A model generated the notes under the pieces. It was not told where the DNA came from and ran no database searches. It was given only the letters and a program-made list of their open reading frames with translations. A stretch of 58,928 nt of DNA from Gemmatales bacterium (lineage in GTDB: Bacteria; Planctomycetota; Planctomycetia; Gemmatales; HRBIN36): the NCBI GenBank assembly GCA_025055835.1, contig JANWWR010000107.1, positions 1 to 58,928 on the forward strand, given 5' to 3'. Each line of letters begins with the position of its first letter. Positions within the stretch are counted from its first letter, which is position 1. A program made the translations under genes and the position numbers. Of the stretch, positions 1-58,928 are shown in pieces.

Positions 1-293
1 GACTTTGCCGACGAGGCGGAGCCGTCTGCGGTCTTGCCGGTCCCGCTGCCATCGTCGCCAGTTTTCTTGGCGGCTTCTGCCTCGGCTTTGGCGGCAGCCT
101 TGTAGGCTTCGCTGCGGTAGTCGGTCTGGTAAAAGCCCGAACCCTTGAACAGCAAAGCCCCACCGGTCCCGAACAGGCGGCGGAGGCGGTTCTTCCGGCA
201 TTTCGGGCACTTCCGCAGCGGTTCCTCGGTGATGGACTGGTATTCGTCGAAATGATGTCCGCAGGCTTCGCAACGATATTCGTAGGTCGGCAT
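1..293 (-). CDS. FmdB-family zinc-ribbon protein (3' end runs off the window)
   Basis: Manual translation from ATG at 293: MPTYEYRCEACGHHFDEYQSITEEPLRKCPKCRKNRLRRLFGTGGALLFKGSGFYQTDY. Two CxxC pairs plus the FKGSGFY-TDY signature. Not in the ORF track because it is truncated. Confidence 0.9.
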   Translation of the reverse strand, partial: MPTYEYRCEACGHHFDEYQSITEEPLRKCPKCRKNRLRRLFGTGGALLFKGSGFYQTDYRSEAYKAAAKAEAEAAKKTGDDGSGTGKTADGSASSAK

Positions 294-430
294 GTAAAAA
301 TTTTAGAACGGATCGGCGAAGCAGCCAAGGGTGGCATGGTGTCGGGCGGAAGCGAAGCCACGGTAGGCGGGCAGCCTTGGAAATGCGATCAGAATAGTAA
401 AGGCGAGCGGCTGGAAAAAGGCAAGCGGCG

Positions 431-471
431 AAAAAAAAGGCGAGCGGCCAGCGTCAGCTGGCCGGTCGCTC
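431..471 (-). terminator. Rho-independent terminator downstream of the P-II gene
   Basis: GGCCAGC-gtca-GCTGGCC stem (446-463) extended by GAGC/GCTC, followed on the minus strand by T8 (A8 at 431-438). Confidence 0.75.
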
Positions 472-491
472 CCCTGCAACATGAAAGCGAA

Positions 492-558
492 CACGGGGGG
501 CTTACGCCCCCCCCGCTCGGTGTGATGATCTTCACGGGGGCTGACGCCCCCCGCTCGG
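492..558 (-). repeat. Two REP-like palindromes (family A, GAGCGG-RGGGCGTNAGCCCYCCG)
   Basis: 492-520 and 533-558 reverse-complement to CCGAGCGGGGG(G)CGT(A/C)AGCCCCC(C)GTG, the same core as the copies at 16091, 16124 and 29986-30120. Confidence 0.7.
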
Positions 559-568
559 GGCAAGCACC

Positions 569-916
569 TCAAATCGCTTCGGGGCCGCGTTCGCCGGTGC
601 GAATGCGGATGCAGTCCTCCAGCGGTAGGATGAAGATTTTGCCATCGCCGATACGGCCCTCCGGCCCGGTTCGTCCGGCCTCGATGATCGCGTTGACCGT
701 CGGCTCCACGAAATCCTCATTGACCGCGATCTGCAATTGAATCTTGCGGAGCAGTTGCGTGTGCAGTTCGTGGCCACGATAGGTTTCGCTGTGCCCTTTC
801 TGTCGCCCGAAACCCTGCACGTCCACGACGGTCAAGCGAAATACCTGCACGCGGTTGAGCGCTTCCTTGACCGCTTCCAGTTTGTGCGGCTGGATGATGG
901 CCAAAATCAGTTTCAT
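569..916 (-). CDS. glnB: P-II family nitrogen regulatory protein (GlnB/GlnK-like)
   Basis: GFGRQKG, YRG, K58, TG--G-IGDGKIF and RIRTGERG motifs; 115 aa. glnB versus glnK cannot be resolved (no amtB adjacent). Confidence 0.92.
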   Translation of the reverse strand: MKLILAIIQPHKLEAVKEALNRVQVFRLTVVDVQGFGRQKGHSETYRGHELHTQLLRKIQLQIAVNEDFVEPTVNAIIEAGRTGPEGRIGDGKIFILPLEDCIRIRTGERGPEAI

Positions 917-1254
917 GGCGAAGAACTCCCGGTCGGAGGGATCGGCTCGTACTTGGACAGCCGGGCTTCAAGGTCCCGAATCTTCTCCCGCAGACTGCGG
1001 ATGATCTGCTCCTGTTCGTGATTCAGCTTGCGAGACGTCTCAAACATCTCGTCGTTGAGCCGTTGCGTGGTCTGCAACTGGCCGCGGAGGGCGTCGAGTT
1101 GAGCCTGGCTGCGAGCGACGTGGTGCTCTGCATCGCGAATGCGGTCCCGGACGCTGAGCACGCCCAGGCCCGTGCCGACGAAACCGGCCCAGCCCACCAG
1201 GGCCGCCAGAAGCAGCAGCCGCTCGCGATTCCACCAGGGTTTCGTGTCGTTCAC
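913..1254 (-). CDS. Hypothetical membrane-anchored coiled-coil protein, translationally coupled to P-II
   Basis: GTG start with a CAGGAG SD; N-terminal TM (LLLLAALVGWAGFVGTGLGVL) then a heptad-like helix; stop overlaps the P-II start (ATGA). Confidence 0.7.
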   Translation of the reverse strand: MNDTKPWWNRERLLLLAALVGWAGFVGTGLGVLSVRDRIRDAEHHVARSQAQLDALRGQLQTTQRLNDEMFETSRKLNHEQEQIIRSLREKIRDLEARLSKYEPIPPTGSSSP

Positions 1255-1310
1255 CGTGGATCGGCTCCTGTACCCGCACCGAGTGGCTCAGAACTTCGGC
1301 GACATTCTTC

Positions 1311-1319
1311 AGTATACCC
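1311..1319 (-). promoter_or_regulatory. Probable sigma70 -10 element (TATACT) for the hypothetical/P-II operon
   Basis: Minus strand reads GGGTATACT about 55 nt upstream of the GTG at 1254; no clear -35. Confidence 0.45.
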
Positions 1320-1433
1320 GCGGAACTTCGCCTGGTCGGCTCGGTTGAATCTGATGAGACCTCCGTGAAAAGAGGCAAGCTCCAAGCTGCGTCACCGTTC
1401 GGTTTCCGCAGCCTTTGCAAAGGAGGTGAATCC

Positions 1434-1802
1434 ATGCGCTGGTTGGTTGGCCTGCTGGTTCTTGGTTTGGGTCTGGGCCTGACCGCGTTGGCCACAGCGG
1501 ATGAGAAGGCGGACAAAAAGGCCGCCCGCAAGGGCACGCCAGGTCTGGTGGAGAAGTTCGACAACGCCACCAAAACGCTGACCATCCGCACCGGCAAGAA
1601 GAATGATCCCAACGCTGCGACGATGTCCTTCACGCTCTCGGAAGACACCAAGATCACGCTTATGGACCAGGACGGGACCAAGCCCGGCAAGATCGAGGAC
1701 GTGGCGTCTGCCAAGCGAGTGCTCGTTCGCAAGGAAAGCCGCGATGGCAAGGAGGTCGTGACGGAAGTCGTCGTGGTGTTGGGCAAGAAGAAAGCCGAGT
1801 GA
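1434..1802 (+). CDS. Secreted hypothetical protein (small, Lys-rich, beta-strand-rich)
   Basis: AAGGAGGTG SD before ATG 1434; signal peptide MRWLVGLLVLGLGLGLTALATA-D; 122 aa. Confidence 0.8.
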   Translation: MRWLVGLLVLGLGLGLTALATADEKADKKAARKGTPGLVEKFDNATKTLTIRTGKKNDPNAATMSFTLSEDTKITLMDQDGTKPGKIEDVASAKRVLVRKESRDGKEVVTEVVVVLGKKKAE

Positions 1803-1815
1803 CACCCCCATGACA

Positions 1816-1853
1816 GGCGCGGCGGACGGGATTGAACTTCCGTCCGCCGTGTC
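1816..1853. terminator. Long GC hairpin between convergent genes, probably a bidirectional terminator
   Basis: CGGCGGACGG (1820-1829) and CCGTCCGCCG (1840-1849) form a perfect 10-bp stem, extendable with G-U pairs; U-tail is weak. Confidence 0.6.
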
Positions 1854-1871
1854 GCTTTCCGGGGCAGGAAC

Positions 1872-3518
1872 TCACACCGATTCGACTTTCATGTGCCGGT
1901 CGGGAACGTCGTCGGTTCGCGGATCGAACCATTCCCGACGGAACTCGATGCGGCTGGGGCGTCCGCCGGTTTCCGGCGTGCCTCGCATGGCCAGGTTGGC
2001 CGTCAACGCAATGATCGCATCGGCCATGGCGACAACGCCGTGACACCGCGGAATCGGTCGTCCTTTTCCGTCCTTGGGCCGATCCTTTTCCTCCACCGCT
2101 CCCTGCTGCCACATTCTAACGCAGTAGGCGAAGTCCTCCATTTCCTCGCGGTAGCCGCGGCTGATCGCGCCGCCCAGGGCCTTTTCGCCGGTTTCGACGG
2201 CCCGCCGCTCGGCCGGTCCCGTGGTGGCGGAGGCGTCAATAACCGTGGCCGGTTTGCGGGCATCGGTGACGCTGACCGAAGTAGTTCGGCTGGCTGCTCC
2301 GCGTTCCGGCCAGAGCATCACCTCCTGTTCCTGGGAGACGACCATGCTGGCCCGCGTCCCCATGACGCACTCGCCATACGGCTCGAAGCCGTTCGTGCTG
2401 ATGGAAGAGTAGGTGACAACGACGATGTCATCCTTGTCCTTGATCTGCGTCTGCTCGGGATCGGCCCAGTAGTTCTTGCCGGGAAATTCGAACGTGCAGA
2501 AGACGTGATCCTCGACCTCCCGATAGTCCCGGTAGAAGTATTTGCCGCCGATGCCGCTGACCGCCAGCGGTCGCACCTTGCCGAGAAAGATGCTGCATGC
2601 GTCGAGCTGGTGGCTGCCGAGTTCCGCCATGAGGCCGCCGCCGGTGCGGAGGAACAACCGCCAGCGGATCAGTTCGTCCACGCTCTTATAGCCGAACTCC
2701 CGGATCCGATCCTTGAGCGCGTCGTAATCCTCGGCGTAGATGGGCGGAAACCAGCCTTCACGGTATTGCGGTTGGACCACGCCCTCGGCCAATGGCTGCT
2801 TGGCGAGGGAGGGACTCCACGGCGTCGTCGTGTTCCGGTGCCACAAGGCGCGGATGTGCTTGATGTCTCCCAGGTCTCCCGAGCGGATCAATTCCACGGC
2901 ATGAGCGTAAAGCAGGCTGTAATGCCGCTGGTGGCCGATGGACAGGATGCGGTCCGTTTCCTCGGCGACGCGGATCATCTCCTTACACTGCTGCACGTTC
3001 CAGGCCATGAGCTTTTCGCACAAAACGTGCTTGCCGGCCCGCATCGCTTCGATGGCGACCGGTGCGTGCAGATGGAGCGGCAGAGCGATGACGACGGCCT
3101 CGATGTCCTTGTCTTCAAGGAGATGGCGGTAGTTTTCGTAGAAGCGGATGCGCTTGCTGGCGTCGGCCCCGTAGATGCGGTTGAAGCCCTTGCGGGGTCC
3201 GCTCGGCTCGCCCTCGAAGATGCGTTTGCAGTTGGTGGGGCGGATGTCGGAGTAGGCGACGAATTCGAGATACGCCGGGTTGTGCTCGCCGACCAGCACG
3301 CCGCCTTCATCCCCCGCCCCGATAAGCCCGGCCTTGACCGGCGAGCCGTCGAGCTTCTGGTAGCCGTAATACAGGGCCGCTGAAACCGGCAGCACCGCCC
3401 CGGCCGCCAAGACGCCCTTCATGAACTCCCGGCGGTTCAGTTCATACCGCTGTCCCACAACCCGATGGAAATTGGCCTTGCCGATCTCTTTTTGTTCCGG
3501 GGTCACGTCGAGGGCCAT
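1872..3518 (-). CDS. Gfo/Idh/MocA-family oxidoreductase with a twin-arginine (Tat-like) N-terminus
   Basis: NRREFMK followed by a hydrophobic stretch; Rossmann GLIGAGDEG; HVLCEKLMA; GHQRHY; ELGSHQLD. Confidence 0.88.
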   Translation of the reverse strand: MALDVTPEQKEIGKANFHRVVGQRYELNRREFMKGVLAAGAVLPVSAALYYGYQKLDGSPVKAGLIGAGDEGGVLVGEHNPAYLEFVAYSDIRPTNCKRIFEGEPSGPRKGFNRIYGADASKRIRFYENYRHLLEDKDIEAVVIALPLHLHAPVAIEAMRAGKHVLCEKLMAWNVQQCKEMIRVAEETDRILSIGHQRHYSLLYAHAVELIRSGDLGDIKHIRALWHRNTTTPWSPSLAKQPLAEGVVQPQYREGWFPPIYAEDYDALKDRIREFGYKSVDELIRWRLFLRTGGGLMAELGSHQLDACSIFLGKVRPLAVSGIGGKYFYRDYREVEDHVFCTFEFPGKNYWADPEQTQIKDKDDIVVVTYSSISTNGFEPYGECVMGTRASMVVSQEQEVMLWPERGAASRTTSVSVTDARKPATVIDASATTGPAERRAVETGEKALGGAISRGYREEMEDFAYCVRMWQQGAVEEKDRPKDGKGRPIPRCHGVVAMADAIIALTANLAMRGTPETGGRPSRIEFRREWFDPRTDDVPDRHMKVESV

Positions 3519-3539
3519 GATCTCACCTCTCGGCTGTTT

Positions 3540-4748
3540 TCAGGAAGCAGAGGAAGCGGCATCCGCATTCGAGGGCTTGCCGGCACGGCAACCTCGGAAC
3601 GGATTGAGAAAACGAAGCAGTCCGTCCAGTCCGAACCATTCGCCGCTGCGGGTCGAGGCAATGACCAGAAGGGCGAGGATTTCAATCAGGTTTTTGTCCA
3701 CGAACAGATAGTTCCCCTCGGCTCGCGGATTCTCCGGCACGCCGGGCAGCGGAGGCATGGCCAGGTAAATGAGGAAAAGCAGCACGGCCCCGATCCAGGC
3801 CGCGGGCCGCGTCAGCAGTCCGAATAACAGACACAACCCGACAACCAGCAAGCCCCAGCGCATCACCCCATCGGCGACGGCCAGCTTCCAGTTCGAGGGG
3901 GAAGGCTGATCCGGCATCCCCGCCGCTTTTTGTTCGCCGGACAACGTGTTCTCCAGGGCCGAACGCATGGCCGCGAACTGACTGTCGAGATCGGCTTGCA
4001 GCTCGCTTCGGAGTCGACGCACCTCGGCCTTCAGCGAAGCCGCCTTGGACCCGCCCAGGTCGCTTTCGAAGGCCGGAAGCTCTTTGTCAAGCAGATCGCG
4101 AAGTTCCTTCACCCTGGCCCGGTACAACGCGACCCGCTCCGGCGTCGTCATCGGCACCTTCACCGAGCCGGACGGAAAATAGCGTTCCACCTCCTTGCTG
4201 CCTTCGACGAGCCAGCGCCCCAGGGCGTTCTTGTGATTCTCGAAGACATCCCGGGCCTTGGTCCGCTGGTCGCCTTCGAGGCGAAAGTGCTCAGCAAAGC
4301 GGGAGAAGTGGTTTTCCCATTGCTCATTCAGGGGATCGGAAAGGCGGTTGGCCGGCGGATCGGCCTTGGGATCGGTGACGGCAAGGAGTTGCAGAAGTTG
4401 CTCGTCAGGATCGCCGGCGATGTCGCGGAAGAAGGGAGCCAACGGCCCGGCCGATTCCCGCAGGTAGCCAGCGCTGCTCCACGGTCTGCTCGTTTCCGTT
4501 GGACCCCGATAGACCGATTCAACCTTGCGATAGCCTTCGACGGCGAAGTGCCAGCCGATGGCCAGCCGCAGCCAGACCAGCAAGTAGGCCGTCAGCAGAC
4601 TCACCTGCACACTGCCGCGGGGCATGACGATCCGCTCGCCGCAACAGGAACGCCAGGCGCAGAAGAGGGCCCCGAGAAGAAAGACCGCTCCGGCCCCGGC
4701 CCAGGCTGCGGTGACAGATGGCAGCGGTATCTCGGACATCACGGTCAC
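3540..4748 (-). CDS. DoxX-family membrane protein with a large soluble insertion
   Basis: LRLAIGWHF---G--K first helix; C-terminal GL-LL-GLLTR-A, V-KNLIE and G--FGLD DoxX motifs; about 230 aa helical insert between them. Confidence 0.8.
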   Translation of the reverse strand: MTVMSEIPLPSVTAAWAGAGAVFLLGALFCAWRSCCGERIVMPRGSVQVSLLTAYLLVWLRLAIGWHFAVEGYRKVESVYRGPTETSRPWSSAGYLRESAGPLAPFFRDIAGDPDEQLLQLLAVTDPKADPPANRLSDPLNEQWENHFSRFAEHFRLEGDQRTKARDVFENHKNALGRWLVEGSKEVERYFPSGSVKVPMTTPERVALYRARVKELRDLLDKELPAFESDLGGSKAASLKAEVRRLRSELQADLDSQFAAMRSALENTLSGEQKAAGMPDQPSPSNWKLAVADGVMRWGLLVVGLCLLFGLLTRPAAWIGAVLLFLIYLAMPPLPGVPENPRAEGNYLFVDKNLIEILALLVIASTRSGEWFGLDGLLRFLNPFRGCRAGKPSNADAASSAS

Positions 4749-5770
4749 CTCGGTCGGGCAAGTTCTTCCCGCTGGGCTTCAGAAAGTATTATGGCCTGGA
4801 GGTCGGGACGGCTCGCCAAGTAGCGTCGGGCCTCGGCTTCGCCCAGGACGAACAGGGCGGTGGCCAGGGCATCGGCCTCGGCAGCAGTCGGGGCCAGCAC
4901 GGAAACGTGAGCCAGTCCCTCGGCCGGCCAGCCGGTGCGGGGATCGAGGATGTGGCCCAGTTTCCGGCCCTGCCATTCCAAGTGCCGAAACGTCTTGGCC
5001 GATACCCCCAACGCACTGTCCCTCAGCCACAGCGACAGCAGGCGGACACTGGGATCTTCCGGGTGCGTCACGCCGACCGGCCAGCCTCGTTCATGGCCCG
5101 GCAGACTTCCGATAGCGTACACGCTGCTGTGTCCGCCATGCAAGAGGGCCGACTGGATCCCGAACCGCTCCCGCAACAACGCCGCTGCCTGGTCCAGAGC
5201 GTAGCCCTTGCCGATGCTGCCGAGGTTGATTTCCACGCCATCTCGCAGAAACCGCACCGTCCGCCGTTCAGGATGAAGAACGACGAAGCGCATGCCGCTT
5301 CGCTGAATTGCTTCGGCTTGTTCTTCTGGGGCGGGAACCCGACGCGGACCGCGCAAGAACCCCCAGGCTTTGATGATCGCCCCGGAGGCCACATCGAACG
5401 CCCCGCCGGTTTCGTGAGTCAACCGGCTGGATAAAGCCAGAATCTCAAAAAGTTCCGCACTGACCGCTACCTCATGGTCAAAGGCTTCCCGGTTGACCCG
5501 GCTTAATTCGGAGTGATCCCGATAGACGGTCAGCAGGCTTTCCAGATGGTCAATGAGATCGAGGGCGGCGCAGGCGGCTTCCGAAGCCCGGGGAGTGCCC
5601 AGAGGCAAGACGATCTCAAACGTCGTGCCCATCGCCCGGCGGGAGTAGCGAACCAGGGCCGGGCCTTCGCCGTCGTCCAGCGTTTCAGCCAGCGGGTCAG
5701 AAAACAGGGACGCCGCGATGTCCGCCCCGAAGAGCAGCGGTTCGGGGTTGAGAAACCTGCGGCGATCCAT
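4745..5770 (-). CDS. apbE: FAD:protein FMN transferase (ApbE family)
   Basis: AMGT, LTVYRDHSELSRVN, GAFDVASG, INLGSIGKGYALD, GGHSS, HILDPRTGWP, ADALATA. Confidence 0.93.
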   Translation of the reverse strand: MDRRRFLNPEPLLFGADIAASLFSDPLAETLDDGEGPALVRYSRRAMGTTFEIVLPLGTPRASEAACAALDLIDHLESLLTVYRDHSELSRVNREAFDHEVAVSAELFEILALSSRLTHETGGAFDVASGAIIKAWGFLRGPRRVPAPEEQAEAIQRSGMRFVVLHPERRTVRFLRDGVEINLGSIGKGYALDQAAALLRERFGIQSALLHGGHSSVYAIGSLPGHERGWPVGVTHPEDPSVRLLSLWLRDSALGVSAKTFRHLEWQGRKLGHILDPRTGWPAEGLAHVSVLAPTAAEADALATALFVLGEAEARRYLASRPDLQAIILSEAQREELARPR

Positions 5771-5773
5771 GAT

Positions 5774-6994
5774 TCAGATTTCGCTGCCGTCGTGGATGAG
5801 CGGTTCGAGGGCCTTGGTGTTGCGTTCGACGGCCAGAACGATGGTCCGCTCCTCAACGCCGTCGGCGGAGACGGCGACGGCCGGGATGATCTGTCGGCTG
5901 TCGGGCAAGGCGAAGCGTTCGGTGAAGGTGCCGTCCTCCCGCAGCTTGATCGGTCGGCCCTGGAGCGTTACCTTGGCGGTCGGTTCCGTGGCCCCGTACA
6001 CGATCAGTTCGGCGTCGATCTGGAACCAGAATTGCCGCGGCTTGCGGCCCTGGAAGGCCCCGGAACCGAAGCTGGTGATGGCCGGGGAACCCATCGGACG
6101 CCGCAGCCGCTCCTCGAACAGGTTCCTGAGTTCGAGGCTGCTCGTGGACGGATCGTAGCCGCCCGACATGGCGTAGATTTTCTCGTAGTTCGCCTGAACG
6201 TCGGCCCAATTCTCGTCGATGGAATCGCTGATGCCGGCCCGCGGCGTGGTGACGACGTTGGACCGAGCCAGCACATAGAACCGTCCCGACCGGCTCAGGT
6301 AGCCGATGTCCACCCGGTAGCTTCGCGGCGGATTGCCGACGTCGATGTACCAGTTGTTGCAGCCGCCGTGGATCTCGATGTCGCGGACGATCGCTTCCGT
6401 CGAACTGGTGGTATCTTCGCTGGTGACATCCAGAAGCCGCAGGATCGGCTTGGAGGTGTGCCATTCCTCGGCCAAGGCCGCTTCGGCCCGGCTGATGGCG
6501 GTGCGGGTCAGTTCCCAGTAGCAATGCAGCCAGTAGGGATCACGGACCATGAGGACGATGCGGTCGGTCCCGTAGCCCTTGGGCAAATCGCGGGGCATGG
6601 TCTTGGAAAGGTCCCGCGTCGGCACGCCAACCTCGTACTTGCTTCGCTCCACCACCTCTTCGGGGCTGATCGTGCCGTTGGCCCCACCGTGAGCCGCGGC
6701 CGTCTGCCGACGCACCGCCACGGCTTTCTCTTCCTTCTGCTCCCCCTTCTCCTCGGAGGCCGCCCCCTTGCGGGAAGCCTTGGGCCGCGGCTTGCTCGCC
6801 GACCGGCTCACGGTTTTACTTTTGGTCCTGGGCTTGACCTCGGACTTGGCGGCCGGACGGGACGCAGCCTTCCTGGAACTCAAGGCTTCGAGCAGCTGCT
6901 CTTTGGTCATGGATTGACTACCGCGGATGCCGCGGGCCTTGGCGAGGTCGCGGAGTTGCTTGGTGGACAGGCCCTGCAAGCGATCCTGGCGCAT
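5774..6994 (-). CDS. DUF4912-domain protein with a Rho N-terminal-like (HEH) domain
   Basis: N-terminal LSTKQLRDLAKARGIRG---MTKEQLLEAL; LMVRDPYWLHCYWE; NWYIDV; ARSNVVTTP; C-terminal DAELIVYGAT. Confidence 0.82.
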   Translation of the reverse strand: MRQDRLQGLSTKQLRDLAKARGIRGSQSMTKEQLLEALSSRKAASRPAAKSEVKPRTKSKTVSRSASKPRPKASRKGAASEEKGEQKEEKAVAVRRQTAAAHGGANGTISPEEVVERSKYEVGVPTRDLSKTMPRDLPKGYGTDRIVLMVRDPYWLHCYWELTRTAISRAEAALAEEWHTSKPILRLLDVTSEDTTSSTEAIVRDIEIHGGCNNWYIDVGNPPRSYRVDIGYLSRSGRFYVLARSNVVTTPRAGISDSIDENWADVQANYEKIYAMSGGYDPSTSSLELRNLFEERLRRPMGSPAITSFGSGAFQGRKPRQFWFQIDAELIVYGATEPTAKVTLQGRPIKLREDGTFTERFALPDSRQIIPAVAVSADGVEERTIVLAVERNTKALEPLIHDGSEI

Positions 6995-7557
6995 GGACAG
7001 ACACTCCCTCCCGCTGCCGCAGGCTCAGCCTGCGCGGATGCTTCACTTTGGCGACGTCCGTGTCCGTCGTGAAAACCGGCGGCAGTCGTTGCCGCCAAGC
7101 TTGACTACTGATCTGCCTCCCTGACGCACCTCAAGGCTGAGGACGTGCGGGAAGGTCGGAAGGAATCGCAAGCGGGCCGCCAAGCCCTGCTCCGCGATCG
7201 TCCGGGATGCGCCTTGGACCGCATCCGCTGGAGATTGCTTCGTTCCCTTTAGCCGCCGTAATCGTAGCAATTCGGACATGGCAGTGTCAATTCTATTTGA
7301 CCAGGTTGCCTCTTGATTTTTCCCCATTTCTGTGGTAGGCGGGCAGGATTGCGAACCTGTTTTGCCTATTTTCTCAGGGCAAAACACAACATCTCTATTC
7401 GCCGGGGGAAGGCTTCGTCCGCTTGCCGACTGACGAACCTGCCGTCTGAAACTGGCCTGACTTTGTGAAACTTTGCACGCACTCGATTGACTTTTCATCG
7501 TTGCTTCCTTCAATATCCACCGCCCCGCAGAATCTGTGCACCTTGAAGCCTGGGCCG

Positions 7558-7776
7558 ATGCTCCCTGGGGACCGGCGGGAAAGGGCGAAATTGCTGGCCT
7601 ACGGGCAGATCGGTCTGGAGATGGCTGCACCGATCGGCCTCGGAGTCTTCCTGGATTTGCGCTGGGGAACGACGCCGTGGCTGACCGTGACCGGGGCCGT
7701 GGTCGGACTTGTGGGCGGACTGGCCCACCTGATCGCCATGCTGAATCGGGAGGAGCGGCAGACCCCGGGCCAATAG
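7558..7776 (+). CDS. AtpZ/AtpI-like small ATP synthase accessory protein
   Basis: G-GVFLDLRWGTTPWL---G-V-G motif with two TMs; first gene of the atp operon. Start chosen at ATG 7558. Confidence 0.75.
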   Translation: MLPGDRRERAKLLAYGQIGLEMAAPIGLGVFLDLRWGTTPWLTVTGAVVGLVGGLAHLIAMLNREERQTPGQ

Positions 7777-7798
7777 CGGGGCCGTTCCGAGGCAAACC

Positions 7799-8197
7799 AT
7801 GCGACAGCGGTTGGCAGGCTTGATCGTCGTGACTTTGCTGCTGTGGGCCGCGGCGGCCTGGATCGGCCAGCGCCTTTGGGGTGAATCCGCGGTGATCCAG
7901 AGTGCGGCCGCCATGTTGCTCTGTCTGGTTCCCGCCGTCGGAACAATGGCGTGGGCTTTGGCCGTGCGCTCACGCTCCAACGGCGAACAGATGCTGGCCA
8001 TGTTGGGCGGCGTCGGCCTCCGCATGTTCCTCGTGCTCGGGCTGGGACTGGCGGCTTATCATGCCGTCCCGCTTCTGCAATCCGAGGCGTTCTGGATCTG
8101 GTTGTTGGTTTTTTACCTGGTGACGCTCGGCCTGGAGATGATGATGGTCCTCCTGCCCGATGCGGCGACACCAGGCGCTGAGCGGATAACGACCTGA
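7799..8197 (+). CDS. atpI: ATP synthase protein I-like (4 TM)
   Basis: Four hydrophobic helices; position directly upstream of atpB. Confidence 0.6.
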   Translation: MRQRLAGLIVVTLLLWAAAAWIGQRLWGESAVIQSAAAMLLCLVPAVGTMAWALAVRSRSNGEQMLAMLGGVGLRMFLVLGLGLAAYHAVPLLQSEAFWIWLLVFYLVTLGLEMMMVLLPDAATPGAERITT

Positions 8198-8208
8198 CAG
8201 GTTCACCT

Positions 8209-9072
8209 ATGCACGATCCCTTCGATCACGTTCGCGATCACAGTGAATGGCACTTTCTCGCGAACGACCTGACCGGCGAATGGACGATTCAATTGCCGGT
8301 CCTTTTCGAGATCCCTGGTTTCAGCCTTTTCGGGTACGACTTCGGGCCGCACCGCTTCCAGCTGACCAAGTTCATGGTCTTGGAAGTGATCGCCGCCCTC
8401 GTCATCGCCGCCATTTACATTCCGTTGGCCCGCCGCGCCCGCACCGGCGAACCGCCGAAGGGCTACCTCTGGAACACGTTCGAGGCTGTCCTGACCTTCC
8501 TCCGCGACGAGGTCGCCAAGCCCAACATCGGCGAGGAAGAAGCCGATAAGTATGTGCCCTTCCTGTGGACCCTGTTCCTTTTTATCCTGGCCTGTAATCT
8601 CCTGGGTATGTTGCCGTTCCTCGGTTCGCCGACCCAGGACTTCAGCGTTACATTGACGCTGGCCTTCATCGCCTTCTGCGCCATCCACGGCTACGCCATC
8701 GCGGCCCACGGCTTAGGGCACTATCTGCAATCGTACATCCCCCACATCGACGTGCCTTGGATTCTGGCCATCTTTCTGATCCCGATGATCGTGGTGATCG
8801 AAGTCGCCGGCCACTTCATCAAAGCCTTCGTGCTGGCCGTTCGTCTTTTCGCCAATATGTTTGCCGGACATACGGTGCTGGCTTTCATTCTGTTCTTCAT
8901 CCTGATGGCTCGGCAGGCTTCCCCACTGCTGTTGGGAGCGATCACGTTGGGCAGCGTCCTGGGCGTGACAGCCTTGAGTCTTTTGGAACTGTTTGTGGCT
9001 TTCTTGCAAGCGTTCATCTTCACCTTCCTGACCTCGCTGTTCCTGGGTTCCACGCTCCATCCGGAGCACTGA
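8209..9072 (+). CDS. atpB: F0 subunit a
   Basis: LAVRLFANMFAGH (essential Arg), LELFVAFLQAFIF, NLLGMLP. Confidence 0.97.
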   Translation: MHDPFDHVRDHSEWHFLANDLTGEWTIQLPVLFEIPGFSLFGYDFGPHRFQLTKFMVLEVIAALVIAAIYIPLARRARTGEPPKGYLWNTFEAVLTFLRDEVAKPNIGEEEADKYVPFLWTLFLFILACNLLGMLPFLGSPTQDFSVTLTLAFIAFCAIHGYAIAAHGLGHYLQSYIPHIDVPWILAIFLIPMIVVIEVAGHFIKAFVLAVRLFANMFAGHTVLAFILFFILMARQASPLLLGAITLGSVLGVTALSLLELFVAFLQAFIFTFLTSLFLGSTLHPEH

Positions 9073-9152
9073 GAGCCGGGACAGGTCGAGTCGGAGGTGA
9101 GAGGGGAAATAACGTCAACCCAGAACCAGGTTTTACGGGAGTAATCCGACAC

Positions 9153-9470
9153 ATGAACACGCTCAAACTGCTGGCGATGGTGGTGGTCGTGGTGCTGGTC
9201 TGCGCCTTCCCGGCGTTCGCGGCTGACACAGCCGGGGCCAATTCGCCATTCTACGGCAACGCCATCGGGGCCGGGTTCGGGGCAGCCTTGACCACCATCG
9301 GAGCCGGTTTCGGCTTCGGACGGATCGGCAGCGCGGCCCTGGAAAGCATGGCTCGGCAACCGGAAGTGGCGGGACGGGTGCAGACGGGCATGCTGATCAT
9401 CGCGGCCCTGCTCGAAGGTGCGACCTTCTTCGCCCTCATCGTCTGCATCATCATGGCCACCAAGGCTTGA
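9153..9470 (+). CDS. atpE: F0 subunit c (H+-type) with an N-terminal signal-peptide-like extension
   Basis: GAGFGFG, ARQPE loop, carboxylate in LLEGA. True start is ATG 9153 within the longer track ORF 8757-9470. Confidence 0.95.
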   Translation: MNTLKLLAMVVVVVLVCAFPAFAADTAGANSPFYGNAIGAGFGAALTTIGAGFGFGRIGSAALESMARQPEVAGRVQTGMLIIAALLEGATFFALIVCIIMATKA

Positions 9471-9526
9471 GAGCGCCTTGCACTGCTTGGCATGCCTCGG
9501 CGGAAAGGCTGACTTCGAGGTTGCAC

Positions 9527-10270
9527 ATGTTGCGTTGGATTCCGGCCGCTTTTGCGATGGCCGTCTGGCTCTTGTTCGTCGTTTCAGCGTCGGCCGCGGA
9601 TGAGCCTGCCTTGGAAAAGGGCAAGACCGCGCCAGCCGCCAAGGCGGATCATGGTCACGCTCATGGCGGGGATCATGCCGGTCCGAGTGGTCACGGCGGC
9701 GACACAGCGGGCCACGGTCACGGCGACGGACACGAGGAGGAAGGCGGCTTACTGTCCTTCAACCTGGACCTCGGCGTCTGGACGCTGGTGGTCTTTCTGC
9801 TCCTGCTGGTGATCCTCAAGCAGCTGGCTTGGAAGCCGATGCTCGAAGGCCTCAAGAAGCGGGAGGATTCCATCCGCTCCGCCCTGGAAGAGGCCCAGAA
9901 GGCCCGCGAGGAAGCGGAACAACTGCGGTTGAAGCTCCAGAAGGAAATGGACCACGCGGCGGAAACCGTGCGAGCGATTCTGGAAGAAGCCCGGCGGGAC
10001 GCCCAGCACACCTCCGAGCAGATGCTTGCCAAGGCACGGGAAGAGATCAATCTGGAGCGCGAACGGCTCCAGCGGGAATTGACCATCGCCAAGGACCAGG
10101 CCCTCCAGGAACTCTGGAACCAGGCGGCCGACCTGGCGACGCTGATCTCCGCCAAGGCCATTCGACGCAACCTGACACCGGAAGATCATCGCCGTCTCAT
10201 GGACGAGGCGCTGGCCGATCTGCGGCAGGTTTCGCGGTTCGGGTCGAACGACCTGAGCGGCATCCTGTAG
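9527..10270 (+). CDS. atpF: F0 subunit b with a signal peptide and His-rich extension
   Basis: WTLVVFLLLLVILKQLAWKPML-GL--RE--I followed by a long coiled coil; GAGG SD before ATG 9527. Confidence 0.93.
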   Translation: MLRWIPAAFAMAVWLLFVVSASAADEPALEKGKTAPAAKADHGHAHGGDHAGPSGHGGDTAGHGHGDGHEEEGGLLSFNLDLGVWTLVVFLLLLVILKQLAWKPMLEGLKKREDSIRSALEEAQKAREEAEQLRLKLQKEMDHAAETVRAILEEARRDAQHTSEQMLAKAREEINLERERLQRELTIAKDQALQELWNQAADLATLISAKAIRRNLTPEDHRRLMDEALADLRQVSRFGSNDLSGIL

Positions 10271-10291
10271 CCGTCTGGCAAAGGCTTGGGT

Positions 10292-10933
10292 ATGAGTTCG
10301 CAGCCTTCGACCAATCATCGGGCCGGTTTTCGTGACCTCATCACCGACGTGGGCGCACTCCGCGTCGCCAAGGTCTATGCCGAAGCGCTTCTCAATGCCG
10401 CCGAGAAACGCAATCAAGCCCAGGAAATCTGGGAAGAACTTGATTCCCTGGTCACCGATATCTTCGCTGCCAAGCCGGAACTGGAGGTATTCCTTTCGAG
10501 TGGGGCCATCGGCCGTAACGCCAAGGAAAACGTCCTCCGCAAGGTCTTTGAGGGTCGGGCCAGCGAACTGTTCCTGAACTTTCTGATGGTTCTCAATCGG
10601 CACGACCGTCTCAACCTGCTGCGGGCCGTGCGGCAAAGTTATCGAGACTTGATGAATGCCCGTGCCCGACGGATCGTGGTTCAGGTCCGCACTGCCGCTC
10701 CGATGGAAGAAGACCAGCGGCAGCGGTTGATCGACAACATCCGCGAGTCGCTGCACCTGGAGCCAGTCCTCGAAGAGCGGGTCGATCCCGATCTGCTCGG
10801 CGGGCTGGTCCTCCGCGTCGGCGATCAGATGTTCGATGGCTCGGTGCGGACCCGTCTGCTCAAACTTCGAGAGAAATTACGCGAGAGAAGCAGCCATGAG
10901 ATTCAAAGCCGACGAGATCGTTTCAGTGCTTGA
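10292..10933 (+). CDS. atpH: F1 subunit delta
   Basis: [39 protein letters not shown]. Confidence 0.95.
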
Positions 10934-12596
10934 GGCCGAGATTTCGCAGTTTCGGCCGCAATTGGAAGCACAAACCGTTGGCCGGGTCCTGGAGGTGGGC
11001 GACGGCATCGCCCGAATCTACGGGCTTGGCTCGGTGATGGCTGGCGAGATGGTCGAGTTCGTCCGCACCGGCGTCTTCGGTCTGGCCTTCAACCTTGAAG
11101 AAAACTCGGTCGGCGTCATCATCCTCGGCGACTATTTGCAGATCGAGGAAGGGGACGAAGTCCGCTGCACCGGACAGCTTTTGCAGGTGCCCGTCGGCGA
11201 TGCGCTGATCGGTCGGGTCGTTGATCCGCTGGGGAATCCCCTGGACGGCGGCGGTCCCATCGTCACCGACAAGCGCCGTCCCGTCGAATGGACCGCTCCC
11301 GGCGTCGCCGAGCGCCAGCCGGTCAACCAGCCGCTCCAGACCGGCATCAAGGCCATCGACTCGATGACTCCCATCGGTCGCGGCCAGCGGGAACTCATCA
11401 TCGGCGACCGCAAGACCGGCAAGACCGCGATCGCCGTGGACACCATCATCAACCAGAAGCACGAAAACGTCATCTGCGTCTACGTCGCCATCGGTCAGAA
11501 GGAATCGACGACGGCCCAGGTGGTTGAAAACCTTCGCAAGTACGGGGCGATGGACTACACGATCGTCGTGGTCGCTTCCGCCTCCGTGGCCGCTCCCCTG
11601 CAATACATCGCACCCTATGCCGGCTGTGCGATGGCCGAGTACTACATGTACGAGCAGGGGCGGGATACCCTCTGCGTCTACGACGACCTGACCAAGCAGG
11701 CGGCGGCGTATCGGCAGCTGTCGCTGCTTCTGCGTCGGCCTCCCGGACGGGAAGCCTATCCCGGCGACGTGTTCTACTGCCACTCGCGGCTCCTGGAGCG
11801 GTCGGCCAAGCTGGCGGAACGCTGGGTCATCGTGCCGAAAGACGCCGACGAGTCGAAGGTCACGGACAACTGGTCGGTCATCCGCAAGGAAAACGATCAG
11901 CCCGTCGTCTTCGTTGGCCCGCTGGAAAAGCACCACGCGGAAAAGGAGGTCCTGCCGAAGTACCCTGGTCACAAGCTGGCTAAGGTGGTCGGCTCCGGCG
12001 GATCGCTGACAGCCTTGCCGATCATCGAGACGTTGGAAGGCGAAGTGTCGGCGTATATCCCGACCAACGTGATTTCCATTACCGACGGACAGATTTACCT
12101 GCAACCGGACCTGTTCTTCGCCGGGGTGCGTCCGGCCATTGACGTCGGCATCAGCGTGTCCCGCGTCGGCGGCAAGGCCCAGACGCCGGCCATGAAGACC
12201 ATCGCCGGCAGCCTCCGCCTCGACCTCGCGGCGTTCCGCGCGTTGGAGGCATTCGCCCAGCTCGGCACGGAACTCGACAAGGCGACACAGGCCCAGCTCG
12301 ATCGCGGCTATCGCATGGTGGAAATCCTCAAGCAGCCGCAGTTCCGGCCGATGCACGTCATTGACCAGGTCATGATTATCTACGCCGGTACCCGAGGCTT
12401 CCTGGACAAGATTCCGCGCAACCAGGTGGCCGCCTGGGAGGAGCAGTTCCTCCAATTCATGCGGGAACAGAAGCCGGAAGTACGCGATCTGATCCTCAAG
12501 CCGGGGGCCTTCAAGAAGGATGCCGAAGGCAAGCCCTACATCCCGGAGCTGGATGCCGCCATCGAGTTCTTCCAGCCCCAGTTCAAGCCGGTGTAG
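10896..12596 (+). CDS. atpA: F1 subunit alpha with an internal insertion
   Basis: [48 protein letters not shown]. Start at ATG 10896 overlaps atpH by 38 nt. Confidence 0.98.
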
Positions 12597-12643
12597 CCGA
12601 CCGTGATTCGGGGGACATCAAGCAACGGCAAGGTTGACCGCAC

Positions 12644-13534
12644 ATGGCAAAGACTCGTGCCCTGCTGAAGCGCCGCAAGGCCATCCGCAACATCCACAAA
12701 ATTACCCGGACGATGGAACTGATCGCCACGTCCCGGTTCCAGCGGGCCATGGTCCGTGCCCAGCAGGCCGCCGCATTCACCCGCAAGATCACTGAACTGG
12801 CCGCCGACCTCAGCCTCTCAGCGGTCAACATCGATCATCCGTTGTTGAAAAAGCGAGAGCCGACCAAGCGGGCCGTGCTTCTGGTGATCTGTTCCAATCG
12901 CGGCCTGTGCGGCGGCTACAACGCAGCCATTCTGCGGCAGGCCACGCTCCGCTATCAGGAGCTTCGCCAGGCCGGGACGGAACTTGAACTGGACGTCTCC
13001 GGCAAGCGCGGCATCGCCTATTTCCGCTACCAGGGAATCACCCCGGCCCTGACATACACCCAGTTCGAGGACAAGCCGGCCTTCGAACAGGTGGAGCCAA
13101 TCGCCGACCGCCTCATCGAAGCCTACGTCCAGGAGAAGATCGACCGGGTGGACGTGGCCTACATGAAGTTCCTCAGCCCGGCAAGGCAGACGGCGGTGGC
13201 GGAGACGCTGCTGCCGCTGGCCTCGGAGGCCGCTTGGCCCACAGCTTCCGCGGCGAGTCCGAAGCGGGAAGCGAAAGTCGAGTACGAGTTTCTGCCCAGC
13301 GCTCGGGAAATCCTCGGCGAGATTCTGCCGTGGTCGTTCAAGGTTCGGCTGTTCAAATGCTTCCTCGATGCCGCTGTCAGTGAGCAGATCGCCCGGCGGG
13401 TGGCCATGAAGGCCGCCACGGAGAACGCGGCGGATATGATCAAAACGATCACGCGGCAATACAACCGAGCCCGGCAGGCGCAGATCACCAAGGAAATTGC
13501 TGAAGTCATCGGCGGCGCGGCGGCTTTGGAATGA
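12644..13534 (+). CDS. atpG: F1 subunit gamma
   Basis: KITRTMELIA, SNRGLCGGYN, SEQIARRVAMKAATENA, YNRARQAQITKEI-E. Confidence 0.97.
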   Translation: MAKTRALLKRRKAIRNIHKITRTMELIATSRFQRAMVRAQQAAAFTRKITELAADLSLSAVNIDHPLLKKREPTKRAVLLVICSNRGLCGGYNAAILRQATLRYQELRQAGTELELDVSGKRGIAYFRYQGITPALTYTQFEDKPAFEQVEPIADRLIEAYVQEKIDRVDVAYMKFLSPARQTAVAETLLPLASEAAWPTASAASPKREAKVEYEFLPSAREILGEILPWSFKVRLFKCFLDAAVSEQIARRVAMKAATENAADMIKTITRQYNRARQAQITKEIAEVIGGAAALE

Positions 13535-13538
13535 TTCA

Positions 13539-15117
<1,579 letters not shown>

Positions 15118-15167
15118 CAACACCGCGCGGCTTGACGGAGAGGGTATTTCGGAGAGCGACGCAAATC

Positions 15168-16082
15168 ATGCCCTGGCTCGGCGCGCATCTGTCGGTCGCC
15201 GGCGGCTTCTACAAGGCGGTTCACACGGCCGATGCGCTGGGCATGGAAGCCGTGCAGATTTTCACCCACAGTCCGACACAGTGGGTCGTCACCGCCGAAG
15301 CCTCCCGGGGCAGATCGCCACGGTCGGGAAAAGCGTCGAAGTGGCGGAGCAAACCCCTCGATCCCCAGGCCGTTGCCGCCTTTCACGAAGCCCGCAAGCA
15401 TTCGAAGGTCCGCTGCTTTCTGGCCCACGACAGCTACCTCATCAACGTCGCCTCCGCCGATCCGCATCTGCGGCGCAGGTCCATCGAAGCGTTGATCGTC
15501 GAGATGGAGCGGGCCGAAGCGCTGGGGCTATTCGCCCTGGTCATGCATCCGGGGGCGGGACAAAGCGACGAGGATCGGGACGCCATCCTCCGCATCGCGG
15601 AGGCCTTGGATGAGGTCCATCAGCGTTGCCCGAAAAACCCGGTGCGTATCCTGTTGGAAACGACGGCGGGGCAAGGCTCAACGCTCGGCCACCGCTTCGA
15701 GCACCTGGCGGAGATTCTCTCCCGCGTCCGCCAGCCGGAACGGCTTGGCGTCTGCTTCGACACCTGCCACGTCTTCGCCGCGGGCTATCCGCTGGCCCCG
15801 GAGAAGGCATATCGGGAAACGCTGCGGCAGTTCGACGCCATCGTCGGAGTGAAACGCATCGCCGCTTTTCATCTCAACGACAGCGCGAAACCCCTCGGCA
15901 GCCGCGTGGACCGCCACGCCCACATCGGCCGGGGATGCCTGGGACTGGAACCGTTCCGTCTGCTGCTCAATGACCCGCGTTTCCGCAAACATCCGATGCT
16001 GATGGAAACGCCTAAGGGCACGGAGAACGGCGTGGACCTCGACGAAATCAACCTCCACACGCTCCGCACCCTACTCGCATAA
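15168..16082 (+). CDS. nfo: Endonuclease IV (deoxyribonuclease IV)
   Basis: GAHLS-AGG, HDSYLIN, HPG, LLETTAGQG, CFDTCHVFAAGY, HLNDS, DRH-HIG, ETP. Start at ATG 15168. Confidence 0.95.
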   Translation: MPWLGAHLSVAGGFYKAVHTADALGMEAVQIFTHSPTQWVVTAEASRGRSPRSGKASKWRSKPLDPQAVAAFHEARKHSKVRCFLAHDSYLINVASADPHLRRRSIEALIVEMERAEALGLFALVMHPGAGQSDEDRDAILRIAEALDEVHQRCPKNPVRILLETTAGQGSTLGHRFEHLAEILSRVRQPERLGVCFDTCHVFAAGYPLAPEKAYRETLRQFDAIVGVKRIAAFHLNDSAKPLGSRVDRHAHIGRGCLGLEPFRLLLNDPRFRKHPMLMETPKGTENGVDLDEINLHTLRTLLA

Positions 16083-16088
16083 ATCACC

Positions 16089-16150
16089 GGCGAGCGGAGG
16101 GCGTCAGCCCTCTGGTCTTCCGGCGAGCGGAGGGCGTCAGCCCTCCGGTC
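16089..16150 (+). repeat. Two REP-like palindromes (family A) between convergent nfo and A2M genes
   Basis: GGCGAGCGGAGGGCGTCAGCCCTC(T/C)GG with cores at 16091 and 16124; GGAGGGC-gtca-GCCCTCC stem-loop. Confidence 0.85.
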
Positions 16151-16154
16151 CCCC

Positions 16155-19100
16155 TCACCGCACCTCCATCAGCAGCGACCGACTCCGCCCCTGCCGATCC
16201 GCGTTGTAATACTCATACACCCGCGCTCCCGGCACCGTGACCTTGACGGGCATCGTCGCCTGCAATTGATACCGCAGGGTCAATTCGCGCCCCGGAGGCA
16301 GGCTCCGCAGATAGACCACGACGCTTCTCGGATTGGCCTGATACTTCTCGATCCGACGGTCACGCACCATCCCTTCCCACTCTTCGGAGAGGATGCCGAA
16401 GCCGGCGGGGATTGGCAGATCGAGAATGACCATCGGAGCTTCCACTTCCATGTTGTTCCGAATCCGAGCCGTGACTTCCACCGTATCGCCGACCGCCAGG
16501 TTGGTCTTGTCGTAATCCAGCGTGATCGTCAGCGGTTCCTGGGGCGGCGGCTGATCGGAATCGGGAACGTGATGTCGGAAGAGGATCTGGAAGCTGGAAG
16601 CGGAGGCAGAAGTTTCCCCGATCCGCAGCGAATTGCGACCCGCTGCCAGCCGGTCGGACAGGTCGATCACCTTCATGACGTCATCTTGGTCGGCCGGAAT
16701 GACCAGTTCCTGCCGGTGGTCGCCGAGGACGATCTCGATGCGCCGCTCCTGACCACCGCCGAGCGGCTTGCCAGTCCCGGCCAGCAGGGCCTTGAGGGCC
16801 AGCACCGTGCCCTGCGTGGTGCCGAAGGTGCCGTTCTGACTCCGCTGCCGCGTCAACCATGCCAGTCCAGCCCGGATGTCAGCCGGATAGCGATTTTTCT
16901 CGAGAAGTGCGAGCAGGGCAAGGGCCGTCGCCTCCACCGAAGCACCCTCGCCGTAGGCATAAAACAACGTGCCTTGGCCCGCGTCGAGCGTCCACCAGAC
17001 GGTCTTGTTCTCCGCGTCGGTTTTCTTCAAAGCTTGCAGGCGTTCGAGGTACGGAACCAATTCTGCGTCCGGGGTCTGGCAGGCGATCAAGGCGTTGCAG
17101 GTAAGGGCCAGCACATAGGCGTTGTCAAACTCCCTCGGCGGACGGGCCAGCAGGTAGCGGCGTGTCGAGGCTGTCTCGGCCGAGTCGTCACGGTTGCCGG
17201 AACCGAAAACGGCCCAGGCGACGTAAGCCGTGGTCAGGTAGGTTTCCCAACCGACATCGCGTCCGCCGCCTAAGTCTCCGGCGGCCAATCTGCGGCCCTC
17301 CGAGGACCAGGAGCCGTCGGGATCCCGCTTACGGAGCAGCCAGGCCCGGGTGCGGGTGATCAGCCTCGGGTCCACGTCATGGACCAAAGCCATGTCCTGA
17401 AACTCCATCAGCCCATAGGCGGTGAGGAGCACGTTGGCCGGTGGACGGCCGAACCAGTCGAAGCCGCCGCCCGGAACCTCGAAGCCGAGCAGCCGCTGAT
17501 AGCCGAGGTGGATGTATTGGCGGGCCTTGGCCTCAACCTCCGGTGCCGCCTGGTTGGACTTCCGCAGATAACTCAACGCCAGCACGTTCGGATAGGTGGT
17601 GGACGAGGTCTGCTCGAAACAACCGTAGGGCTGGCGGAAAATGCCTTCCAAGCCCTCAATCAACTGGCTGAACGCCGACGGGTAGATTTTGACCAGCAGT
17701 TTGCCGCTGCCTTCGATGGCCTGCTGCGGCAGCTCGAAATCGGCGGACACAGGCTGCTGCAAATCGCCGTTGACGACCTGCTCGACGGGCACGCCGTCCG
17801 GCACGACTTCGATGCCGCGTTTGACGGCGTCGGCGACGAAGCGGCTCTTGGCCGTGACCTGGAGCGTGTGCTTGCCGACCTGCTTCACCTTGATGCGGTA
17901 CGAGCGGGACAGCACCTGATTCGCTTCCAGGCGCAAACTTTGTTCGGCTTCGCCTTCGACCAGCTCGAACCACGGCTGAACTTCCAGGCGGATTTCGACC
18001 TGCTGTTCCTGATTGAGGTAGTTGCTGACAACGACCGGAATGCTGACCTCATCGCCCCGGGTTAGCGTCACGGGCAAATTGAGGTCCACGAAGAAGGGCT
18101 GGAACACCCGCACGCCGCTCTGCAAGCCCCCCAGCCGACCGTCGCCTGAAACCGCTCCCGCCGTTAATCGCCAAGTGGTGATCGAGTCCGCCAAGTCCAC
18201 TTCGATCTGAGCGAAGCCGTTGTCATCCGTGATGATCTCCGGCCGCCACAGCAGCGTTTCCGGGAAATACTCCCGCACCCGGACGGATTCCGTGGACCCT
18301 GCCTCACCCGGCTGGTTGGCCTGCCCTTCCTGGCCCACTTGGGGAGGAAGCATGGCTTCAACCTTGACATTGCCAGCCTCCGATCTTGACACCGGCAGCG
18401 CACTTTTGTCGGCTCCAAACAATCCCAGGGTCGCTACTAGCAGAAACACTCCGCCGCACCCGGCGACCCCTAAGAGGACTGCGTTGATCGCCACGACGAT
18501 CCACATTGGCCGGACGAACAGCCACAAGGCCAGGTAAAGAATCAGGCCCAGCATCACGTAGTACGCCGCCCAGAGCCGTAGCAACGTGTCCTCACTGCGT
18601 CTCCGCTCTTCGTCGACTTGCTCCTGCTTGCTTGGAAACGTGGTCAAGCGCAGCGAATACACGGAATTGAAATCCGGACTGGCAAAAGGACGTGCGGCCC
18701 GATCGGTTCCTGTCTGTGCCATCGAAGCGCGAGCATTGTCCGTCTGGGCGAGTTGAGAGAACAAGGCAAGCTCGAAGTCGTCCCAATCCCTTCCACGGCG
18801 GCGGCCGGGATGATCGGGATACCAATCGTAAATGGCGTAGATGGGCTTGAGCCGTTCCTGCTCCAGCGTGAAAAAGGTCTTTTCCATGCCGGGAGCCTGG
18901 CTCATCACGCTGAAGACGGCTTCGTCCACGATGGCGAGGCTGATCGCTCCCGGAGTCGGTTTGCCCTCCCCGTCAGTGATCTCGAAGCCGATCGTGGCCC
19001 GCTGGCCAGGGCGGAACTCCTCCTGGTTCATGATCGTGGTGATCTTCAGTTCTTGAGCCTGCTTGACGAAGATGGACCGGCTCTTGCGGACGGCCAGACC

Positions 19101-20912
19101 GGCGGTGCCGAAGCGATAGGCCACGATTTCCACGTTGCCGAACAGATCGGCGGGCAGATCCACTTCCAATTCGCCCTTGCCGTCCCGCACCTCGACGGTG
19201 GTCGTCAGCACGGTCTGGCCGTCGCGGATCAGGTCCACGAACACGGGTTCGACCCCGGCTCCCAGGGCGGTCAGACGCAGCGTCTCGCCGCCGGTGTACA
19301 CCGCTTTGTCAGTGCGAAGCACGAAATCGCGGTCGGGAACTTGCCCGCACATCAAGACCTGAGTACGGCTCGCAGTGAGGCCGTTGCGGTCCACGGCGGT
19401 GACGGTCAAAGACACGCTCTCGCCTTGCGGAGTGACCTCGAAGACGGCCATGCCTAGCTCGTTGGTCACAAGCTCGTTGGGCTGATCGCTGATCTTGAGC
19501 CGGGTGCCTGCCGCTGGTCGGCCCTGAACGTAGGTGGCATAGACGTAGATGCGGTTCGGCACGCCATGCACCAGCACACCGTTTTCGGGCAACAACATCA
19601 GCCGCAGAGGACGGGCGGTGACGATCCGCGTGATTCGCCGTTCCTGGGACTGCCCCGCGGTATCGGTGACTCGGGCAAGGATTTCAATCCGGGCATCGCC
19701 GGACTCGGTTTCCGTGCCGATGAGCTGGTTCGGCAAGGTAAACTCAAAGGCCGCCTCGCCCTGGCGATTCATCCGCACGTCGAACTTCCTGAGCGTCGTC
19801 GGCCGGATTTCCTGGGTCACGACCTCGATTTCGGCCGAGCCGCTGACCGGCTTCCCGAAGAAGTAGTTGGCGAAGACCGTGCCGCGCACCTTCGCCCCGG
19901 GCTGGTAGTACGGCTCATCGACGTCGATCTCGACCTTGAACTTGGGAAGCACATAACGGGCCACCTCGACGGTCGCCTCGCTGACCGTGTCGCCGACTTC
20001 GCAAGTGATTCGATAGTTGCCCAGGAGGATTTCGTTGGCCAGTTCGCAGTCGGCGGAGACGATGCCGAAACGGCTGGTGACGTCGCTGCGTTTGAAGATG
20101 ATGTTGCCCTTGGGGTCGGTGACGCGGAAGACGGCTTGCCGACCGGCCTCCGGTCGCAGATCGGGCCGACGCAGGGCCAAGGCCCGCAGGTGGATCGTCT
20201 GGCCCGGCTGATACACCGGCTTGTCGGTGCTGAGCATCAGCTTCCACTGACGCCGCAGCACAACCGGCTCGGCCAGTTGCTCGGGCTGGCTCGGCGTCTG
20301 AGCGACGATCTGAAGTTGGTATTCGCCGTCGTTCCAGTCCGGCCAACGGAACCGAGGTCGGCCGGTGCCGTTCTCGTCGGTGACGAACTCCGCCAGTTTC
20401 ACCGCATCGGATCGGCCCTGCCCGTCGGCCAGGTAAAGCACCACGGGAACGCCGCTGACAGCCGCCCCGTTGGAACGGTTCACCAGCCGCACCCGCAATG
20501 ACGCTTCCGAGCCGGGAACCGCCTGCCGTTGACCGAAAACTTGCAGGTCCCAGGGCGTCGGCGTGAGATTGGCGTAGTACAAGCCCAGAATCATGAGCAC
20601 AATGGCAGCGGCTGCCGCCACCCCGCCGGAACCGAAGGCGTAATAAACGAACCAGCGCAGGCGGGTGGTGCGTCGGCGTTCCACCTTGGCCAACGTCCTT
20701 CGCACCAGACCCTCGGATGCCTCCAGGCCCGGCAGCCGTTGCAGGGCTTCGAGCCGCTGGGCTGCCCGACCCAGGGCCGCTTTCAATTCCGGGCGTGCCT
20801 CGCAGTCCCGCTCAAACTGCTCCGCCTCCGTCGGCGACATCAGGTCGTGCAGGTAGGCGTCGATGCGTTCGTGATCGGCGTCGGTCAAGCTGGCAGGAGG
20901 CTGTTCTGACAT
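16155..20912 (-). CDS. Membrane-anchored alpha-2-macroglobulin (thioester protein) with an N-terminal anti-sigma-like domain and an internal TM hairpin
   Basis: STDKPVYQPGQ (MG2), YVLPKFKV, VDEAV, REYFPETLLW, DSITTW, FQPFFV-L-LP, thioester PYGCFEQ (nt about 17610-17630), GYQRLL, TTQGTVLALKAL, VYEYY. aa 1-85 anti-sigma-like, TM about 87-113, two further hydrophobic helices about 777-833. Confidence 0.9.
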   Translation of the reverse strand: MSEQPPASLTDADHERIDAYLHDLMSPTEAEQFERDCEARPELKAALGRAAQRLEALQRLPGLEASEGLVRRTLAKVERRRTTRLRWFVYYAFGSGGVAAAAAIVLMILGLYYANLTPTPWDLQVFGQRQAVPGSEASLRVRLVNRSNGAAVSGVPVVLYLADGQGRSDAVKLAEFVTDENGTGRPRFRWPDWNDGEYQLQIVAQTPSQPEQLAEPVVLRRQWKLMLSTDKPVYQPGQTIHLRALALRRPDLRPEAGRQAVFRVTDPKGNIIFKRSDVTSRFGIVSADCELANEILLGNYRITCEVGDTVSEATVEVARYVLPKFKVEIDVDEPYYQPGAKVRGTVFANYFFGKPVSGSAEIEVVTQEIRPTTLRKFDVRMNRQGEAAFEFTLPNQLIGTETESGDARIEILARVTDTAGQSQERRITRIVTARPLRLMLLPENGVLVHGVPNRIYVYATYVQGRPAAGTRLKISDQPNELVTNELGMAVFEVTPQGESVSLTVTAVDRNGLTASRTQVLMCGQVPDRDFVLRTDKAVYTGGETLRLTALGAGVEPVFVDLIRDGQTVLTTTVEVRDGKGELEVDLPADLFGNVEIVAYRFGTAGLAVRKSRSIFVKQAQELKITTIMNQEEFRPGQRATIGFEITDGEGKPTPGAISLAIVDEAVFSVMSQAPGMEKTFFTLEQERLKPIYAIYDWYPDHPGRRRGRDWDDFELALFSQLAQTDNARASMAQTGTDRAARPFASPDFNSVYSLRLTTFPSKQEQVDEERRRSEDTLLRLWAAYYVMLGLILYLALWLFVRPMWIVVAINAVLLGVAGCGGVFLLVATLGLFGADKSALPVSRSEAGNVKVEAMLPPQVGQEGQANQPGEAGSTESVRVREYFPETLLWRPEIITDDNGFAQIEVDLADSITTWRLTAGAVSGDGRLGGLQSGVRVFQPFFVDLNLPVTLTRGDEVSIPVVVSNYLNQEQQVEIRLEVQPWFELVEGEAEQSLRLEANQVLSRSYRIKVKQVGKHTLQVTAKSRFVADAVKRGIEVVPDGVPVEQVVNGDLQQPVSADFELPQQAIEGSGKLLVKIYPSAFSQLIEGLEGIFRQPYGCFEQTSSTTYPNVLALSYLRKSNQAAPEVEAKARQYIHLGYQRLLGFEVPGGGFDWFGRPPANVLLTAYGLMEFQDMALVHDVDPRLITRTRAWLLRKRDPDGSWSSEGRRLAAGDLGGGRDVGWETYLTTAYVAWAVFGSGNRDDSAETASTRRYLLARPPREFDNAYVLALTCNALIACQTPDAELVPYLERLQALKKTDAENKTVWWTLDAGQGTLFYAYGEGASVEATALALLALLEKNRYPADIRAGLAWLTRQRSQNGTFGTTQGTVLALKALLAGTGKPLGGGQERRIEIVLGDHRQELVIPADQDDVMKVIDLSDRLAAGRNSLRIGETSASASSFQILFRHHVPDSDQPPPQEPLTITLDYDKTNLAVGDTVEVTARIRNNMEVEAPMVILDLPIPAGFGILSEEWEGMVRDRRIEKYQANPRSVVVYLRSLPPGRELTLRYQLQATMPVKVTVPGARVYEYYNADRQGRSRSLLMEVR

Positions 20913-20991
20913 GGCAAATCCTCCGTCCCGTCAAAGGTCACGGCAGAAGGGGTCATTCCTCGGAAAACCGCTTCGTCGGTTATGGACCGAA

Positions 20992-21555
20992 TCAGGTCGC
21001 CATTCGCGGAGCAAGAATGCGACGGATCGCCGCCAGGCCGTGGTGCATGGTGGATCGAACGGTTGCTTCTTCCTTCCCCAGCACCTCGGCGATTTCGCCG
21101 TACGACAGGCCGTCCCAGATGCGAAGGACCAGCACAGTCCGCTGCTGGAGCGGCAACCGCGCGACGGCTTGAGCGATGATCTGGGCATCTTCCGCGTCCA
21201 TCGCCGCGTGGTCCGGTTCCTTGACGGCGTGTTCGCCCAGGTGTTCGGCCTGTTCCTCGCTGAGGGAAATCGTGTCCAGGCGGTGGCGGCGGAAGTACTC
21301 CCGGACCTTGTTCAGTGCGATGGCGTACAGCCACGGCTTGAACGGCTTGGGATACCGATAGGTGGACCGCTTGGCCCACACAGCCAGGAAGGCTTCCTGG
21401 AACAGTTCCTCGGCCAAGGCACGATTGCCGACCAGGCGGTAAAGAAAGGTCAGCAACGGCGTGGCGTGGCGACGCAGCAGCGCTTCCATGCTTTCGTGAT
21501 TCCCCTGGGCCGTCCGCATCATCAGCTTCTCGTCCGGGTCATCGGGTGCGGTCAT
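20992..21555 (-). CDS. ECF (sigma70 group 4) RNA polymerase sigma factor
   Basis: Sigma2 (AEELFQEAFLAVW, FKPWLYAIALN) and sigma4 (LPLQQRTVLVLRIWDGLSYGEIAEVLG----TVRS). No C-terminal extension; start at ATG 21555. Confidence 0.93.
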   Translation of the reverse strand: MTAPDDPDEKLMMRTAQGNHESMEALLRRHATPLLTFLYRLVGNRALAEELFQEAFLAVWAKRSTYRYPKPFKPWLYAIALNKVREYFRRHRLDTISLSEEQAEHLGEHAVKEPDHAAMDAEDAQIIAQAVARLPLQQRTVLVLRIWDGLSYGEIAEVLGKEEATVRSTMHHGLAAIRRILAPRMAT

Positions 21556-21665
21556 GGCGAAGACCTGACTTCGGCCTCTGAGGACTGCTATGCGCCGCGG
21601 GGCCAATCCGTTGAACGGAATGTTAAAAATCTGGGAAACGGTAGTCAGGACGCTGGTCGCCCAAA

Positions 21666-23240
21666 CTACCCGCTTGTCGCCAGGATAACGAACAGCATCA
21701 GCGCGCCGTTATTGACGGCGTGAGCAACGATACCCGGGACGACGGTTTCTCGCCATTCCCGAGCGATGGTGAAGGCGAAGGCCAAGGCCATCAGCGCCGG
21801 GACGGCTACCCACCCTTGCGGATGGATGACGGCGAAGATGAAACTGACGATGAAAGCGCTGGCCAGGAACCCGAAGACCCGTCCGAGCTTCCGAGTCGCC
21901 TCCCGAACGTGCCGGTAGAAGACGCCGCGGAACATGATCTCTTCGACGATCGGAGCGCACACGGCGGCCACGAACAGCACCTGGAATCGTGCCCACCAGC
22001 TGCCAGTCCCGAGGTACTCCAGGATGGGATGCGTCGGGGAGTTGAGCGTCGGATCGAAGGGATTCGTCTGCTGCGGACCAAACAGCAGGGTGTGAATCAT
22101 CTCCCGGAACAGGATCAGCATGAAGGTCATGAGGATGCCGACCACGAGCATCGGCAGCCCCATGACATAGCAACCGATGCCGACAAACGGCTCCGCCCAC
22201 GGCCGTCGTCCCCAGGTCAGGCCGATGTCTTTGCGGACCACGCTCCAGGGCACGCCGCGGATCACCGGCCAAGCCAGGGCGACCAGACTTGCCAACACCG
22301 ACAGTCCCAGGACGAACAGTTCCGACTCGGGGGGAATGGGCAGGAACGAGACGCCCAGCTGGAGGCCGACGAACAACACCATGTAGAGGGCGAAGGTTTC
22401 CGCATACACGCCGTGATGTAACGAGCCGGTCCGCAGGCCGCCTCGGACCCAGCCCATGAGAGCAAGGATGAGGAATATGAACAACCCAATCGCCCCGGCC
22501 AGGATCAGAACACCGCCGCCAAGCACCCCGACGATGGCGGTCACGAAGGTTCGTTGTGCTCCAGCCAGCAGTTGCTTGCGGACCTCGGGCGTCGGGCCGC
22601 CCTCCGGATTCAAGGCCAACTCCGCGAACCAGCCCAAGGCCTGGCGGAGTTCGTCCCGTTGCTCCTGAGATACCTCCGGAGCCTTCCATTGACCGGCCTC
22701 GTATTGCCGGTACAGGGTTCGCAGAATGCTGAGCAGTCGCGATTCCTGGGGGGTGAATTGATAACCATGTTCGGCGGCTTCGGCTTCCAGATGCTCGAGT
22801 TGATCCAAGGCGGCAGCCGGACCCTGCATCTCTCCGGCAAAGATCGCCAGACGCAGCCGCTGGATCACCGAGCCTCGGCCGATCTCCTCAAGCTGCTTGT
22901 ACAGGGAGTCCTTCATTTCCTTGGACTTGAAGAACTGGCCGGCTCCCAGGGCGTAGCGGACCTGGAATTGCATGAGGACGCCGCTGATGCGGTCGATCTG
23001 CTCATCGTCTCCGGTCTCGCGTTTCAGGAGCAGAGGAGCGACGACCATCAGCGCCGTGACGGCGAGGATGATCGGCCAGGCCAGCCAAGCCATGCCCCGG
23101 CGAACCGGTTCGAGCGTCGGAATCGGCGGCGGAGCGACGACGGCGTCGATTATCGGCGGTGGCTCGCTGGGAAGAGGTGGTTGTGGTTCTTCGGGTGGCA
23201 GGGGAATAGCTTCCCAGGTGTCAGTCATAAGGTGTCCCAT
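21666..23240 (-). CDS. CPBP (Abi/CAAX type II) intramembrane glutamic protease with a large N-terminal soluble domain
   Basis: EEIMFRG, FAVIH and HAVNN motifs intact; multiple TMs; Pro-rich N-terminus; about 150 aa helical loop after TM1. Confidence 0.88.
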   Translation of the reverse strand: MGHLMTDTWEAIPLPPEEPQPPLPSEPPPIIDAVVAPPPIPTLEPVRRGMAWLAWPIILAVTALMVVAPLLLKRETGDDEQIDRISGVLMQFQVRYALGAGQFFKSKEMKDSLYKQLEEIGRGSVIQRLRLAIFAGEMQGPAAALDQLEHLEAEAAEHGYQFTPQESRLLSILRTLYRQYEAGQWKAPEVSQEQRDELRQALGWFAELALNPEGGPTPEVRKQLLAGAQRTFVTAIVGVLGGGVLILAGAIGLFIFLILALMGWVRGGLRTGSLHHGVYAETFALYMVLFVGLQLGVSFLPIPPESELFVLGLSVLASLVALAWPVIRGVPWSVVRKDIGLTWGRRPWAEPFVGIGCYVMGLPMLVVGILMTFMLILFREMIHTLLFGPQQTNPFDPTLNSPTHPILEYLGTGSWWARFQVLFVAAVCAPIVEEIMFRGVFYRHVREATRKLGRVFGFLASAFIVSFIFAVIHPQGWVAVPALMALAFAFTIAREWRETVVPGIVAHAVNNGALMLFVILATSG

Positions 23241-23329
23241 CCACGGCGACGGTGCTTGCAGACATTCTTGACATCAGATTCTTCGTCGTCCATTGCCTGG
23301 CCTTTTGCGGCAGCAGCACCATCGGACCG

Positions 23330-25693
23330 TCAGTTGAAATCCACGCGGGCTGTGTAGAGGTTTCTGCGGTCCCCGCGGAGGTAGAAATCCTCGAGCAGGA
23401 TGCGGGGATCGGGGGCGAGCTTGCCGCGGAAGACTTTGCCGCTCGGTGAGCCGGGATTGACCCGCACCTGCACCGGCTGTTCGAAGTCCACCATCGCGGT
23501 GTTGAGCCACACGCTCAGTTGCCGAAAACCGGTGTGATGGACCAGCACGCCGTTCTCCGCTGGCACGAGCCGAGCCGAGATTGTCGCCGGGGGCCGATTG
23601 TCGCCAACGGCCAGATCCCGGCTGCTTACCCAGTAAAAACGGTTGTGGTACGGTCGGATGGTGCAGAAGCGTCTGCCCAGCGTACCGCTCTGTTCATCCG
23701 GTCCGCCCAGTTCGGGCAGACCCGAGGCCCGCCGCTTGCGGTTGAACCAGTCGAAGATCAGCGGCACCTCGCCGGGGTAAAACTCCAGGCCTCGGCCGCT
23801 GTACTCGACGTAAAGACTTGGAAAACCGCGGTTGACCCAGAACTCAAACAGGTCCCGATTCTCGCCGGTGTTGTTGGGACTTTTTTCCCCTTCGACGACA
23901 TAGAACGGCAAGTACTGAGCGTTGCCGCGATAGGTCCGTCCCAGTTTACCGGGCGAGGCGCAGAACACGGCCACGCCGGCGAAGCGATCCGGATGGGACA
24001 AGGCGACGTCGTAGGCCAACGTGCCGGACTGGTCGAAGCCAACCATGTAAATGCGGTCGGAATCCACCTGGAATCGCCGCCGCAGGTCGGCCAGCACTTC
24101 GATGACCCGTTGCTGTTCCTCGTCCTGACCGTGATAGCGTTCCTGAAGCGGATCGGTCCAATGCGGCGCAGCCAGGAGGTAGCCATGAATCGCCGCCTGC
24201 TCCCGCCAACGCGACAACGCCTCTTCCGGCTGCTCGCGGACGTTTGGCAATACCAGCAGCAGAGGATACGGCCGATGCGGATGGTATTCCGGCGGCAAAA
24301 GCAAGGTGTACGAAACCCGCCTCGGGCCGGCGGTGGTCAGCACGGCCAAGTCCGTGGGAAGCGTGTCGGGCTGCTGCGGCGGGCGTAGCAACTGAATCAA
24401 CTGCGTCAGGATGTCGGTGGCAATTTTCTCCTCGCGGAGGTATTGGTCCAGGAACCGGGAACGCGCCTTCTCGTCCTCGGTGCGGAGGTAGTCCAGGAGG
24501 AAGGCACGGATTTTCCACAGGTGCCGAACCGACTCGACATTTCGCTCCGCCCCGGCGTCGCCGACGGCCCAGCCGGACACCGCCAAGGCCAGCAATTCCT
24601 CGGGCGGATGACGCCGGGGCTGCCCCGCCGACTCCCGGCGTTCCTCTTGCGAAGCCAGGGTCAAAAACGCCTCGAGACGCGCCACCGTGTCCTGGTTCAG
24701 ACCCGCCCGGATTTCGGCTAGGGCATCATGCCAGTCCTTCAAAAGGGCCTCGTCCTTGACGAGAGCGACCACGGCTTCGAGGTGCTTCCGGCAGGCCTCC
24801 ACCCTGGTCTTCAGATCCTGGACGCGATTCCGCAGGGCGGTGGCGCGATTGACGTCGTTCTTGTCGGCAAAGTCCAGGGGCAGTTCGGCGAGCAGGCGCT
24901 CCGCGCGCTGATACTGCCCCGCGCTCGCCGCCTTCTCGACGGCTTCGATCATTTCCTGTGCCTTCTGTCGCCGCAGCGACTCGGTCAGCGGAGCCAGTGC
25001 CGATTCTTCCTCGGGAAATTCCTTGAACAGTTGCTTCAGCGTCGCCTCGGCCTCGGCCAGCCGACCCGCCTGCCGCAAGAAGCGATGGAGCGTCAGCAGT
25101 TCGTCTCGCTTGCCGGGAGGCTGCGACTGACGACCGAGAGCGTGCCGAACCATCTGCTTCAGCGTCGGCGTGTCGAATTCGCTGGTCAGGTAAGAAGCGT
25201 CCCAGCGGACCCGGCGGGCGCTGACCCGCAGAAACTGCGGATTGAGATGAACGACACACTGCTCGAAGGTCCGCGTGCCGCCGCTGGGCAAGTCGTTGAC
25301 CAGCGTGATCTTGCGGATCGCTTCGGGGGACCATTCCTCGGCCTGCTCCACCTTGACCATTCGCAGGGCGGGGCTGAACTCGGTGCGGAACAGGGGGGGT
25401 TTCAAGGCAAAGGCTTCCAAAGGCTCGCGCTGGGGTGGATCGGGCTGGGCTTCGGCCACCTGACGGGTACTGAAGACGATGCGGCGTGCCCCGTCGTCCA
25501 CCATGTAGAAACCGCCCAGCTTCTTGATCCAGAACTCCCGCCCTCCCGGATCGCGAAGGATTTGCCCCTCGATCAACAGATTCCCGCGAAGGATGAATCC
25601 ATCCCGGAGAATGATGACCTCTGCCCCGGCCCAGGTCGGCCCGAGGATCAGTCCGATGACCATGACCCAAATCCAGCGTCGGCCCGTGTCCAT
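23330..25693 (-). CDS. Secreted protein with a C-terminal alpha/beta-hydrolase (esterase/peptidase-like) domain
   Basis: Signal peptide (WIWVMVIGLILGPTWAGA-E); YTLLLPPEYHPHRPYPLLLVL; DSDRIYMVGFDQSG---YDVALSHPDRFAGV. Start at ATG 25693. Confidence 0.78.
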   Translation of the reverse strand: MDTGRRWIWVMVIGLILGPTWAGAEVIILRDGFILRGNLLIEGQILRDPGGREFWIKKLGGFYMVDDGARRIVFSTRQVAEAQPDPPQREPLEAFALKPPLFRTEFSPALRMVKVEQAEEWSPEAIRKITLVNDLPSGGTRTFEQCVVHLNPQFLRVSARRVRWDASYLTSEFDTPTLKQMVRHALGRQSQPPGKRDELLTLHRFLRQAGRLAEAEATLKQLFKEFPEEESALAPLTESLRRQKAQEMIEAVEKAASAGQYQRAERLLAELPLDFADKNDVNRATALRNRVQDLKTRVEACRKHLEAVVALVKDEALLKDWHDALAEIRAGLNQDTVARLEAFLTLASQEERRESAGQPRRHPPEELLALAVSGWAVGDAGAERNVESVRHLWKIRAFLLDYLRTEDEKARSRFLDQYLREEKIATDILTQLIQLLRPPQQPDTLPTDLAVLTTAGPRRVSYTLLLPPEYHPHRPYPLLLVLPNVREQPEEALSRWREQAAIHGYLLAAPHWTDPLQERYHGQDEEQQRVIEVLADLRRRFQVDSDRIYMVGFDQSGTLAYDVALSHPDRFAGVAVFCASPGKLGRTYRGNAQYLPFYVVEGEKSPNNTGENRDLFEFWVNRGFPSLYVEYSGRGLEFYPGEVPLIFDWFNRKRRASGLPELGGPDEQSGTLGRRFCTIRPYHNRFYWVSSRDLAVGDNRPPATISARLVPAENGVLVHHTGFRQLSVWLNTAMVDFEQPVQVRVNPGSPSGKVFRGKLAPDPRILLEDFYLRGDRRNLYTARVDFN

Positions 25694-25810
25694 CGTTGCC
25701 TTGCCCTTGGCCGCTTGTCCCGCCTTGCTGCATTTTGACCGGCCCAGACACTTGCAATCAAGGAAACTCTTGCCGCGCGGCGCGATTCGGCAAACTTTTC
25801 GCAATTTTTC

Positions 25811-25840
25811 TTGACCTCTCTCATCGGGCTTTCATAAACT
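25811..25840 (+). promoter_or_regulatory. Probable sigma70 promoter (TTGACC-18-TAAACT) for the EF-hand gene
   Basis: TTGACC at 25811 and TAAACT 18 nt downstream, about 40 nt upstream of TTG 25880. Confidence 0.45.
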
Positions 25841-25879
25841 CAGCGGCGGTGGAACTCCTCATGAAATGCAGCCGATCGG

Positions 25880-26503
25880 TTGCCGCCCAGGGGTCTTGCC
25901 GTGTTGCTCCGGCTCCATGTCCTCACGGCTTTAGCGCTTGTGACGGGTTGCCAATTTGTCGGCGATACGGGTCCGTCTCCCCCGTCGGCAGAGCGTTGTG
26001 CCAAGGCAGCGTTCGCAGCGTTGGATAAGGATGGTGACGGTTTTCTGGGTCGTAAGGAATTGCAGGCTTGTCCAGCTTTGCTCAACGCCTTGGAAAAATA
26101 CGACCTGGACCGCGACGGCAAGGTGAGTTTCGAGGAATTGGTTCAACGCTTCCGCCGCTTTTGCCGCAGCCAACCGCCAACCAAGTCCGTCACCTTCCAG
26201 GTTTTGTTGGAAGAAAAACCGCTGGTCGGCGCGGATGTTCGGTTGGAACCGGAACCGTTTGTGCAGCCGCCGTGCAAACCGGCTGTCGGGCTGACCGACA
26301 CGATGGGCCTGACCGCGCCTCGCACTCCGGAACTTGGATTAGCGGGTGTCTATTGCGGCCTGTACCGGATTGTCATTTCGCTAAAGGATCCCGACGGCCG
26401 AGAGCAACTGCCAAGCCGCTACAACGTCGAGACCACGCTTGGCCAGGAGATCGCTCCCGACCTGCCCTCCGCGATCATCATCCTCAGGCTGACGCATCGG
26501 TGA
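25880..26503 (+). CDS. Lipoprotein with two EF-hands and a transthyretin/carboxypeptidase-regulatory-like domain
   Basis: Lipobox LVTGC; EF loops DKDGDGFLGRKE and DLDRDGKVSFEE; C-terminal G--LYRIVIS and LPSRYN-ETTLG-E motifs typical of planctomycete lipoproteins. Confidence 0.75.
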   Translation: MPPRGLAVLLRLHVLTALALVTGCQFVGDTGPSPPSAERCAKAAFAALDKDGDGFLGRKELQACPALLNALEKYDLDRDGKVSFEELVQRFRRFCRSQPPTKSVTFQVLLEEKPLVGADVRLEPEPFVQPPCKPAVGLTDTMGLTAPRTPELGLAGVYCGLYRIVISLKDPDGREQLPSRYNVETTLGQEIAPDLPSAIIILRLTHR

Positions 26504-26798
26504 ACCAGCCTCCACGCGACGGGGGCACCCCTGGTCGCCCGGCTTCATGAGTCCTACCGACCTTGCTGAATCCGGCAGTCATCGGGTAAGCAGAAAAGGG
26601 CAACCATGCTGTCGGCGCTCTCCGTACGCGCCGAGGCCATCAGGTGAGCAGGACCAACCCTCGTGAAAAATGTTGCGCGAAAAGTTTGGTGCGCAACCCG
26701 GCATTGCACGGCACTAGCCAGAGGGATAATGTCCCATCCTCTGGCCCTTCATGAGCTTGTGACGAAACCGGCCAGGACGTAGTGCGACACTCCCCACA

Positions 26799-28151
26799 AT
26801 GGAAAGGCAGGAAAGAATGTTGCGCGAACGGGCAGGAAGTTTCTCACGGCGCCGGTCGTCAGCCCGGATTCAATGTCGTCCGAGTTTGGAAATCCTCGAA
26901 GATCGCACTGTTCCCTCGGCCCTGGGGATCACTGAAAAGGCCTTGCAGAATGTTGCGCTTTCCGACTGCGGCTGCCAATCCCGAGCCATCGTACCGCGGA
27001 TCATCAACGGCACCCCGACCAATGGAGATTTCCCGGCTGTGGGCATGGTCGGCGGACCGCAGGGCTTCGGCTGCACCGGCACGTTGATTGCGCCGAACTG
27101 GGTTCTGACCGCCGCTCATTGTATGGAAGGCATCGGGCCAACCAGGGCGATTGTCCGGATCAATAACGTGGATTACCGCTCGGTCCGTGTTCTGATCCAT
27201 CCCCGCACGGATCTTTCGCCCAGCGTCTTCGGTACCGACCCGGCCAACGACATCGCCTTAATCCAGCTGGCGGAGTCAGTCTCGGGGGTGACGCCCATCT
27301 CGATCTACCGGGATGCACCCCTGGTCGGGCAGCCGGTCACGATTGTCGGCTACGGAGCCGGCGGCGGACCGGGCGGGGCAGTGGGCGGGTACGGGGTCAA
27401 ACGCTCCGGAATCACGACCCTGGACTTCGTCACCACGCGCATTGTCGGCTGGGACTTCGACTACCCGGATGAAGCCAACTCTGCGGCCGGAGATTCCGGC
27501 GGACCTGTTCTTATCGAAGAGGACGGCGTGTACTACGTCGCCGGCATTATCTCTGGGGGAGACCGGACAGACGGCAGCCTCGGCGACCGTGGCTACAACA
27601 CCCGCGTGGATGCGTACCAACAATGGATCGACACCATGATGTTCGGCGACCTGGCCAACGACGATGACCACGGCGACGGCTTCAATAATCCGACCCCCGT
27701 CGGCATCGGCAGCACGACCTTCGGCACGCTGGAAAATGCCAACGACTTCGATTTCTTCGTGTTCACCGCCTCGAGCCGAGGCACGGTCCGGGTCATCCTT
27801 CGCAGTCTGGATACGCTCGATCCCTTCCTCACCATCTACAACGCCAAAGGCAAACGGACTCGGTTCAACGACGACGACCCCGGCAAGCCTTTCCGCAGCG
27901 TGGTCGAATTCAACGTCAAGCGTGGCGAGACGTTTTACGTCGTTGCTTCCGGCTACGAGGGAAGCACCGGCAATTACCGTCTGCGGATCAAGGGGCCTGT
28001 CAGCGCGGCTTCCCGGTCCGCGCCTCCGGTCTGGTCCGACTTCGGCGACAAGGATCCGCGTTTCGCCCTGTGGCTGACGGAGAATCGCAAGTCGGCTCGC
28101 ATCGCCGACAGACTCCTGTCCTCTCTGGGCGGCTCCTCGGCGACGTCCTGA
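26799..28151 (+). CDS. S1 (trypsin-like) serine protease with a planctomycete extracellular N-terminal motif and a C-terminal PPC-like domain
   Basis: PSLEILEDRTVPS; CTGTLI; LTAAHC; NDIAL; GDSGGP; C-terminal DFDFFVF and LDPFLTIY---G------NDD. Confidence 0.9.
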   Translation: MERQERMLRERAGSFSRRRSSARIQCRPSLEILEDRTVPSALGITEKALQNVALSDCGCQSRAIVPRIINGTPTNGDFPAVGMVGGPQGFGCTGTLIAPNWVLTAAHCMEGIGPTRAIVRINNVDYRSVRVLIHPRTDLSPSVFGTDPANDIALIQLAESVSGVTPISIYRDAPLVGQPVTIVGYGAGGGPGGAVGGYGVKRSGITTLDFVTTRIVGWDFDYPDEANSAAGDSGGPVLIEEDGVYYVAGIISGGDRTDGSLGDRGYNTRVDAYQQWIDTMMFGDLANDDDHGDGFNNPTPVGIGSTTFGTLENANDFDFFVFTASSRGTVRVILRSLDTLDPFLTIYNAKGKRTRFNDDDPGKPFRSVVEFNVKRGETFYVVASGYEGSTGNYRLRIKGPVSAASRSAPPVWSDFGDKDPRFALWLTENRKSARIADRLLSSLGGSSATS

Positions 28152-28227
28152 TTCCCGTCTCTGGTCAATGCGGCCATGCCGGGTACAATGGGGTGTATAA
28201 CGATGTTATTCGCAGGGGAGAAGCGGC

Positions 28228-29223
28228 ATGGCGCGAAGGACAATGGCACGGTCGCTGGGAGGGCTCATCCTTGGCGCGGCGCTTCTGGCTCTGGCTTCGG
28301 GCTGTGGAGCCGCCGTCGATCCCTGGGGGCCGAAGACCGGCAAGAAACGAGTCGTCGCCAGCATCGTCCCGCTGCATTGCTTCGCCGCCCTGGTGGCCGG
28401 GGAGGATGCCGACGTCCGCTGTCTTCTGGCGACAAAAGGTCCGCATGACTTTCAACCCAGCGCGCACGACGCTCGGCTGGTTGCTGGCGCCGACTTGTTC
28501 ATCATCAACGGGCTGGGGCTGGAGGAGTTTCTGGAGAGTCTGATCCGCTCGGCCGGGAATCGCCGTCTCAAGGTGGTCAAGACCGGCGACCGCATTCCCC
28601 TGTCTTTGCTCAAGCAATCCGACGGCACGCCCCACTATCACGGTGACAAGCTGGTGACGCACAAGGGCACTGATCCCCACGTCTGGCTCGGCGTCCCCCA
28701 GGCCATTTGCCAGGTTGAAGCCATCCGCGACGCGTTGTGCGAACTCGATCCCCAGCACGCCGAAGGCTACCAGCAAAGGGCCTCGGCCCTGATCGAACGG
28801 CTCAGGAAGGTGCAGGAAGAGAACAAGGACTTTCCCCCGCTGGGCGGTGGTTTGGTAACATTTCACAATTCCTTTCAGTACTTCGGGGAATCGTTCGGCA
28901 TTCCGATCGCCGGAGCCATTCGCGGACTGCGGGGCGAACTGATCAGCGAGGCCGAATTGATCCAACAGGCCCGCGAATTCCGTATGAAAGGGGTCAAGCT
29001 GATCGGCGTCGAGCCGCAGTATCCGAAACAGGTGGCGGAGAACCTGGCCCGCTCCATGGGCGGCGGGGTGCAGGTGATTGAATTGGACCCGATTGAAACC
29101 GGTCCACAAACATCGGACCGTGAATTCTACGTGGATCCCGAATGGTACTTCCGAAGGCTGCAACAGAACCTGGACAACATCCGACAGGCGGCGGCCAGAC
29201 TGACGGCCGAAGCCTCCCCCTGA
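28228..29223 (+). CDS. Cluster A-I metal ABC substrate-binding lipoprotein (ZnuA/AdcA-like)
   Basis: Lipobox ASGC; GPHDFQ, DPHVW, FHNSFQYF, LDPIE. Confidence 0.88.
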   Translation: MARRTMARSLGGLILGAALLALASGCGAAVDPWGPKTGKKRVVASIVPLHCFAALVAGEDADVRCLLATKGPHDFQPSAHDARLVAGADLFIINGLGLEEFLESLIRSAGNRRLKVVKTGDRIPLSLLKQSDGTPHYHGDKLVTHKGTDPHVWLGVPQAICQVEAIRDALCELDPQHAEGYQQRASALIERLRKVQEENKDFPPLGGGLVTFHNSFQYFGESFGIPIAGAIRGLRGELISEAELIQQAREFRMKGVKLIGVEPQYPKQVAENLARSMGGGVQVIELDPIETGPQTSDREFYVDPEWYFRRLQQNLDNIRQAAARLTAEASP

Positions 29224-29951
29224 TCCGTCTGGAGGATGTGCGCGTCACCCTCGGCGGCGTGGCGATCCTGCGCGGTGTCACCGCCGAGGTCCAGCGCGGA
29301 CAAATCACCGCCCTGATCGGCCTCAATGGTTCCGGGAAAACGACCCTGCTGCGGGCCATTCTCAAAGAAGTGCCGTACACGGGCCGGATCACATTCCACT
29401 GCGGCCACGATCACAGCCGGCCGACGCCGCAGCACATCGGCTACGTCCCTCAGCGGCTGCTCTTCGATCCGAATCTGCCCCTGACCGTGGTGGAACTGAT
29501 GACGCTGGCCCTGGAACGGCGTCCGCTGTTTCTTGGCATTCGGCGACGCACTCGGGAGCGCATTCTGGAACTGCTGCGGCCAGTCAAGGCGGAACACCTG
29601 ATCGACCAGTCCGTGGGGGCATTGTCTGGCGGCGAGTTGCAGCGGGTCCTATTAGCGATGGCTCTGGAGCCTGATCCCGAACTGCTGCTGCTCGACGAAC
29701 CGGCAGCGGGCATCGACTTCCACTCGGAAAACGAGTTTTACGGACTCATCGACCAGATCAATCGGACCCGCAACGTCACCGTGGTTCTAGTTTCCCACGA
29801 ACTCAGCATGGTTTCCCGGTTCGCCCATCATGTCCTGTGTCTCAAGGATGGTCGCATCACCTGTCAGGGAACGCCGCAGATGCTGACCGCAGACAAGCTG
29901 GCCGAGGTCTTCGGGCAATTCAAAGGCGTGTACGAACATCACCGCCACTAG
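29142..29951 (+). CDS. Metal ABC transporter ATP-binding protein (ZnuC-like); start uncertain
   Basis: GLNGSGKT, GYVPQ, LSGGELQRVLLA, LLLLDEP, VSHEL. The only ATG (29142) overlaps the SBP gene by about 80 nt; CTG 29220 or GTG 29238 are alternatives. Confidence 0.88.
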   Translation: MVLPKAATEPGQHPTGGGQTDGRSLPLIRLEDVRVTLGGVAILRGVTAEVQRGQITALIGLNGSGKTTLLRAILKEVPYTGRITFHCGHDHSRPTPQHIGYVPQRLLFDPNLPLTVVELMTLALERRPLFLGIRRRTRERILELLRPVKAEHLIDQSVGALSGGELQRVLLAMALEPDPELLLLDEPAAGIDFHSENEFYGLIDQINRTRNVTVVLVSHELSMVSRFAHHVLCLKDGRITCQGTPQMLTADKLAEVFGQFKGVYEHHRH

Positions 29952-29958
29952 ACACCAC

Positions 29959-30122
29959 GGCGAGCGGAGGGCGTCATCACTAAGGCGAGCGGAGGGCGTT
30001 AGCCCTCCGGTGCACGGAGCGGAGGGCGTCATTATTAGGGCGAGCGGAGGGCGTTAGCCCTCCGGTGCATGGATCGAAGGGCGTCATCACTAGGGCGAGC
30101 GGAGGGCGTCAGCCCTCCGGTC
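29959..30122 (+). repeat. Three tandem 55-bp units, each a half plus a full REP-like palindrome (family A; BIME-like cluster)
   Basis: Full CGAGCGGAGGGCGT(T/C)AGCCCTCCGG copies at 29986, 30041 and 30096 (exact 55-nt period), each preceded by a half copy GAGCGGAGGGCGTCAT(C/T)A(C/T)TA. Confidence 0.9.
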
Positions 30123-30127
30123 CCCCT

Positions 30128-31253
30128 TCATCGCGTTGCCACCGCAGTCTGTTCACCCTTTTGCGCCTTCTGCCGCAGGTAGGCCTCGATGAACATGTCA
30201 ATGTCCCCATCGAGCACCTTATAGACCTGCGGCGTCTCGACGCCGGTTCGCTGGTCCTTGGCAAGCGTGTAGGGCTGAAGAACGTAGTTGCGGATCTGAT
30301 AGCCCCAGGCGACTTCGCCCTTGGCATCGTACTGCTGCTCGACTTCAGCCCGTCGTTTCTGCTCTTCGAGGCGGTAAAGTTTGGAACGCAACAGCGACCA
30401 GCAGATTTCCTCGTTTTTGTGCTGGCTGCGTTCGCTGCGGCTCTCGGCGACGATGCCGGTCGGCTTGTGAATGAGCCGCACGCCGCTCTGCGTCTTGTTC
30501 TGGTGCTGTCCGCCGGGTCCGCCGGAGCAGAACGTCTGCCGTTCGACGTCTTCGCGGCGAATCTCGATCTCGATGGCGTCGTCGAGTTCGGGCAACACGT
30601 CCACGGCGGCAAAGGAGGTCTGTCGCTTAGCGTTGGCGTCGAAGGGGCTGATCCGCACCAGCCGATGCACGCCGGTCTCGCCCTGGAGTTTGCCGTAGGC
30701 GTAGTCGCCGACGATGCGGAGCGTGGCATTGCGAATGCCCGCTTCCTCGTTCGGAAGGATGTCCACGAGTTCGACGCCGTAGCCGTGATGCTCCGCCCAG
30801 CGCGAGTACATCCGCAAAAGCATCTGGGCCCAGTCGCAGGCATCCGTTCCGCCGGTCCCGGCTTGAATCCGCACCAAGGCGTTGCTGATGTCATGCGGAC
30901 CGCTGAGCATCGAGCGCAGTTCAAACTCGTTGAGCCGCTCTTCGACTTTGGTCAGTTCCCGTTCCCATTCCTCTTCCAGGGCCGGGTCTTCGTCGGCCAG
31001 TTCGGCGAAGGTACGCAGGTCATCCGCCGCCGATTCCAGTTCGGAGTACGGCTTCAGCAGGGCCGACAACGGCTTAAGACGCTCAATAGTCTGCTTGGCC
31101 TTTTCAGGATTGTCCCAGAAGCCGGGACTGGCCATGCGCTGTTCAAGCTCGCTCTTGAGACGGAGTTTGCCGGGGATGTCAAAGACTGTCCCGCAGTTGG
31201 GTGAGACGGGAACACACCTCGTCGGTGCGTCGGCGCAGTTCGGGATTGATCAT
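30128..31253 (-). CDS. prfB: Peptide chain release factor 2 with a programmed +1 frameshift
   Basis: AAGGAG SD and ATG 31253: MINPELRRRTDEVCSRLTQLRDSL, then CTT TGA C (31184-31178); the +1 frame continues DIPGK...MASPGFWD. GGQ (GGPGGQHQNKT) and GVHRLVRISPF motifs present. Confidence 0.96.
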
Positions 31254-31452
31254 GCTTTCTCCTTGCGATCGGTTTCCTGACCCGTTGAATTATACGTCGC
31301 CTTCTTCGCTCCGCCTATGCGGGCTGGAACTCGCTGAAAAACTGCCTTGGCCAGACCCTCTTGCCTTGCCGACAAGCTCGCCTTGTTCGTCCGTAGCCCG
31401 GTCTGCTACCATTTCCCGTCTCATGGACGACGTGCGGGAGAAGGACGTTCCC

Positions 31453-34128
31453 ATGCGGGCGGCGGTTCTGGCTCACAACGCCTGTGAAGGCGATGCCATC
31501 GGCAACCGGCTGGCGGCCAAGGTCCGCTTCCTGCTTCAGCGCGGTTGGCAAATACGCGTCTTCCTGGAAACCACCGAGCGGCTCCATTCCGATCTGGCCC
31601 CGTTCATTGTGCAGATCACGGCCGGTGCGCTTCGGGAATCCGAGGAGTACTTCCGCTGGCTGTGCGAGAGCGATCTGGTCCTCGTCGAGTTCGGCGTCTC
31701 CTTCGGTCTCCTGCATCTGCTTCCCCTGTTGCCCAAGCCGGGGCCGCGCATCCTCGCCGAGTACCACGGCGTCACGCCGCCGCTCCTGTGGCCGATTCAT
31801 CAACGCTGGCGCTGGGAAATGTCCCTTCGGGACCGCGATCTGCTCCGCTGGGCCGACCGAATCACCGTCCTGAGCGATTTCGCTGCTCGGGAGTTGCAGG
31901 AAGCCTTGCACCTGTCCCGGGAACGGATCCGCGTGGTGCCGGGCTTCGTCGAGCCGGAGATCGGAACGACATGCCCGTCCGAGTTACGTCGCCGATGGAG
32001 GCTTGAAGGGTCCAGCGTTCTGCTGTTCGTTGGCCGACTCGCTCCCAACAAGCGACCGACCGTTGTGGTTGAGACCGTTCACCGCCTTCGACATCGGATC
32101 CCGACGGTTCACGCGGTTTTCCTCGGTCCCAAGGACGACATCTACGCCGAGGAAGCCGAAAAGTGCCGGGTGCTTGCTGAGTCGTTGGGCATCCGGGACC
32201 GGATTCACTTGGTTGGCTGGGTTTCGCAGAAAGAGTTGGACGCCTGGTACCAAGCCGCCGATGTCCTGGTGGTCCCGTCCGTCCATGAGGGCTTTTGCCT
32301 GCCGGTCGTCGAGGCGATGGCTCGCGGTCTCCCCGTGGTGGCGGCCCGAGCGGCAGCTTTGCCCGAGACAGTTGGCAGCGCGGGGCTGACCTTCGAGCCG
32401 GACGACGTGGCCGATCTGGTCCGCCAACTTGAACGTGTCCTGGCAAGTCAGCAACCCGCAAGCGGTCAGGACCGGGGCAAATTGGCCATCGTCATGCCCC
32501 GTTTCGGCCCGGGCTTCGTCGGGGGTGCGGAACGCTCCCTGACCCGCATCGCCCAGACGCTATCGGCACACGGCTGGCAGGTCGAGATTTTCACCACGGA
32601 TGCCGCGGATGAAGCCGGACATCGGTCCGCTCAAAAGCCTGGCTCCCGCCGGGAGAGCGGTTTTCTGGTTCATCGTTATCCCATTGAGCCGGGCAATCCT
32701 GAAAAGCTGCGGAGCGTCTTGCGAGAAACCGAACCGTCCGGGAAGCCAGAATCCGATCTGTCCGCCGTCTTGCGCTTCCTTCCTCGCAGTGCAAAGCTGG
32801 TTGACGATCTGGAGCTGCGACTGGCCGAATTCGATGCCGTGTTCGTCGGCCCGTATTCCCATGGCCTGACGTGGCAGATCGCCGCTCGGATGCTGAACCG
32901 GACGATCCTCGTCCCGTGCTTCCACAACGAACCACTGGCTCGGCATCCGGCCTGGTTGCGTCTGTGCCGCAACGTCTCCGCTCTGCTCTACCATTCGCCG
33001 GAGGAACGTCGTTTTGCTGAAACCGCGCTCGGCATCAACCACCCGATCTCGGACGTCATCGGCACCTGGCTCGAGCCGCCCCGCGGCGATGCCAGGCGGG
33101 GACGAGAGCGGATCGGCCACCGGTACGTCCTCTACTGCGGTCGCTGCATTGCGGAAAAAGGCTTTCCTCAGCTGCTCGAATGGATGAAACGTTTCCACCG
33201 GGAGAACGACGCCACCCCGAAACTCGTCGTGCTGGGCTGCCGGGACGGCAAACTGCCCGCTGAGCCGTGGTTGGTCGATCTCGGCTTTGTGGGCGAAACC
33301 GAAAAGGCCGATCTGCTGGCCGGGGCTGAGGCCCTCCTACTTTTGTCGGGCAATGAATCGCTCTCCCTGGTTGTGTTGGAAGCGTGGAACGAGGGCACGC
33401 CGGTCATCGTCTCCTCGGAGTCCGAAGTTCTTGTCGGACAGGTTGGTCGGAGTAACGGCGGCATCGCCGTCGCCCACTACGACCAGTTCGCGGCAGCGTT
33501 GCTCAGCCTGCAATCGGAAGCAGAGAAATGGCGACAACGGGGCGCGGCTGGTCGGCACTACGTCGAGCAGAATTATCGCTGTGCTGAGACGTTTGCTCGC
33601 CGAATCGAGACCGTGCTGGAAAATCGCCGCCAACCGCTTCGGGAAGTGCTGGCCGAAGCCGGTCGCCGACGTGCTGCCGAGTTCTCCCTGGAACGATGGG
33701 AACAGCGCTTCGCCGCCGTGGTCGAAGAGGTCTTGGCGTGTCCTGCCCAAGTCCAGCCGGCAGGCCCGACAAAGAACGAGAAGCTCCTTTGCCGACTAGC
33801 TGAGCTGCACCGCTTGCAGACCTTGCCGGACGATTATCTGGACATCACCCACGGTCCGCTGGCCGAGTGGAAGAAGCGGATCAAACGCAAATTGCTTCAC
33901 AATTTCCGCACCGCCTATGTGGACGTGCTTTCTCGACAGCAGTCGCGGTTCAACACCGTGCTTGTGGAGATCCTCACGGAACTGATTGCAAAGCAGGTCA
34001 GGCCTTCGGAGTCCGACTCGAACCTTTCCGAAGAAGTGAAACACCTTGCCGAGGCAATGCGTCGGCTGCGGCGGCGTCTGGCCCGGTTGGAAAAGCAAGT
34101 GCAAATGCTGGCTCGGAGCTGGTCATGA
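31453..34128 (+). CDS. Tandem GT-B (GT4-like) glycosyltransferase with a C-terminal coiled coil
   Basis: Domain 1: FVGRLAPNK and SVHEGFCLPVVEAM; domain 2: YCGRCIAEKG and SGNESLSLVVLEAW; C-terminal helical tail. Start ATG 31453 with a GAAGGA SD. Confidence 0.85.
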   Translation: MRAAVLAHNACEGDAIGNRLAAKVRFLLQRGWQIRVFLETTERLHSDLAPFIVQITAGALRESEEYFRWLCESDLVLVEFGVSFGLLHLLPLLPKPGPRILAEYHGVTPPLLWPIHQRWRWEMSLRDRDLLRWADRITVLSDFAARELQEALHLSRERIRVVPGFVEPEIGTTCPSELRRRWRLEGSSVLLFVGRLAPNKRPTVVVETVHRLRHRIPTVHAVFLGPKDDIYAEEAEKCRVLAESLGIRDRIHLVGWVSQKELDAWYQAADVLVVPSVHEGFCLPVVEAMARGLPVVAARAAALPETVGSAGLTFEPDDVADLVRQLERVLASQQPASGQDRGKLAIVMPRFGPGFVGGAERSLTRIAQTLSAHGWQVEIFTTDAADEAGHRSAQKPGSRRESGFLVHRYPIEPGNPEKLRSVLRETEPSGKPESDLSAVLRFLPRSAKLVDDLELRLAEFDAVFVGPYSHGLTWQIAARMLNRTILVPCFHNEPLARHPAWLRLCRNVSALLYHSPEERRFAETALGINHPISDVIGTWLEPPRGDARRGRERIGHRYVLYCGRCIAEKGFPQLLEWMKRFHRENDATPKLVVLGCRDGKLPAEPWLVDLGFVGETEKADLLAGAEALLLLSGNESLSLVVLEAWNEGTPVIVSSESEVLVGQVGRSNGGIAVAHYDQFAAALLSLQSEAEKWRQRGAAGRHYVEQNYRCAETFARRIETVLENRRQPLREVLAEAGRRRAAEFSLERWEQRFAAVVEEVLACPAQVQPAGPTKNEKLLCRLAELHRLQTLPDDYLDITHGPLAEWKKRIKRKLLHNFRTAYVDVLSRQQSRFNTVLVEILTELIAKQVRPSESDSNLSEEVKHLAEAMRRLRRRLARLEKQVQMLARSWS

Positions 34129-35087
34129 AATGCCTGGTCACGGGGGCCGCTGGATTCATCGGATCGCATCTGTGCGAACGCCTGATCGCCGAGGGACACC
34201 AGGTCGTCGGCCTGGATGCCTTCGTGCCGTATTATCCCCGTCCGATCAAGGAACGCAATCTGGAAGCGCTTCGTAGCCAGGCACGGTTCACATTTCGCCT
34301 TTGCGATCTGCGTCGGGACCCGCTCGACGATCTGGTGCGAGACGTAGAAGTGGTCTTCCATCTGGCCGCCATGCCCGGCCTGGCTCAGAGTTGGACCGAT
34401 TTTGACGGCTATTGGACCTGCAATGTGCTGGCCACGCAAAGGCTGCTCGAAGCGGTTCGCAAGGCCGAGCGGTTGCAGCGATTCATTCACGTCTCCACCT
34501 CATCCGTGTACGGCAAATACGCCTCGGGAGATGAGTCGCTGCCGCTCAAGCCGATCTCGCCTTACGGCGTGACCAAGCTGGCGGCGGAGCATCTGTGCCG
34601 CAGTCATGCCGAGGCCTTCGGTCTGCCGTTGGTCGTGCTTCGGTATTTCTCCGTGTATGGTCCTCGGCAGCGGCCTGACATGGCCTATCACCGTTTCATT
34701 CGGTCGTTGCTGCGGAACGAGCCGCTCGTGGTGTACGGCGATGGTTTCCAGGTGCGCGGAAACACCTACGTGGCCGATTGCGTGGAAGCGACCGTGGCAG
34801 CCATGAAGGCGATTCCGGGAGAGACGTTCAACATTGGCGGCGAGGAAACGGCCACGGTCTGGGACATTATTCGTAAGCTGGAGACCCTCGCGGGACGCCA
34901 GGCCTTGATCCGTCAGGAACCGGCTCGCCCAGGCGACCAGCGTTACACGTTTGCCGACACGTCGCACCTGCGCCGCCATCTCGGTTGGCAGCCCCGAACG
35001 TCGCTCGACGAGGGCCTGGCCAGACAGTTCCAATGGCAGAAAGCCGAATTGGACACGGGTCATTTCTCCCAACGCGAAGCTGCATGA
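34125..35087 (+). CDS. NAD-dependent nucleotide-sugar epimerase (extended SDR; UDP-glucuronate 4-epimerase-like)
   Basis: TGAAGFIGSHL, STSSVYG, YGVTK, YFSVYGPRQRPDMA; ATGA overlap with the GT stop. Confidence 0.9.
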   Translation: MKCLVTGAAGFIGSHLCERLIAEGHQVVGLDAFVPYYPRPIKERNLEALRSQARFTFRLCDLRRDPLDDLVRDVEVVFHLAAMPGLAQSWTDFDGYWTCNVLATQRLLEAVRKAERLQRFIHVSTSSVYGKYASGDESLPLKPISPYGVTKLAAEHLCRSHAEAFGLPLVVLRYFSVYGPRQRPDMAYHRFIRSLLRNEPLVVYGDGFQVRGNTYVADCVEATVAAMKAIPGETFNIGGEETATVWDIIRKLETLAGRQALIRQEPARPGDQRYTFADTSHLRRHLGWQPRTSLDEGLARQFQWQKAELDTGHFSQREAA

Positions 35088-35204
35088 CCGCTGGCTGATT
35101 GTCGTCGCTTGTTGGTTGTCGTGGCTATACTGTCCCAACGGCACCGTCTGGGCCAGACGGGGTTTATGAATCCGGGAGGTATCAGAGTATCGAGGGCCAC
35201 GACG

Positions 35205-37034
35205 ATGAGGCGGCTTGCACCGCTGATGGCAGCGATAGTCGGGATTTGGCTCGCCTGGCAGATGACGCCTTCCCCACGCGCCGACGAACGGCCTGTTGCC
35301 ACACCGTCCACCCGGGAATCTAAAGACCGTTCCCCCGTCGATGTGGTCCTCAGTGCTGACGAACGCTGGTTGTTCACGGCGAATCAAGGCACGGGCACGG
35401 TTTCCGTCGTCGAAACAGCCACGGGCAAAATCGTCGCCGAGGTGCCCTGCGGCGAAAAGCCGTCGGCCTTGGCGTTGTCACCGGATGACCGTCTGCTCCT
35501 CGTGTCCAACACCTGGTCTGGGGACGTGGCAGCGTTTCGCTTCGATGTGACCGACGGCAGTCTGCACCTGCATCGGAAAGTCCGTCTGGGATTCGAGCCG
35601 CGGGGCGTCGTCATTTCGCCGGACGGCCGGGAAGCCTACGTCGCCCTGACCACGGCGGGAACGGTAGGGGTTCTGTCCCTGCCCGATCTGACCGTGCAGG
35701 CCCAGATTGAGGCCGGTCGCTGGCCTCGTTATCTTGCCCTCTCTCCGGACGGCAAGCGATTGGCCGTCGGATGCAGCGGCGACGGCGGGGTGGCCGTCCT
35801 CGACGTGGTCAATCGCAGGAAACTGTTCCTGGAAGACTTTCTAGGCCTCAATCTTGGACAGATGCAGGTTTCGCGGGACGGTCAATACGTCTATTTCCCG
35901 TGGATGATCTATCGACAAAATCCGATCACGCCGCGGAACATTCAGATTGGTTGGGTCCTGGCCAGCCGCATCGCTCGGGTCCGTCTGGATGACAAGGCCC
36001 GTCGCGAAGCCATCGCCCTGGATCCGCAGGGACAGGCCGTCAGCGATCCGCACGGATTGGCCCTCAGCCCCGACGAGAAATGGCTGGTCTGTGCCGCGTC
36101 CGGCACCCATGAACTGCTGGTTTTCCGCCTCGAAGGTTTGCCGTTCCAGGACTACGGCGGTCCCGGGGACCATATCGACGTCCTGCTCCTGCAAGACCGG
36201 GAACGCTTCTTCCGCATCCCGCTCGGTGGCCGACCGATGTTCGTCCGCTTCTCCCGTGACGGCCGCCATGTCTATGTCGCCAATTACTTCGAAAATGCCA
36301 TCCAGATTGTGGACCTTCACGAACGCAAGGTGGCTCGCAGCATCCCGCTGGGCAGTGCTTCCGAAATCAGCCTTGCTCGCAAAGGCGAGATGATCTTCTA
36401 CGATGGCCGACGCTCCCTCGATCAGTGGTACAGCTGCCACAGTTGCCACTATGAAGGGCACACCAACTCGGTGACGATGGATACCCGCAATGACGGACGT
36501 TTCGGCAATTTCAAGGTTGTTCTCAGCCTGCGAAACGTGACCCGGACCGGGCCCTGGACGTGGCACGGCTGGCAGAAGGACCTCCGGGCCGCCATGCGGA
36601 AGTCCCTGACAGAAACGATGCTCGGCCCCTCGCCGACGGAAGCGGACGTTGACGCCGTTATCGCCTTTCTGGAAACGTTGACGCCTCCGCCGAACCCGTA
36701 CCGTCTTCCCGACGGCTCTCTGACCGAGGAGGCTAAGCGTGGGGAGGCTCTTTTCCACGGCGAAAAGGCCAACTGCGTCCGCTGTCACAAGCCCCCCTTG
36801 TTTACCGACGACAAGGTGCATGACGTCGGCCTCGGCGTTCCAGGGGATGCCTATCGGGGATTCAACCCGCCGTCTCTGCTCGGCGTCTATGACCGCATCC
36901 ACTATCTGCACGATGGCCGGGCGGCTTCCCTGGAGGAGGTGTTGAGAAAGCACCACACTCCGGAATCGCTCAACGGACAGGAATTGACACCGCAGGAACT
37001 CAGCGATCTGCTCGCCTATCTGCGATCCCTTTGA
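35205..37034 (+). CDS. Secreted YVTN beta-propeller fused to a di-haem cytochrome c (CcP/MauG-like) domain
   Basis: Signal peptide; repeated P-----SPDG---YV propeller blades; haem motifs CHSCH and CVRCH; SLRNV--TGPW-WHG; PSL-GV------HDGRA-SLEEV. Confidence 0.8.
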   Translation: MRRLAPLMAAIVGIWLAWQMTPSPRADERPVATPSTRESKDRSPVDVVLSADERWLFTANQGTGTVSVVETATGKIVAEVPCGEKPSALALSPDDRLLLVSNTWSGDVAAFRFDVTDGSLHLHRKVRLGFEPRGVVISPDGREAYVALTTAGTVGVLSLPDLTVQAQIEAGRWPRYLALSPDGKRLAVGCSGDGGVAVLDVVNRRKLFLEDFLGLNLGQMQVSRDGQYVYFPWMIYRQNPITPRNIQIGWVLASRIARVRLDDKARREAIALDPQGQAVSDPHGLALSPDEKWLVCAASGTHELLVFRLEGLPFQDYGGPGDHIDVLLLQDRERFFRIPLGGRPMFVRFSRDGRHVYVANYFENAIQIVDLHERKVARSIPLGSASEISLARKGEMIFYDGRRSLDQWYSCHSCHYEGHTNSVTMDTRNDGRFGNFKVVLSLRNVTRTGPWTWHGWQKDLRAAMRKSLTETMLGPSPTEADVDAVIAFLETLTPPPNPYRLPDGSLTEEAKRGEALFHGEKANCVRCHKPPLFTDDKVHDVGLGVPGDAYRGFNPPSLLGVYDRIHYLHDGRAASLEEVLRKHHTPESLNGQELTPQELSDLLAYLRSL

Positions 37035-37037
37035 GCG

Positions 37038-38105
37038 TCATGACAGGGGAAAGAGCGTCGGCTGCGATGGGGTCGGTCGCCGAAAGGCTGCGGTGGACAG
37101 GGCCGGCATGCCGGATGGCAGACCGAGTCGGTCGCGGTGCAGTTGGAACATGCGGCGGATGGTTTCGGCGATCACGCCCTGGCCGCGCATCCGACTGCCG
37201 AAGCGCGAGTCGTTCAGCCTGCCGCCGCGGACCTCACGAATCCGTGCCAGCACCTTGTCTTTGCGCTCCGGGAAATGACGCTCCAGCCAGGCGGAGAACA
37301 GATCGGCCACACCGAGCGGCAGCCGCAGCATGGTCCAACCGCAAAAGCCTGCTCCGGCCTGGACCGCGGCTTCGAGCAGGCGCGGAATCTCGTGATCGTT
37401 CAGCGCCGGAATGACCGGCGCGATCATGACGCCGACCGGCACCCCGGCCTGCTTCAGCGTGCGGATTGCTTCCAGGCGGCCAGCCACGGAAGACGTCCGT
37501 GGTTCCAGCCGACGCCGCAGGCTTTCGTCCAACGTGGTCAGGGAAATGAAAACCGCCGCCGCTCGTACCTTGGCCAATTCGGCAAGCAAATCCACGTCCC
37601 GGGCCACGAGGCGGTTCTTGGTTACGATGGCCACGGGGTTACGAAACTCCACGAGAACTTCCAGACACCGGCGGATCAGTTTCAGGTGCCGTTCGATGGG
37701 CTGATAACAATCGGTGACACCGCTCATGCCAAGGACCTGCGGCTGCCATTTCGGCGAAAGCAGCTCCTTGCGAAGCAGCTCTGGAGCCTCGGTCTTGACG
37801 AGGATTTTGCTCTCAAAGTCAAGCCCCGCGGAAAAGCCGAGATACTCGTGATAGGGCCGAGCGTAGCAGTAGGCGCAACCGTGTTCGCAACCCCGATACG
37901 GATTCACCCCAGCCGAGAAACCCACGTCCGGACTGTCGTTGTACGTGATGATGCTGCGAGAGGAATCCACCAGAAACTCGGTACGTGGAGATGGGGCCTC
38001 CTCATCGGACCAGGCTTCCTGGTCGAGTTCGTAGCGAAGCGGCTCGAAGCGATTAGGCGGATTGGTTTCAGCCCCGCGACCGAGGATCGGAAGCTCTCTC
38101 CGCAT
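37038..38105 (-). CDS. Radical SAM protein, PA0069/Rv2578c (spore-photoproduct-lyase-like) family
   Basis: NPYRGCEHGCAYCYARPYHEYL, SGVTDCYQPIE, APVIPALNDHE. Confidence 0.9.
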   Translation of the reverse strand: MRRELPILGRGAETNPPNRFEPLRYELDQEAWSDEEAPSPRTEFLVDSSRSIITYNDSPDVGFSAGVNPYRGCEHGCAYCYARPYHEYLGFSAGLDFESKILVKTEAPELLRKELLSPKWQPQVLGMSGVTDCYQPIERHLKLIRRCLEVLVEFRNPVAIVTKNRLVARDVDLLAELAKVRAAAVFISLTTLDESLRRRLEPRTSSVAGRLEAIRTLKQAGVPVGVMIAPVIPALNDHEIPRLLEAAVQAGAGFCGWTMLRLPLGVADLFSAWLERHFPERKDKVLARIREVRGGRLNDSRFGSRMRGQGVIAETIRRMFQLHRDRLGLPSGMPALSTAAFRRPTPSQPTLFPLS

Positions 38106-38143
38106 CAGAATTCAGACCTCTCGCCCTTCTGTCAGATGCTCAG

Positions 38144-38758
38144 TTAAGCAGCCGATGGAGGTGCCGGAGTCGCTGAGGATGATGCTGGAGCAGGCCGACG
38201 CACGATGGCTGCGATGATCAACCCGGCCAGGAAAAAGCCAACGGCCTGCTCTGCGGCCTGAAGCATCACATAATCCGAGGGGTATTCCCACCAGATCCAG
38301 TTGCGGAAGGGGACCGCGATGCCCGCGATCAGGCCGATCAGGAACAGGAAGAAGATCCGCATGACGTAGCTTTGCAAGGCGGGAGCCGCCTGGGCCAAAA
38401 GCATCGCCGCCAGCGTCGCCAAGGCAAAACAGACGACACCCTCGGCAATCAGATATTCCGGGGCCATGGGATCGTTCTCATGGGAGGGCACATAGACCAA
38501 CAAGCCCGTCGGGCCTTTGCGGAACTTGGTCACGTAGGCTTCCCAGTTGTCGCCGGCTTTCAGCTGGCTCGGATCCGCATAGGGAAACTGGTACAGGCCC
38601 CGCTCCGCCAGATTCTGACGCAATAACGAGGTCAATTCGTCCTCATTCGGAATGCCTTTGATGCTGGAATCGAATTGAAGGACCGTGTGCGCCACGAAGC
38701 CCCACAGAAACATGACGGCACCGCCCAGAATGCCCGCGACGAGAATACGCAGAATCAT
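38144..38758 (-). CDS. Hypothetical 4-TM membrane protein
   Basis: TM1, a soluble loop (GLYQFP...GPTGLLVY) and three more TMs ending in a WW-YP motif. Confidence 0.75.
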   Translation of the reverse strand: MILRILVAGILGGAVMFLWGFVAHTVLQFDSSIKGIPNEDELTSLLRQNLAERGLYQFPYADPSQLKAGDNWEAYVTKFRKGPTGLLVYVPSHENDPMAPEYLIAEGVVCFALATLAAMLLAQAAPALQSYVMRIFFLFLIGLIAGIAVPFRNWIWWEYPSDYVMLQAAEQAVGFFLAGLIIAAIVRRPAPASSSATPAPPSAA

Positions 38759-38910
38759 GGTGGTTCTCCCGGAAGGCAGAGGAATGCAACGAATGCCCGG
38801 CCATCGCTTCCTTCAAGACCAACACACCCTAAGTGACGGCATCACGATAAGTTCCCGTGCTTCATCCCGTCAAGGCCAAATACGAAAAATTTGTTCAGTA
38901 TGAGTCTGTC

Positions 38911-38948
38911 TTGGCGGAATTGTGGGGGCAGCATTACAATCGGCGGCA
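38911..38948 (+). promoter_or_regulatory. Candidate leaderless promoter (TTGGCG-18-TACAAT, ATG 7 nt later)
   Basis: TACAAT at 38935-38940, ATG at 38948, no SD in between. Confidence 0.45.
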
Positions 38949-40429
38949 TGATACGGCGACGACCGGCAGTATTCGTCTTCGGCTGGCTTGTGCTGGCACT
39001 TCTCGGCTGCGGCAAGGATGCCGACCTGGGCCGTGCGGAGGCTCCGACGAAACACGAGCCGATCAAGTCGATTCGTGGACCTGGAGAATTCGCAAGCGGT
39101 TCTAGCTCGGCCAACAAACAGAGCGGTTTACGCCGCTTGCCGCCCGACCTCCGCTCCCGCAAAGACGGCAGCGATTGGCCTGGTTTTCTCGGACCGACCG
39201 GCGACGGCAAGTCCCCGGAAAAGGGAATCCTTGCTCCCTGGCCGAAGGAAGGTCTGAAACTGGTCTGGCAGCGCAAGCTCGGCGAAGGCTACTGCATGCC
39301 GAGCGTCAGCCGAGGCCGGTTGTTTATCTTCGACCGCCAGGGCGACCTTGCCACCCTGACCTGCGTCCACAGCGAGACCGGTCGCTTCCTGTGGAAGTTT
39401 GAGTATCCGACCGACTACGAAGATCACTACGGTTACAGCAATGGGCCACGCTGCTGCCCCGTGGTGGACGAGGATCGAGTGTACCTCTTCGGCCCCGAGG
39501 GGATGCTCCATTGTGTTCGAGTCGAAGACGGCCAGCCGCTCTGGAAGGTGAACACGACCAGAGAATTCGGCGTCGTGCAGAACTTCTTTGGCGTCGGCAG
39601 CACACCGGTGATCGAAGGCGATCTGCTCCTCGCCCAGATCGGAGGCAGCCCGCCAGATTCCGGCAACTTCCCCTCGCTGGATCAACGGGGCAACGGCAGC
39701 GGCATCGTCGCGTTTGACAAGTACACCGGCCAGGTTCGCTACCGGATCACTGATGAACTGGCCAGCTACGCCGGGCCGGTCTTGGCTACCATCGGCGGTA
39801 GGCGGTGGTGTTTCGTGTTCGCTCGGGGAGGTCTCGTCGGTTTCGAGCCGAACAGCGGGAACGTGGATTTCCACTTTCCGTGGCGTTCGCGGCTTCTGGA
39901 AAGTGTCAACGCCGCCAATCCGGTCGTGTTCGGAGATCACGTCTTGATCTCGGAAGCCTATGGACCCGGCTCGGCACTGCTCCAGGTGCAGCCGGGCAAA
40001 TGCCAGCTCGTCTGGAGCGATGCCGAGCGGGCACGGGACAAGGCCCTGCAAGCCCATTGGGTCACGCCGATCTATCATGACGGCTTCGTTTACGGCGACA
40101 GCGGACGGCATACGTCCACGGCCGAACTTCGCTGCATCGAGGCGGCCACGGGAACCGTCCGCTGGCGGCGTCGTGGTCTAGGCCACGTTTCGCTGTTGTG
40201 GATTGACGGGCATTTCATCGCTCTTACGGAGTTCGGCGAGCTGCTGCTGCTTAAGGCCAACCCTGAGCGCTATGAAGAAATTTCCCGGATGGAAGTTCGG
40301 GACGCGGACGGCGAGCCGCTCCTCGAATACCCCGCGTGGGCGGCACCGATTGTTTCCCACGGCCTGCTCTACGTTCGCGGCAAGGATCGCCTCGTTTGCC
40401 TGGAGTTGATTCCTCTGTCCAAGCCTTGA
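38948..40429 (+). CDS. PQQ-binding-like (BamB-like) beta-propeller lipoprotein
   Basis: Lipobox LLGC; DWPGFLGP-GDG; repeated G---W blades; C-terminal WA-P----G-LYVRG---L. Confidence 0.85.
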   Translation: MIRRRPAVFVFGWLVLALLGCGKDADLGRAEAPTKHEPIKSIRGPGEFASGSSSANKQSGLRRLPPDLRSRKDGSDWPGFLGPTGDGKSPEKGILAPWPKEGLKLVWQRKLGEGYCMPSVSRGRLFIFDRQGDLATLTCVHSETGRFLWKFEYPTDYEDHYGYSNGPRCCPVVDEDRVYLFGPEGMLHCVRVEDGQPLWKVNTTREFGVVQNFFGVGSTPVIEGDLLLAQIGGSPPDSGNFPSLDQRGNGSGIVAFDKYTGQVRYRITDELASYAGPVLATIGGRRWCFVFARGGLVGFEPNSGNVDFHFPWRSRLLESVNAANPVVFGDHVLISEAYGPGSALLQVQPGKCQLVWSDAERARDKALQAHWVTPIYHDGFVYGDSGRHTSTAELRCIEAATGTVRWRRRGLGHVSLLWIDGHFIALTEFGELLLLKANPERYEEISRMEVRDADGEPLLEYPAWAAPIVSHGLLYVRGKDRLVCLELIPLSKP

Positions 40430-40530
40430 TACCTTCATGCTCTGCCGCATATAAACACTCGACGGATTATCGACGACACCATTCCCGGCCGCACGGGACA
40501 TACAGCGTGGCCAAGCCAGGGAGGATCACG

Positions 40531-41583
40531 ATGTTGACGCGGGAAGGACTGCTCAAGACGCCGATTCGCCACATCGACTTTACTCAGCACAACGTCGTGC
40601 CCCTGGTGGACGCGATGCGGGACATGGCCTTTTCGGCTCGCGACCTGGCTCGTGCAGCGGATATCGCCGAGCGGATGACCCGCGACCCGGAATGCGGCAT
40701 CATCCTCTGCCTGGCCGGTTCGCTGATCAGCGCCGGGCTGAAGAAGGTCTTCGCCGATGCCGTCCGCTTCAACATGGTGGATGCCATCGTCAGCACCGGT
40801 GCGAACATCGTGGACCAGGACTTCTTCGAGGCCCTGGGATTCAGGCACTACGTCGGCGAGGAGAAACTGCGTTCGGGAATGTTCGACGCCGAGTTGCGGG
40901 AACTGCACATCGACCGCATCTACGACACCCTCATTGACGAGGACCAGCTCCGTATCTGCGACGACACCGTACGACAGATCGCCGACTCCCTCGAACCTCG
41001 GCCCTATTCGTCGCGGGAGTTCATTCGGGCGATGGGTGAATATCTGCAAACTCACGGGGTCAAGAGCGATTGCAGCATCGTGTACGAGGCATACAAGAAC
41101 GACGTGCCGATTTTCGTCCCGGCCTTCAGCGATTGCTCGGCGGGTTTCGGTCTGGTCGCTCATCAACACGCCCGGGGCGACGCCCCCAAGGTGACGATTG
41201 ACAGTGCCAAGGACTTCTACGAGTTGACGCAGCTCAAGATTCAGAATCCCGTGACGGGCCTGTTCATGGTTGGCGGCGGCGTGCCGAAGAACTTCGCTCA
41301 AGACATCGTGGTGGCGGCGGACATCCTCGGCCACGAGGTGCCGATGCACAAGTACGCCGTCCAGGTCACGGTGGCGGACGTCCGCGACGGGGCCTTGTCC
41401 AGCAGCACGCTCAAGGAAGCATCCAGCTGGGGCAAGGTCGATCTCGCTTACGAACAAATGGTCTATTCCGAAGCCACCCTGGCGGTGCCGCTCCTGCTGG
41501 GCTACGTCTATCACAAAGGGGCCTGGAAGGGCCGGGCTGCTCGCCGATGGAATCGCAAGCTGGAACCCGTCGGCGTGGCCTGA
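40531..41583 (+). CDS. speY: Deoxyhypusine-synthase-like protein (SpeY / homospermidine-pathway type)
   Basis: STGANIVDQDFFEALG, IDRIYD, PAFSDCSAGFG, GGGVPKNFAQD, DGALSSSTLKEASSWGKV; GGAGGA SD before ATG 40531. Confidence 0.8.
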   Translation: MLTREGLLKTPIRHIDFTQHNVVPLVDAMRDMAFSARDLARAADIAERMTRDPECGIILCLAGSLISAGLKKVFADAVRFNMVDAIVSTGANIVDQDFFEALGFRHYVGEEKLRSGMFDAELRELHIDRIYDTLIDEDQLRICDDTVRQIADSLEPRPYSSREFIRAMGEYLQTHGVKSDCSIVYEAYKNDVPIFVPAFSDCSAGFGLVAHQHARGDAPKVTIDSAKDFYELTQLKIQNPVTGLFMVGGGVPKNFAQDIVVAADILGHEVPMHKYAVQVTVADVRDGALSSSTLKEASSWGKVDLAYEQMVYSEATLAVPLLLGYVYHKGAWKGRAARRWNRKLEPVGVA

Positions 41584-41598
41584 CCTGCCCTCCCCCGG

Positions 41599-42498
41599 CT
41601 ATTCTGGCTTGACCAGGCGGCGACGTCGCAAAAGAGTTGCCACCAGTCCGTGCCGAGGAGCGACCAGCCACACAACGCCAAAGAGCATTCCGGCAGCCAC
41701 AGCCATAGCCGCGGCACCTTGCGAGTTCAGGATCGGCTCGCTGGCCAGGATATAGCCCACAAACACCGAGGCGATGCCGAACCCCACCGCCAGCGCGACC
41801 ATCAACCAGAGCCGATCGGTGAGCAGGTAGGCGGTGGCTGCCGGCACGACGAGAAAAGCCACCACGAGGATCGCCCCGACTGCCTCAAAAGCGGCAATGG
41901 CCGTCAGCGAAACCGCCGTCATCAACAGATAGTGAATCCAGGCCGGTCGCAAGCCCAGCGACTCCGCCAAGGCCGGATCAAAGGTGCCGATTTTCAATTC
42001 CTTCCACAGCCCGACGACGAGCAGCAGATCGAGAACGAACATACTGCCGAGCATCCACAAAGCTCTGGGCCCCAGATCCGTGCCGAGCAGGATGAGCGGG
42101 CGGCGATCCACGTCCTCGATTCGTCCAAAGATGACGCAATCGAGGTCGAGGTCCACGTAGCGGATGCGGGAGATAAGCAGCACGCCCAGGGCGAAGAGGG
42201 CGGGAAAGACCACGGCGGTTGAGGCGTCCTCGCTTAATCGCCGGCTGCGGAACAGCGTCTCGATGAGCCAGACCGTGAGCACCCCCGTCGCGGCCGCAGT
42301 GGGAAACAGCGCGAGCGGATGCCGCTCTGTGCTGAGCAAAAACCCCAGAACGACGCCGGGCAGAATGGCGTGGCTGATGGCGTCGCCGATCAGCGACATG
42401 CGGCGAAGGACAAGGAAGCTGCCGACCAGCGCCGTCGCTGCCGCGGTCAAGCTGCCGGTCAAAAGCACCACGCTCATCCGGTACAATTCCGGGTCCAT
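41599..42498 (-). CDS. Mn/Fe/Zn ABC permease (TroD/MntD-like)
   Basis: GSFLVLRRMSLIGDAISHAILPG, EDAS---VF--LFALG, AFEAVGAILVVAFL. Confidence 0.9.
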   Translation of the reverse strand: MDPELYRMSVVLLTGSLTAAATALVGSFLVLRRMSLIGDAISHAILPGVVLGFLLSTERHPLALFPTAAATGVLTVWLIETLFRSRRLSEDASTAVVFPALFALGVLLISRIRYVDLDLDCVIFGRIEDVDRRPLILLGTDLGPRALWMLGSMFVLDLLLVVGLWKELKIGTFDPALAESLGLRPAWIHYLLMTAVSLTAIAAFEAVGAILVVAFLVVPAATAYLLTDRLWLMVALAVGFGIASVFVGYILASEPILNSQGAAAMAVAAGMLFGVVWLVAPRHGLVATLLRRRRLVKPE

Positions 42499-42516
42499 GA
42501 GCCACCTGCCGATGCT

Positions 42517-43809
42517 CTAATTCCGTTCGTGGTTCTCAGCCAGCGGCCGACCACGCGGGATCGGTTTGCCCTGGGGATCGGTCTCCGGGTGTTCCAGGGC
42601 GGCTTCCAGTTCGGCCACGAGTTCCGGCGTAAGGACGTGTTCCATCGCCTCGGCGTCCCGGTGGGTGTGATCGGCGGCCAAGTCCAGCCTGCGCGAAAGG
42701 TAGAGTTCCCAGAGTCGGTGCATTCGCACAATTCGGGCCGCCTCATCCAGGCCCTGCTGGGTCAATTGCCAACCGCCATCGCTTTCCACAGCCAGCCCAG
42801 CATCCTCGAGATCGTTCAATGTCCGGCGGACGGCATCGGGGGTCAGCCCTCGAACCGCAGCCAGGTCGGCCACGCTCCACGGCCGGTCCCAGACATGCCG
42901 GATTTCTCCGAGCCGATAAAAATCCGACAAGAGGTTCTCCAAACGGACCTTGCGACGGTGGGCGAGCTGACGCAGCCACTCCGCCAGCACGCCGCGCCGC
43001 GGGGCCAGCAGCAGCGAACCGAGCATGAAGACCGAGGCCGTCAGGACGATGGCCGGACCCGCCGGCGTCAGCGGCACGTTTTGGCTCCATAGCGCCCCGA
43101 TCCACGAGCAGACCACGCCGATTCCGGCGGCCAGGACGATCATGGCGCTAAGCCGATTTGTCCACTGACGGGCCGCCGCCGCGGGAGCGGTCAGCAAACC
43201 GACGGTGAGCACGACGCCTACGGAGCGCAGGCTGATCAACACAGTCAACACCAGCAGCATCGCCAGCAGGAACTCCAGCAGCCGCCGACGCAGACCTAGC
43301 GTCTGGGCGTACTCCGGATCAAAGCACACGAGTTTGAATTCCTTGTAGAGCAGCGCAATGAGGAACAGAACGATGACACCGACGCCAAGCATCCAGCGGA
43401 CGTGATCGCCGCGAAGATAGGCGACCTGGCCGTAGATAAACGTGTTCAGACCAGCTTGATTGCCGGCGGGAAAGTTTTGCAGATAGGTCAGCAGCAGCAA
43501 GCCGAGGGCAAAGAAGGTGGACAGGACGATTCCCAGGGCGGCATCTTGTTTCAAGCGGCTTGTTTGCACGATGGCCAGAATCAGCCAGACGCCGAGCGTT
43601 CCACTTACCGCGGCTCCCAGTAGCAGAAGCGGCAAATCTTTTTCGCCGGTGATCAGATACGCCAGGCAGATGCCGGGTAGGGCGGCATGAGCAAGCGTGT
43701 CTGCAAGCAGATTCTGACGACGCAGCAAAGCCAGCGAGCCGACCGCCCCGCAGGTCGCTCCCAGGATCGCCAGTCCCTCCAGGACGACCCATTCGGGAAG
43801 CCAAGTCAC
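42517..43809 (-). CDS. Mn/Fe/Zn ABC permease fused to a C-terminal DtxR/MntR-type repressor domain (TroC-R; YtgCR-like)
   Basis: [18 protein letters not shown] permease core; from about aa 291 a wHTH plus HRLWELYL...[11 protein letters not shown]...[11 protein letters not shown]. Confidence 0.88.
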
Positions 43810-44648
43810 GGCCGACCCTCCTCCCGACGCAACAGCACGTCAGCGGCTTGCGTCAGAATCTTCAACTGTCCGCCGTAGGTCCGTTGCAAGTTAGCGGGCG
43901 TGAACACCTCGGCCACCGGACCGGCAGCGATCAGGCGGAGATTCAGGAGAACGACCCAGTCGAAGTATTCAGGGATGGTTTGAAGGTCGTGGTGAACAGC
44001 CAGCACCGTGCGGCCCTGATCGCGGAGTTGCCGCAACAATTGGATGATGGCCCGTTCCGTCGTGGCATCCACGCCGGCGAACGGTTCATCCATGAGATAG
44101 ATGCAGGCGTCCTGGGCCAACGCGCGGGCAAGAAAGACGCGTTGTTGCTGGCCGCCGGAAAGCTCGCTTATCTGACGACGAGCCAGGTCGGCGATGCCGA
44201 GCCGTTCCAGACAGCGTCGAGCCAGACTCCGTTCCGCCCGCCCGGGACGACGAAACCACCCCAGCCTTCCATAGGTTCCCATCAACACCACGTCTAAGAC
44301 GCTTGTGGGAAAGTCCCAATCGACACTGGCCCGCTGAGGCACGTAGGCGACCAGGTGACGCTGTTCCCGGTACGGCTTGCCATAGATCTTCACCCAACCG
44401 GCCGAAGCGGGAATCAGGCCGACGATGGATTTGAGCAGCGTCGTCTTCCCTGCTCCGTTGGGACCGACGACGGCGATCAGCCTGGCTTCAGGAACCACCA
44501 GGTCCACGTCCCAAAGTACCGGACGGGTCTGGTAGGCCACGGTGAGGTCGTGAACTTCGATGGGAGGAAACGGCCCCGAACATGCCGCCTTCCGCTGGTC
44601 GGATGTCGGTTCCTCATTGTCGCCACGCACAGAAGCGGCTTGGGTCAT
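43806..44648 (-). CDS. Mn/Fe/Zn ABC ATP-binding protein (TroB/MntB-like)
   Basis: [44 protein letters not shown]. Confidence 0.92.
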
Positions 44649-44655
44649 GGCCGAC

Positions 44656-45600
44656 TCATCGCTCCGCCCTGAGCTCATCAACGATCACCTGGACATTATG
44701 CCGCATCATACCGGGATAGGAACCCTCCGGCACGTCGGGGCGATCCAGGGCGTCAGAGTACAGCTTGGCCTTTGCGATGCGTACCTCGTGGCCCCGGGCG
44801 TGACAGCGTTCAACCACCGCTTGCACGCCGTCCATCGGCACACTGGTTTCCGCAAAGATGGCTGGGATGCGGTCGCGAACAACCCGTTCGACGATCCTCT
44901 GCATCTCCTTCAGCCCGGTTTCGTCAGCCGTGCTGATTCCTTGCAAGCCGATCACCTCGATTCCGTAGGCTCGGCCGAAGTAACGAAAGGCATCGTGGGC
45001 GGTGATCAGCACACGCCTTTGCGGTGGGATCGTAGCCAAGGCCCGGCGTATTTCTTCATCAAGCGCCTGAAGCTCGGTGCGGTAGTCGGCGGCATTTTTG
45101 CGGAAGGCGTCGGCGTGCTGAGGAAACGCGTCGCACATCGCCGCTTCAACCGCTCCCAAGGCCTGGATCCAAAGCTTGACATCGAACCAGACATGCGGAT
45201 CAGGCTGTCCTTCGGCGTAAAGGAGTTGATGCTTGGCGATCCCCTCGGCCACGGCCCGAGCGTGCGGCAGATTCTGGAGCATCTCGCTCATGGTGCCTTC
45301 GAGGTGCAGGCCGTTGTACAGGACCAGCTTGGCGTTTTCGAGCTTGCGGCGGTCGGCGGCCTTGGCCTGGTAGAGATGCGGATCGACGCCCGGCCCCATG
45401 ATTGCCTCGACTTCGACGAGGCCGCCGCTGACCCGTCTGGCCAAGTCGGCCACCAGTCCGGTCGTGGCCACGATTTCGGCCCCGTTGGGTGCGGGCTTGC
45501 TGCTCACATAACGGCCACAGCCGATGACTGCCCCGGCCAAGCTAAGGACCACCAGTGCTCCAGCGAAACCCCGTCTCCCGTGCAGCAATTGAATAGCCAT
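44656..45600 (-). CDS. Mn/Fe ABC substrate-binding lipoprotein (TroA/MntA-like)
   Basis: Lipobox VIGC; [32 protein letters not shown]. Confidence 0.92.
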
Positions 45601-45609
45601 ACCTAAATC

Positions 45610-45637
45610 AGTCTATTAGCTTTAGCTATAAATGCAA
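45610..45637 (-). promoter_or_regulatory. Promoter of the tro operon (TTGCAT-16-TAGACT) with the palindrome TAGCT-TT-AGCTA in the spacer
   Basis: -35 at 45637-45632, -10 at 45615-45610, ATG 9 nt later; inverted repeat at 45617-45628 in an AT-rich patch. Confidence 0.5.
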
Positions 45638-45791
45638 GCCCCCGGCATCTGGCTATAGCCCTTGCCCGGACTGACTTCTCCGACTCATTGAACTTGACAG
45701 CAAAGGGCGGGATCGAGTATGCCCTGCGAAACGAATGGAATGCCAGCCAGGAAGGTGCCACCGTATGTTCGGCAGTCTGGAGAATCCAGGC

Positions 45792-46178
45792 ATGTCCACG
45801 GTGTACTGGACGGAACCGCGGATTCTGAGTTGCCACTTCGATGACAGCTTCGAGCCGCATTTTCCCGCCTTTGACTTGGATTGGCAAAACACGCCGCTTG
45901 CGGAAAAACGCTTGTGGGAACTTCCCTGTGGCTTTCAATTTGTAGGTCAGCCGCCGGAACGGTTCGGCATCGAAGTGCTGCGTTTGGCGACGAATTGCTA
46001 CCAGGTACGGGTTCTGTGGAACCAGGCGTGTTTGCAATGGTCCCGGCTGCAACGCCAACAAATCCTGGGAACGAGCTTGGCCGAGGTGCTGGCGGCCCTG
46101 GGAACCGATCTGGCCTATCTCCTCGATCAACCGGTTTTGGCTCCCCAAACCGGCGAACCGCTGCGACGTGCCGGCTAA
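45792..46178 (+). CDS. Hypothetical protein
   Basis: GGAG SD before ATG 45792; globular composition; no recognised motif. Confidence 0.55.
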   Translation: MSTVYWTEPRILSCHFDDSFEPHFPAFDLDWQNTPLAEKRLWELPCGFQFVGQPPERFGIEVLRLATNCYQVRVLWNQACLQWSRLQRQQILGTSLAEVLAALGTDLAYLLDQPVLAPQTGEPLRRAG

Positions 46179-46183
46179 ACCCG

Positions 46184-47182
46184 ATTGGCCTCGTCTTCCG
46201 GCCCGCGAATGTCCTCCGGGACAATTTCGCTCTGTGTGATCTGGCCCGGTTGTGCCCACAAGGTAATGGTTTGAGGTTTTGCCACGACCGGAGCGATTTC
46301 TGGGAGCGCTGCCGAAACTTTTCCGATTTCCAAGTCAGCGTCGCTGAAAAGAACGGCGTTGTCGTCGCTGTCGGTTCCCTGGGCTACAAGGACGTCTGGG
46401 TGGCGGGGCAGCGGTGCCGCGTCGGCTACTTTCTCGACCGCATGGTACACCCCGATTTCCGTCGGCAAGGGATCGGACTGGCCCTGCTGCGCTATCAGCT
46501 CCAACTCAGCGCGCCGGTTAGCCTGCATTACGCTCTGGTTTTGGCTGACAATTGGCCGAACCGACGCTTGTTGGAACGAGCCGGGTTTCGTGCCTTGCCC
46601 GCTGCAATCCGGTATCTGCTCCTGATGCCGGAAAACTGGCGGTGGACTTCAGGGCGCTTGTCTTGCCAACTCCGCGAACCGATTGCCGCCGACCACGCCG
46701 CCTTGCTCGACAGCTACCTGCGCTCGCGCTACGCGCTTCTGGATGACAGCCGATTCTGTGGTACCGCCTCGGTGGTCGTCGGCGACCCCGACCGGTCCGC
46801 CGCCGGTATCGTCCACCGGCTCGGGGTGAAGCGAGTGGTTCGTGCTCCTTGGTATGCGCGCTGGATGGCCTGGCTGAAGTGGCGGATGCCGCTTGTGGGG
46901 TCGAGCCTCCGATTATGGCTGCTTGGCCACGTCTGGTACGCGGATCATCGCGCGCTCGCGGACCTGATTCAGGAAGTCAAGCACCTTGCCGCTGAAGCCG
47001 GCGTGGACGGCATCCTGATGCCCGTGGCAGCCAACGATCCGCGACTGGCTGACCTGCGCCGCTTCAGCCTGTCTGGCTGGGGTCTGCCGCAGCCGCGGGT
47101 CCTCATGTACGTCCGTGGACCGGAGGCCGAACGCTTGCTCAAGTCCACTTTGCCTGTCCTGCCCAGCCCCCGCGACGGATGA
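46184..47182 (+). CDS. GNAT-fold acetyl/acyltransferase (two-domain); start codon unresolved
   Basis: VHPDFRRQGIG acyl-CoA motif A and N-P---LLERAGF. No canonical in-frame start after the upstream stop at 46178; ATT at 46184 used as an approximation. Confidence 0.7.
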   Translation: MGLVFRPANVLRDNFALCDLARLCPQGNGLRFCHDRSDFWERCRNFSDFQVSVAEKNGVVVAVGSLGYKDVWVAGQRCRVGYFLDRMVHPDFRRQGIGLALLRYQLQLSAPVSLHYALVLADNWPNRRLLERAGFRALPAAIRYLLLMPENWRWTSGRLSCQLREPIAADHAALLDSYLRSRYALLDDSRFCGTASVVVGDPDRSAAGIVHRLGVKRVVRAPWYARWMAWLKWRMPLVGSSLRLWLLGHVWYADHRALADLIQEVKHLAAEAGVDGILMPVAANDPRLADLRRFSLSGWGLPQPRVLMYVRGPEAERLLKSTLPVLPSPRDG

Positions 47183-47254
47183 CAAGATTGTTACCGCCTC
47201 CGATAATTGTGCTGAGGCACACAAGCTCAACCTCCCTGGATCGGCCTCAGAGCG

Positions 47255-48574
47255 ATGTCGGAGCACGATCAGCTCGGCAAACTTCGAACCCAACGGTTGA
47301 AGACCCTGCTGTCCGCGGCGTCAACGTGCAATCCGTTTTATGCTCGCAAGCTCGCTTCGCTTCCGCTCAGGGAGCTTTTCAGCGAAGAAAGCCTCCCAGC
47401 ATTGCTTCGGTTCCTTCCCTTCACCACGAAAGAAGAACTGCAAGCGGATCAGGCAGCCCACCCGCCCTATGGCACAAACCTGTCGTCCGACTTACGGTGC
47501 TACGTCCGTCTGCACCAGACTTCGGGCACCTCGACTGGCTCCCCGCTTCGTTGGCTGGACACGGCCGAAAGCTGGAACTGGATGATCCACTGTTGGCAGA
47601 TCATTTACGACATTGTCGGCTTGAAGGCGGAGGACCGGGTGTTTTTCCCGTTTTCGTTCGGACCATTCATCGGCTTCTGGGCGGCATTCGAAGGCGCTGC
47701 GCGGCGGGGAGTGATGGTGCTGCCCGGAGGCGGCATGAACAGTCTGGCGCGTTTGCGATTTCTCCAGGAAAACGCCGTCACCGTGGTTTGCTGCACGCCG
47801 ACCTACGCTCTGCGTCTGGCCGAGGTCGCCAGAGACAACGGCATCCATCTGGCCGACTCTTCCGTGCGAATGCTGATCGTCGCCGGGGAGCCGGGCGGCA
47901 GCGTGCCTTCGACCCGGCAGCGTATCGAATCGGCCTGGGGGGCACGGGTTTTCGATCATTGCGGCATGACTGAGGTTGGCTCCTTCGGCATCGAATGTCC
48001 AGATAACCCAGGCGGAATGCACGTACTGGAAACCGAGTTCATCCCTGAGGTCGTGGATGCCGAAGGAATACCCGTCCCGCCGGGGCAGGAAGGAGAACTC
48101 GTCATCACGAACCTGGGACGGCTGGGCAGCCCGCTGATTCGGTACCGCACCGGCGACCGCGTCATTGCCGACCCCGAGCCGTGCCCCTGTGGTCGTCCGT
48201 GGATGCGGTTGCGCGGCGGCATCCTGGGCCGGACCGACGACATGCTCGTGGTCCGCGGCAATAACGTGTATCCCTCGGCGCTGGAGAACATCATCCGCCG
48301 CTTCGACGCCGTCGAGGAATTCCTCATCGAAGTGTGCGAGGCGGAGCCAGGTCCTGCACTTCGACTGCGACTGGAGTGTCGTCCTCATGAAGATGTGTCT
48401 CGCATCGTCGATCAAATCCAGCAGGCTGTTCGCAGCGAACTTCATTTTCGTCCCGACGTAGAAGCAGTACCGTGCGGAACCTTGCCTCGATCCGAGATGA
48501 AGTCCCGGCGGGTTGTTCGTAAACTAGCAACGGATGTGCTGACCGCCCGGAAATCCTCACCCCCGGCTTCCTGA
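47255..48574 (+). CDS. Phenylacetate-CoA ligase-like adenylate-forming enzyme (PaaK/F390-synthetase family)
   Basis: LPFTTKEEL, HQTSGTSTG, AGEPGG, DHCGMTE, YRTGD, GRTDDMLVVRGNNVYP. Confidence 0.88.
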   Translation: MSEHDQLGKLRTQRLKTLLSAASTCNPFYARKLASLPLRELFSEESLPALLRFLPFTTKEELQADQAAHPPYGTNLSSDLRCYVRLHQTSGTSTGSPLRWLDTAESWNWMIHCWQIIYDIVGLKAEDRVFFPFSFGPFIGFWAAFEGAARRGVMVLPGGGMNSLARLRFLQENAVTVVCCTPTYALRLAEVARDNGIHLADSSVRMLIVAGEPGGSVPSTRQRIESAWGARVFDHCGMTEVGSFGIECPDNPGGMHVLETEFIPEVVDAEGIPVPPGQEGELVITNLGRLGSPLIRYRTGDRVIADPEPCPCGRPWMRLRGGILGRTDDMLVVRGNNVYPSALENIIRRFDAVEEFLIEVCEAEPGPALRLRLECRPHEDVSRIVDQIQQAVRSELHFRPDVEAVPCGTLPRSEMKSRRVVRKLATDVLTARKSSPPAS

Positions 48575-48592
48575 ATGCGAGAGGTCCAGACC

Positions 48593-50914
48593 ATGCGCTT
48601 CACCTGGCTGCTTGCTCTCGGACTTGGGACATGGCTGGCGAACACGGCATCCGCCGCGGATTGGCTGCACTGGCGCGGCCCGGAGCAAAACGGCTACAGC
48701 CGCGACACAGGGCTTCCCGCCACCTGGTCGCCCTCCGGCGAGAACCTGATCTGGAAGCAGCCCTACGGCGGGCGTTCCGCTCCCCTGGTGTCCAAAGGCC
48801 GGGTGTACATCATCAACAACGCCGATCCGGGAAAAGTCACCGAGCAGGAACGGGTCATGTGCTTTGACGCCAAGACCGGCGAAAAGCTCTGGGAGTATCG
48901 CTTCAACCTGTTTCTGACCGACATCGTCACCAACCGCGTTGGCTGGGCCAACCTGGCCGCTGATCCCGAGACGGGCAACATCTACGCTCACGGCGTGCAG
49001 GGCCTGTTCATCTGCTTCAGTCCCGAGGGCAAGGTGCTGTGGCAAAAGTCCCTGACCGAGGAATATGGCCGTATCACCGGCTACGGCGGCCGCGTCGGTT
49101 CGCCGGTGGTGGATGAAAACCTCGTGATCATGAACATGCTCAATGCCAGCTGGGGCGATCAGGCCCGGGGCGGGCATCGCTTCATCGCTTGCGACAAACG
49201 TACCGGCGAAGTGGTCTGGTGGTCGGAGCCGGGCGGACCGCCGCTCGACACGCTCTACGCCACTCCCGTGGTAGCTGTCATCAACGGCCAGCGGCTGCTC
49301 ATCGTCGGCACGGCTGACGGCGGCGTGTACGCCCTTAAAGCACGCACCGGCGAGAAAGTCTGGGGAGCCGTTTTCAGTAAGCGCGGACTGAATGCCTCGC
49401 CGGTCGTCGAGGGCAATTACGTTTACGCCTGCCACAGCGAAGAGAATCTGGACACGACCGACATGGGCGGCGTGTATTGCTTCGATGCGTCGCACGTCGA
49501 AAACGGCAGCCCGAAGCTGGTCTGGCGGCGCGTCGGTATCCGGGCCGGGTATGCTTCGCCGGTCGTCCACAATGGACGGCTCTATGTCGCCGACAATGGC
49601 GCGCGTCTGCACTGCCTGGATGCGAAAACCGGAGAGACGATCTGGGACTACAAGTACGGCACCGAAGCGAAGGCTTCACCGGTTTTGGCCGATGGCAAAA
49701 TCTACGTCGGCGAAGTCGCTTCGCGATTCCACATCCTCGAAGCGGGTGATAAGGAATGCAAGCGGCTCAGCGTCGTGGAGTTTCCCGCCGGAGCCTCGGG
49801 GGAAAACTTTGAAATCAATGGCAGTGCGGCTGTTTCCGACGGGAGGGTGTACATCGTCACCGGTACCGATCTGTACTGCATCGGCACGAAGGACGGGAAG
49901 GCCGGCCAAGTGCCGCCGTTGCCCGCTGAACCGAAGCCCGCTCCAGACGCATCCATTTCTCACCTGCAAATCGTCCCCGCGGACGTCGTGCTGGCCAAAG
50001 GCGAATCGGTCCAGTTCAAGATTCGGGCCTTTGATGCCCAAGGCCGATTCCTGCGGGAAGTGGGTGCTGATGCGTGGAGCCTTCCCGAGCCACCTCCCCC
50101 CGCCACCGCGCCGGGCGGAACCGCGCCTCCGACGCCTCCGCCTCTCCGGGGCACGATCACTGCGGACGGCCGATTGACCGTGGACCCCAACGTGCCAGCT
50201 CAGGCCGGGGTCGTTCAAGCGAAGGTCGGCAATCTGACTGCCAGGGCGCGGGTCCGCGTCGCTCCGACGCTGCCCATCGTTCAGGACTTCGAGAAGCTCC
50301 CCGTTGGCGGCATCCCGGGCGGGTGGATCAATGTCGCGGGCAAGTTTGTCGTCGTTGAACAGGATGGCAGCAAATGCCTTAAGAAACTGGCCAACAACGC
50401 CAACCCCCTCCTGGCCCGTGCCTACGCCTTCATCGGCACGCCGACGATGAGCGACTACACCATCGAAGCCGACCTCATGGCCACCGAAAAACGTCGTTAT
50501 CTTCCTGACATGGGCATCGTCAATTGCCGCTATTCGCTGACCCTCGACGGCACCAAGCAGCGCCTCCTCCTTCGCACCTGGGAAGCCCGCAAGGCTCCCG
50601 GCGAGGAGATTCCGGGCCGAATCAACGCCAAGGTGGATTTTGAATGGAAGCCCAACGTTTGGTATCACTTCAAGTTGAAGGTAACGGTCCACGAGGGGCG
50701 AGCCATCTGCCAAGGCAAGGTCTGGATCAAGGGAGAAAAGGAGCCGGAGAACTGGACCATTCAGGCCGAGGATCCGATTCCGAACCGCGAAGGCGCTCCC
50801 GCCCTGTACGCCTATGCCTACGGGATTCCGCCCAGCGCCGAGGTCGCTGCCCGCAATCCGGGAACGGAAGTGTTCTTCGACAACATCCGCGTCACGCCCA
50901 ATCGGGGCAACTGA
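48593..50914 (+). CDS. Exported PQQ-like beta-propeller with an Ig-like domain and a C-terminal lectin-like (DUF1080/ConA-type) beta-sandwich
   Basis: Signal peptide ending ASA-ADW--WRGP; propeller repeats; IVPADVVL--GESVQF (Ig-like); C-terminal WYHFKLKV...GKVW...W. GAGG SD before 48593. Confidence 0.8.
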   Translation: MRFTWLLALGLGTWLANTASAADWLHWRGPEQNGYSRDTGLPATWSPSGENLIWKQPYGGRSAPLVSKGRVYIINNADPGKVTEQERVMCFDAKTGEKLWEYRFNLFLTDIVTNRVGWANLAADPETGNIYAHGVQGLFICFSPEGKVLWQKSLTEEYGRITGYGGRVGSPVVDENLVIMNMLNASWGDQARGGHRFIACDKRTGEVVWWSEPGGPPLDTLYATPVVAVINGQRLLIVGTADGGVYALKARTGEKVWGAVFSKRGLNASPVVEGNYVYACHSEENLDTTDMGGVYCFDASHVENGSPKLVWRRVGIRAGYASPVVHNGRLYVADNGARLHCLDAKTGETIWDYKYGTEAKASPVLADGKIYVGEVASRFHILEAGDKECKRLSVVEFPAGASGENFEINGSAAVSDGRVYIVTGTDLYCIGTKDGKAGQVPPLPAEPKPAPDASISHLQIVPADVVLAKGESVQFKIRAFDAQGRFLREVGADAWSLPEPPPPATAPGGTAPPTPPPLRGTITADGRLTVDPNVPAQAGVVQAKVGNLTARARVRVAPTLPIVQDFEKLPVGGIPGGWINVAGKFVVVEQDGSKCLKKLANNANPLLARAYAFIGTPTMSDYTIEADLMATEKRRYLPDMGIVNCRYSLTLDGTKQRLLLRTWEARKAPGEEIPGRINAKVDFEWKPNVWYHFKLKVTVHEGRAICQGKVWIKGEKEPENWTIQAEDPIPNREGAPALYAYAYGIPPSAEVAARNPGTEVFFDNIRVTPNRGN

Positions 50915-50986
50915 ATTGCTATGAATGCTAAAAACGTCCCTACGGTAAAGCCGTGTTGCTCGCCTCCTACCGCAGGAAAACCAGGC

Positions 50987-52693
50987 ATGAACCAACCCAG
51001 TTCGATTCGGAAACTGCTTCTGGGCCTCGCTACCCTCGGACTGTTGGCCGGGGTCGCGGTCGTCTCCGCCTATCTCAACGCCGAGTCCAAGCCCCATCTG
51101 GGTTACGACTCGACTTCATCCGCAAACTCGCCAAGCGGGCAGGTCGCTTTCGCCAACACACCTTCTCGAATGGCTCGCGCCGCCGCTCCTTCCCGCGAGG
51201 AAGTCATGATGCGGGTCTGGCCCATGTTCGGTGGCACCGTGTTCCGCAACATGGTGAATACCTTTGAACGCAATCTCCCCCACGAATGGGAAATCCCTGA
51301 CAAACGCCGCAACAAGCCTGGCAAGAACGTCAAATGGACCGCTGCCTTGGGTTCGCAATCCTACGGCAACCCGGTCGTGTACGGCGGCAAGATTTTTCTT
51401 GGTACCAACAACGACGGCTTGCGAAACCCCCGCGACGCCAAGAAGCGTGCCGACGGCAAACTGGAGCCGATCGACAAGGGCAACGTCATGTGCTTCCGTG
51501 AGTCGGACGGCAAGTTTCTCTGGCAGGCAGTCCACGACAAGCTCGAATCGGGCCGGGTCAACGACTGGCCGCTCCAGGGCGTGTGTTCTTCGCCGTTCGT
51601 CGAGAAAGATCGGCTCTACTACGTCAGCAACCGCTGCGAACTGATCTGCGCCGACACGGAAGGTTTTGCTAACGGCAATCAGGGTGTCCAGGACGAAAAG
51701 TACCAGGATCCCACCGACGCCGACATCATCTGGCGGCTGGACATGATGGAGGAACTAGGCGTGTTCCCCCACAATCTGGCCGTCTGCTCGCCCCTGGTCG
51801 TCGGCGACATTGTCTTCGTCGTCACCGGCAATGGCCACGATGAGTCTCACGAAAACATCCCCGCGCCGCGTGCCCCGAGCTTCATTGCCGTGGACAAGCA
51901 CACGGGCAAAGTCCTCTGGGAAGATGCCTCGCCGGGTGACAAGATTCTTCACGGCCAATGGTCCAATCCGACCTATTGCGAAGTCAAGGGCCAGCCGCAG
52001 ATTATCTTCCCGGGCGGCGACGGTTGGCTGCGGGCTTTCGACCCCAAAACCGGCAAGCTCCTTTGGAAGTTTGATTGCAATCCCAAGGCATCCGTGTACA
52101 TCCTGGGCGGTCGCGGCACCCGCAACGAGATCATCGCCACGCCGGTTGTCCATGACGGGCTGGTGTACGTCGCCGTGGGACAGGATCCCGAGCACGGCGA
52201 AGGCGTCGGGCATCTGTGGTGCATTGACCCCTCCAAGGCAAGACCGGACAACATCGACCTCTCCCCCGTCAACGACAACTTTGATCCCAAGGCTCCGGAG
52301 AACAAGAACTCCGGTCTGGTCTGGCACCACGGCGGGCTGGACGACAAAGGCAACATGATCTTTCGCCGGTCGATCTCGACCTGTGCCGTGGCCGACGGCC
52401 TGTGCTACGCTGCCAACTTGAGCGGCTTCCTCGATTGCCTCGACGCCAAGACCGGGCAGCTTTACTGGCGGCACGACATGCTCAGCGCCGTCTGGGGGTC
52501 TCCGTATGTCGTGGACGGCAAGGTGTACATCGGCACCGATGAAGGCGATGTGTACGTCTTCGCTCATTCCAAAGAGAAGAAACTGCTGGCCAAGAACGAG
52601 ATGGACGGGCCGACCTTGAGCACGCCCATCGCGGTCAACGGCGTCCTCTACGTCATGACCCGGACGACTTTGTTCGCCATCAGCCACCAATAG
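50987..52693 (+). CDS. Exported PQQ-like beta-propeller protein
   Basis: Signal/anchor; WPMFGG---RNMV; KW-A-LGSQSYGNPVV; CSSP; repeated LLWKFD/W blades. Confidence 0.82.
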   Translation: MNQPSSIRKLLLGLATLGLLAGVAVVSAYLNAESKPHLGYDSTSSANSPSGQVAFANTPSRMARAAAPSREEVMMRVWPMFGGTVFRNMVNTFERNLPHEWEIPDKRRNKPGKNVKWTAALGSQSYGNPVVYGGKIFLGTNNDGLRNPRDAKKRADGKLEPIDKGNVMCFRESDGKFLWQAVHDKLESGRVNDWPLQGVCSSPFVEKDRLYYVSNRCELICADTEGFANGNQGVQDEKYQDPTDADIIWRLDMMEELGVFPHNLAVCSPLVVGDIVFVVTGNGHDESHENIPAPRAPSFIAVDKHTGKVLWEDASPGDKILHGQWSNPTYCEVKGQPQIIFPGGDGWLRAFDPKTGKLLWKFDCNPKASVYILGGRGTRNEIIATPVVHDGLVYVAVGQDPEHGEGVGHLWCIDPSKARPDNIDLSPVNDNFDPKAPENKNSGLVWHHGGLDDKGNMIFRRSISTCAVADGLCYAANLSGFLDCLDAKTGQLYWRHDMLSAVWGSPYVVDGKVYIGTDEGDVYVFAHSKEKKLLAKNEMDGPTLSTPIAVNGVLYVMTRTTLFAISHQ

Positions 52694-52732
52694 CGGCCGA
52701 ACCCCAGCCGGCCTGAAAGCGAGAAAGCATCC

Positions 52733-53845
52733 ATGAGCACAGTCGCTTTGTCTTCCGAACTCCAGGAAAAGGTTCAGCACGCGCGGGAAGAACTGGACGC
52801 CCACGTCCGGGAAATCATCCGCTGGCATTTCAGCCCGGAGACGGGCACGCCGTTTTGGCTGGAGAAAGCCAAGGAACTGCCCTTCGATCCGCTTAAGGAC
52901 ATCCAGACGTTCGATGACTTGAGACTATTCGGGCACTTCGAAGATGAATGGCTGCGTGGCGGTCCCGTGCGGCGCTGGGTGCCGAAGGCCTATGCCCACC
53001 GACCCATTTACGTCTTCGAAACCGGCGGGACCACCGGCATTCCCAAGACCCGAATCGCCATCGACGATTTCCGCATCGACTACGAAATGTTCAGCGAGAC
53101 GTTGCCGGACGAGTATTTTCCCAAGGGGGCCAACTGGCTCATGCTCGGCCCTTCCGGTCCGCGTCGGCTCCGACTGGCCGTTGAGCATCTGTGTCAATAT
53201 CGCGGCGGCATCTGTTTCTGCGTCGATCTCGACCCCCGCTGGGTCATCAAGCTCATCAAGCGCGGCTGGATGGAACATCTGCGAGCCTATCAGGACCACG
53301 TCATCGATCAGGCGATGACCATCCTGTCAGCCAACCACGAAATCAAGTGCATGTTCACGACGCCGAAACTGCTCGACGCCTTGGCCGCCCGGTTGGAGAA
53401 GGAAGGGACCAGCATCGCCAAGGTGGGGATCACCGGCATCTTCTGCGGCGGCACGGAGATGACCTCGCAGTGGATCCGTTTCGCCATCGAAGAACTGCTT
53501 GGACCTGGCGTGTACATTGCCCCGACCTACGGCAACACCCTGATGGGCCTGGCAGCCGCTGACATGCCGACGCCGGACCACGACTACAAGATCACCTACT
53601 ACGCTCCCCAGCCACGGGCCGTCGTGCAGGTCATGGATTTTGACGACTATGAAAAGGAAGTGCCTTACGGCCAGGAGGGCCGGGTGATGCTCACGACGCT
53701 GACCAAGGAGTTCTTCGTGCCGCGGTTCATGGAGCGGGACGAAGGCGTGCGAGAGTTGCCGTGCCTGAAATATCCGTGGGACGGCGTCAGCGGCGTCAAG
53801 CCATTCCGGGGCTTCGCGGCCACCACGACTGTCGGCGTGTACTGA
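52733..53845 (+). CDS. GriC/EhpF-like (LuxE/PaaK superfamily) adenylating subunit of a two-component carboxylate reductase
   Basis: WHFSPETGTPFWLE N-terminus as I recall for EhpF/GriC; P-loop variant FETGGTTGIPK; PTYGNT; GRVMLTTL; ERD. Followed directly by an acylating ALDH-like gene. Confidence 0.65.
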   Translation: MSTVALSSELQEKVQHAREELDAHVREIIRWHFSPETGTPFWLEKAKELPFDPLKDIQTFDDLRLFGHFEDEWLRGGPVRRWVPKAYAHRPIYVFETGGTTGIPKTRIAIDDFRIDYEMFSETLPDEYFPKGANWLMLGPSGPRRLRLAVEHLCQYRGGICFCVDLDPRWVIKLIKRGWMEHLRAYQDHVIDQAMTILSANHEIKCMFTTPKLLDALAARLEKEGTSIAKVGITGIFCGGTEMTSQWIRFAIEELLGPGVYIAPTYGNTLMGLAAADMPTPDHDYKITYYAPQPRAVVQVMDFDDYEKEVPYGQEGRVMLTTLTKEFFVPRFMERDEGVRELPCLKYPWDGVSGVKPFRGFAATTTVGVY

Positions 53846-53909
53846 GTGCAATTGTTCCAGCCCAAGGGCGACGCAGCAAACCAGGCTAATCATCCGCAGG
53901 GAGTCAATC

Positions 53910-55340
53910 ATGCTGCACATCCCGATATCCCGTTGGGGCGAGCCGTACAAGAGCCTCGACATCGACAAGGTCGTCCACTTCGAGACCGGCGAGGTGCTGG
54001 CCGAGGTCAGCCGGGCCAACGGCGGACTGGTTGAACGGGACATGCGTTACGCCCAGCGCGCCCGGGACGTGCTGCGCGAGATTCCCATCAAAGAACTTCT
54101 CCAGATGGTCAAGAAGGCGGCCGATCTGTACACGTCGGCCACCTTGCCCCTGGGGAATGGCGAGCAGACGCCGGAGCAGTTCGTCCGCATGCAGTCGGCC
54201 ACGACTGGCCTGCCGGAGCACATGTGCCGGTTCAACATGACCAAGAACCATTTCGTGCTCAACGAAATGGATAAGATTCTCGATGCCCTGACCCGTGGTC
54301 TTGATCTCACCGTGCTGACCAAGGGCTATGGCGTCGAGTCCCGCGGGGTGCCGATCAGCTATCAAGCCCAATCGCCCGTCCTCGGGCTGGTCCTGCCGAG
54401 CAACTCGCCCGGTGTCCATACACTCTGGCTGCCGATCATTCCCATGCAGATCGGTCTGGTCTTGAAGCCTGGTCCCCAGGAGCCGTGGACGCCGTACCGC
54501 ATGGCCAATGCGTTCATCCAGGCGGGCATTCCGAAACAGGCCATCGCCATCTATCCCGGCCTCGGCGATGTCGGCGCAGCGGTTCTTCAGCACTGCCCCC
54601 GGAGTCTGATTTTCGGCGGAGCAGCGACCGTGGAACAGTATCGCGGCAATCCGCGGGTCCAGGCCCACGGTCCTGGCTTCAGCAAGATACTTATTGGCGA
54701 TGACAAGGTGGATCAGTGGGACAAGTATCTCGATCTCATGGTGGACAGCGTGTTGGTCAACAGCGGTCGAGGTTGCATCAACTGCTCCGGCATCTGGGTT
54801 TCCCGTCATGCTCGCAAGATCGCCGAGGCGTTGGCGGAACGCATGGGACCGATCATGCCGCTGCCGCCCGATGATCCCAAGGCCGCCCTGGCAGCGTTCA
54901 CCGTCAAAGGGCAGGCCGACGCCATCAACACCGAGATCGACCATGATGTGAAACAGCCTGGCGTCCATGACATGACCGCAAAATTCGGCCCGCGGCTGGT
55001 GAAGAAAGAGCGCTGCGACTACCTCAGGCCGACGGTCATCCTGTGCGACTCGCCGGAGCCGGCCATTGCCAGGAAGGAATATATGTTCCCGTTTGTGACC
55101 GTGGTGCAGTGCCCGCAGGAGAAGATGATCGAGAAGATCGGGCCAACGCTGGTCTGCACCGCCATCACGGAGGACCCGAAGTTCCAGCGAGCGCTCCTCG
55201 ACGCCGTTCACATCGACCGCTTGAACATCGGTGCGATTCCGACCATCAAGCTGAACTGGTTGCAGCCCCACGAAGGCAACATCGTGGATTTCCTTTTCCG
55301 CGCTCGCGCCTTCCAGTTTGACGGTATGTTGAAGGCGTGA
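53910..55340 (+). CDS. Aldehyde-dehydrogenase-superfamily acyl reductase (GriD/LuxC-like)
   Basis: LPSNSPG, LKPG--EPW, catalytic region NSGRGCINCS (Cys289), EYMFPF. HGPG replaces the ELGG of hydrolytic ALDHs. Confidence 0.78.
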   Translation: MLHIPISRWGEPYKSLDIDKVVHFETGEVLAEVSRANGGLVERDMRYAQRARDVLREIPIKELLQMVKKAADLYTSATLPLGNGEQTPEQFVRMQSATTGLPEHMCRFNMTKNHFVLNEMDKILDALTRGLDLTVLTKGYGVESRGVPISYQAQSPVLGLVLPSNSPGVHTLWLPIIPMQIGLVLKPGPQEPWTPYRMANAFIQAGIPKQAIAIYPGLGDVGAAVLQHCPRSLIFGGAATVEQYRGNPRVQAHGPGFSKILIGDDKVDQWDKYLDLMVDSVLVNSGRGCINCSGIWVSRHARKIAEALAERMGPIMPLPPDDPKAALAAFTVKGQADAINTEIDHDVKQPGVHDMTAKFGPRLVKKERCDYLRPTVILCDSPEPAIARKEYMFPFVTVVQCPQEKMIEKIGPTLVCTAITEDPKFQRALLDAVHIDRLNIGAIPTIKLNWLQPHEGNIVDFLFRARAFQFDGMLKA

Positions 55341-55384
55341 GGCAAGGTCGTCTGCCACTTGGGGCCGAGACGGACGAGAGAGGC

Positions 55385-56542
55385 ATGAAAGCGATCCTGC
55401 AAGCTTTCGATTTCCATCCGCAGACGCGGATCGTCTTCGGCCCCGGCTCCATCAACCGCCTCGGGGAATTGACACGGGAGTTGGGAGGACGACGGGTTCT
55501 TGTCGTCACCGACCCTGGACTGGAACAGGCTGGCCATCCGCAAAAAGCGGTTCGTTCCTTGGAAGAAGCCGGTCTTTCGGTCACGGTCTTTGATCAGGTC
55601 GAGGAAAACCCGACAACTTTTCACGTCGAAGCCGGGCTGCGAGTCGCCCGTCAAGCGAACATTGATTTCCTCGTGGCGGTCGGCGGCGGCAGTGCGATGG
55701 ACGTCGCCAAAGGCATCAACTTCCTGTTTACCAACGGCGGCAAGATGGCAGACTACTGGGGCAACGGAAAGGCGACGAAACCGATGTTGCCCAGCATCGG
55801 CGTGCCGACCACAGCCGGGACCGGAAGCGAGGCCCAGTCCTATGCCCTGATCGCCGATCCCAAGACGCACTTGAAGATGGCCTGCGGCGACCGCAAAGCG
55901 GCGTTCCGCGTGGCTGTCCTCGATCCGGAAGTGACCCTGACCCAGCCGCCCCGAGTGACCGCCGACACCGGCATGGACGCCATCTCCCACGCCCTCGAAG
56001 CCTACGTCACCACGCGGCGAAACCCCTTGGCTCAAGCCCTGGCTCGGGAGGCGTGGCGGCTGCTGGCGGGCCATTTTGAGCGGGTGCTGCACGATCCCTC
56101 CGATCTCGATGCCCGGGCAGCGATGCAGCTCGGAGCACACTTGGCCGGCATGGCCATCGAAAACTCCATGCTCGGAGCAACGCACGCCCTGGCCAATCCA
56201 ATCACCGCCCACTACGGCATTACCCACGGCCAAGCCATCGGCCTGATGCTTCCGCACGTTATCCGCTTCAACTCCCAGGCGGTCGGGGATCTTTACGCCG
56301 ATCTTCTCCGGGAGGTGCACCAGGACAATGGCCGCTACGGCGATGCCGGCAAGCTGCTTGCGGAACGGGTCGAAGGCCTTGCTCGTGCGGCGGGACTGCC
56401 AGCTCGTCTTTCGGACTTGGGAATCAATGCCGCGATTCTGCCGGTCCTGGCCGAGGAAGCCTCGCAGCAGTGGACTGGCCGCTTCAATCCCCGCCCGGTT
56501 TCTGCGGCGGAACTCCTCACGCTCTATCAGACTGCCTATTGA
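55385..56542 (+). CDS. Iron-containing alcohol dehydrogenase
   Basis: GGGSAMDVAK, VPTTAGTGSE, DTGMDAISHALEAY, LGATHALANP, HGQAIG. Confidence 0.93.
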   Translation: MKAILQAFDFHPQTRIVFGPGSINRLGELTRELGGRRVLVVTDPGLEQAGHPQKAVRSLEEAGLSVTVFDQVEENPTTFHVEAGLRVARQANIDFLVAVGGGSAMDVAKGINFLFTNGGKMADYWGNGKATKPMLPSIGVPTTAGTGSEAQSYALIADPKTHLKMACGDRKAAFRVAVLDPEVTLTQPPRVTADTGMDAISHALEAYVTTRRNPLAQALAREAWRLLAGHFERVLHDPSDLDARAAMQLGAHLAGMAIENSMLGATHALANPITAHYGITHGQAIGLMLPHVIRFNSQAVGDLYADLLREVHQDNGRYGDAGKLLAERVEGLARAAGLPARLSDLGINAAILPVLAEEASQQWTGRFNPRPVSAAELLTLYQTAY

Positions 56543-57504
56543 CCCCGTCCCTGAGATGCGCGGAACGCGTCGGCCCGCAACCAGTTCAGCGTGGCACGCA
56601 GGCCTTCTTCGAGATTGAATCGCGGTCGGTAACCCAGGTCGTGTTCGGCTCGACCAATGTCGGCCTGGGAATGGCGGACATCGCCGGGTCGCGGCGGAGC
56701 GTGAATCGGGGTAAACTCAGTGCCAAAAATTCGGTTCAAGGAGGCGGTCAGGTCCAGCAGCGACGTCGCCTGACCGGAGCCGACGTTATACACGTTGCCA
56801 AACGCTTTCGGCGATTCCGCGGCCAGCAGGAATGCCTGAACAACGTCTTCGACGAAAACGAAGTCCCGCGATTGCAAGCCATCCCCGTAGATCGTCGGGG
56901 TTCGATCTTCGAGAAAAGCACGAAGGAACAGGGCGATCACGCCGGAATACGGGTTGGAGGCATCTTGCCGTGGACCGAACACGTTGAATAGCCGAAGGCG
57001 GACGGTTTCCAATCCGTAGGTCCGAGTGAAGGCTTGGCAGTAATGTTCTCCAGCCAGCTTGGCGGCGGCGTAAGGAGACAAGGGCAACAGTGGATCATCC
57101 TCCCGCCGCAAGGCTCCGACCTGATCGCCATACGCGCTGCTGCTGGCAGCGTAGATGACGCGACGCACACCGCCCTCTTTTGCAGCTAGCAAGACGTTTA
57201 ACGTGCCAGTGGCGCAAACTTCATGGGTCCTAACCGGGTCTTCCACGCTCTTCTGCACAGATGGCAGGGCGGCCAGGTGAAAGACCCGATCGACGTCTCG
57301 AACCGCCAACCGGACGGATTCGAGGTCCGTCACGGAACCTTGCTGAAAATCGACTTGGTGCCGCACCGAGGAGAGATTGGAGAGTTTGCCGGTGCTCAAG
57401 TCGTCGAGAACGCGGACAAGGTGCCCTTGGCGAACCAGGGTTTCGACCAGATGCGAGCCGATGAAGCCCGCTCCGCCTGTTACGAGACAAGTCGGCACCG
57501 TCAT
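56536..57504 (-). CDS. NAD-dependent nucleotide-sugar 4-epimerase (extended SDR; GalE/WbpP-like)
   Basis: TGGAGFIGSHL, ASSSAYG, YAAAK, FNVFGPRQD---YSGVI, RDFVFV-D. Confidence 0.92.
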   Translation of the reverse strand: MTVPTCLVTGGAGFIGSHLVETLVRQGHLVRVLDDLSTGKLSNLSSVRHQVDFQQGSVTDLESVRLAVRDVDRVFHLAALPSVQKSVEDPVRTHEVCATGTLNVLLAAKEGGVRRVIYAASSSAYGDQVGALRREDDPLLPLSPYAAAKLAGEHYCQAFTRTYGLETVRLRLFNVFGPRQDASNPYSGVIALFLRAFLEDRTPTIYGDGLQSRDFVFVEDVVQAFLLAAESPKAFGNVYNVGSGQATSLLDLTASLNRIFGTEFTPIHAPPRPGDVRHSQADIGRAEHDLGYRPRFNLEEGLRATLNWLRADAFRASQGRGQ

Positions 57505-57543
57505 TTATCCCGAGGTAACCCTCTGGCAGAAGCCTCTTTCGGA

Positions 57544-58104
57544 TCAAGTCACTTTGACCAGCACCGTATCGTCGAGCAGCACCGAAGCCCCCCGCTGGAT
57601 GAAATCCACACGGACGATGAACCGCCGTCCCGATGCGGTTCGCTCGATGACGCCGCGAAGCCCCGCCAACGGCCCGCTGAGGATTTCGACCAGGTCGCCT
57701 GCTCCCAACTTCTCCTCGGGAGTCACCGGTTCGCCCGACAGCAGCAACCGGCGGATTTGCCGCAAGTCGTTCCAGAGCTGATCCTGAGCCGCGACCGGAA
57801 GGGCCTTCAAAACGCGATTCGTCTTGAGAGCCAAGAGCCGTTCCTGTTCCGTGGCCAATTGGAAAACGTATCCTGGAAACAGCGGCAGATGCGTTGTCAC
57901 CATCCGTCCTTGGAACTTCTTCCGTTTGCAGTACAGCGGTAGAAAAAATGGTGCCTGGCGACTCAGCAGTTCCCGGACCACGCACTTTTCCTGCCGGGGT
58001 CTGGTGTGCAGGGCGTACCAGATTCGTCCAGGTGCGCATCCCGGCTCAGCGACGTCGAGAAGATCAGGCGGAAAGACTTCGGTTTCAGCCGGCAAAACCG
58101 GCAT
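57544..58104 (-). CDS. NusG paralogue (UpxY/RfaH/LoaP-type antiterminator)
   Basis: WYALHTRPRQEK, PLFPGYVF, KOW GDLVEILSGPLAGLRG; GAAGGAGGT SD before ATG 58104. Confidence 0.88.
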   Translation of the reverse strand: MPVLPAETEVFPPDLLDVAEPGCAPGRIWYALHTRPRQEKCVVRELLSRQAPFFLPLYCKRKKFQGRMVTTHLPLFPGYVFQLATEQERLLALKTNRVLKALPVAAQDQLWNDLRQIRRLLLSGEPVTPEEKLGAGDLVEILSGPLAGLRGVIERTASGRRFIVRVDFIQRGASVLLDDTVLVKVT

Positions 58105-58180
58105 GGCTAATACCTCCTTCGCAGACGGCCCTGCGACGGGACGGGAAACTTTGACGGGACAAGGACGTGATACGCAACCC

Positions 58181-58525
58181 TTATCCCGGAGGCCAGCCCA
58201 TGATCCGACCACCGAGCAAGTGGAAGTGCAGATGCGGGACCGTCTGCCCGGCCCCTTCCTTGCAGTTGATGATGATCCGATAGCCGTTGTCGATGCCCAA
58301 TTGCCGAGCCAGCTTCGCCGCGACCAGGTGGAGATGACCTAAAAGCAGCTTGTCTTCCTCCGTGATGTCAGAGTGCGTGCGAATCTCCTTCCGCGGGATG
58401 ATAAGCACATGGACCGGGGCCTGCGGGTTGATGTCGTGGAAAGCGAGGCAGAGATCGTCTTCGTAAATGATTTTTGCCGGAAGCTGCCTGTTGATGATCT
58501 TGAGAAAAATGTTTTCCGCAAGCAT
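58181..58525 (-). CDS. Histidine triad nucleotide-binding protein (HinT-like)
   Basis: IF-KII----PA-I-YEDD, DINPQAPVH-L-IP, GQTVPHLHFHLLGGR. Confidence 0.95.
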   Translation of the reverse strand: MLAENIFLKIINRQLPAKIIYEDDLCLAFHDINPQAPVHVLIIPRKEIRTHSDITEEDKLLLGHLHLVAAKLARQLGIDNGYRIIINCKEGAGQTVPHLHFHLLGGRIMGWPPG

Positions 58526-58663
58526 GGGCTGACTCCTTGGGGAGTGTTCAGAGCGAACCTTCACGGGAACACTGTCCGTGGTTCCTGAAGGGCATTGTAT
58601 CGGATAAGCAGGGAGGCTCGAAACAGGTTCTTCGCCATGTCCGTGGGAAGACTTACCCCACCG

Positions 58664-58679
58664 TGGTATCATGATTTCA
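58664..58679 (+). promoter_or_regulatory. Extended -10 (TGGTATCAT) 6 nt before ATG: candidate leaderless promoter
   Basis: TG at 58664-58665, TATCAT at 58667-58672, ATG at 58679, no SD. Confidence 0.5.
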
Positions 58680-58928
58680 TGCCCGGCAAACGCCTCACAC
58701 CGACCCTAGCCGACTACGTCGCCATCGCCATCTGCCCCGCTCTCATCATGACGATGGTGGGCGGCTTGGTCTTTTTCCTCCTGGAAGTGTTCTACGTCGG
58801 GCAGTATCAGACCCGGCTTCAATGGGTCTTTGGCTGCTTCGTCTTCGCCACGGTGTTAATTGCCCGCATCTCCATGATGCACGTTGGCGGAGTACGGGCA
58901 CCCATCTACGGCATCCTGCTCGCCATAC
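58679..58928 (+). CDS. Hypothetical multi-TM membrane protein (truncated by the window edge)
   Basis: Manual translation MPGKRLTPTLADYVAIAICPALIMTMVGGLVFFLLEVFY...; open to the end of the window. Confidence 0.7.
   Translation, partial: MPGKRLTPTLADYVAIAICPALIMTMVGGLVFFLLEVFYVGQYQTRLQWVFGCFVFATVLIARISMMHVGGVRAPIYGILLAI

Follow-up and report, generated by a model that had tools for sequence, protein, structure and literature searches.

Why would a bacterial alpha-2-macroglobulin (A2M) gene lie directly behind an ECF sigma factor gene and begin with what resembles an anti-sigma domain? This arrangement occurs in the window, the whole stretch of DNA analysed, 58,928 nucleotides from a Gemmatales bacterium (GCA_025055835.1 JANWWR010000107.1:1-58928). 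An earlier note on this DNA had proposed that the protein is a protease trap doubling as a signal receptor. Re-reading of the sequence gave the gene order, the coordinates and the 79-nt gap described there:

21589..21615, minus strand: ECF-type promoter TTCAAC-N14-GCGCATA (-35 AAC, -10 CGC), an exact match, 33 nt 5' of the sigma ATG
20992..21555, minus strand: ECF sigma factor gene, 187 aa counted from the ATG
20913..20991, minus strand: intergenic spacer, 79 nt, with RBS GGAGGA at 20919-20924, 6 nt ahead of the ATG at 20912
16155..20912, minus strand: large anti-sigma::A2M gene, 1585 aa, a single ORF

The sigma factor matched Pfam Sigma70_r2 (1.2e-15) and Sigma70_r4_2 (9.7e-16) and scored 99 bits with NCBIfam sigma70-ECF, for which the cut-off is 42.9. 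A TTG at 21606 would give a longer ORF, but it falls 5' of the -10 element in the conserved promoter, which makes the ATG the probable start. A terminator scan revealed no terminator-like site in the spacer, and the scanned region contained 5 such sites compared with 4.5 expected in shuffles, i.e. no excess. Neighbours of the pair were a xylose-isomerase-like TIM barrel, an ATP synthase operon, a CPBP protease and a TPR protein. The absence of pbpC, remarked on previously, was borne out, with no pbpC-like gene within ~5 kb of the A2M gene.

The earlier note had made its proposal depend on conservation of the ECF-A2M adjacency in relatives. The orthologous sigma gene was found directly 5' of the A2M gene, on the same strand, in 22/22 related loci where an anti-sigma domain could be detected and the upstream DNA was long enough. 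Sigma orthologues at this position matched with E values of 1e-37 to 1e-58, and over 24 loci the only conserved genes were sigma and A2M. Synteny exceptions were one locus with a divergent, non-orthologous ECF sigma (L012) and one in which the sigma was missing and the A2M frameshifted (L034); neither the anti-sigma domain nor the sigma was retained in locus L007. The sigma/A2M pair is retained across the planctomycete phylum.

Most orthologous loci have a promoter of this ECF type ahead of the sigma gene. Its strict motif occurred in 12 of the 26 upstream regions compared, against 0.03 expected from shuffles. The spacer was near-constant, 15 nt in 11 strict matches and 14 nt in the twelfth. 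There is strong support for this one ECF-type promoter serving both genes, apparently under autoregulation. When the 3.86-Mb genome, a 95%-complete draft, was searched with the strict pattern, the only exact copy was the operon's own. Since this is the sole strong copy in the genome, the output of the circuit is probably re-synthesis of the trap, not a broad response. A wider regulon was looked for in this genome and not found: two sites with one mismatch, one within a UvrA-like gene on the other strand and one within an unannotated ORF, look like chance, and there was no further exact site. The genomes of six relatives held 2 extra exact copies, about as many as the reversed-pattern control. 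One of these 2, located 5' of a VWA lipoprotein gene, had the extended -35 element in common and may be real.

Within the large protein, the motifs reported previously were all present: ERIDAYLHDLMSPTEAEQFERD at aa 15-36, RRRTTRLR at aa 79-86, VAAAAAIV at aa 98-105 and GCFEQ at aa 1097-1101. The following features were assigned:

20658..20912, minus strand: aa 1-85, predicted cytoplasmic anti-sigma domain, a Zn-free ZAS derivative (profile homology, AF2 model)
20571..20651, minus strand: aa 88-114, TM1 with the Ala run (hydropathy peak 2.11; AF2 helix)
18813..20558, minus strand: aa 119-700, periplasmic MG1-MG6 ring and bait-region domain (Pfam MG2, MG3, MG4, A2M_BRD)
18639..18812, minus strand: aa 701-758, linker 1 before the hairpin, candidate bait 1, partly disordered (pLDDT <50 at aa 724-749)
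18408..18587, minus strand: aa 776-835, membrane hairpin TM2+TM3 with an Arg-Pro turn, inside the bait region (hydropathy 2.33 over 55 aa)
18285..18407, minus strand: aa 836-876, linker 2 after the hairpin, candidate bait 2, disordered (pLDDT 28-43)
17985..18284, minus strand: aa 877-976, MG7 (Pfam A2M, PF00207, 5.2e-26)
16785..17678, minus strand: aa 1079-1376, thioester domain (PF07678 TED_complement, 4.6e-44)
17610-17624, minus strand: aa 1097-1101, GCFEQ thioester motif, found in all listed homologues
16188..16439, minus strand: aa 1492-1575, C-terminal MG8 / receptor-binding-type domain (PF07677 A2M_recep, 2e-10; weak bMG10)

This architecture, a cytoplasmic class I anti-sigma domain, TM1, and a eukaryote-like periplasmic A2M/TEP with a hairpin in mid-bait, is strongly supported.

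The N-terminus of the window protein alone gave only NCBIfam anti-sigma matches at E=1e-3 and 3.4e-3, far under cut-off. A family profile built from the N-terminal 118 aa of 41 sequences matched RsiW (5wuq_C, E=9e-4), with profile positions 7-78 falling on RsiW 6-77, nearly the whole domain, and also RslA (3hug_B, E=6.5e-3); Pfam zf-HC2 was matched by 22 of the 41 members. These matches place the N-terminus in the class I (ZAS-derived) anti-sigma family, as had been suspected. The HxxxCxxC motif, kept by over 100 of the 120 homologues listed, was absent from the window protein, in agreement with the earlier reading: the aligned positions read D-CEA-R-PE-L (FERDCEARPEL where others have VERHCEACRIC), so that in the window, as in its close relatives, DxxxRxxL stands in place of HxxxCxxC. 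Judged by sequence, the window protein descends from the ZAS family but, being Zn-free, is not strictly a ZAS protein itself.

The AF2 model placed anti-sigma helices at aa 11-21, 27-39, 41-59 and from 67 onward (pLDDT 86), the last being continuous with TM1 (helix aa 67-114). Foldseek ranked the cytoplasmic domains of MucA, RslA, RsiW and ChrR near the top for this model, none at a significant level (best E 1.3); the TM-score for RslA, normalised to the target (TMt), was 0.64-0.69. In a search of 1.84 billion representatives with the anti-sigma domain, about 50 of the best 150 matches were full-length proteins (~1500-1760 aa), and all six short matches inspected were fragments continuing into MG1/MG2 of the same A2M fusion. 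That the large protein would hold the sigma factor through its anti-sigma tail is well supported.

The remainder of the protein had been described as a complete A2M with an intact thioester. The domains and the GCFEQ motif stood: MG2, MG3, MG4, A2M_BRD, A2M, TED_complement and A2M_recep all scored over the Pfam cut-off. The ordinary single-TM form did not, since a TM hairpin lies within the bait region. The MG1-MG6 ring was modelled by AF2 as beta-sandwiches with pLDDT mostly 80-95. With all A2M domains there and the thioester motif invariant among the listed homologues, the protein is predicted to be competent as a trap.

Among solved structures, the closest relatives by sequence in a PDB search were CD109 (1.1e-63) and A2M (1.9e-62). 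The 60 best PDB sequence matches listed included no ECAM or Sa-A2M chain. By fold, Foldseek with the AF2 model of aa 1-1000 gave C3, C4, CD109 and A2ML1 as best matches (E ~1e-35), and ECAM ranked 42nd. Bacterial-type MG domains were marginal (bMG10, 27.8 bits; bMG5 under cut-off). The body resembles metazoan CD109, A2M and C3 more than E. coli A2M.

The bait region occupied the position of the canonical MG6 insertion, with the two disordered, hypervariable candidate bait linkers flanking the hairpin. Column identity was 0.38 in linker 1 and 0.21 in linker 2, the lowest in the protein, compared with 0.6-0.77 in the MG domains. AF2 modelled the hairpin helices at aa 759-799 and 803-831, and disorder around linker 2 spanned about aa 832-882. 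The hydrophobic block, which covers aa 780-835 with two predicted TM helices, had a counterpart in nearly all of the 120 best homologues, with a looser pattern in P0053, P0060 and P0063. The locus that lacks the anti-sigma domain, L007, kept the hairpin, indicating that the hairpin is not purely a signalling device. Processing of the hairpin by a prepilin peptidase was considered and is not supported for this protein, as TM3 of the window protein has neither G(-1) nor E(+5); the pilin-like subset of relatives also mostly lacked G(-1). Genome-search alignments of homologues broke at the bait region.

A single membrane crossing had been predicted previously. The TM after the anti-sigma domain held, and the single crossing was replaced by three predicted crossings with a membrane-tethered bait. 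The Ala-rich stretch of TM1, which the earlier note had likened to the degron-bearing helices of RseA and RsiW, was conserved, Ala being found at positions 100 and 101 in no fewer than 90% of homologues. A site-2 protease is encoded on contig C135 of the genome, in a 704-aa frame whose split M50 domain is RseP-like. A conserved site-1 partner was found neither in the gene neighbourhoods of 24 loci nor in a CPBP search of 80 loci.

We propose, with a probability of about 0.5, that the locus is a self-contained two-gene module for signalling and defence, in which a protease-fired trap releases the sigma factor. In the resting state the anti-sigma tail would sequester the sigma. A protease entering the periplasm would cut either of the linkers beside the hairpin, the trap would fire, and the thioester would bind the protease. 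The spent, rearranged trap would become a substrate of regulated proteolysis, beginning with ectodomain trimming, followed by site-2 cleavage in the Ala-rich TM1 and degradation of the cytoplasmic tail. Release of sigma by protease attack is what we infer from this arrangement. The free sigma would transcribe sigma and trap again, so that trap consumption would be coupled to trap replacement; the pair probably lets damage to the trap turn its own genes back on. The hairpin would probably retain both halves and the captured protease at the membrane and may pass the conformational change on to TM1. More tentatively, the A2M-type thioester protein might be a transmembrane receptor in which trap firing, set off when a protease cuts the tethered bait, is relayed through a three-helix membrane assembly to the anti-sigma tail and the ECF sigma.

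Several points count against this protease-fired module. The window's N-terminus has lost the Zn ligands and by itself matches anti-sigma models only weakly, the hairpin also occurs in L007, the synteny has its exceptions, and the regulon was judged from a strict pattern in a draft genome. MG1 begins ~6 residues past TM1, and the simple route of a bait cut followed by RseP is therefore not obvious. A bait cut would leave ~650 folded periplasmic residues on TM1. Cutting the bait does not normally unfold the MG1-6 ring, and with MG1 so close to TM1 this creates a problem of access for the site-2 protease.

The proposed circuit has partial counterparts in known systems. As in SigW-RsiW of Bacillus subtilis and SigL-RslA of M. 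tuberculosis, sigma precedes anti-sigma behind one ECF-type promoter, and a single TM helix comes after the helical domain at the N-terminus; this helix is Ala-rich, as in RsiW and RseA. In RsiW and RseA, site-2 cleavage exposes a cryptic degron in the Ala-rich TM. Unlike RsiW and RslA, the planctomycete protein carries a ~1470-aa thioester A2M/TEP ectodomain in place of a small domain, re-enters the membrane twice, lacks Zn ligands in the window copy and has no conserved PrsW- or DegS-type site-1 partner. RsiV-SigV (lysozyme) and RsgI-SigI respond to a hostile or nutrient macromolecule that is bound by the ectodomain, and a countermeasure is induced. The logic of an anti-sigma ectodomain as direct receptor, with a countermeasure as the response, is putatively the same here. 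The folds are unrelated, however; the receptor would here also be the countermeasure, acting covalently, and the main target of the operon seems to be the operon itself.

The order MG1-6 / bait / MG7 / TED / MG8 and the GCxEQ thioester are shared with CD109, A2M, A2ML1, insect TEP1 and C3/C4. CD109 is likewise membrane-tethered, by a GPI anchor where the planctomycete protein uses TM helices. Unlike these metazoan TEPs, the protein is bacterial, has its bait region in the membrane and is attached to a cytoplasmic anti-sigma domain. With type I bacterial A2Ms (E. coli ECAM/YfhM, Salmonella Sa-A2M) it has the thioester in common, but it has no lipobox and no pbpC operon, and its N-terminus is an 85-aa cytoplasmic domain plus TM. 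The mag operon of type II (P. aeruginosa MagD) is also missing. The published scheme of bacterial A2Ms comprises two types (PMC5764988). The planctomycete protein fits neither, and the conserved fusion would make a third architecture.

A literature search found no published description of an anti-sigma::A2M fusion; mention in the supplement of the ECF reclassification or in papers on planctomycete ECFs is possible. A preprint on the CAGE complex proved unrelated. ECF sigma/anti-sigma pairs are a main transmembrane signalling route in bacteria, and A2M/complement is a main arm of animal innate immunity. If the proposal is true, a thioester "mousetrap" is able to act as the ectodomain of a receptor, and the locus would be a directly testable case of foreign-protease sensing by bacteria: an innate-immunity-like circuit, with sensing of attack, covalent capture of the attacker and re-arming vested in one polypeptide. 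With its bait embedded in the membrane, the protein would have a so far unstudied means of tying a large conformational change to the bilayer. The resemblance of the body to metazoan proteins is relevant to a long-standing question, the movement of A2M/TEP genes between bacteria and animals. Two genes behind a single promoter, with a regulon that seems limited to the operon itself, make a simple module that is also attractive as an engineered protease biosensor.

Dosage homeostasis in the absence of any external signal would account for several of these observations, although we regard it as unlikely. The tail would titrate sigma 1:1 and so keep membrane A2M at a fixed amount, turnover or dilution would free sigma, and the A2M would be an effector trap and not a sensor. 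The restriction of conservation to two genes and of exact promoter copies to the operon's own is consistent with this, as are the lack of a conserved site-1 partner and the abutment of MG1 on TM1, between which a dedicated cleavage site would hardly fit. However, membrane anti-sigmas whose ectodomain is large generally respond to a signal (RseA, RsiW, RsiV, FecR), and retention of a costly fusion throughout the phylum suggests more than titration. Because using up the trap already amounts to turnover, dosage coupling shades into the protease-fired module.

Sensing of a cue other than a protease appears rather unlikely. The A2M fold would then be a general conformational switch, with nucleophile-rich, thioester-reactive surfaces or polymers, damage to the envelope, or a cut made by one of the cell's own quality-control proteases as candidate cues. 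TEPs of the complement type, such as C3, C4 and insect TEP1, mark surfaces instead of inhibiting proteases, and CD109, C3 and TEP1 are among the closest solved relatives. Bait insertions in relatives were quite different, among them pilin-like helices and blocks of at least 6 TM helices, suggesting that the region is more than a plain soluble bait for proteases. Yet the linkers beside the hairpin are hypervariable and disordered, as in protease baits, and the A2M_BRD and receptor-binding-type domains have been kept.

Loss of the Zn ligands in the window lineage raises the idea that the anti-sigma tail is vestigial there and that sigma is controlled otherwise, e.g. by the adjacent upstream CPBP protease (21666-23240), whose gene lies upstream of sigma in precisely the Zn-free lineage where DxxxRxxL replaces HxxxCxxC. 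We consider this improbable. Many functional class I anti-sigma domains, such as that of RseA, have no zinc, and the window lineage retained the helices and positions D18, H22, A46, R53, P61 and E64, with a confident AF2 model. As a dedicated, conserved site-1 protease the CPBP protein was rejected: no homologue was found in 80 other loci even at E<=10. Its gene was missing beside P0007 and was found only in close relatives with a wholly syntenic neighbourhood; as this synteny includes the ATP synthase genes, the adjacency may mean close kinship only.

That a small anti-sigma gene was wrongly joined to a separate A2M gene has a negligible chance of being correct and nothing in its favour, as the 1585-aa frame is uninterrupted, the 120 listed homologues mostly aligned across 98-100% of its length, and independently called JGI and Logan contigs yielded the same product.

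The ECF sigma factor and the alpha-2-macroglobulin (A2M) protein are encoded by adjacent genes, placed in the window as follows:

21666-23240, minus strand: CPBP/Rce1-like intramembrane protease, 524 aa, separated from the downstream sigma ATG by about 110 nt
21589-21615, minus strand: promoter motif upstream of sigma, exact match
20992-21555, minus strand: ECF sigma factor, 187 aa, ATG start, assigned by Pfam and NCBIfam
79-nt spacer from sigma to A2M gene, minus strand: GGAGGA 6 nt ahead of the A2M ATG
16155-20912, minus strand: A2M gene, read as one 1585-aa open frame
aa 1097-1101 of the A2M protein, minus strand: thioester motif GCFEQ, read from the sequence

The sigma factor contained Sigma70_r2 and r4_2 (Pfam) and reached 99 bits with the NCBIfam model sigma70-ECF, whose cut-off is 42.9. 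MG2, MG3, MG4, A2M_BRD, A2M, TED_complement and A2M_recep were found above Pfam cut-offs in the A2M protein. When the sequence was re-read, every motif quoted in the earlier note was located at the residue given. That note had also reported no pbpC close by, and nothing pbpC-like was present among the window neighbours of the A2M gene. A xylose-isomerase-like gene and the ATP synthase operon lie downstream on the opposite strand, convergent with it; upstream of sigma on the same strand are the CPBP gene and a TPR protein.

The window N-terminus alone gave weak NCBIfam anti-sigma matches (E=1e-3). More than 2600 relatives of the protein were found in the protein collection; the best 120 are about 1600 aa long, with mostly 98-100% query coverage and about 50% identity. 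More than 100 of these 120 showed a canonical zinc-binding anti-sigma start, e.g. VDDYLHDVL...VERHCEACRIC, and, after this pattern, a transmembrane helix at approximately aa 85-110. A profile of 41 N-termini matched the B. subtilis RsiW cytoplasmic domain (5wuq, E=9e-4) with near-complete domain coverage as well as M. tuberculosis RslA (3hug, E=6.5e-3); individually, 22 of the 41 matched zf-HC2 in Pfam. The window protein and its closest listed homologues, P0003-P0006, have replaced zinc ligands (FERDCEARPEL versus VERHCEACRIC) and keep the remaining conserved positions. AlphaFold2 modelled aa 1-118 as helices 11-21, 27-39 and 41-59 and a long helix 67-114 predicted to be continuous with TM1 (pLDDT 86). 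Foldseek returned no significant match to this small helical model, its top ranks, none significant, being the cytoplasmic domains of MucA, RslA, RsiW and ChrR. Judged from sequence, the window N-terminus is a predicted anti-sigma domain without its former zinc site.

This subtype of anti-sigma domain appears to be confined to the A2M fusion. In a search of 1.84 billion representative proteins, 231 clusters matched the profile at E<=1e-10; the best 150 of these included about 50 full-length proteins (about 1500-1760 aa), and all six short matches inspected were fragments running into MG1/MG2. Three homologues are automatically named 'anti-sigma factor RsiW' by JGI, and the domain is therefore visible to annotation pipelines.

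By sequence, the closest solved structures were human CD109 (1.1e-63), A2M, A2ML1, mosquito TEP1 and C3/C4; the best 60 PDB sequence matches listed included no A2M from E. coli or Salmonella. In Foldseek, the AlphaFold2 model of aa 1-1000 (pLDDT 77.5) gave E values near 1e-35 with C3, C4, CD109 and A2ML1, and ECAM ranked 42nd by fold against it. Two types of bacterial A2M have been published: type I has a thioester, is anchored as a lipoprotein and is encoded in an operon with pbpC, and type II lacks a thioester and is located in the mag operon (PMC5764988). The window protein fits neither, and we rate it as a third bacterial A2M architecture. We likewise rate the pair as an ECF/anti-sigma system carrying an unprecedented sensor. 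A literature search yielded no paper joining anti-sigma, alpha-2-macroglobulin and ECF, a brief mention in ECF-group or planctomycete ECF surveys being possible, and anti-sigma factors were unmentioned in A2M reviews and structural papers.

A 55-aa hydrophobic block (aa 780-835) separates the bait-region domain from MG7, and a block of this kind is present in nearly all of the best 120 homologues. AlphaFold2 modelled it as a hairpin of helices 759-799 and 803-831 with an Arg-Pro turn between them, and with disordered linkers on either side (aa 724-749 and 830-887). Column identity was 0.21-0.38 in linkers and hairpin, the lowest in the protein, versus 0.6-0.77 in the MG domains, a pattern that would be expected of bait sequences. 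Given a cytoplasmic N-terminus, the most economical predicted topology places the tail inside, TM1 running out, MG1-6 in the periplasm, the hairpin passing in and out again, and the remainder in the periplasm. Directly after TM1, a highly conserved juxtamembrane motif, HLYYxNLxPSPYDL (window aa 115-127, nt ~20532-20570), in which at least 90% of homologues keep L116 and P120, enters the first MG1 strand directly and leaves almost no linker for a site-1 cut.

The second hairpin helix resembled the N-terminal segment of type IV pilin/DUF1559 proteins in at least a fifth of homologues (20 of 107 with a narrow pattern), e.g. GVTLGELLLVVLILFILASLLLPAVQCARESSRR, following the pattern ...VE..VV..I..L.ALLLPAVQSAREAARR...NDLKQ. 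Because of this likeness, stray 'PulG' and PF07596 annotations occur. Homologues P0032, P0050, P0065, P0078, P0098 and P0120 carry such a helix, and the window has a degenerate equivalent at 18408-18500. The -1 Gly required by prepilin peptidases was mostly absent from the pilin-like helices and the window helix is not pilin-like; prepilin-peptidase processing of the window hairpin is therefore not proposed.

Distant relatives (Verrucomicrobiota, Sedimentisphaerales and others) had at least six transmembrane helices at the bait position. At six of these loci (L048, L049, L050, L066, L068 and L078), the insertion ends in a pilin-like helix. In two of them, L048 and L066, an ECF sigma gene immediately precedes the A2M gene, and the N-terminus of L066 resembles an anti-sigma helix. 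Relatives in Armatimonadota and other phyla had a plain N-terminal anchor without a membrane insertion, and none of the four such loci tallied had a same-strand upstream sigma. In a quick tree, forms without the anti-sigma domain formed a single clade with good support, separate from the planctomycete fusions.

Pairing was surveyed at 80 loci, with one genome per species. All loci that had a hairpin, a detectable anti-sigma domain and sufficient upstream DNA (22/22) carried a sigma orthologue (E 1e-37 to 1e-58) directly upstream on the same strand; they represent Pirellulaceae, Planctomycetaceae, Gemmataceae, Phycisphaerae and Tepidisphaeraceae. When the flanking ORFs of 24 such loci were clustered, sigma and A2M were the sole conserved genes. 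The earlier note had named a lack of conserved adjacency as an outcome that would refute its proposal, an anti-sigma::A2M fusion as a candidate protease-trap receptor, and this test does not refute it. Three loci of one sub-clade depart from the pairing rule: L007 retains a hairpin A2M and has lost both the anti-sigma domain and sigma; L012 (Singulisphaera sp. Ch08) keeps a zinc-type A2M fusion adjoining a divergent, non-orthologous ECF-type sigma of 372 aa; and in L034 the A2M gene is split by a frameshift, with no sigma nearby. Two metagenome-assembled genomes labelled Alcaligenaceae (L016 and L022) also carry a planctomycete-type module; the tree, from which L016 is absent, places L022 with Gemmataceae, and mis-binning is more likely than transfer.

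The CPBP gene was adjacent in relatives that share 77% and 56% identity and whose entire neighbourhood, including ATP synthase, is syntenic; this adjacency was limited to the zinc-free lineage. The gene was missing beside a relative sharing 52% identity, and none of the 80 genome loci had it. It does not belong to the conserved module; a role restricted to its lineage is possible.

The evidence shows or strongly supports the architecture, the tail's homology to sigma-binding domains and the conserved genetic coupling. Mechanistically, the tail would hold sigma, loss of the tail would free it, and cleavage of the bait linkers with firing of the trap would be the trigger. Two observations were counted for proteolytic release: the window's genome has a gene for an RseP-like site-2 protease, and the otherwise variable TM1 contains two near-invariant Ala residues. 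This pair recalls the Ala-rich ends that become exposed in RseA and RsiW. Two others count against a simple version of such release: MG1 starts about 6 residues past TM1, and the hairpin persists in L007 although the anti-sigma tail is absent. The N-terminal ring of the A2M family remains folded after activation, and with MG1 abutting TM1, additional trimming or a lateral signal through the hairpin would therefore be needed. The first role of the hairpin is probably to retain the two halves on the membrane, together with the protease that is covalently bound.

Upstream regions of the orthologous sigma genes shared a bipartite motif, TTCAAC-N14-GCGCATA, ending 23-46 nt from the start codon in most loci. 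ECF promoters are typically of AAC...CG form, and the motif is strongly supported as a conserved, putative promoter of this type. Its strict form occurred in 12 of 26 upstream regions versus 0.03 expected from shuffles, with looser forms in most others. An alternative sigma start, TTG at 21606, precedes the -10 element, and the ATG at 21555 is thus favoured. No further exact copy was found in the window's own 3.86-Mb genome (95% complete); its two one-mismatch sites, in the interior of a UvrA-like gene (other strand) and of an unannotated ORF, look like chance. Of six relatives' genomes, four had one copy of the exact pattern and two had two copies, a frequency similar to that of the reversed-pattern control. 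On the simplest reading, sigma and A2M would form a two-gene unit that regulates itself and has few other targets, if any. Since the operon itself seems to be the main target of sigma, the output would likely be replacement of the spent trap.

A second exact copy was present in genome G155, which also holds locus L003, at L092 3694-3720 (minus strand), some 130 nt before the gene of a VWA-domain lipoprotein (MRRISVTLLVVFLGILVSGC...); the window's genome lacks an equivalent site. This copy shares the extended -35 element GGATTG (TTCAACGGATTG), and for that reason the site may be real and the lipoprotein an extra regulon member in G155.

Follow-up and report, generated by a model that had tools for sequence, protein, structure and literature searches.

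The window, by which we mean the whole 58,928-nucleotide stretch of planctomycete DNA that was analysed, carries at positions 16155–20912 a gene whose translation gives a protein of 1585 aa. This gene and all features described below lie on the minus strand. From its N-terminus, the protein consists of an anti-sigma-like domain, a transmembrane segment (TM1), domains MG1 to MG6a, two hydrophobic helices, MG6b, MG7, a TED with the sequence GCFEQ, and MG8. A gene for an ECF sigma factor (20992–21555; Pfam Sigma70_r2 and r4_2) lies 79 nt upstream of it; translation probably starts at an ATG at 21555, and the ORF lister begins this gene at a TTG at 21606. A gene for a CPBP (Rce1-like) membrane protease, recognized by Pfam, follows 110 nt further upstream on the same strand (21666–23240), and the gap between the CPBP and sigma genes holds a putative ECF-type autoregulatory promoter, TTCAACGgattggccccgcgGCGCATA (21589–21615), which ends some 34 nt ahead of the ATG of the sigma gene.

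We found that MG2, MG3, MG4, A2M_BRD and A2M all score above their Pfam cut-offs, and AlphaFold2, whose prediction covered aa 60–1259, shows a series of beta-sandwich domains. The predicted periplasmic part MG1–MG6a (aa 117–668; 18909–20564) contains the first four of these matches, with A2M_BRD at aa 532–668. The part from MG6b onwards (aa 876–1585; 16158–18287) contains MG7 (Pfam A2M, aa 886–976), the CUB/TED (TED_complement, E = 4.6e-44) and the MG8/receptor-binding domain (A2M_recep, aa 1492–1575, E = 2e-10). The thioester motif GCFEQ (aa 1097–1101; 17610–17624) is found in 120 of 120 homologues and falls in invariant alignment columns. An MG series with a bait domain inserted in MG6, a TED with CxEQ and an MG8/receptor-binding domain place the protein in the A2M/TEP superfamily. 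It is not a bacterial type I A2M, which would have a lipoprotein signal and the bMG set: its N-terminus is an 87-aa cytoplasmic domain followed by a TM segment, with no lipobox, and bMG10 is the sole bMG model over its cut-off (27.8 bits vs 26.2), with bMG5 below its own and the eukaryote-type models scoring strongly.

Between VDEAV (aa 662) and REYFPETLLW (aa 880), and so between Pfam's A2M_BRD and A2M, the earlier note had described two hydrophobic segments followed by a low-complexity linker, and the translation and the Pfam borders bear this out. The segments are LLRLWAAYYVMLGLILYLALWLFV (TM2, aa 777–800; 18513–18584) and MWIVVAINAVLLGVAGCGGVFLLVATLGLFG (TM3, aa 803–833; 18414–18506), joined by R801–P802 (18507–18512), which translation and alignment give as a two-residue turn, cytoplasmic in the predicted topology; the pair occupies window positions 18584–18414. 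On the N-terminal side, a conserved part of the bait region (PGMEKTFFTLEQERLKPIYAIYDW ... DWDDFELALFSQLA, aa 669–722; 18747–18908), with a mean identity of 51% (n = 108) and AlphaFold2 helices, is followed by Linker 1 (aa 723–752; 18657–18746) and by a charged amphipathic pre-TM2 helix (aa 753–776; 18585–18656), which is seen in the alignment and in the AlphaFold2 model and carries the semi-conserved pattern HSL..SFP.K...R. On the C-terminal side, the hairpin is followed by the low-complexity linker GQEGQANQPGEAGSTES (Linker 2, aa 834–875; 18288–18413), which adjoins the alpha'NT-equivalent segment. The bait thus has two hypervariable, predicted disordered linkers, interrupted by two predicted TM helices.

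In the whole protein, Kyte-Doolittle means over 19 residues exceed the threshold of 1.6 only at TM1 (88–118) and in the block 776–835. When the Hessa scale was applied as a simple sum, windows below 1 kcal/mol occurred among the 1585 aa only at TM1 (best 0.46), TM2 (–1.53) and TM3 (–0.63). Because their best sums are lower, TM2 and TM3 are each more hydrophobic than TM1, a segment that must span the membrane in an anti-sigma factor. AlphaFold2 predicts a helix at 759–799 (pLDDT 72–87), which runs unbroken from the pre-TM2 helix into TM2, and a helix at 803–830, for which the confidence is modest (pLDDT 51–66); pLDDT falls below 50 at aa 727–749 in Linker 1 and at aa 827–875 in Linker 2. TM1 itself (aa 88–116; 20565–20651) is marked by hydropathy, by an AlphaFold2 helix at 67–114 and by a positive-inside bias, with 4.7 K+R on the cytoplasmic side vs 1.0 on the periplasmic side. 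The turn between TM2 and TM3 averages about 1.2 K+R across the family. The 15 aa ahead of TM2 are rich in K+R, with a mean of 3.9, which does not fit the simple positive-inside rule for a periplasmic flank and counts against the topology proposed here.

We then compared the best 120 of more than 3288 family matches, which are 45–78% identical. All 120 have a hydrophobic block in the same place together with GCFEQ; in 119 of them at least 38 hydrophobic-window residues lie at the hairpin site (median 56), and in the remaining one the two segments are visible by eye. Since 119 of 120 homologues share the block at an equal position, the hairpin is not a product of chance, and the alignment proposed in the earlier note as a check on whether homologues keep the hairpin comes out in its favour. 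Across 108 homologues, Linker 1 has 9.4% identity and a length of 2–61 aa, and Linker 2 has 9.9% identity and a length of 33–78 aa; the adjacent MG6b is 75% identical across the family. The two linkers look like the real protease-accessible bait and are our candidates for it. Identity is also low in the TM segments (24% in TM2, 14% in TM3): their sequence drifts, and what the family keeps is hydrophobicity (mean Kyte-Doolittle 1.86 for TM2 and 2.13 for TM3) and length (about 24 + 24 aa). In TM2 the alignment shows a near-invariant W781 and an LW..R turn motif. Among 84 matches to the bait module, no stand-alone family was seen outside macroglobulins; full-length matches (about 1500–1700 aa) carry the module at approximately aa 660–880, and the shorter proteins are probably fragments. 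These data suggest that the hydrophobic pair is a genuine, inherited helical hairpin that is predicted to insert in vivo, and the family-wide conservation supports the earlier proposal of a three-TM architecture with a membrane-tethered bait region as a predicted topology.

The full protein has a strong homologue (E <= 1e-100) in 42 of 401 sampled Planctomycetota genomes; the bait segment alone, too insensitive as a query, found 2 of the 401. In relatives from other phyla, the bait has approximately six TM helices or none. The bait TM number is even in the relatives counted by eye, with two in the hairpin forms and six in L046 and L062, and an even number means that both halves of MG6 can stay periplasmic. 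In a tree built on the C-terminal 700 aa, one clade (SH-aLRT 93) contains 45 of the 47 two-TM rows, and 4 changes suffice to explain the TM state, as compared to a mean of 29.6 when the states are shuffled. The earlier note set out from the statement that baits are normally soluble, and this is true of the solved relatives and of the clade whose baits have no TM helices. We rooted the tree with the genome's separate A2M paralogue (2078 aa, GCTEQ), which sits on an outgroup branch of 4.69 and places the root in a polytomy; the root position favours neither a TM-bearing nor a soluble bait as ancestral.

The cytoplasmic anti-sigma-like domain (aa 1–87; 20652–20912) is indicated here by weak NCBIfam matches to anti-sigma models (E = 0.001–0.003, far below the cut-offs) and by PF13490 zf-HC2 in homologues. 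The HxxxCxxC zinc motif is degenerate in this protein (ERDCEARPEL) and intact in 96 of 109 full-length homologues. With its gene directly downstream of the sigma gene and a single TM after the domain, it has the layout of a class I ECF anti-sigma gene. In 24 of 26 hairpin loci the next gene upstream is a homologous sigma gene, and all-against-all clustering of the flanking ORFs in these 26 loci gave the sigma gene as the sole conserved neighbour. Ahead of the sigma gene we found the promoter-like motif TTCAACG-N13-GCGCATA. We counted the dyad TTCAAC/CGCA in 12 of the 26 sigma-upstream regions, as compared to a maximum of 5 after shuffling; aligned instances in the window and approximately 15 loci lie 50–70 nt before the start, and the motif also occurs in L091 and L092. 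A strict search of the genome, which is 95% complete, gave this site as the only perfect copy. An exact-pattern search gave one further match, inside the coding region of prephenate dehydrogenase and on the opposite strand; this match, in which one base is unlike the GCGCA(T/A)A consensus, is probably due to chance and was rejected as a regulon site. The other one-mismatch sites lie amid shadow ORFs in high-GC DNA.

By sequence and fold search, the best solved relatives are CD109, A2M, A2ML1, TEP1 and C3, with CD109 the top match (sequence E = 1e-63; Foldseek E = 2e-56, TM-score about 0.52). They share the domain order MG1-6, a bait inserted in MG6, MG7, CUB/TED with CxEQ and MG8, and differ in having no TM helices in the bait, no cytoplasmic domain and no sigma link. 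CD109 is likewise a membrane-tethered, protease-triggered trap; however, its anchor is a C-terminal GPI anchor and its bait is soluble. In C3, C4 and C5, the same MG6 insertion site carries the ANA domain and the processing site. The bacterial type I A2Ms (E. coli ECAM/YfhM and Salmonella SaA2M) are also periplasmic thioester protease traps tethered to the inner membrane, but they have an N-terminal lipid anchor, a soluble bait and no anti-sigma domain, and ECAM is distant, at rank 47 in the fold search and missing from the sequence matches. The class I single-pass ECF anti-sigma factors, which regulated proteolysis releases (RseA/sigma-E, RsiW/sigma-W and RsiV/sigma-V), resemble this system in the N-terminal cytoplasmic anti-sigma domain, the one TM and the gene position after an autoregulated ECF sigma gene; in contrast, a full thioester macroglobulin forms the sensor here, and its chain is predicted to re-enter the membrane twice. 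The site-1 event would also be unlike theirs, as it would be cleavage of the bait by the sensed protease itself.

Our proposal, drawn from sequence and structure prediction and given about an even chance, is that the protein combines a thioester macroglobulin with an ECF anti-sigma factor and that the hairpin, midway along its bait, is inserted in the inner membrane. The protein would be a sigma-coupled thioester trap with a membrane-tethered, split bait, and its signalling is predicted. The proposal builds on what the analysis shows: hydrophobic segments that are conserved and even in number, linkers that vary, a linked sigma gene and its promoter motif. From these we infer membrane insertion in vivo, the cleavage sites and the coupling to sigma release. 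The anti-sigma domain would be cytoplasmic and TM1 would run in to out; MG1–MG6a and Linker 1 would be periplasmic, TM2 would run out to in to the cytoplasmic Arg-Pro turn, and TM3 would run in to out, leaving Linker 2, MG6b through MG8 and the thioester in the periplasm. In this layout, a membrane peg would divide the bait into two periplasmic linkers, both hypervariable and disordered. A periplasmic or foreign protease would cut one linker; a cut in Linker 2 would free the segment equivalent to alpha'NT of C3 (the C-terminal bait-side segment of A2M), and the trap would fire. The hairpin would hold the cut ends and any thioester-captured protease at the membrane beside TM1. As the trap is consumed, anti-sigma function would be lost, probably by further trimming and the action of a site-2 protease, and this loss would carry the signal across the membrane; the genome does contain genes for M50 site-2 proteases. 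The freed sigma factor would re-express its own operon from TTCAACG-N13-GCGCATA and re-supply the trap. Against this mechanism, the TM1 fragment left after a single bait cut would keep a periplasmic domain of approximately 650 aa and is not a classical site-2 protease substrate.

Another account, doubtful in our estimate but one to be taken seriously, is that the hairpin serves only as a second anchor or a biogenesis device with no role in sensing or sigma signalling. It would either keep the MG ring lying flat against the inner membrane or let a periplasmic chain of 1470 aa be translocated as two units. E. coli-type A2Ms and CD109 are tethered to membranes and have no known signalling role, and the identity of the TM segments is weak next to that of the domains. 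L047, L062, L072 and L077 have TM-bearing baits with neither an anti-sigma domain nor a sigma neighbour, so the hairpin's primary role may be the trap's own and not signalling. However, TM1 is already an anchor, and the hairpin lies precisely within the bait, between hypervariable linkers and not at a terminus; W781 and LW..R suggest more than bulk hydrophobicity, and linkage to a sigma gene is near-universal in the two-TM clade. The least probable reading, to which we give hardly any weight, keeps the mature helices out of the cell's own membrane, buried in the MG ring or reserved for insertion into a target membrane after activation. The modest AlphaFold2 confidence for TM3 and the positive flank before TM2 would suit it, and nothing direct speaks for it. 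The Sec translocon would be expected to insert segments of this hydrophobicity into the membrane when they follow a translocated domain, and the six consecutive TM helices of some relatives cannot be buried in a beta-sandwich ring.

Two further alternatives bring in a dedicated protease. The earlier note had raised the neighbouring CPBP protease as one for which the hairpin could be a substrate, and a membrane-embedded bait for CPBP as a dedicated site-1 protease would fit a gene so close to the sigma gene, the more so since the adjacency is kept in relatives with 78% and 56% identical A2M. But these close relatives are syntenic throughout, including the nfo and ATP synthase genes, so the adjacency is uninformative. 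No CPBP homologue (by blastp) or CPBP motif set was found in 80 related loci, which include 26 hairpin loci, and the conserved promoter motif separates CPBP from the sigma gene, leaving CPBP outside the promoter. We therefore rejected CPBP as a family-level partner, and the substrate proposal is very improbable. A little less improbable, and still very unlikely, is that TM3 is of prepilin type, with a prepilin peptidase cutting the TM2–TM3 turn from the cytoplasm to give a two-chain macroglobulin, much as furin makes two-chain forms of C3 and CD109, or with a type II secretion or type IV pilus-like machine acting on the C-terminal half. In 26 of the 120 homologues, TM3 and the next approximately 40 aa carry the motif LLP[AS][LV]..ARE, 10 of these 26 with a Glu at the position like pilin +5. 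Their pilin-like segments match the GspG N-terminus (E = 4e-10 to 4e-7) and, above cut-off, positions 1–47 of PF07596; the relatives P0065, P0080 and P0085 have a pilin-type segment. The last bait TM of the six-TM forms is pilin-like as well, so that in these and the 26 members the last bait TM and the following helix resemble a type IV pilin, GspG or DUF1559 N-terminus placed N-in and C-out, and at least 25 DUF1559 pilin-like genes were counted in the genome. Unlike a pilin N-terminus, the bait element is internal, and Gly at –1 is unconserved even among the pilin-like members. In contrast to theirs, the window's TM3 (RPMWIVVAINAV...) is not a type IV prepilin-like (class III signal) segment: it lacks both the Gly at –1 and the Glu at +5, and it gave no match to a pilin family at E up to 1. 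Returning to the integrated, sigma-coupled hairpin, a bolder version, speculative and in our judgment unlikely, makes the membrane-embedded bait the transducer of a self-reporting, single-use trap. A cut in either linker would free the hairpin from the macroglobulin body and unmask TM1 and the anti-sigma domain for intramembrane proteolysis, so that a replacement is transcribed; the hairpin would derive from a prepilin-type helix, and the bait of the pilin-like relatives would be cut cytoplasmically by prepilin peptidase in a furin-like manner.

We found no published account of a macroglobulin combined with an anti-sigma factor, nor of a bait that spans the membrane; a membrane hairpin in the bait region of a macroglobulin would be a new layout and suggests that the trigger is tied to the membrane. 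Homologous genes are at present labelled 'hypothetical', 'YfaS', 'RsiW' or 'PulG', and the finding has consequences for their annotation. CD109, A2M and C3 are nearer to this protein than E. coli ECAM is, and the protein therefore bears on how the MG6 insertion site has been used in TEP evolution: for a bait, for an ANA domain, for a Hint domain and now, by prediction, for TM bundles. Bait regions have been treated as soluble, exposed loops; here the bait of one clade is predicted to dip through the membrane. The system lets the coupling of a protease-trap switch to the bilayer and to transcription be tested, in what we propose to be one protein that is sensor, effector and anti-sigma factor.

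We found that the minus-strand ORF at 16155-20912 translates to a 1585-aa protein, an alpha-2-macroglobulin (A2M)-type protease trap fused to an anti-sigma-like domain. The first 116 aa, which close with a transmembrane span (TM1, aa 88-116), weakly resemble an anti-sigma factor (NCBIfam E 0.001, far below cut-off). Pfam places the macroglobulin (MG) domains MG2 at aa 225-317, MG3 at aa 319-392 and MG4 at aa 449-507, A2M_BRD at aa 532-668, A2M (MG7) at aa 886-976, TED_complement at aa 1079-1376 (E 4.6e-44) and A2M_recep at aa 1492-1575, and GCFEQ, the thioester motif, occupies aa 1097-1101. Among 109 full-length homologues, the N-terminal TM is present in 106 and the HxxxCxxC zinc anti-sigma motif is kept in 96; this motif is lost in the window protein (ERDCEARPEL, aa ~28-45, window 20780-20830, minus strand).

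The earlier note had claimed two hydrophobic segments in the bait region, and we found them exactly where it placed them: TM2 (LLRLWAAYYVMLGLILYLALWLFV, aa 777-800) and TM3 (MWIVVAINAVLLGVAGCGGVFLLVATLGLFG, aa 803-833) are joined by Arg-Pro and lie between the two MG6 halves (window 18584-18414, minus strand). Kyte-Doolittle (KD) 19-residue windows exceed 1.6 only at TM1 and in the block at aa 776-835, and a Hessa-scale score, calculated as a simple sum of the scale values, is below 1 kcal/mol only for TM1 (0.46), TM2 (-1.53) and TM3 (-0.63). Because the sums are lower for TM2 and TM3, the hairpin is more hydrophobic than TM1, the TM that an anti-sigma factor necessarily has. AlphaFold2, given aa 60-1259 and 47 homologues (mean pLDDT 78.5), produced an unbroken helix at aa 759-799 (pLDDT 72-87), a three-residue break and then a helix at aa 803-830 (pLDDT 51-66); pLDDT is below 50 at aa 673-704, 727-749 and 827-875. 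By all three measures, aa 777-833 are predicted to form a membrane hairpin. MG6 strands are present on both sides of the insertion and therefore both flanks must share a compartment, which in turn requires an even number of spans; counted by eye, there are two bait spans in the window protein and six in the related loci L046 and L062. This argument from MG6 continuity and span parity is indirect. The positive-inside bias of TM1 is clear (K+R 4.7 vs 1.0) and Arg or Lys is nearly always found in the TM2-TM3 turn; a caveat to the topology is the unexpectedly basic flank that precedes TM2 (3.9 K+R).

A homologue search with aa 520-1120 matched more than 3288 relatives, the best 120 of which are 45-78% identical, mostly ~1600 aa long and, where named, assigned to Gemmataceae, Planctomycetaceae or Phycisphaerae. 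When the hairpin was checked against these homologues, as had been proposed, all 120 had GCFEQ and retained a hydrophobic block ~260-320 aa ahead of it; 119 reach the threshold of at least 38 hydrophobic residues (median 56) and the remaining one has two segments by eye. Across 108 aligned sequences, mean identity is 51% in a conserved helical part (aa 669-722), 9.4% in linker 1 (aa 723-752; length 2-61 aa), 26% in a charged pre-TM helix (aa 753-776), 24% in TM2 (mean KD 1.86), 14% in TM3 (mean KD 2.13), 9.9% in linker 2 (aa 834-875; length 33-78 aa) and 75% in MG6b (aa 876-915). W781 in TM2 is near-invariant, and within the window's subclade the turn motif LW...R(P)xW is recurrent. The hypervariable, predicted-disordered linkers 1 and 2 have the properties expected for bait sequence, and the hairpin lies between them.

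To place the hairpin in the wider family, we scanned species-representative genomes and retained the best 80 of 586 related stretches. Among these, Planctomycetota loci carry the 2-TM hairpin (Gemmataceae, Pirellulaceae, Planctomycetaceae, Isosphaeraceae, Phycisphaerae and Tepidisphaeraceae), a smaller set has about six bait TMs (L046, L047, L048, L062, L063, L072 and L077), the bait of L060 contains about nine or ten, and bait TMs are absent from relatives in Armatimonadota, WOR-3, Hydrogenedentota, Acidobacteriota and others. Labels on the many-TM forms include Verrucomicrobiota, Sedimentisphaerales and Chloroflexi, and most of these sister macroglobulins lack the anti-sigma domain. In a maximum-likelihood tree built from the C-terminal 700 aa, which has no resolved root, 45 of 47 two-TM rows group together in a single clade (SH-aLRT 93), and the TM state requires 4 changes, whereas shuffling gives a mean of 29.6. 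Of 401 sampled Planctomycetota genomes, 42 (35 of 288 genera) contain a match at E <= 1e-100. Our search for a stand-alone bait module family outside macroglobulins found none. A single in-frame TGA is present in many of the planctomycete relatives; in L087 (G125:C7), L088 (G197:C39) and the hairpin-bearing L089 (G362:C61) it takes the very position of the thioester cysteine (GUFEQTSS / GUFEQTT), which suggests, from sequence, that selenocysteine replaces that cysteine in these three relatives. The window gene has TGC (Cys) at this position.

Sequence and fold comparisons with solved structures both put human CD109, A2M, A2ML1, mosquito TEP1 and C3/C4 closest, and E. coli ECAM ranks 47 by fold; the window protein belongs with the eukaryote-type TEPs and not with the YfhM-type bacterial A2Ms. 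As another membrane-tethered trap, CD109 offers a useful comparison, although its tether, unlike that of the window protein, is a C-terminal GPI anchor. The same genome encodes a second, distantly related macroglobulin (2078 aa, GCTEQ, G000:C60 ~3000-9300, minus strand) with 24-29% identity over aligned parts.

An ECF sigma factor gene (20992-21555, minus strand) lies 79 nt upstream of the A2M gene. In 24 of 26 hairpin loci a homologous sigma gene directly precedes the A2M gene, and no other neighbour is conserved across these loci. An ECF-type promoter-like dyad, TTCAACG-N13-GCGCATA (21589-21615, minus strand), sits ~34 nt before the sigma ATG, between the sigma gene and a gene for an Rce1-like CPBP membrane protease. 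The dyad is found at the corresponding place in about 15 other loci, is shared with about 17 related loci in all and occurs in 12 of 26 upstream regions (shuffled maximum 5), and the window copy is the only perfect one within the 3.86-Mb genome. These data fit an autoregulated unit of two genes, with the sigma factor and the trap itself as its chief products.

The earlier note had also proposed that the hairpin is a substrate of the CPBP protease, whose gene (21666-23240, minus strand) lies upstream of the dyad and whose product has an additional soluble helical domain of ~150 aa after its first TM. The CPBP gene adjoins in relatives with A2M proteins 78% and 56% identical; however, the whole neighbourhood is syntenic there, including nfo and ATP synthase genes, and neither a CPBP homologue nor the CPBP set of motifs occurs in any of the 80 wider loci. 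For these reasons we rejected CPBP as a family-level partner; the earlier interpretation thus has partial support, in that the membrane-tethered bait stands but the hairpin is improbable as a CPBP substrate. The syntenic block (TPR-like gene, CPBP, sigma, A2M, nfo, ATP synthase alpha, gamma, beta) covers window 21666-25804 (minus strand) and 10836-16082, and its TPR-like protein is 824 aa in the window and 785 aa in relatives.

TM3 could instead be a prepilin-type segment, since in 26 of 120 hairpin proteins (including P0065, P0080, P0085, P0120 and L090) TM3 and the next ~40 residues resemble a type IV pilin or pseudopilin N-terminus. These segments match the GspG N-terminus (E 4e-10 to 4e-7) and positions 1-47 of PF07596/DUF1559 above cut-off, and 10 of the 26 have Glu at the pilin +5-like position. 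The last TM of 6-TM forms is also pilin-like (L046, L047 and L072), as is TM3 of the G190 homologue; besides the window's genome, G190 is the only one sampled from this class that gave a strong match. Pilin helices are oriented N-in and C-out, and the predicted orientation of TM3 agrees with this. However, we found no pilin-like features in the window's own TM3, and because Gly at -1 is unconserved even among pilin-like members, prepilin peptidase may at most process some of the relatives; we give a prepilin-type TM3 little credence. It is similarly doubtful that the helices lie, non-inserted, outside the cell's own membrane. The genome has at least 25 DUF1559 (PF07596) pilin-like genes as compared to none in 14 control genomes, a contrast in favour of the window being planctomycete DNA.

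Taken together, these proteins have a conserved 3-TM layout in which two linkers, variable and predicted to be disordered, flank a putative membrane peg; the thioester motif is intact, and an ECF sigma factor and an autoregulatory-type promoter are coupled to the gene. We propose a membrane-tethered split bait in a sigma-coupled thioester trap that signals, a compound reading that we consider evenly poised. Proteases reaching the periplasm would cut a linker, and a cut in linker 2 would free the alpha'NT-equivalent or C-terminal bait-side segment so that the trap fires. Held by the hairpin, the cut ends and the thioester half, together with any protease captured, would stay next to TM1 at the inner membrane. 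With the intact ectodomain lost, anti-sigma function would be lost, probably via trimming and an M50 site-2 protease (the genome encodes more than one), and the freed sigma factor would re-express the operon. A weak point of this mechanism is that a single linker cut would still leave a 650-aa ectodomain on TM1, and a weak point of the signalling is that TM-bearing baits also occur without anti-sigma domains. That the hairpin is purely an anchor or biogenesis device is rather unlikely; because of these two weak points, however, its first role may be to anchor and orient the trap, with signalling secondary. Our literature search found no macroglobulin joined to an anti-sigma factor and no transmembrane bait. 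The layout, undescribed in the literature searched, is a novel variation on TEP/A2M plus ECF anti-sigma factor that is widespread in Planctomycetota.

Follow-up and report, generated by a model that had tools for sequence, protein, structure and literature searches.

A predicted EhpF/EhpG-type carboxylate reductase and an iron-containing alcohol dehydrogenase at the core of a conserved gene set in Planctomycetota and Acidobacteriota

Luminous bacteria reduce fatty acids with LuxE/LuxC, in which one protein activates the acyl group with ATP, and a partner from the aldehyde dehydrogenase (ALDH) superfamily that lacks the hydrolytic glutamate forms a cysteine thioester and reduces it with NADPH. 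Engineered pathways that yield 4-hydroxybenzyl alcohol have used carboxylic acid reductases (CARs) together with UbiC and an alcohol dehydrogenase (ADH). Among the known systems closest to the locus analyzed here is EhpF/EhpG, encoded in Pantoea agglomerans by the phenazine cluster for D-alanylgriseoluteic acid (EhpF structures 3HGU, 3HGV and 3L2K). In the biosynthesis of grixazone by Streptomyces griseus, GriC is described as adenylating 3-amino-4-hydroxybenzoate, a 4-hydroxybenzoate derivative, which GriD reduces to the aldehyde (PMC10179220, citing Suzuki 2007). A planctomycete, in turn, produces 3,5-dibromo-p-anisic acid, which the authors credit, without genetic proof, to an adjacent pair of chorismate-lyase-like and halogenase genes, BaaA/BaaB (bioRxiv 10.1101/723874); this assignment, in Planctomycetales strain 10988, is bioinformatic only.

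We analyzed a window of 58,928 nucleotides, the whole stretch of DNA considered here, from a Gemmatales bacterium (contig JANWWR010000107.1). An earlier note made from the sequence had described three consecutive genes for cytoplasmic proteins at 52733-56542. All three open reading frames are confirmed as co-directional, the coordinates and motif positions proved exact, and none of the three proteins begins with a signal peptide or a membrane segment:

52733..53845, + strand: EhpF/GriC-type adenylating enzyme, 370 amino acids (aa), with an ANL N-terminal domain, the C-terminal subdomain being absent
53910..55340, + strand: EhpG/GriD-type ALDH-fold thioester reductase (predicted), 476 aa, Pfam Aldedh 72 bits
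55385..56542 (alternative start 55337), + strand: group III iron-containing alcohol dehydrogenase (Fe-ADH), Pfam Fe-ADH 174 bits and ADH_Fe_C 148 bits

In the NCBIfam search, the Fe-ADH matched no equivalog at its cut-off. The alternative GTG start of this gene at 55337 overlaps the ALDH stop codon as GTGA; the ATG at 55385 is the more likely start, because it is preceded by gagagagg and fits the N-termini of the homologs.

The first gene, which is present in one copy in the source genome, encodes WHFSPETGTPFW at 52823-52858 and the P-loop ETGGTTGIPK at 53018-53047, and Pfam detects AMP-binding in its N-terminal domain only. The earlier description of this enzyme as truncated is correct insofar as the C-terminal domain is absent, but the gene is not broken: the protein aligns end to end with the crystallized EhpF of 366 aa (PDB 3l2k/3hgu, E 7.5e-47, residues 21-359). 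Streptomyces homologs annotated as 'arylcarboxylate reductase' are 33% identical to it across 92-99% of the length, and plasmid homologs are annotated as arylcarboxylate reductase or phenazine biosynthesis protein. In the phylogenetic tree, a long branch with full support separates the clade of this protein from the EhpF/GriC-like sequences.

The second protein has the HGPG motif (54666-54677, residues 253-256), the catalytic-type Cys289 in GRGCINCSG (codon 54774-54776) and the oxyanion-type Asn165 in PSNSPG (codon 54402-54404). When it is aligned with maize ALDH 4pz2 by HMMER, HGPGFSK falls over LELGGKSP and GRGC over GEAC, so that the general-base glutamate is replaced and the cysteine kept, in agreement with the earlier reading of HGPG as the replacement for ELGG next to an intact Cys289. 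The 12-13 orthologs compared keep HGPG, the cysteine, PSNSPG and a C-terminal PHEGN. The best-scoring relative is EhpG (105 bits, E 6e-29), which has in common with this protein GPGxSK in place of ELGGKS, the aligned cysteine and a C-terminal PH(E/D)G..FL; the best canonical ALDH match scores lower, at 55 bits only. The comparison with EhpF and EhpG that the earlier note had proposed gave 32% and 25% identity, respectively, over nearly the full length, and these matches bear out a two-protein carboxylate reductase of the GriC/GriD kind. The label 'LuxE/LuxC-like' in the same note survives as an analogy only: the pair does not belong to these families, and Pfam gave no LuxE or LuxC match at E <= 0.01.

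The same residues are pertinent to the possibility that the pair is not a reductase, and that the adenylating enzyme passes the acyl group to an amine or an alcohol, yielding an amide or ester, with the ALDH-fold protein and Fe-ADH acting oxidatively or the former serving as a scaffold only. In other ANL enzymes, the lysine used in adenylation sits in the C-terminal subdomain, which the first protein lacks, so its chemistry may be atypical; moreover, PaaK-like relatives such as BagE/FevW form esters. We nevertheless consider this improbable, given that the cysteine and asparagine are kept, and the glutamate of hydrolytic oxidation is lost, in all orthologs examined as well as in EhpG, and that the two genes are strictly adjacent in 70 of 80 loci, in keeping with a direct transfer of the acyl group from one protein to the other, as happens between GriC and GriD. 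The trio very probably converts a carboxylic acid to the aldehyde and then to the alcohol. The first enzyme would form an acyl-adenylate from ATP and the acid; Cys289 of the second, which retains this nucleophile and the oxyanion Asn165 and has lost the water-activating glutamate, would accept the acyl group, and NAD(P)H would reduce the resulting thioester to the aldehyde; Fe-ADH would complete the conversion to the alcohol.

Four co-directional genes precede the trio in the window:

45881..47182, + strand: GNAT-domain protein, 433 aa, Pfam Acetyltransf_1
47255..48574, + strand: PaaK-like aryl/phenylacetate-CoA ligase homolog, Pfam AMP-binding and AMP-binding_C_2
48575..50914, + strand: exported BamB/PQQ_2-type beta-propeller, 779 aa, Pfam PQQ_2 128 bits
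50921..52693, + strand: membrane-anchored, outward-facing eight-bladed beta-propeller, 590 aa, predicted model with pLDDT 81

The PaaK-like homolog, judging by the presence of both Pfam domains, is a complete ANL enzyme; its NCBIfam matches (PaaK 208 bits, FlxY 159, BagE/FevW 120) are all under the cut-off, and the gene is found in the cluster at loci L016, L023, L030 and L039-L047. The 779-aa propeller has a signal peptide, MRFTWLLALGLGTWLANTASA, and an additional C-terminal domain, its best PDB sequence matches are to BamB, and its synteny with the pair extends over at least 12 loci from several families, and to some Acidobacteriota as well. The 590-aa propeller has a transmembrane helix at 29-52, and a Foldseek search with its model retrieves BamB first (TMt 0.76-0.80), followed by tetrathionate hydrolase and PQQ alcohol dehydrogenases. 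The GNAT gene lies 72 nt upstream of the PaaK-like gene, no GNAT homolog was found beside the pair in 100 related loci, and this protein is probably outside the system.

Phyletic distribution was assessed in 201 genomes of the phylum, 39 EhpF-positive and 162 without the gene. The following counts are inflated by shared ancestry, and an unrelated marker, Mch, is nested in the EhpF-positive genomes as well (13/39 vs 0/162):

HemN-like radical SAM enzyme: 39/39 EhpF-positive genomes, 0/162 others
Fe-ADH ortholog: 38/39, 0/162
CndH/PltA-type flavin halogenase homolog: 38/39, 0/162
Exported BamB-like propeller (orthologs of the 590-aa protein): 36/39, 3/162
UbiC/DUF98-like chorismate lyase homolog: 26/39, 0/162
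PaaK-like ligase, strong matches (at least 46% identity): 24 EhpF-positive genomes plus one partial (G183), 0/162

The whole gene set is syntenic at L024, L027, L028, L030 and L031, whereas elsewhere the co-occurring genes are frequently megabases away from the pair; in one genome (G070), the genes for Fe-ADH, the radical SAM enzyme and the lyase-like and halogenase-like proteins are found at 2.00 Mb, far from the pair at 3.96 Mb. Co-occurrence is kept where the genes are unlinked, and also within mixed-state families (f4, f13, f14, f24 and f45). In the neighborhood analysis that the earlier note had called for, the two genes of the pair are adjacent in 70/80 loci. By its phyletic distribution, even when unlinked, Fe-ADH is a true functional partner of the pair, as had been supposed; the notion of a stand-alone route, on the other hand, does not hold. 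Judging from synteny and co-occurrence, Planctomycetota and Acidobacteriota have a larger conserved gene set, hitherto undescribed, with the trio as its core; part of this set is inside the window (the PaaK-like ligase and the two exported propellers, 47255-52693) and part elsewhere in the genome.

Several members of this set point to aromatic chemistry. All the best PDB matches of the halogenase homolog are flavin halogenases (8zop, CndH, Mpy16, PltA, CmlS and Bmp2), and it carries GWFWYIPL and an aligned lysine. The chorismate-lyase-like protein of 195 aa (model pLDDT 90) matches DUF98 protein AF1396 and E. coli chorismate lyase, with the UbiC motifs MTxxxE, R(E/K)ILL, PLG and (W/Y)GR in alignment; in one lineage, the lyase-like gene is fused to the halogenase-like gene. 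The cluster also contains a 4HBT thioesterase and a MarR regulator. Among the substrates considered in the earlier note, the context favors an aryl acid over a lipid or a cofactor precursor. The co-occurrence of the halogenase-like, radical SAM, propeller, lyase-like and PaaK-like genes makes a 4-hydroxybenzoate-type aryl acid the most likely substrate; it would be derived from chorismate, would probably carry halogen on the ring and may undergo further modification by the radical SAM enzyme, and the product would most likely be the matching benzaldehyde or benzyl alcohol. On balance, and with moderate confidence, we favor this reading, in which a 4-hydroxybenzoate-type acid that comes from chorismate and is probably halogenated would be reduced, at the expense of ATP and NAD(P)H, to the aldehyde and benzyl alcohol. 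We infer all catalytic steps, as well as the substrate and the direction in which the flux runs, from homology, motifs, synteny and phyletic co-occurrence, with homology informing the enzymology, and neighbors and co-occurrence the substrate.

The lyase-like and PaaK-like genes occupy nearly the same subset of genomes, about two-thirds of those with the system; one-third of the core-bearing genomes lack both, so de novo 4-hydroxybenzoate cannot be the universal source. This distribution would also suit a scheme in which a Na+/solute symporter imports an exogenous carboxylate, aromatic or not and possibly made outside the cell by the exported propellers; reduction of this acid to the aldehyde or alcohol would then allow the cell to detoxify, assimilate or reuse it, and the lyase-like/PaaK-like module would be an optional extra source. 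An SSF symporter gene indeed immediately precedes the EhpF-like gene in L024 and L026-L031, and many genomes have it next to the pair; the propellers, moreover, are exported proteins that strictly accompany the pair. Such uptake seems unlikely, however, because the source genome keeps the whole core but has no symporter ortholog (best match 24% identity), an outlay of ATP and NAD(P)H for acid reduction is unusual in catabolism, and halogenase-like and radical SAM genes in 38-39 of 39 genomes suit tailoring more than assimilation. Biosynthesis from a 4-hydroxybenzoate-type acid, as a simple acid-to-alcohol route, leaves the radical SAM enzyme and the exported propellers without an explained role.

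Conservation is very high, which is unusual for secondary-metabolite tailoring: identity is at least 80% among the best 120 scoring database proteins, and the pair in Acidobacteriota is 70-73% identical across phyla. Among 12 pair-carrying genomes labeled Acidobacteriota, the radical SAM ortholog is present in 11 and the halogenase-like gene in 9-10, the two adjoining each other; in most Acidobacteriota loci, the neighbors of the pair are genes for a GT4 glycosyltransferase and an ABC/FtsX transporter instead of an ADH gene. The glycosyltransferase and the large exporter suggest an envelope product, and conservation this high is typical of housekeeping lipid enzymes; together with the two-protein logic similar to LuxE/LuxC, this could be read as a route from a fatty or other aliphatic acid to the fatty aldehyde, which Fe-ADH would convert to a fatty alcohol destined for ether lipids, waxes or envelope glycolipids. 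We regard a lipid route as improbable, for neither LuxE nor LuxC is matched in Pfam, the only relatives that have been characterized act on aryl acids, the accompanying genes are of the aromatic kind (chorismate-lyase-like, phenol/pyrrole-type halogenase homolog, PaaK-like, 4HBT and MarR), and genes for an acyl carrier protein, an acyltransferase or a fatty acid synthase are absent from the cluster.

Compared with the described systems, the putative aryl acid reductase shares with EhpF/EhpG an ANL enzyme of ~366-370 aa without the C-terminal domain, directly followed by an ALDH-fold protein of ~475 aa. Unlike in Pantoea, domain searches detected no phenazine genes near this planctomycete locus, nor grixazone or lux genes, in line with the earlier note; the planctomycete clade is far more conserved, with sequences nearly all in two phyla, and the partners are a radical SAM enzyme, a halogenase homolog, Fe-ADH and exported propellers, not antibiotic genes. 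GriC/GriD has the same two-protein architecture, but griH/griI-type genes for 3,4-AHBA synthesis and phenoxazinone synthase are missing here, the probable source of the ring is the chorismate-lyase-like protein, and a dedicated alcohol dehydrogenase would take the reduction one step further. LuxE/LuxC resembles the pair in the outline of the reaction, but luxD and luxAB are absent and the context is aromatic, not fatty acid. Type I CARs of Nocardia and Mycobacterium (A-PCP-R) likewise convert acid, ATP and NADPH to the aldehyde; these are single polypeptides that combine a phosphopantetheine carrier with a reductase domain of the SDR type, whereas the proteins described here lack a carrier domain and the predicted reductase has the ALDH fold. 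BaaA/BaaB, from the same phylum, resembles the co-occurring lyase-like and halogenase-like genes in its type of adjacent gene pair. The preprint mentions no reductase, radical SAM enzyme or propellers; the proposed product of BaaA/BaaB, a halogenated derivative of 4-hydroxybenzoate, is an acid of the type that we suggest as the substrate.

The trio consists of three consecutive, co-directional open reading frames separated by short gaps, downstream of which lie a convergent gene and two others:

The trio and the genes that follow it
52733–53845, plus strand: gene 1, EhpF-like adenylating enzyme, 370 aa
53910–55340, plus strand: gene 2, aldehyde dehydrogenase (ALDH)-like protein, 476 aa
55385–56542 (or from 55337), plus strand: gene 3, iron-containing alcohol dehydrogenase (Fe-ADH), 385 (or 401) aa
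56536–57504, minus strand: NAD-dependent epimerase/dehydratase, convergent with the Fe-ADH gene
57544–58212: NusG-like gene, after the epimerase/dehydratase gene
58181–58672: HIT gene, after the NusG-like gene

The motif positions in the earlier note are all exact, namely WHFSPETGTPFW (52823–52858) and the P-loop ETGGTTGIPK (53018–53047) in gene 1, and HGPG (54666–54677) and Cys289 (54774–54776) in gene 2. Gene 1 also contains the YGNT and ERD motifs; in Pfam it matches AMP-binding, with the end of the N-terminal domain alone scoring and the match stopping at profile position 374 of 384, and AMP-binding_C has no match in it. Gene 2 matches Aldedh. In an alignment with maize ALDH (4pz2), its HGPGFSK falls on LELGGKSP, GRGC on GEAC and PSNSPG on PWNFPS, so that the nucleophile Cys289 and the oxyanion Asn165 are retained and the hydrolytic general base is lost; the HGPG, Cys and PSNSPG features are kept in 12–13 orthologues. 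Gene 3 matches Fe-ADH and ADH_Fe_C over their full length (PF00465, 174 bits, profile 2–168 of 168; PF25137, 148 bits, 1–194 of 194) and classifies as a group III iron-containing alcohol dehydrogenase; no NCBIfam equivalog reaches its cut-off for this protein, the best being ErcA (301 against a cut-off of 550). Its most likely start is ATG 55385, favoured by the purine-rich gagagagg upstream and by the fit to the N-termini of homologues; the alternative GTG 55337 overlaps the ALDH stop as GTGA. At the other end, its stop overlaps that of the convergent epimerase/dehydratase gene by 7 nt (56536–56542). A search of Rfam for riboswitch signals gave no noteworthy match, and promoter- and terminator-like sites occur at chance level, except for a 10-of-12 promoter-like site (47179–47207) before the PaaK-like gene.

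The earlier note had likened genes 1 and 2 (the pair) to GriC/GriD, and the matches of both genes bear out a pair of the EhpF/EhpG kind. Gene 1 matches EhpF of Pantoea agglomerans (3l2k/3hgu) over its whole length (E 7.5e-47, 32% identity), aligning to residues 20–354 of the 366-aa protein; all other PDB entries are at E 0.01 or above. It is 33–37% identical to Streptomyces proteins annotated as arylcarboxylate reductase, the name given to GriC, or as AMP-binding, and its plasmid-borne relatives are annotated either as arylcarboxylate reductase or as phenazine biosynthesis protein. By these alignments, gene 1 is of the EhpF/GriC type, an ANL N-terminal domain alone (~360–370 aa) without the C-terminal subdomain, and it is predicted to adenylate an aryl carboxylate at the expense of ATP. 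The ehp cluster of Pantoea has EhpG, an ALDH family member, right after EhpF. Gene 2 scores 105 bits against EhpG (E 6e-29), compared with 55 bits for the best PDB ALDH; GPGxSK, the aligned Cys and, near the C-terminus, PH(E/D)G..FL are common to both, and the HGPG site of gene 2 reads QGPG in EhpG. Gene 2, which resembles EhpG more than it does the hydrolytic ALDHs and lies immediately behind the gene for the adenylating enzyme, groups with the EhpG/GriD type. We regard this assignment of enzyme type as likely. To our knowledge, split carboxylate reductases of this type have been described in two antibiotic/pigment pathways only. According to the account in PMC10179220, citing Suzuki et al. 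2007, GriC makes the acyl-AMP of 3-amino-4-hydroxybenzoate, which GriD converts to the aldehyde.

Kinship with LuxE/LuxC, also raised in the earlier note, did not hold: PF04443 and PF05893 are unmatched at E ≤ 0.01 in genes 1–3, which makes the Lux comparison one of mechanism by analogy and not of membership, and the trio adjoins a PaaK-like ligase and propellers, not luxD/luxAB. Neither PP-binding nor NAD_binding_4 matches in genes 1–3 (Pfam), and with no carrier or SDR reductase domain the trio is not a type I carboxylic acid reductase (A-PCP-R).

Gene 1 has at least 592 relatives in a scan of one genome per species. Of 201 genomes from across the phylum, 54 have a match to gene 1 at E ≤ 1e-20 and 39 a strong one (E < 1e-100). 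Twenty 20-kb loci were fetched for synteny and compared by tblastn with a clean, low-G+C reference locus (L030, from genome G093), because antisense ORFs confound ORF calling in G+C-rich loci. The order that recurs in several families is one or more propellers, MarR, a 761-aa propeller, a 515-aa propeller, an Na+/solute symporter, EhpF-like, ALDH-like, Fe-ADH, a 398-aa propeller lipoprotein, a HemN-like radical SAM protein, a 195-aa protein, a halogenase-like flavoprotein, a 4HBT thioesterase, a small EamA-like membrane protein and a PaaK-like ligase. The window holds part of this set (PaaK-like, two propellers, EhpF-like, ALDH-like and Fe-ADH; 47255–56542), and other members lie elsewhere in the same genome: a propeller and the radical SAM gene on contig C38, the halogenase-like gene on C2, the 195-aa protein on C156 and the thioesterase on C89. 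Among the 80 best loci, the ALDH-like gene directly follows the EhpF-like gene in 70, the remainder being mostly short or truncated contigs, and Fe-ADH comes next after the pair in 15. A GNAT gene (45881–47182) was considered as a member of the system and rejected, as no homologue adjoins the pair in 100 related loci.

The main new result is the phyletic co-occurrence of these genes, for which orthologue-level thresholds were applied in the same 201 genomes.

Partner genes in the 39 genomes with strong gene 1 matches (EhpF-positive) and in the remaining 162
HemN-like radical SAM: 39/39 vs 0/162, exactly the same 39 genomes
Fe-ADH: 38/39 vs 0/162, the single miss being a 1330-contig genome
Halogenase-like flavoprotein: 38/39 vs 0/162
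590-aa propeller: 36/39 vs 3/162
195-aa protein: 26/39 vs 0/162
PaaK-like ligase, strong matches: 24/39, plus one partial (G183), vs 0/162

Two of the three genomes that miss the 590-aa propeller do carry it, in the fetched locus or on a sister contig, and the genomes with the PaaK-like ligase are almost exactly those with the 195-aa protein. Distance between the genes does not break the co-occurrence: the closed genome G070 has the pair at 3.96 Mb, an operon of Fe-ADH, propeller, radical SAM, 195-aa and halogenase-like genes at 2.00 Mb, the 590-aa propeller at 2.04 Mb and the PaaK-like gene at 0.77 Mb. The co-occurrence also holds within families that comprise both carriers and non-carriers (f4, f13, f14, f24 and f45). 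Because the genomes are related, Fisher p-values (1e-23 to 1e-42) exaggerate its strength, and the unrelated marker Mch is likewise nested in the 39 (13/39 vs 0/162); what counts is the identity of the genome sets, not the nesting. Outside the phylum, a radical SAM orthologue (53–62% identity) is found in 11 of 12 pair-carrying genomes labelled Acidobacteriota, and a halogenase-like orthologue (44–52%) in 9–10 of the same 12, G212 not counted; there, the two genes adjoin each other, tens of kilobases from the pair. The Fe-ADH thus belongs with the pair, and the trio is part of a larger conserved system.

Three partner enzymes are encoded on other contigs of the window's genome:

C2:4263–5555: halogenase-like flavoprotein with CndH/PltA-group motifs
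C156:917–1504: 195-aa chorismate-lyase-like protein, by fold match
C38:22660–23985: HemN-like radical SAM protein with CRKRCKFC (CxxxCxxC) and GGGTP

The best PDB matches of the flavoprotein, flavin-dependent halogenases throughout, are 8zop, CndH (3e1t), Mpy16 (5buk), PltA (5dbj), CmlS (3i3l) and Bmp2 (5bva), with nine named halogenases among the top ten. It contains GGGPSG (GxGxxG) and GWFWYIPL (WxWxIP), and a Lys (FVKKYS) aligned to the active-site Lys of CndH (FPIKRGG). Its motifs mark it as a homologue of the flavin-dependent halogenases of the CndH/PltA group, and halogenation is its predicted activity.

The 195-aa protein has no Pfam or NCBIfam match, and a profile of seven orthologues matches the DUF98 protein AF1396. 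In Foldseek, its model (pLDDT 90) matches AF1396 (2nwi; E 6e-7, TMt 0.74–0.77) and next the E. coli chorismate lyase UbiC (1fw9; E 6e-5); the hhalign match to UbiC is weak (E 5e-4, probability 31%) and lines up MTxxxE, R(E/K)ILL (UbiC Arg76), PLG and (W/Y)GR. The chorismate lyase fold is also found in GntR effector domains. In the lineage of G012, the 195-aa protein and the halogenase-like protein form a single in-frame fusion (~700 aa; locus L031:1534–3621, in G012:C3 at about 351011–352897), possibly two consecutive steps in one natural protein. The archaeal DUF98 match, together with a gene for a pterin dehydratase that neighbours the pair in Acidobacteriota, raised the idea of a tetrahydromethanopterin link, which fails as a general explanation: Mch (PF02289) occurs in only a third of the EhpF-positive genomes. 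Some 3 kb from the lyase-like gene, perhaps by coincidence, C156:4501–5607 encodes a protein whose N-terminus resembles 4-hydroxyphenylpyruvate dioxygenase.

The radical SAM protein of the reference locus, 56% identical to that on C38, matches Radical_SAM in Pfam and scores about equally on the NCBIfam models HemN (192 bits), ChuW/HutW (185), HemW (173) and HemZ, all below the equivalog cut-offs, which places it in no named subfamily; its architecture is HemN-like (class C). Loci of the Pirellulales type have, after the radical SAM gene, one for a GcvH-like (lipoyl/biotinyl-type) 151-aa protein and one for a protein of ~360–410 aa with 4Fe-4S ferredoxin-type Cys motifs (L090:16798–17253, L092:17546–18781, L122:7736–9275); these two proteins could serve the radical SAM enzyme as electron or carrier partners.

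The propellers bear either a signal peptide or a membrane anchor of N-in topology. The 590-aa propeller (50921–52693) is modelled as eight-bladed, nearest to BamB, and the motifs NRCEVVC (CxxxC) and GQDPEH..GVGH hardly vary within its family (propeller alignment A3). The CxxxC and DPEH..G.GH motifs hint at a catalytic or metal site, and suggest a disulfide or metal site absent from BamB. That the two propellers in the window are true PQQ quinoproteins was rejected: by sequence and fold they match BamB best, and PQQ dehydrogenases weakly. On C38 (21494–23985), the gene for a 389-aa propeller lipoprotein, whose orthologue in the reference locus strongly matches Beta-prop_ACSF4, extends 4 nt into the start of the radical SAM gene, so that an exported protein would be translationally coupled to a cytoplasmic enzyme; most related genomes likewise have the propeller first and the radical SAM gene second. 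The BamB/PQQ-like exported propellers, numerous and unexplained in both phyla, hereby gain a first functional context.

Phylogenetically, a long branch with full support divides the conserved clade of gene 1 (97 sequences) from EhpF, GriC-like proteins and a second planctomycete group. This distant group (loci L032–L035, from G132, G032, G169 and G022), 32–36% identical and from other families of the phylum, has conserved neighbours of its own that differ from those of the main clade, with no adjacent ALDH-like gene detectable with the query used. The deepest branches of the conserved clade are planctomycete families, among which most Acidobacteriota sequences are nested as groups with very short branches; gene 1 is 79–97% identical to the best 120 of 8000 database relatives. 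The tree is consistent with transfer between the phyla and with strong purifying selection. Two contigs, L098 (labelled Acidimicrobiia) and L104 (labelled Clostridia), fall inside the Acidobacteriota and Planctomycetota groups and are probably misbinned; the genome of L098 (G212) has a halogenase-like gene 71% identical to that on C2. In the Vicinamibacterales loci L052, L054, L055, L059, L064, L070, L107, L109 and L111, a gene resembling pterin-4a-carbinolamine dehydratase precedes the EhpF-like and ALDH-like genes, and after these come, in many cases, a GT4 glycosyltransferase, then an ABC ATPase and a 1150-aa double-FtsX permease, whereas planctomycetes have Fe-ADH downstream instead. The unusually high conservation and the acidobacterial neighbourhood suggest an envelope-related or housekeeping product, not a classical secondary metabolite.

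We infer the mechanism and substrate of the trio from these comparisons. Gene 1 would make an acyl-adenylate, the acyl group would pass to Cys289 of gene 2 as a thioester, and reduction with NAD(P)H would be followed by the action of the ADH. An aryl substrate is indicated by both characterised relatives, which reduce aryl acids; by the partners (the chorismate-lyase-like protein, the homologue of phenol/pyrrole-type halogenases, the PaaK-like aryl-acid ligase, the 4-hydroxybenzoyl-CoA-type thioesterase and the MarR regulator); by the lyase-like and PaaK-like genes, gained and lost together like a supply module; and by the planctomycete product 3,5-dibromo-p-anisic acid. These points are convergent but indirect, and we give the full statement, trio and aryl substrate together, slightly better than an even chance. 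Chorismate would yield 4-hydroxybenzoate, which the PaaK-like ligase would convert to its CoA thioester; after ring halogenation, the 4HBT enzyme would hydrolyse the thioester, and the trio would reduce the acid to the aldehyde and then the alcohol. Where the supply module is absent, the acid may be imported via the symporter.

A more far-reaching scheme, which we consider improbable, is that the whole gene set works on its own as a redox shuttle that moves aryl compounds between cytoplasm and periplasm, a bacterial equivalent of the cycle that white-rot fungi run with chlorinated anisyl alcohol. A halogenated alcohol derived from 4-hydroxybenzoate would be made in the cytoplasm by the chorismate-lyase-like, PaaK-like, halogenase, radical SAM, split reductase and Fe-ADH enzymes and exported; the exported BamB-like propellers, as cofactor-less or novel-cofactor aryl-alcohol oxidoreductases, would oxidise it, and the symporter would take back the aldehyde or acid for re-reduction, which would consume ATP and NAD(P)H. 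If so, Planctomycetota and Acidobacteriota, which abound in soil, would be a so far overlooked source of natural organohalogens.

The split reductase is among the most conserved proteins of a gene set present in about one-fifth of the sampled Planctomycetota and also in Acidobacteriota, and an orphan pair becomes part of a defined system that can be tested, for which the candidate substrates are 4-hydroxybenzoate and derivatives of it that are halogenated or methylated. Halogenation, if real, would be relevant to how microbes give rise to organohalogens in soil and sea. New here are the pairing of PaaK-like and lyase-like genes as a module, the partners of halogenase-like and chorismate-lyase-like type, and the connection with an earlier preprint (bioRxiv 10.1101/723874). 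In the literature on EhpF, GriC/GriD and planctomycete halogenases, chorismate lyases and HemN-like proteins, we found no description of the system beyond that preprint, which names no radical SAM or reductase genes. Its authors report that a planctomycete (strain 10988) makes 3,5-dibromo-p-anisic acid, credit this, without genetics, to the adjacent BaaA/BaaB, a chorismate-lyase-like/halogenase pair, and sought a missing methyltransferase (bioRxiv 10.1101/723874). BaaA/BaaB and the lyase-like and halogenase-like genes of the present genome are the same type of gene pair and at most candidate orthologues, a comparison that links the system to 3,5-dibromo-p-anisic acid, the first planctomycete natural product on record.
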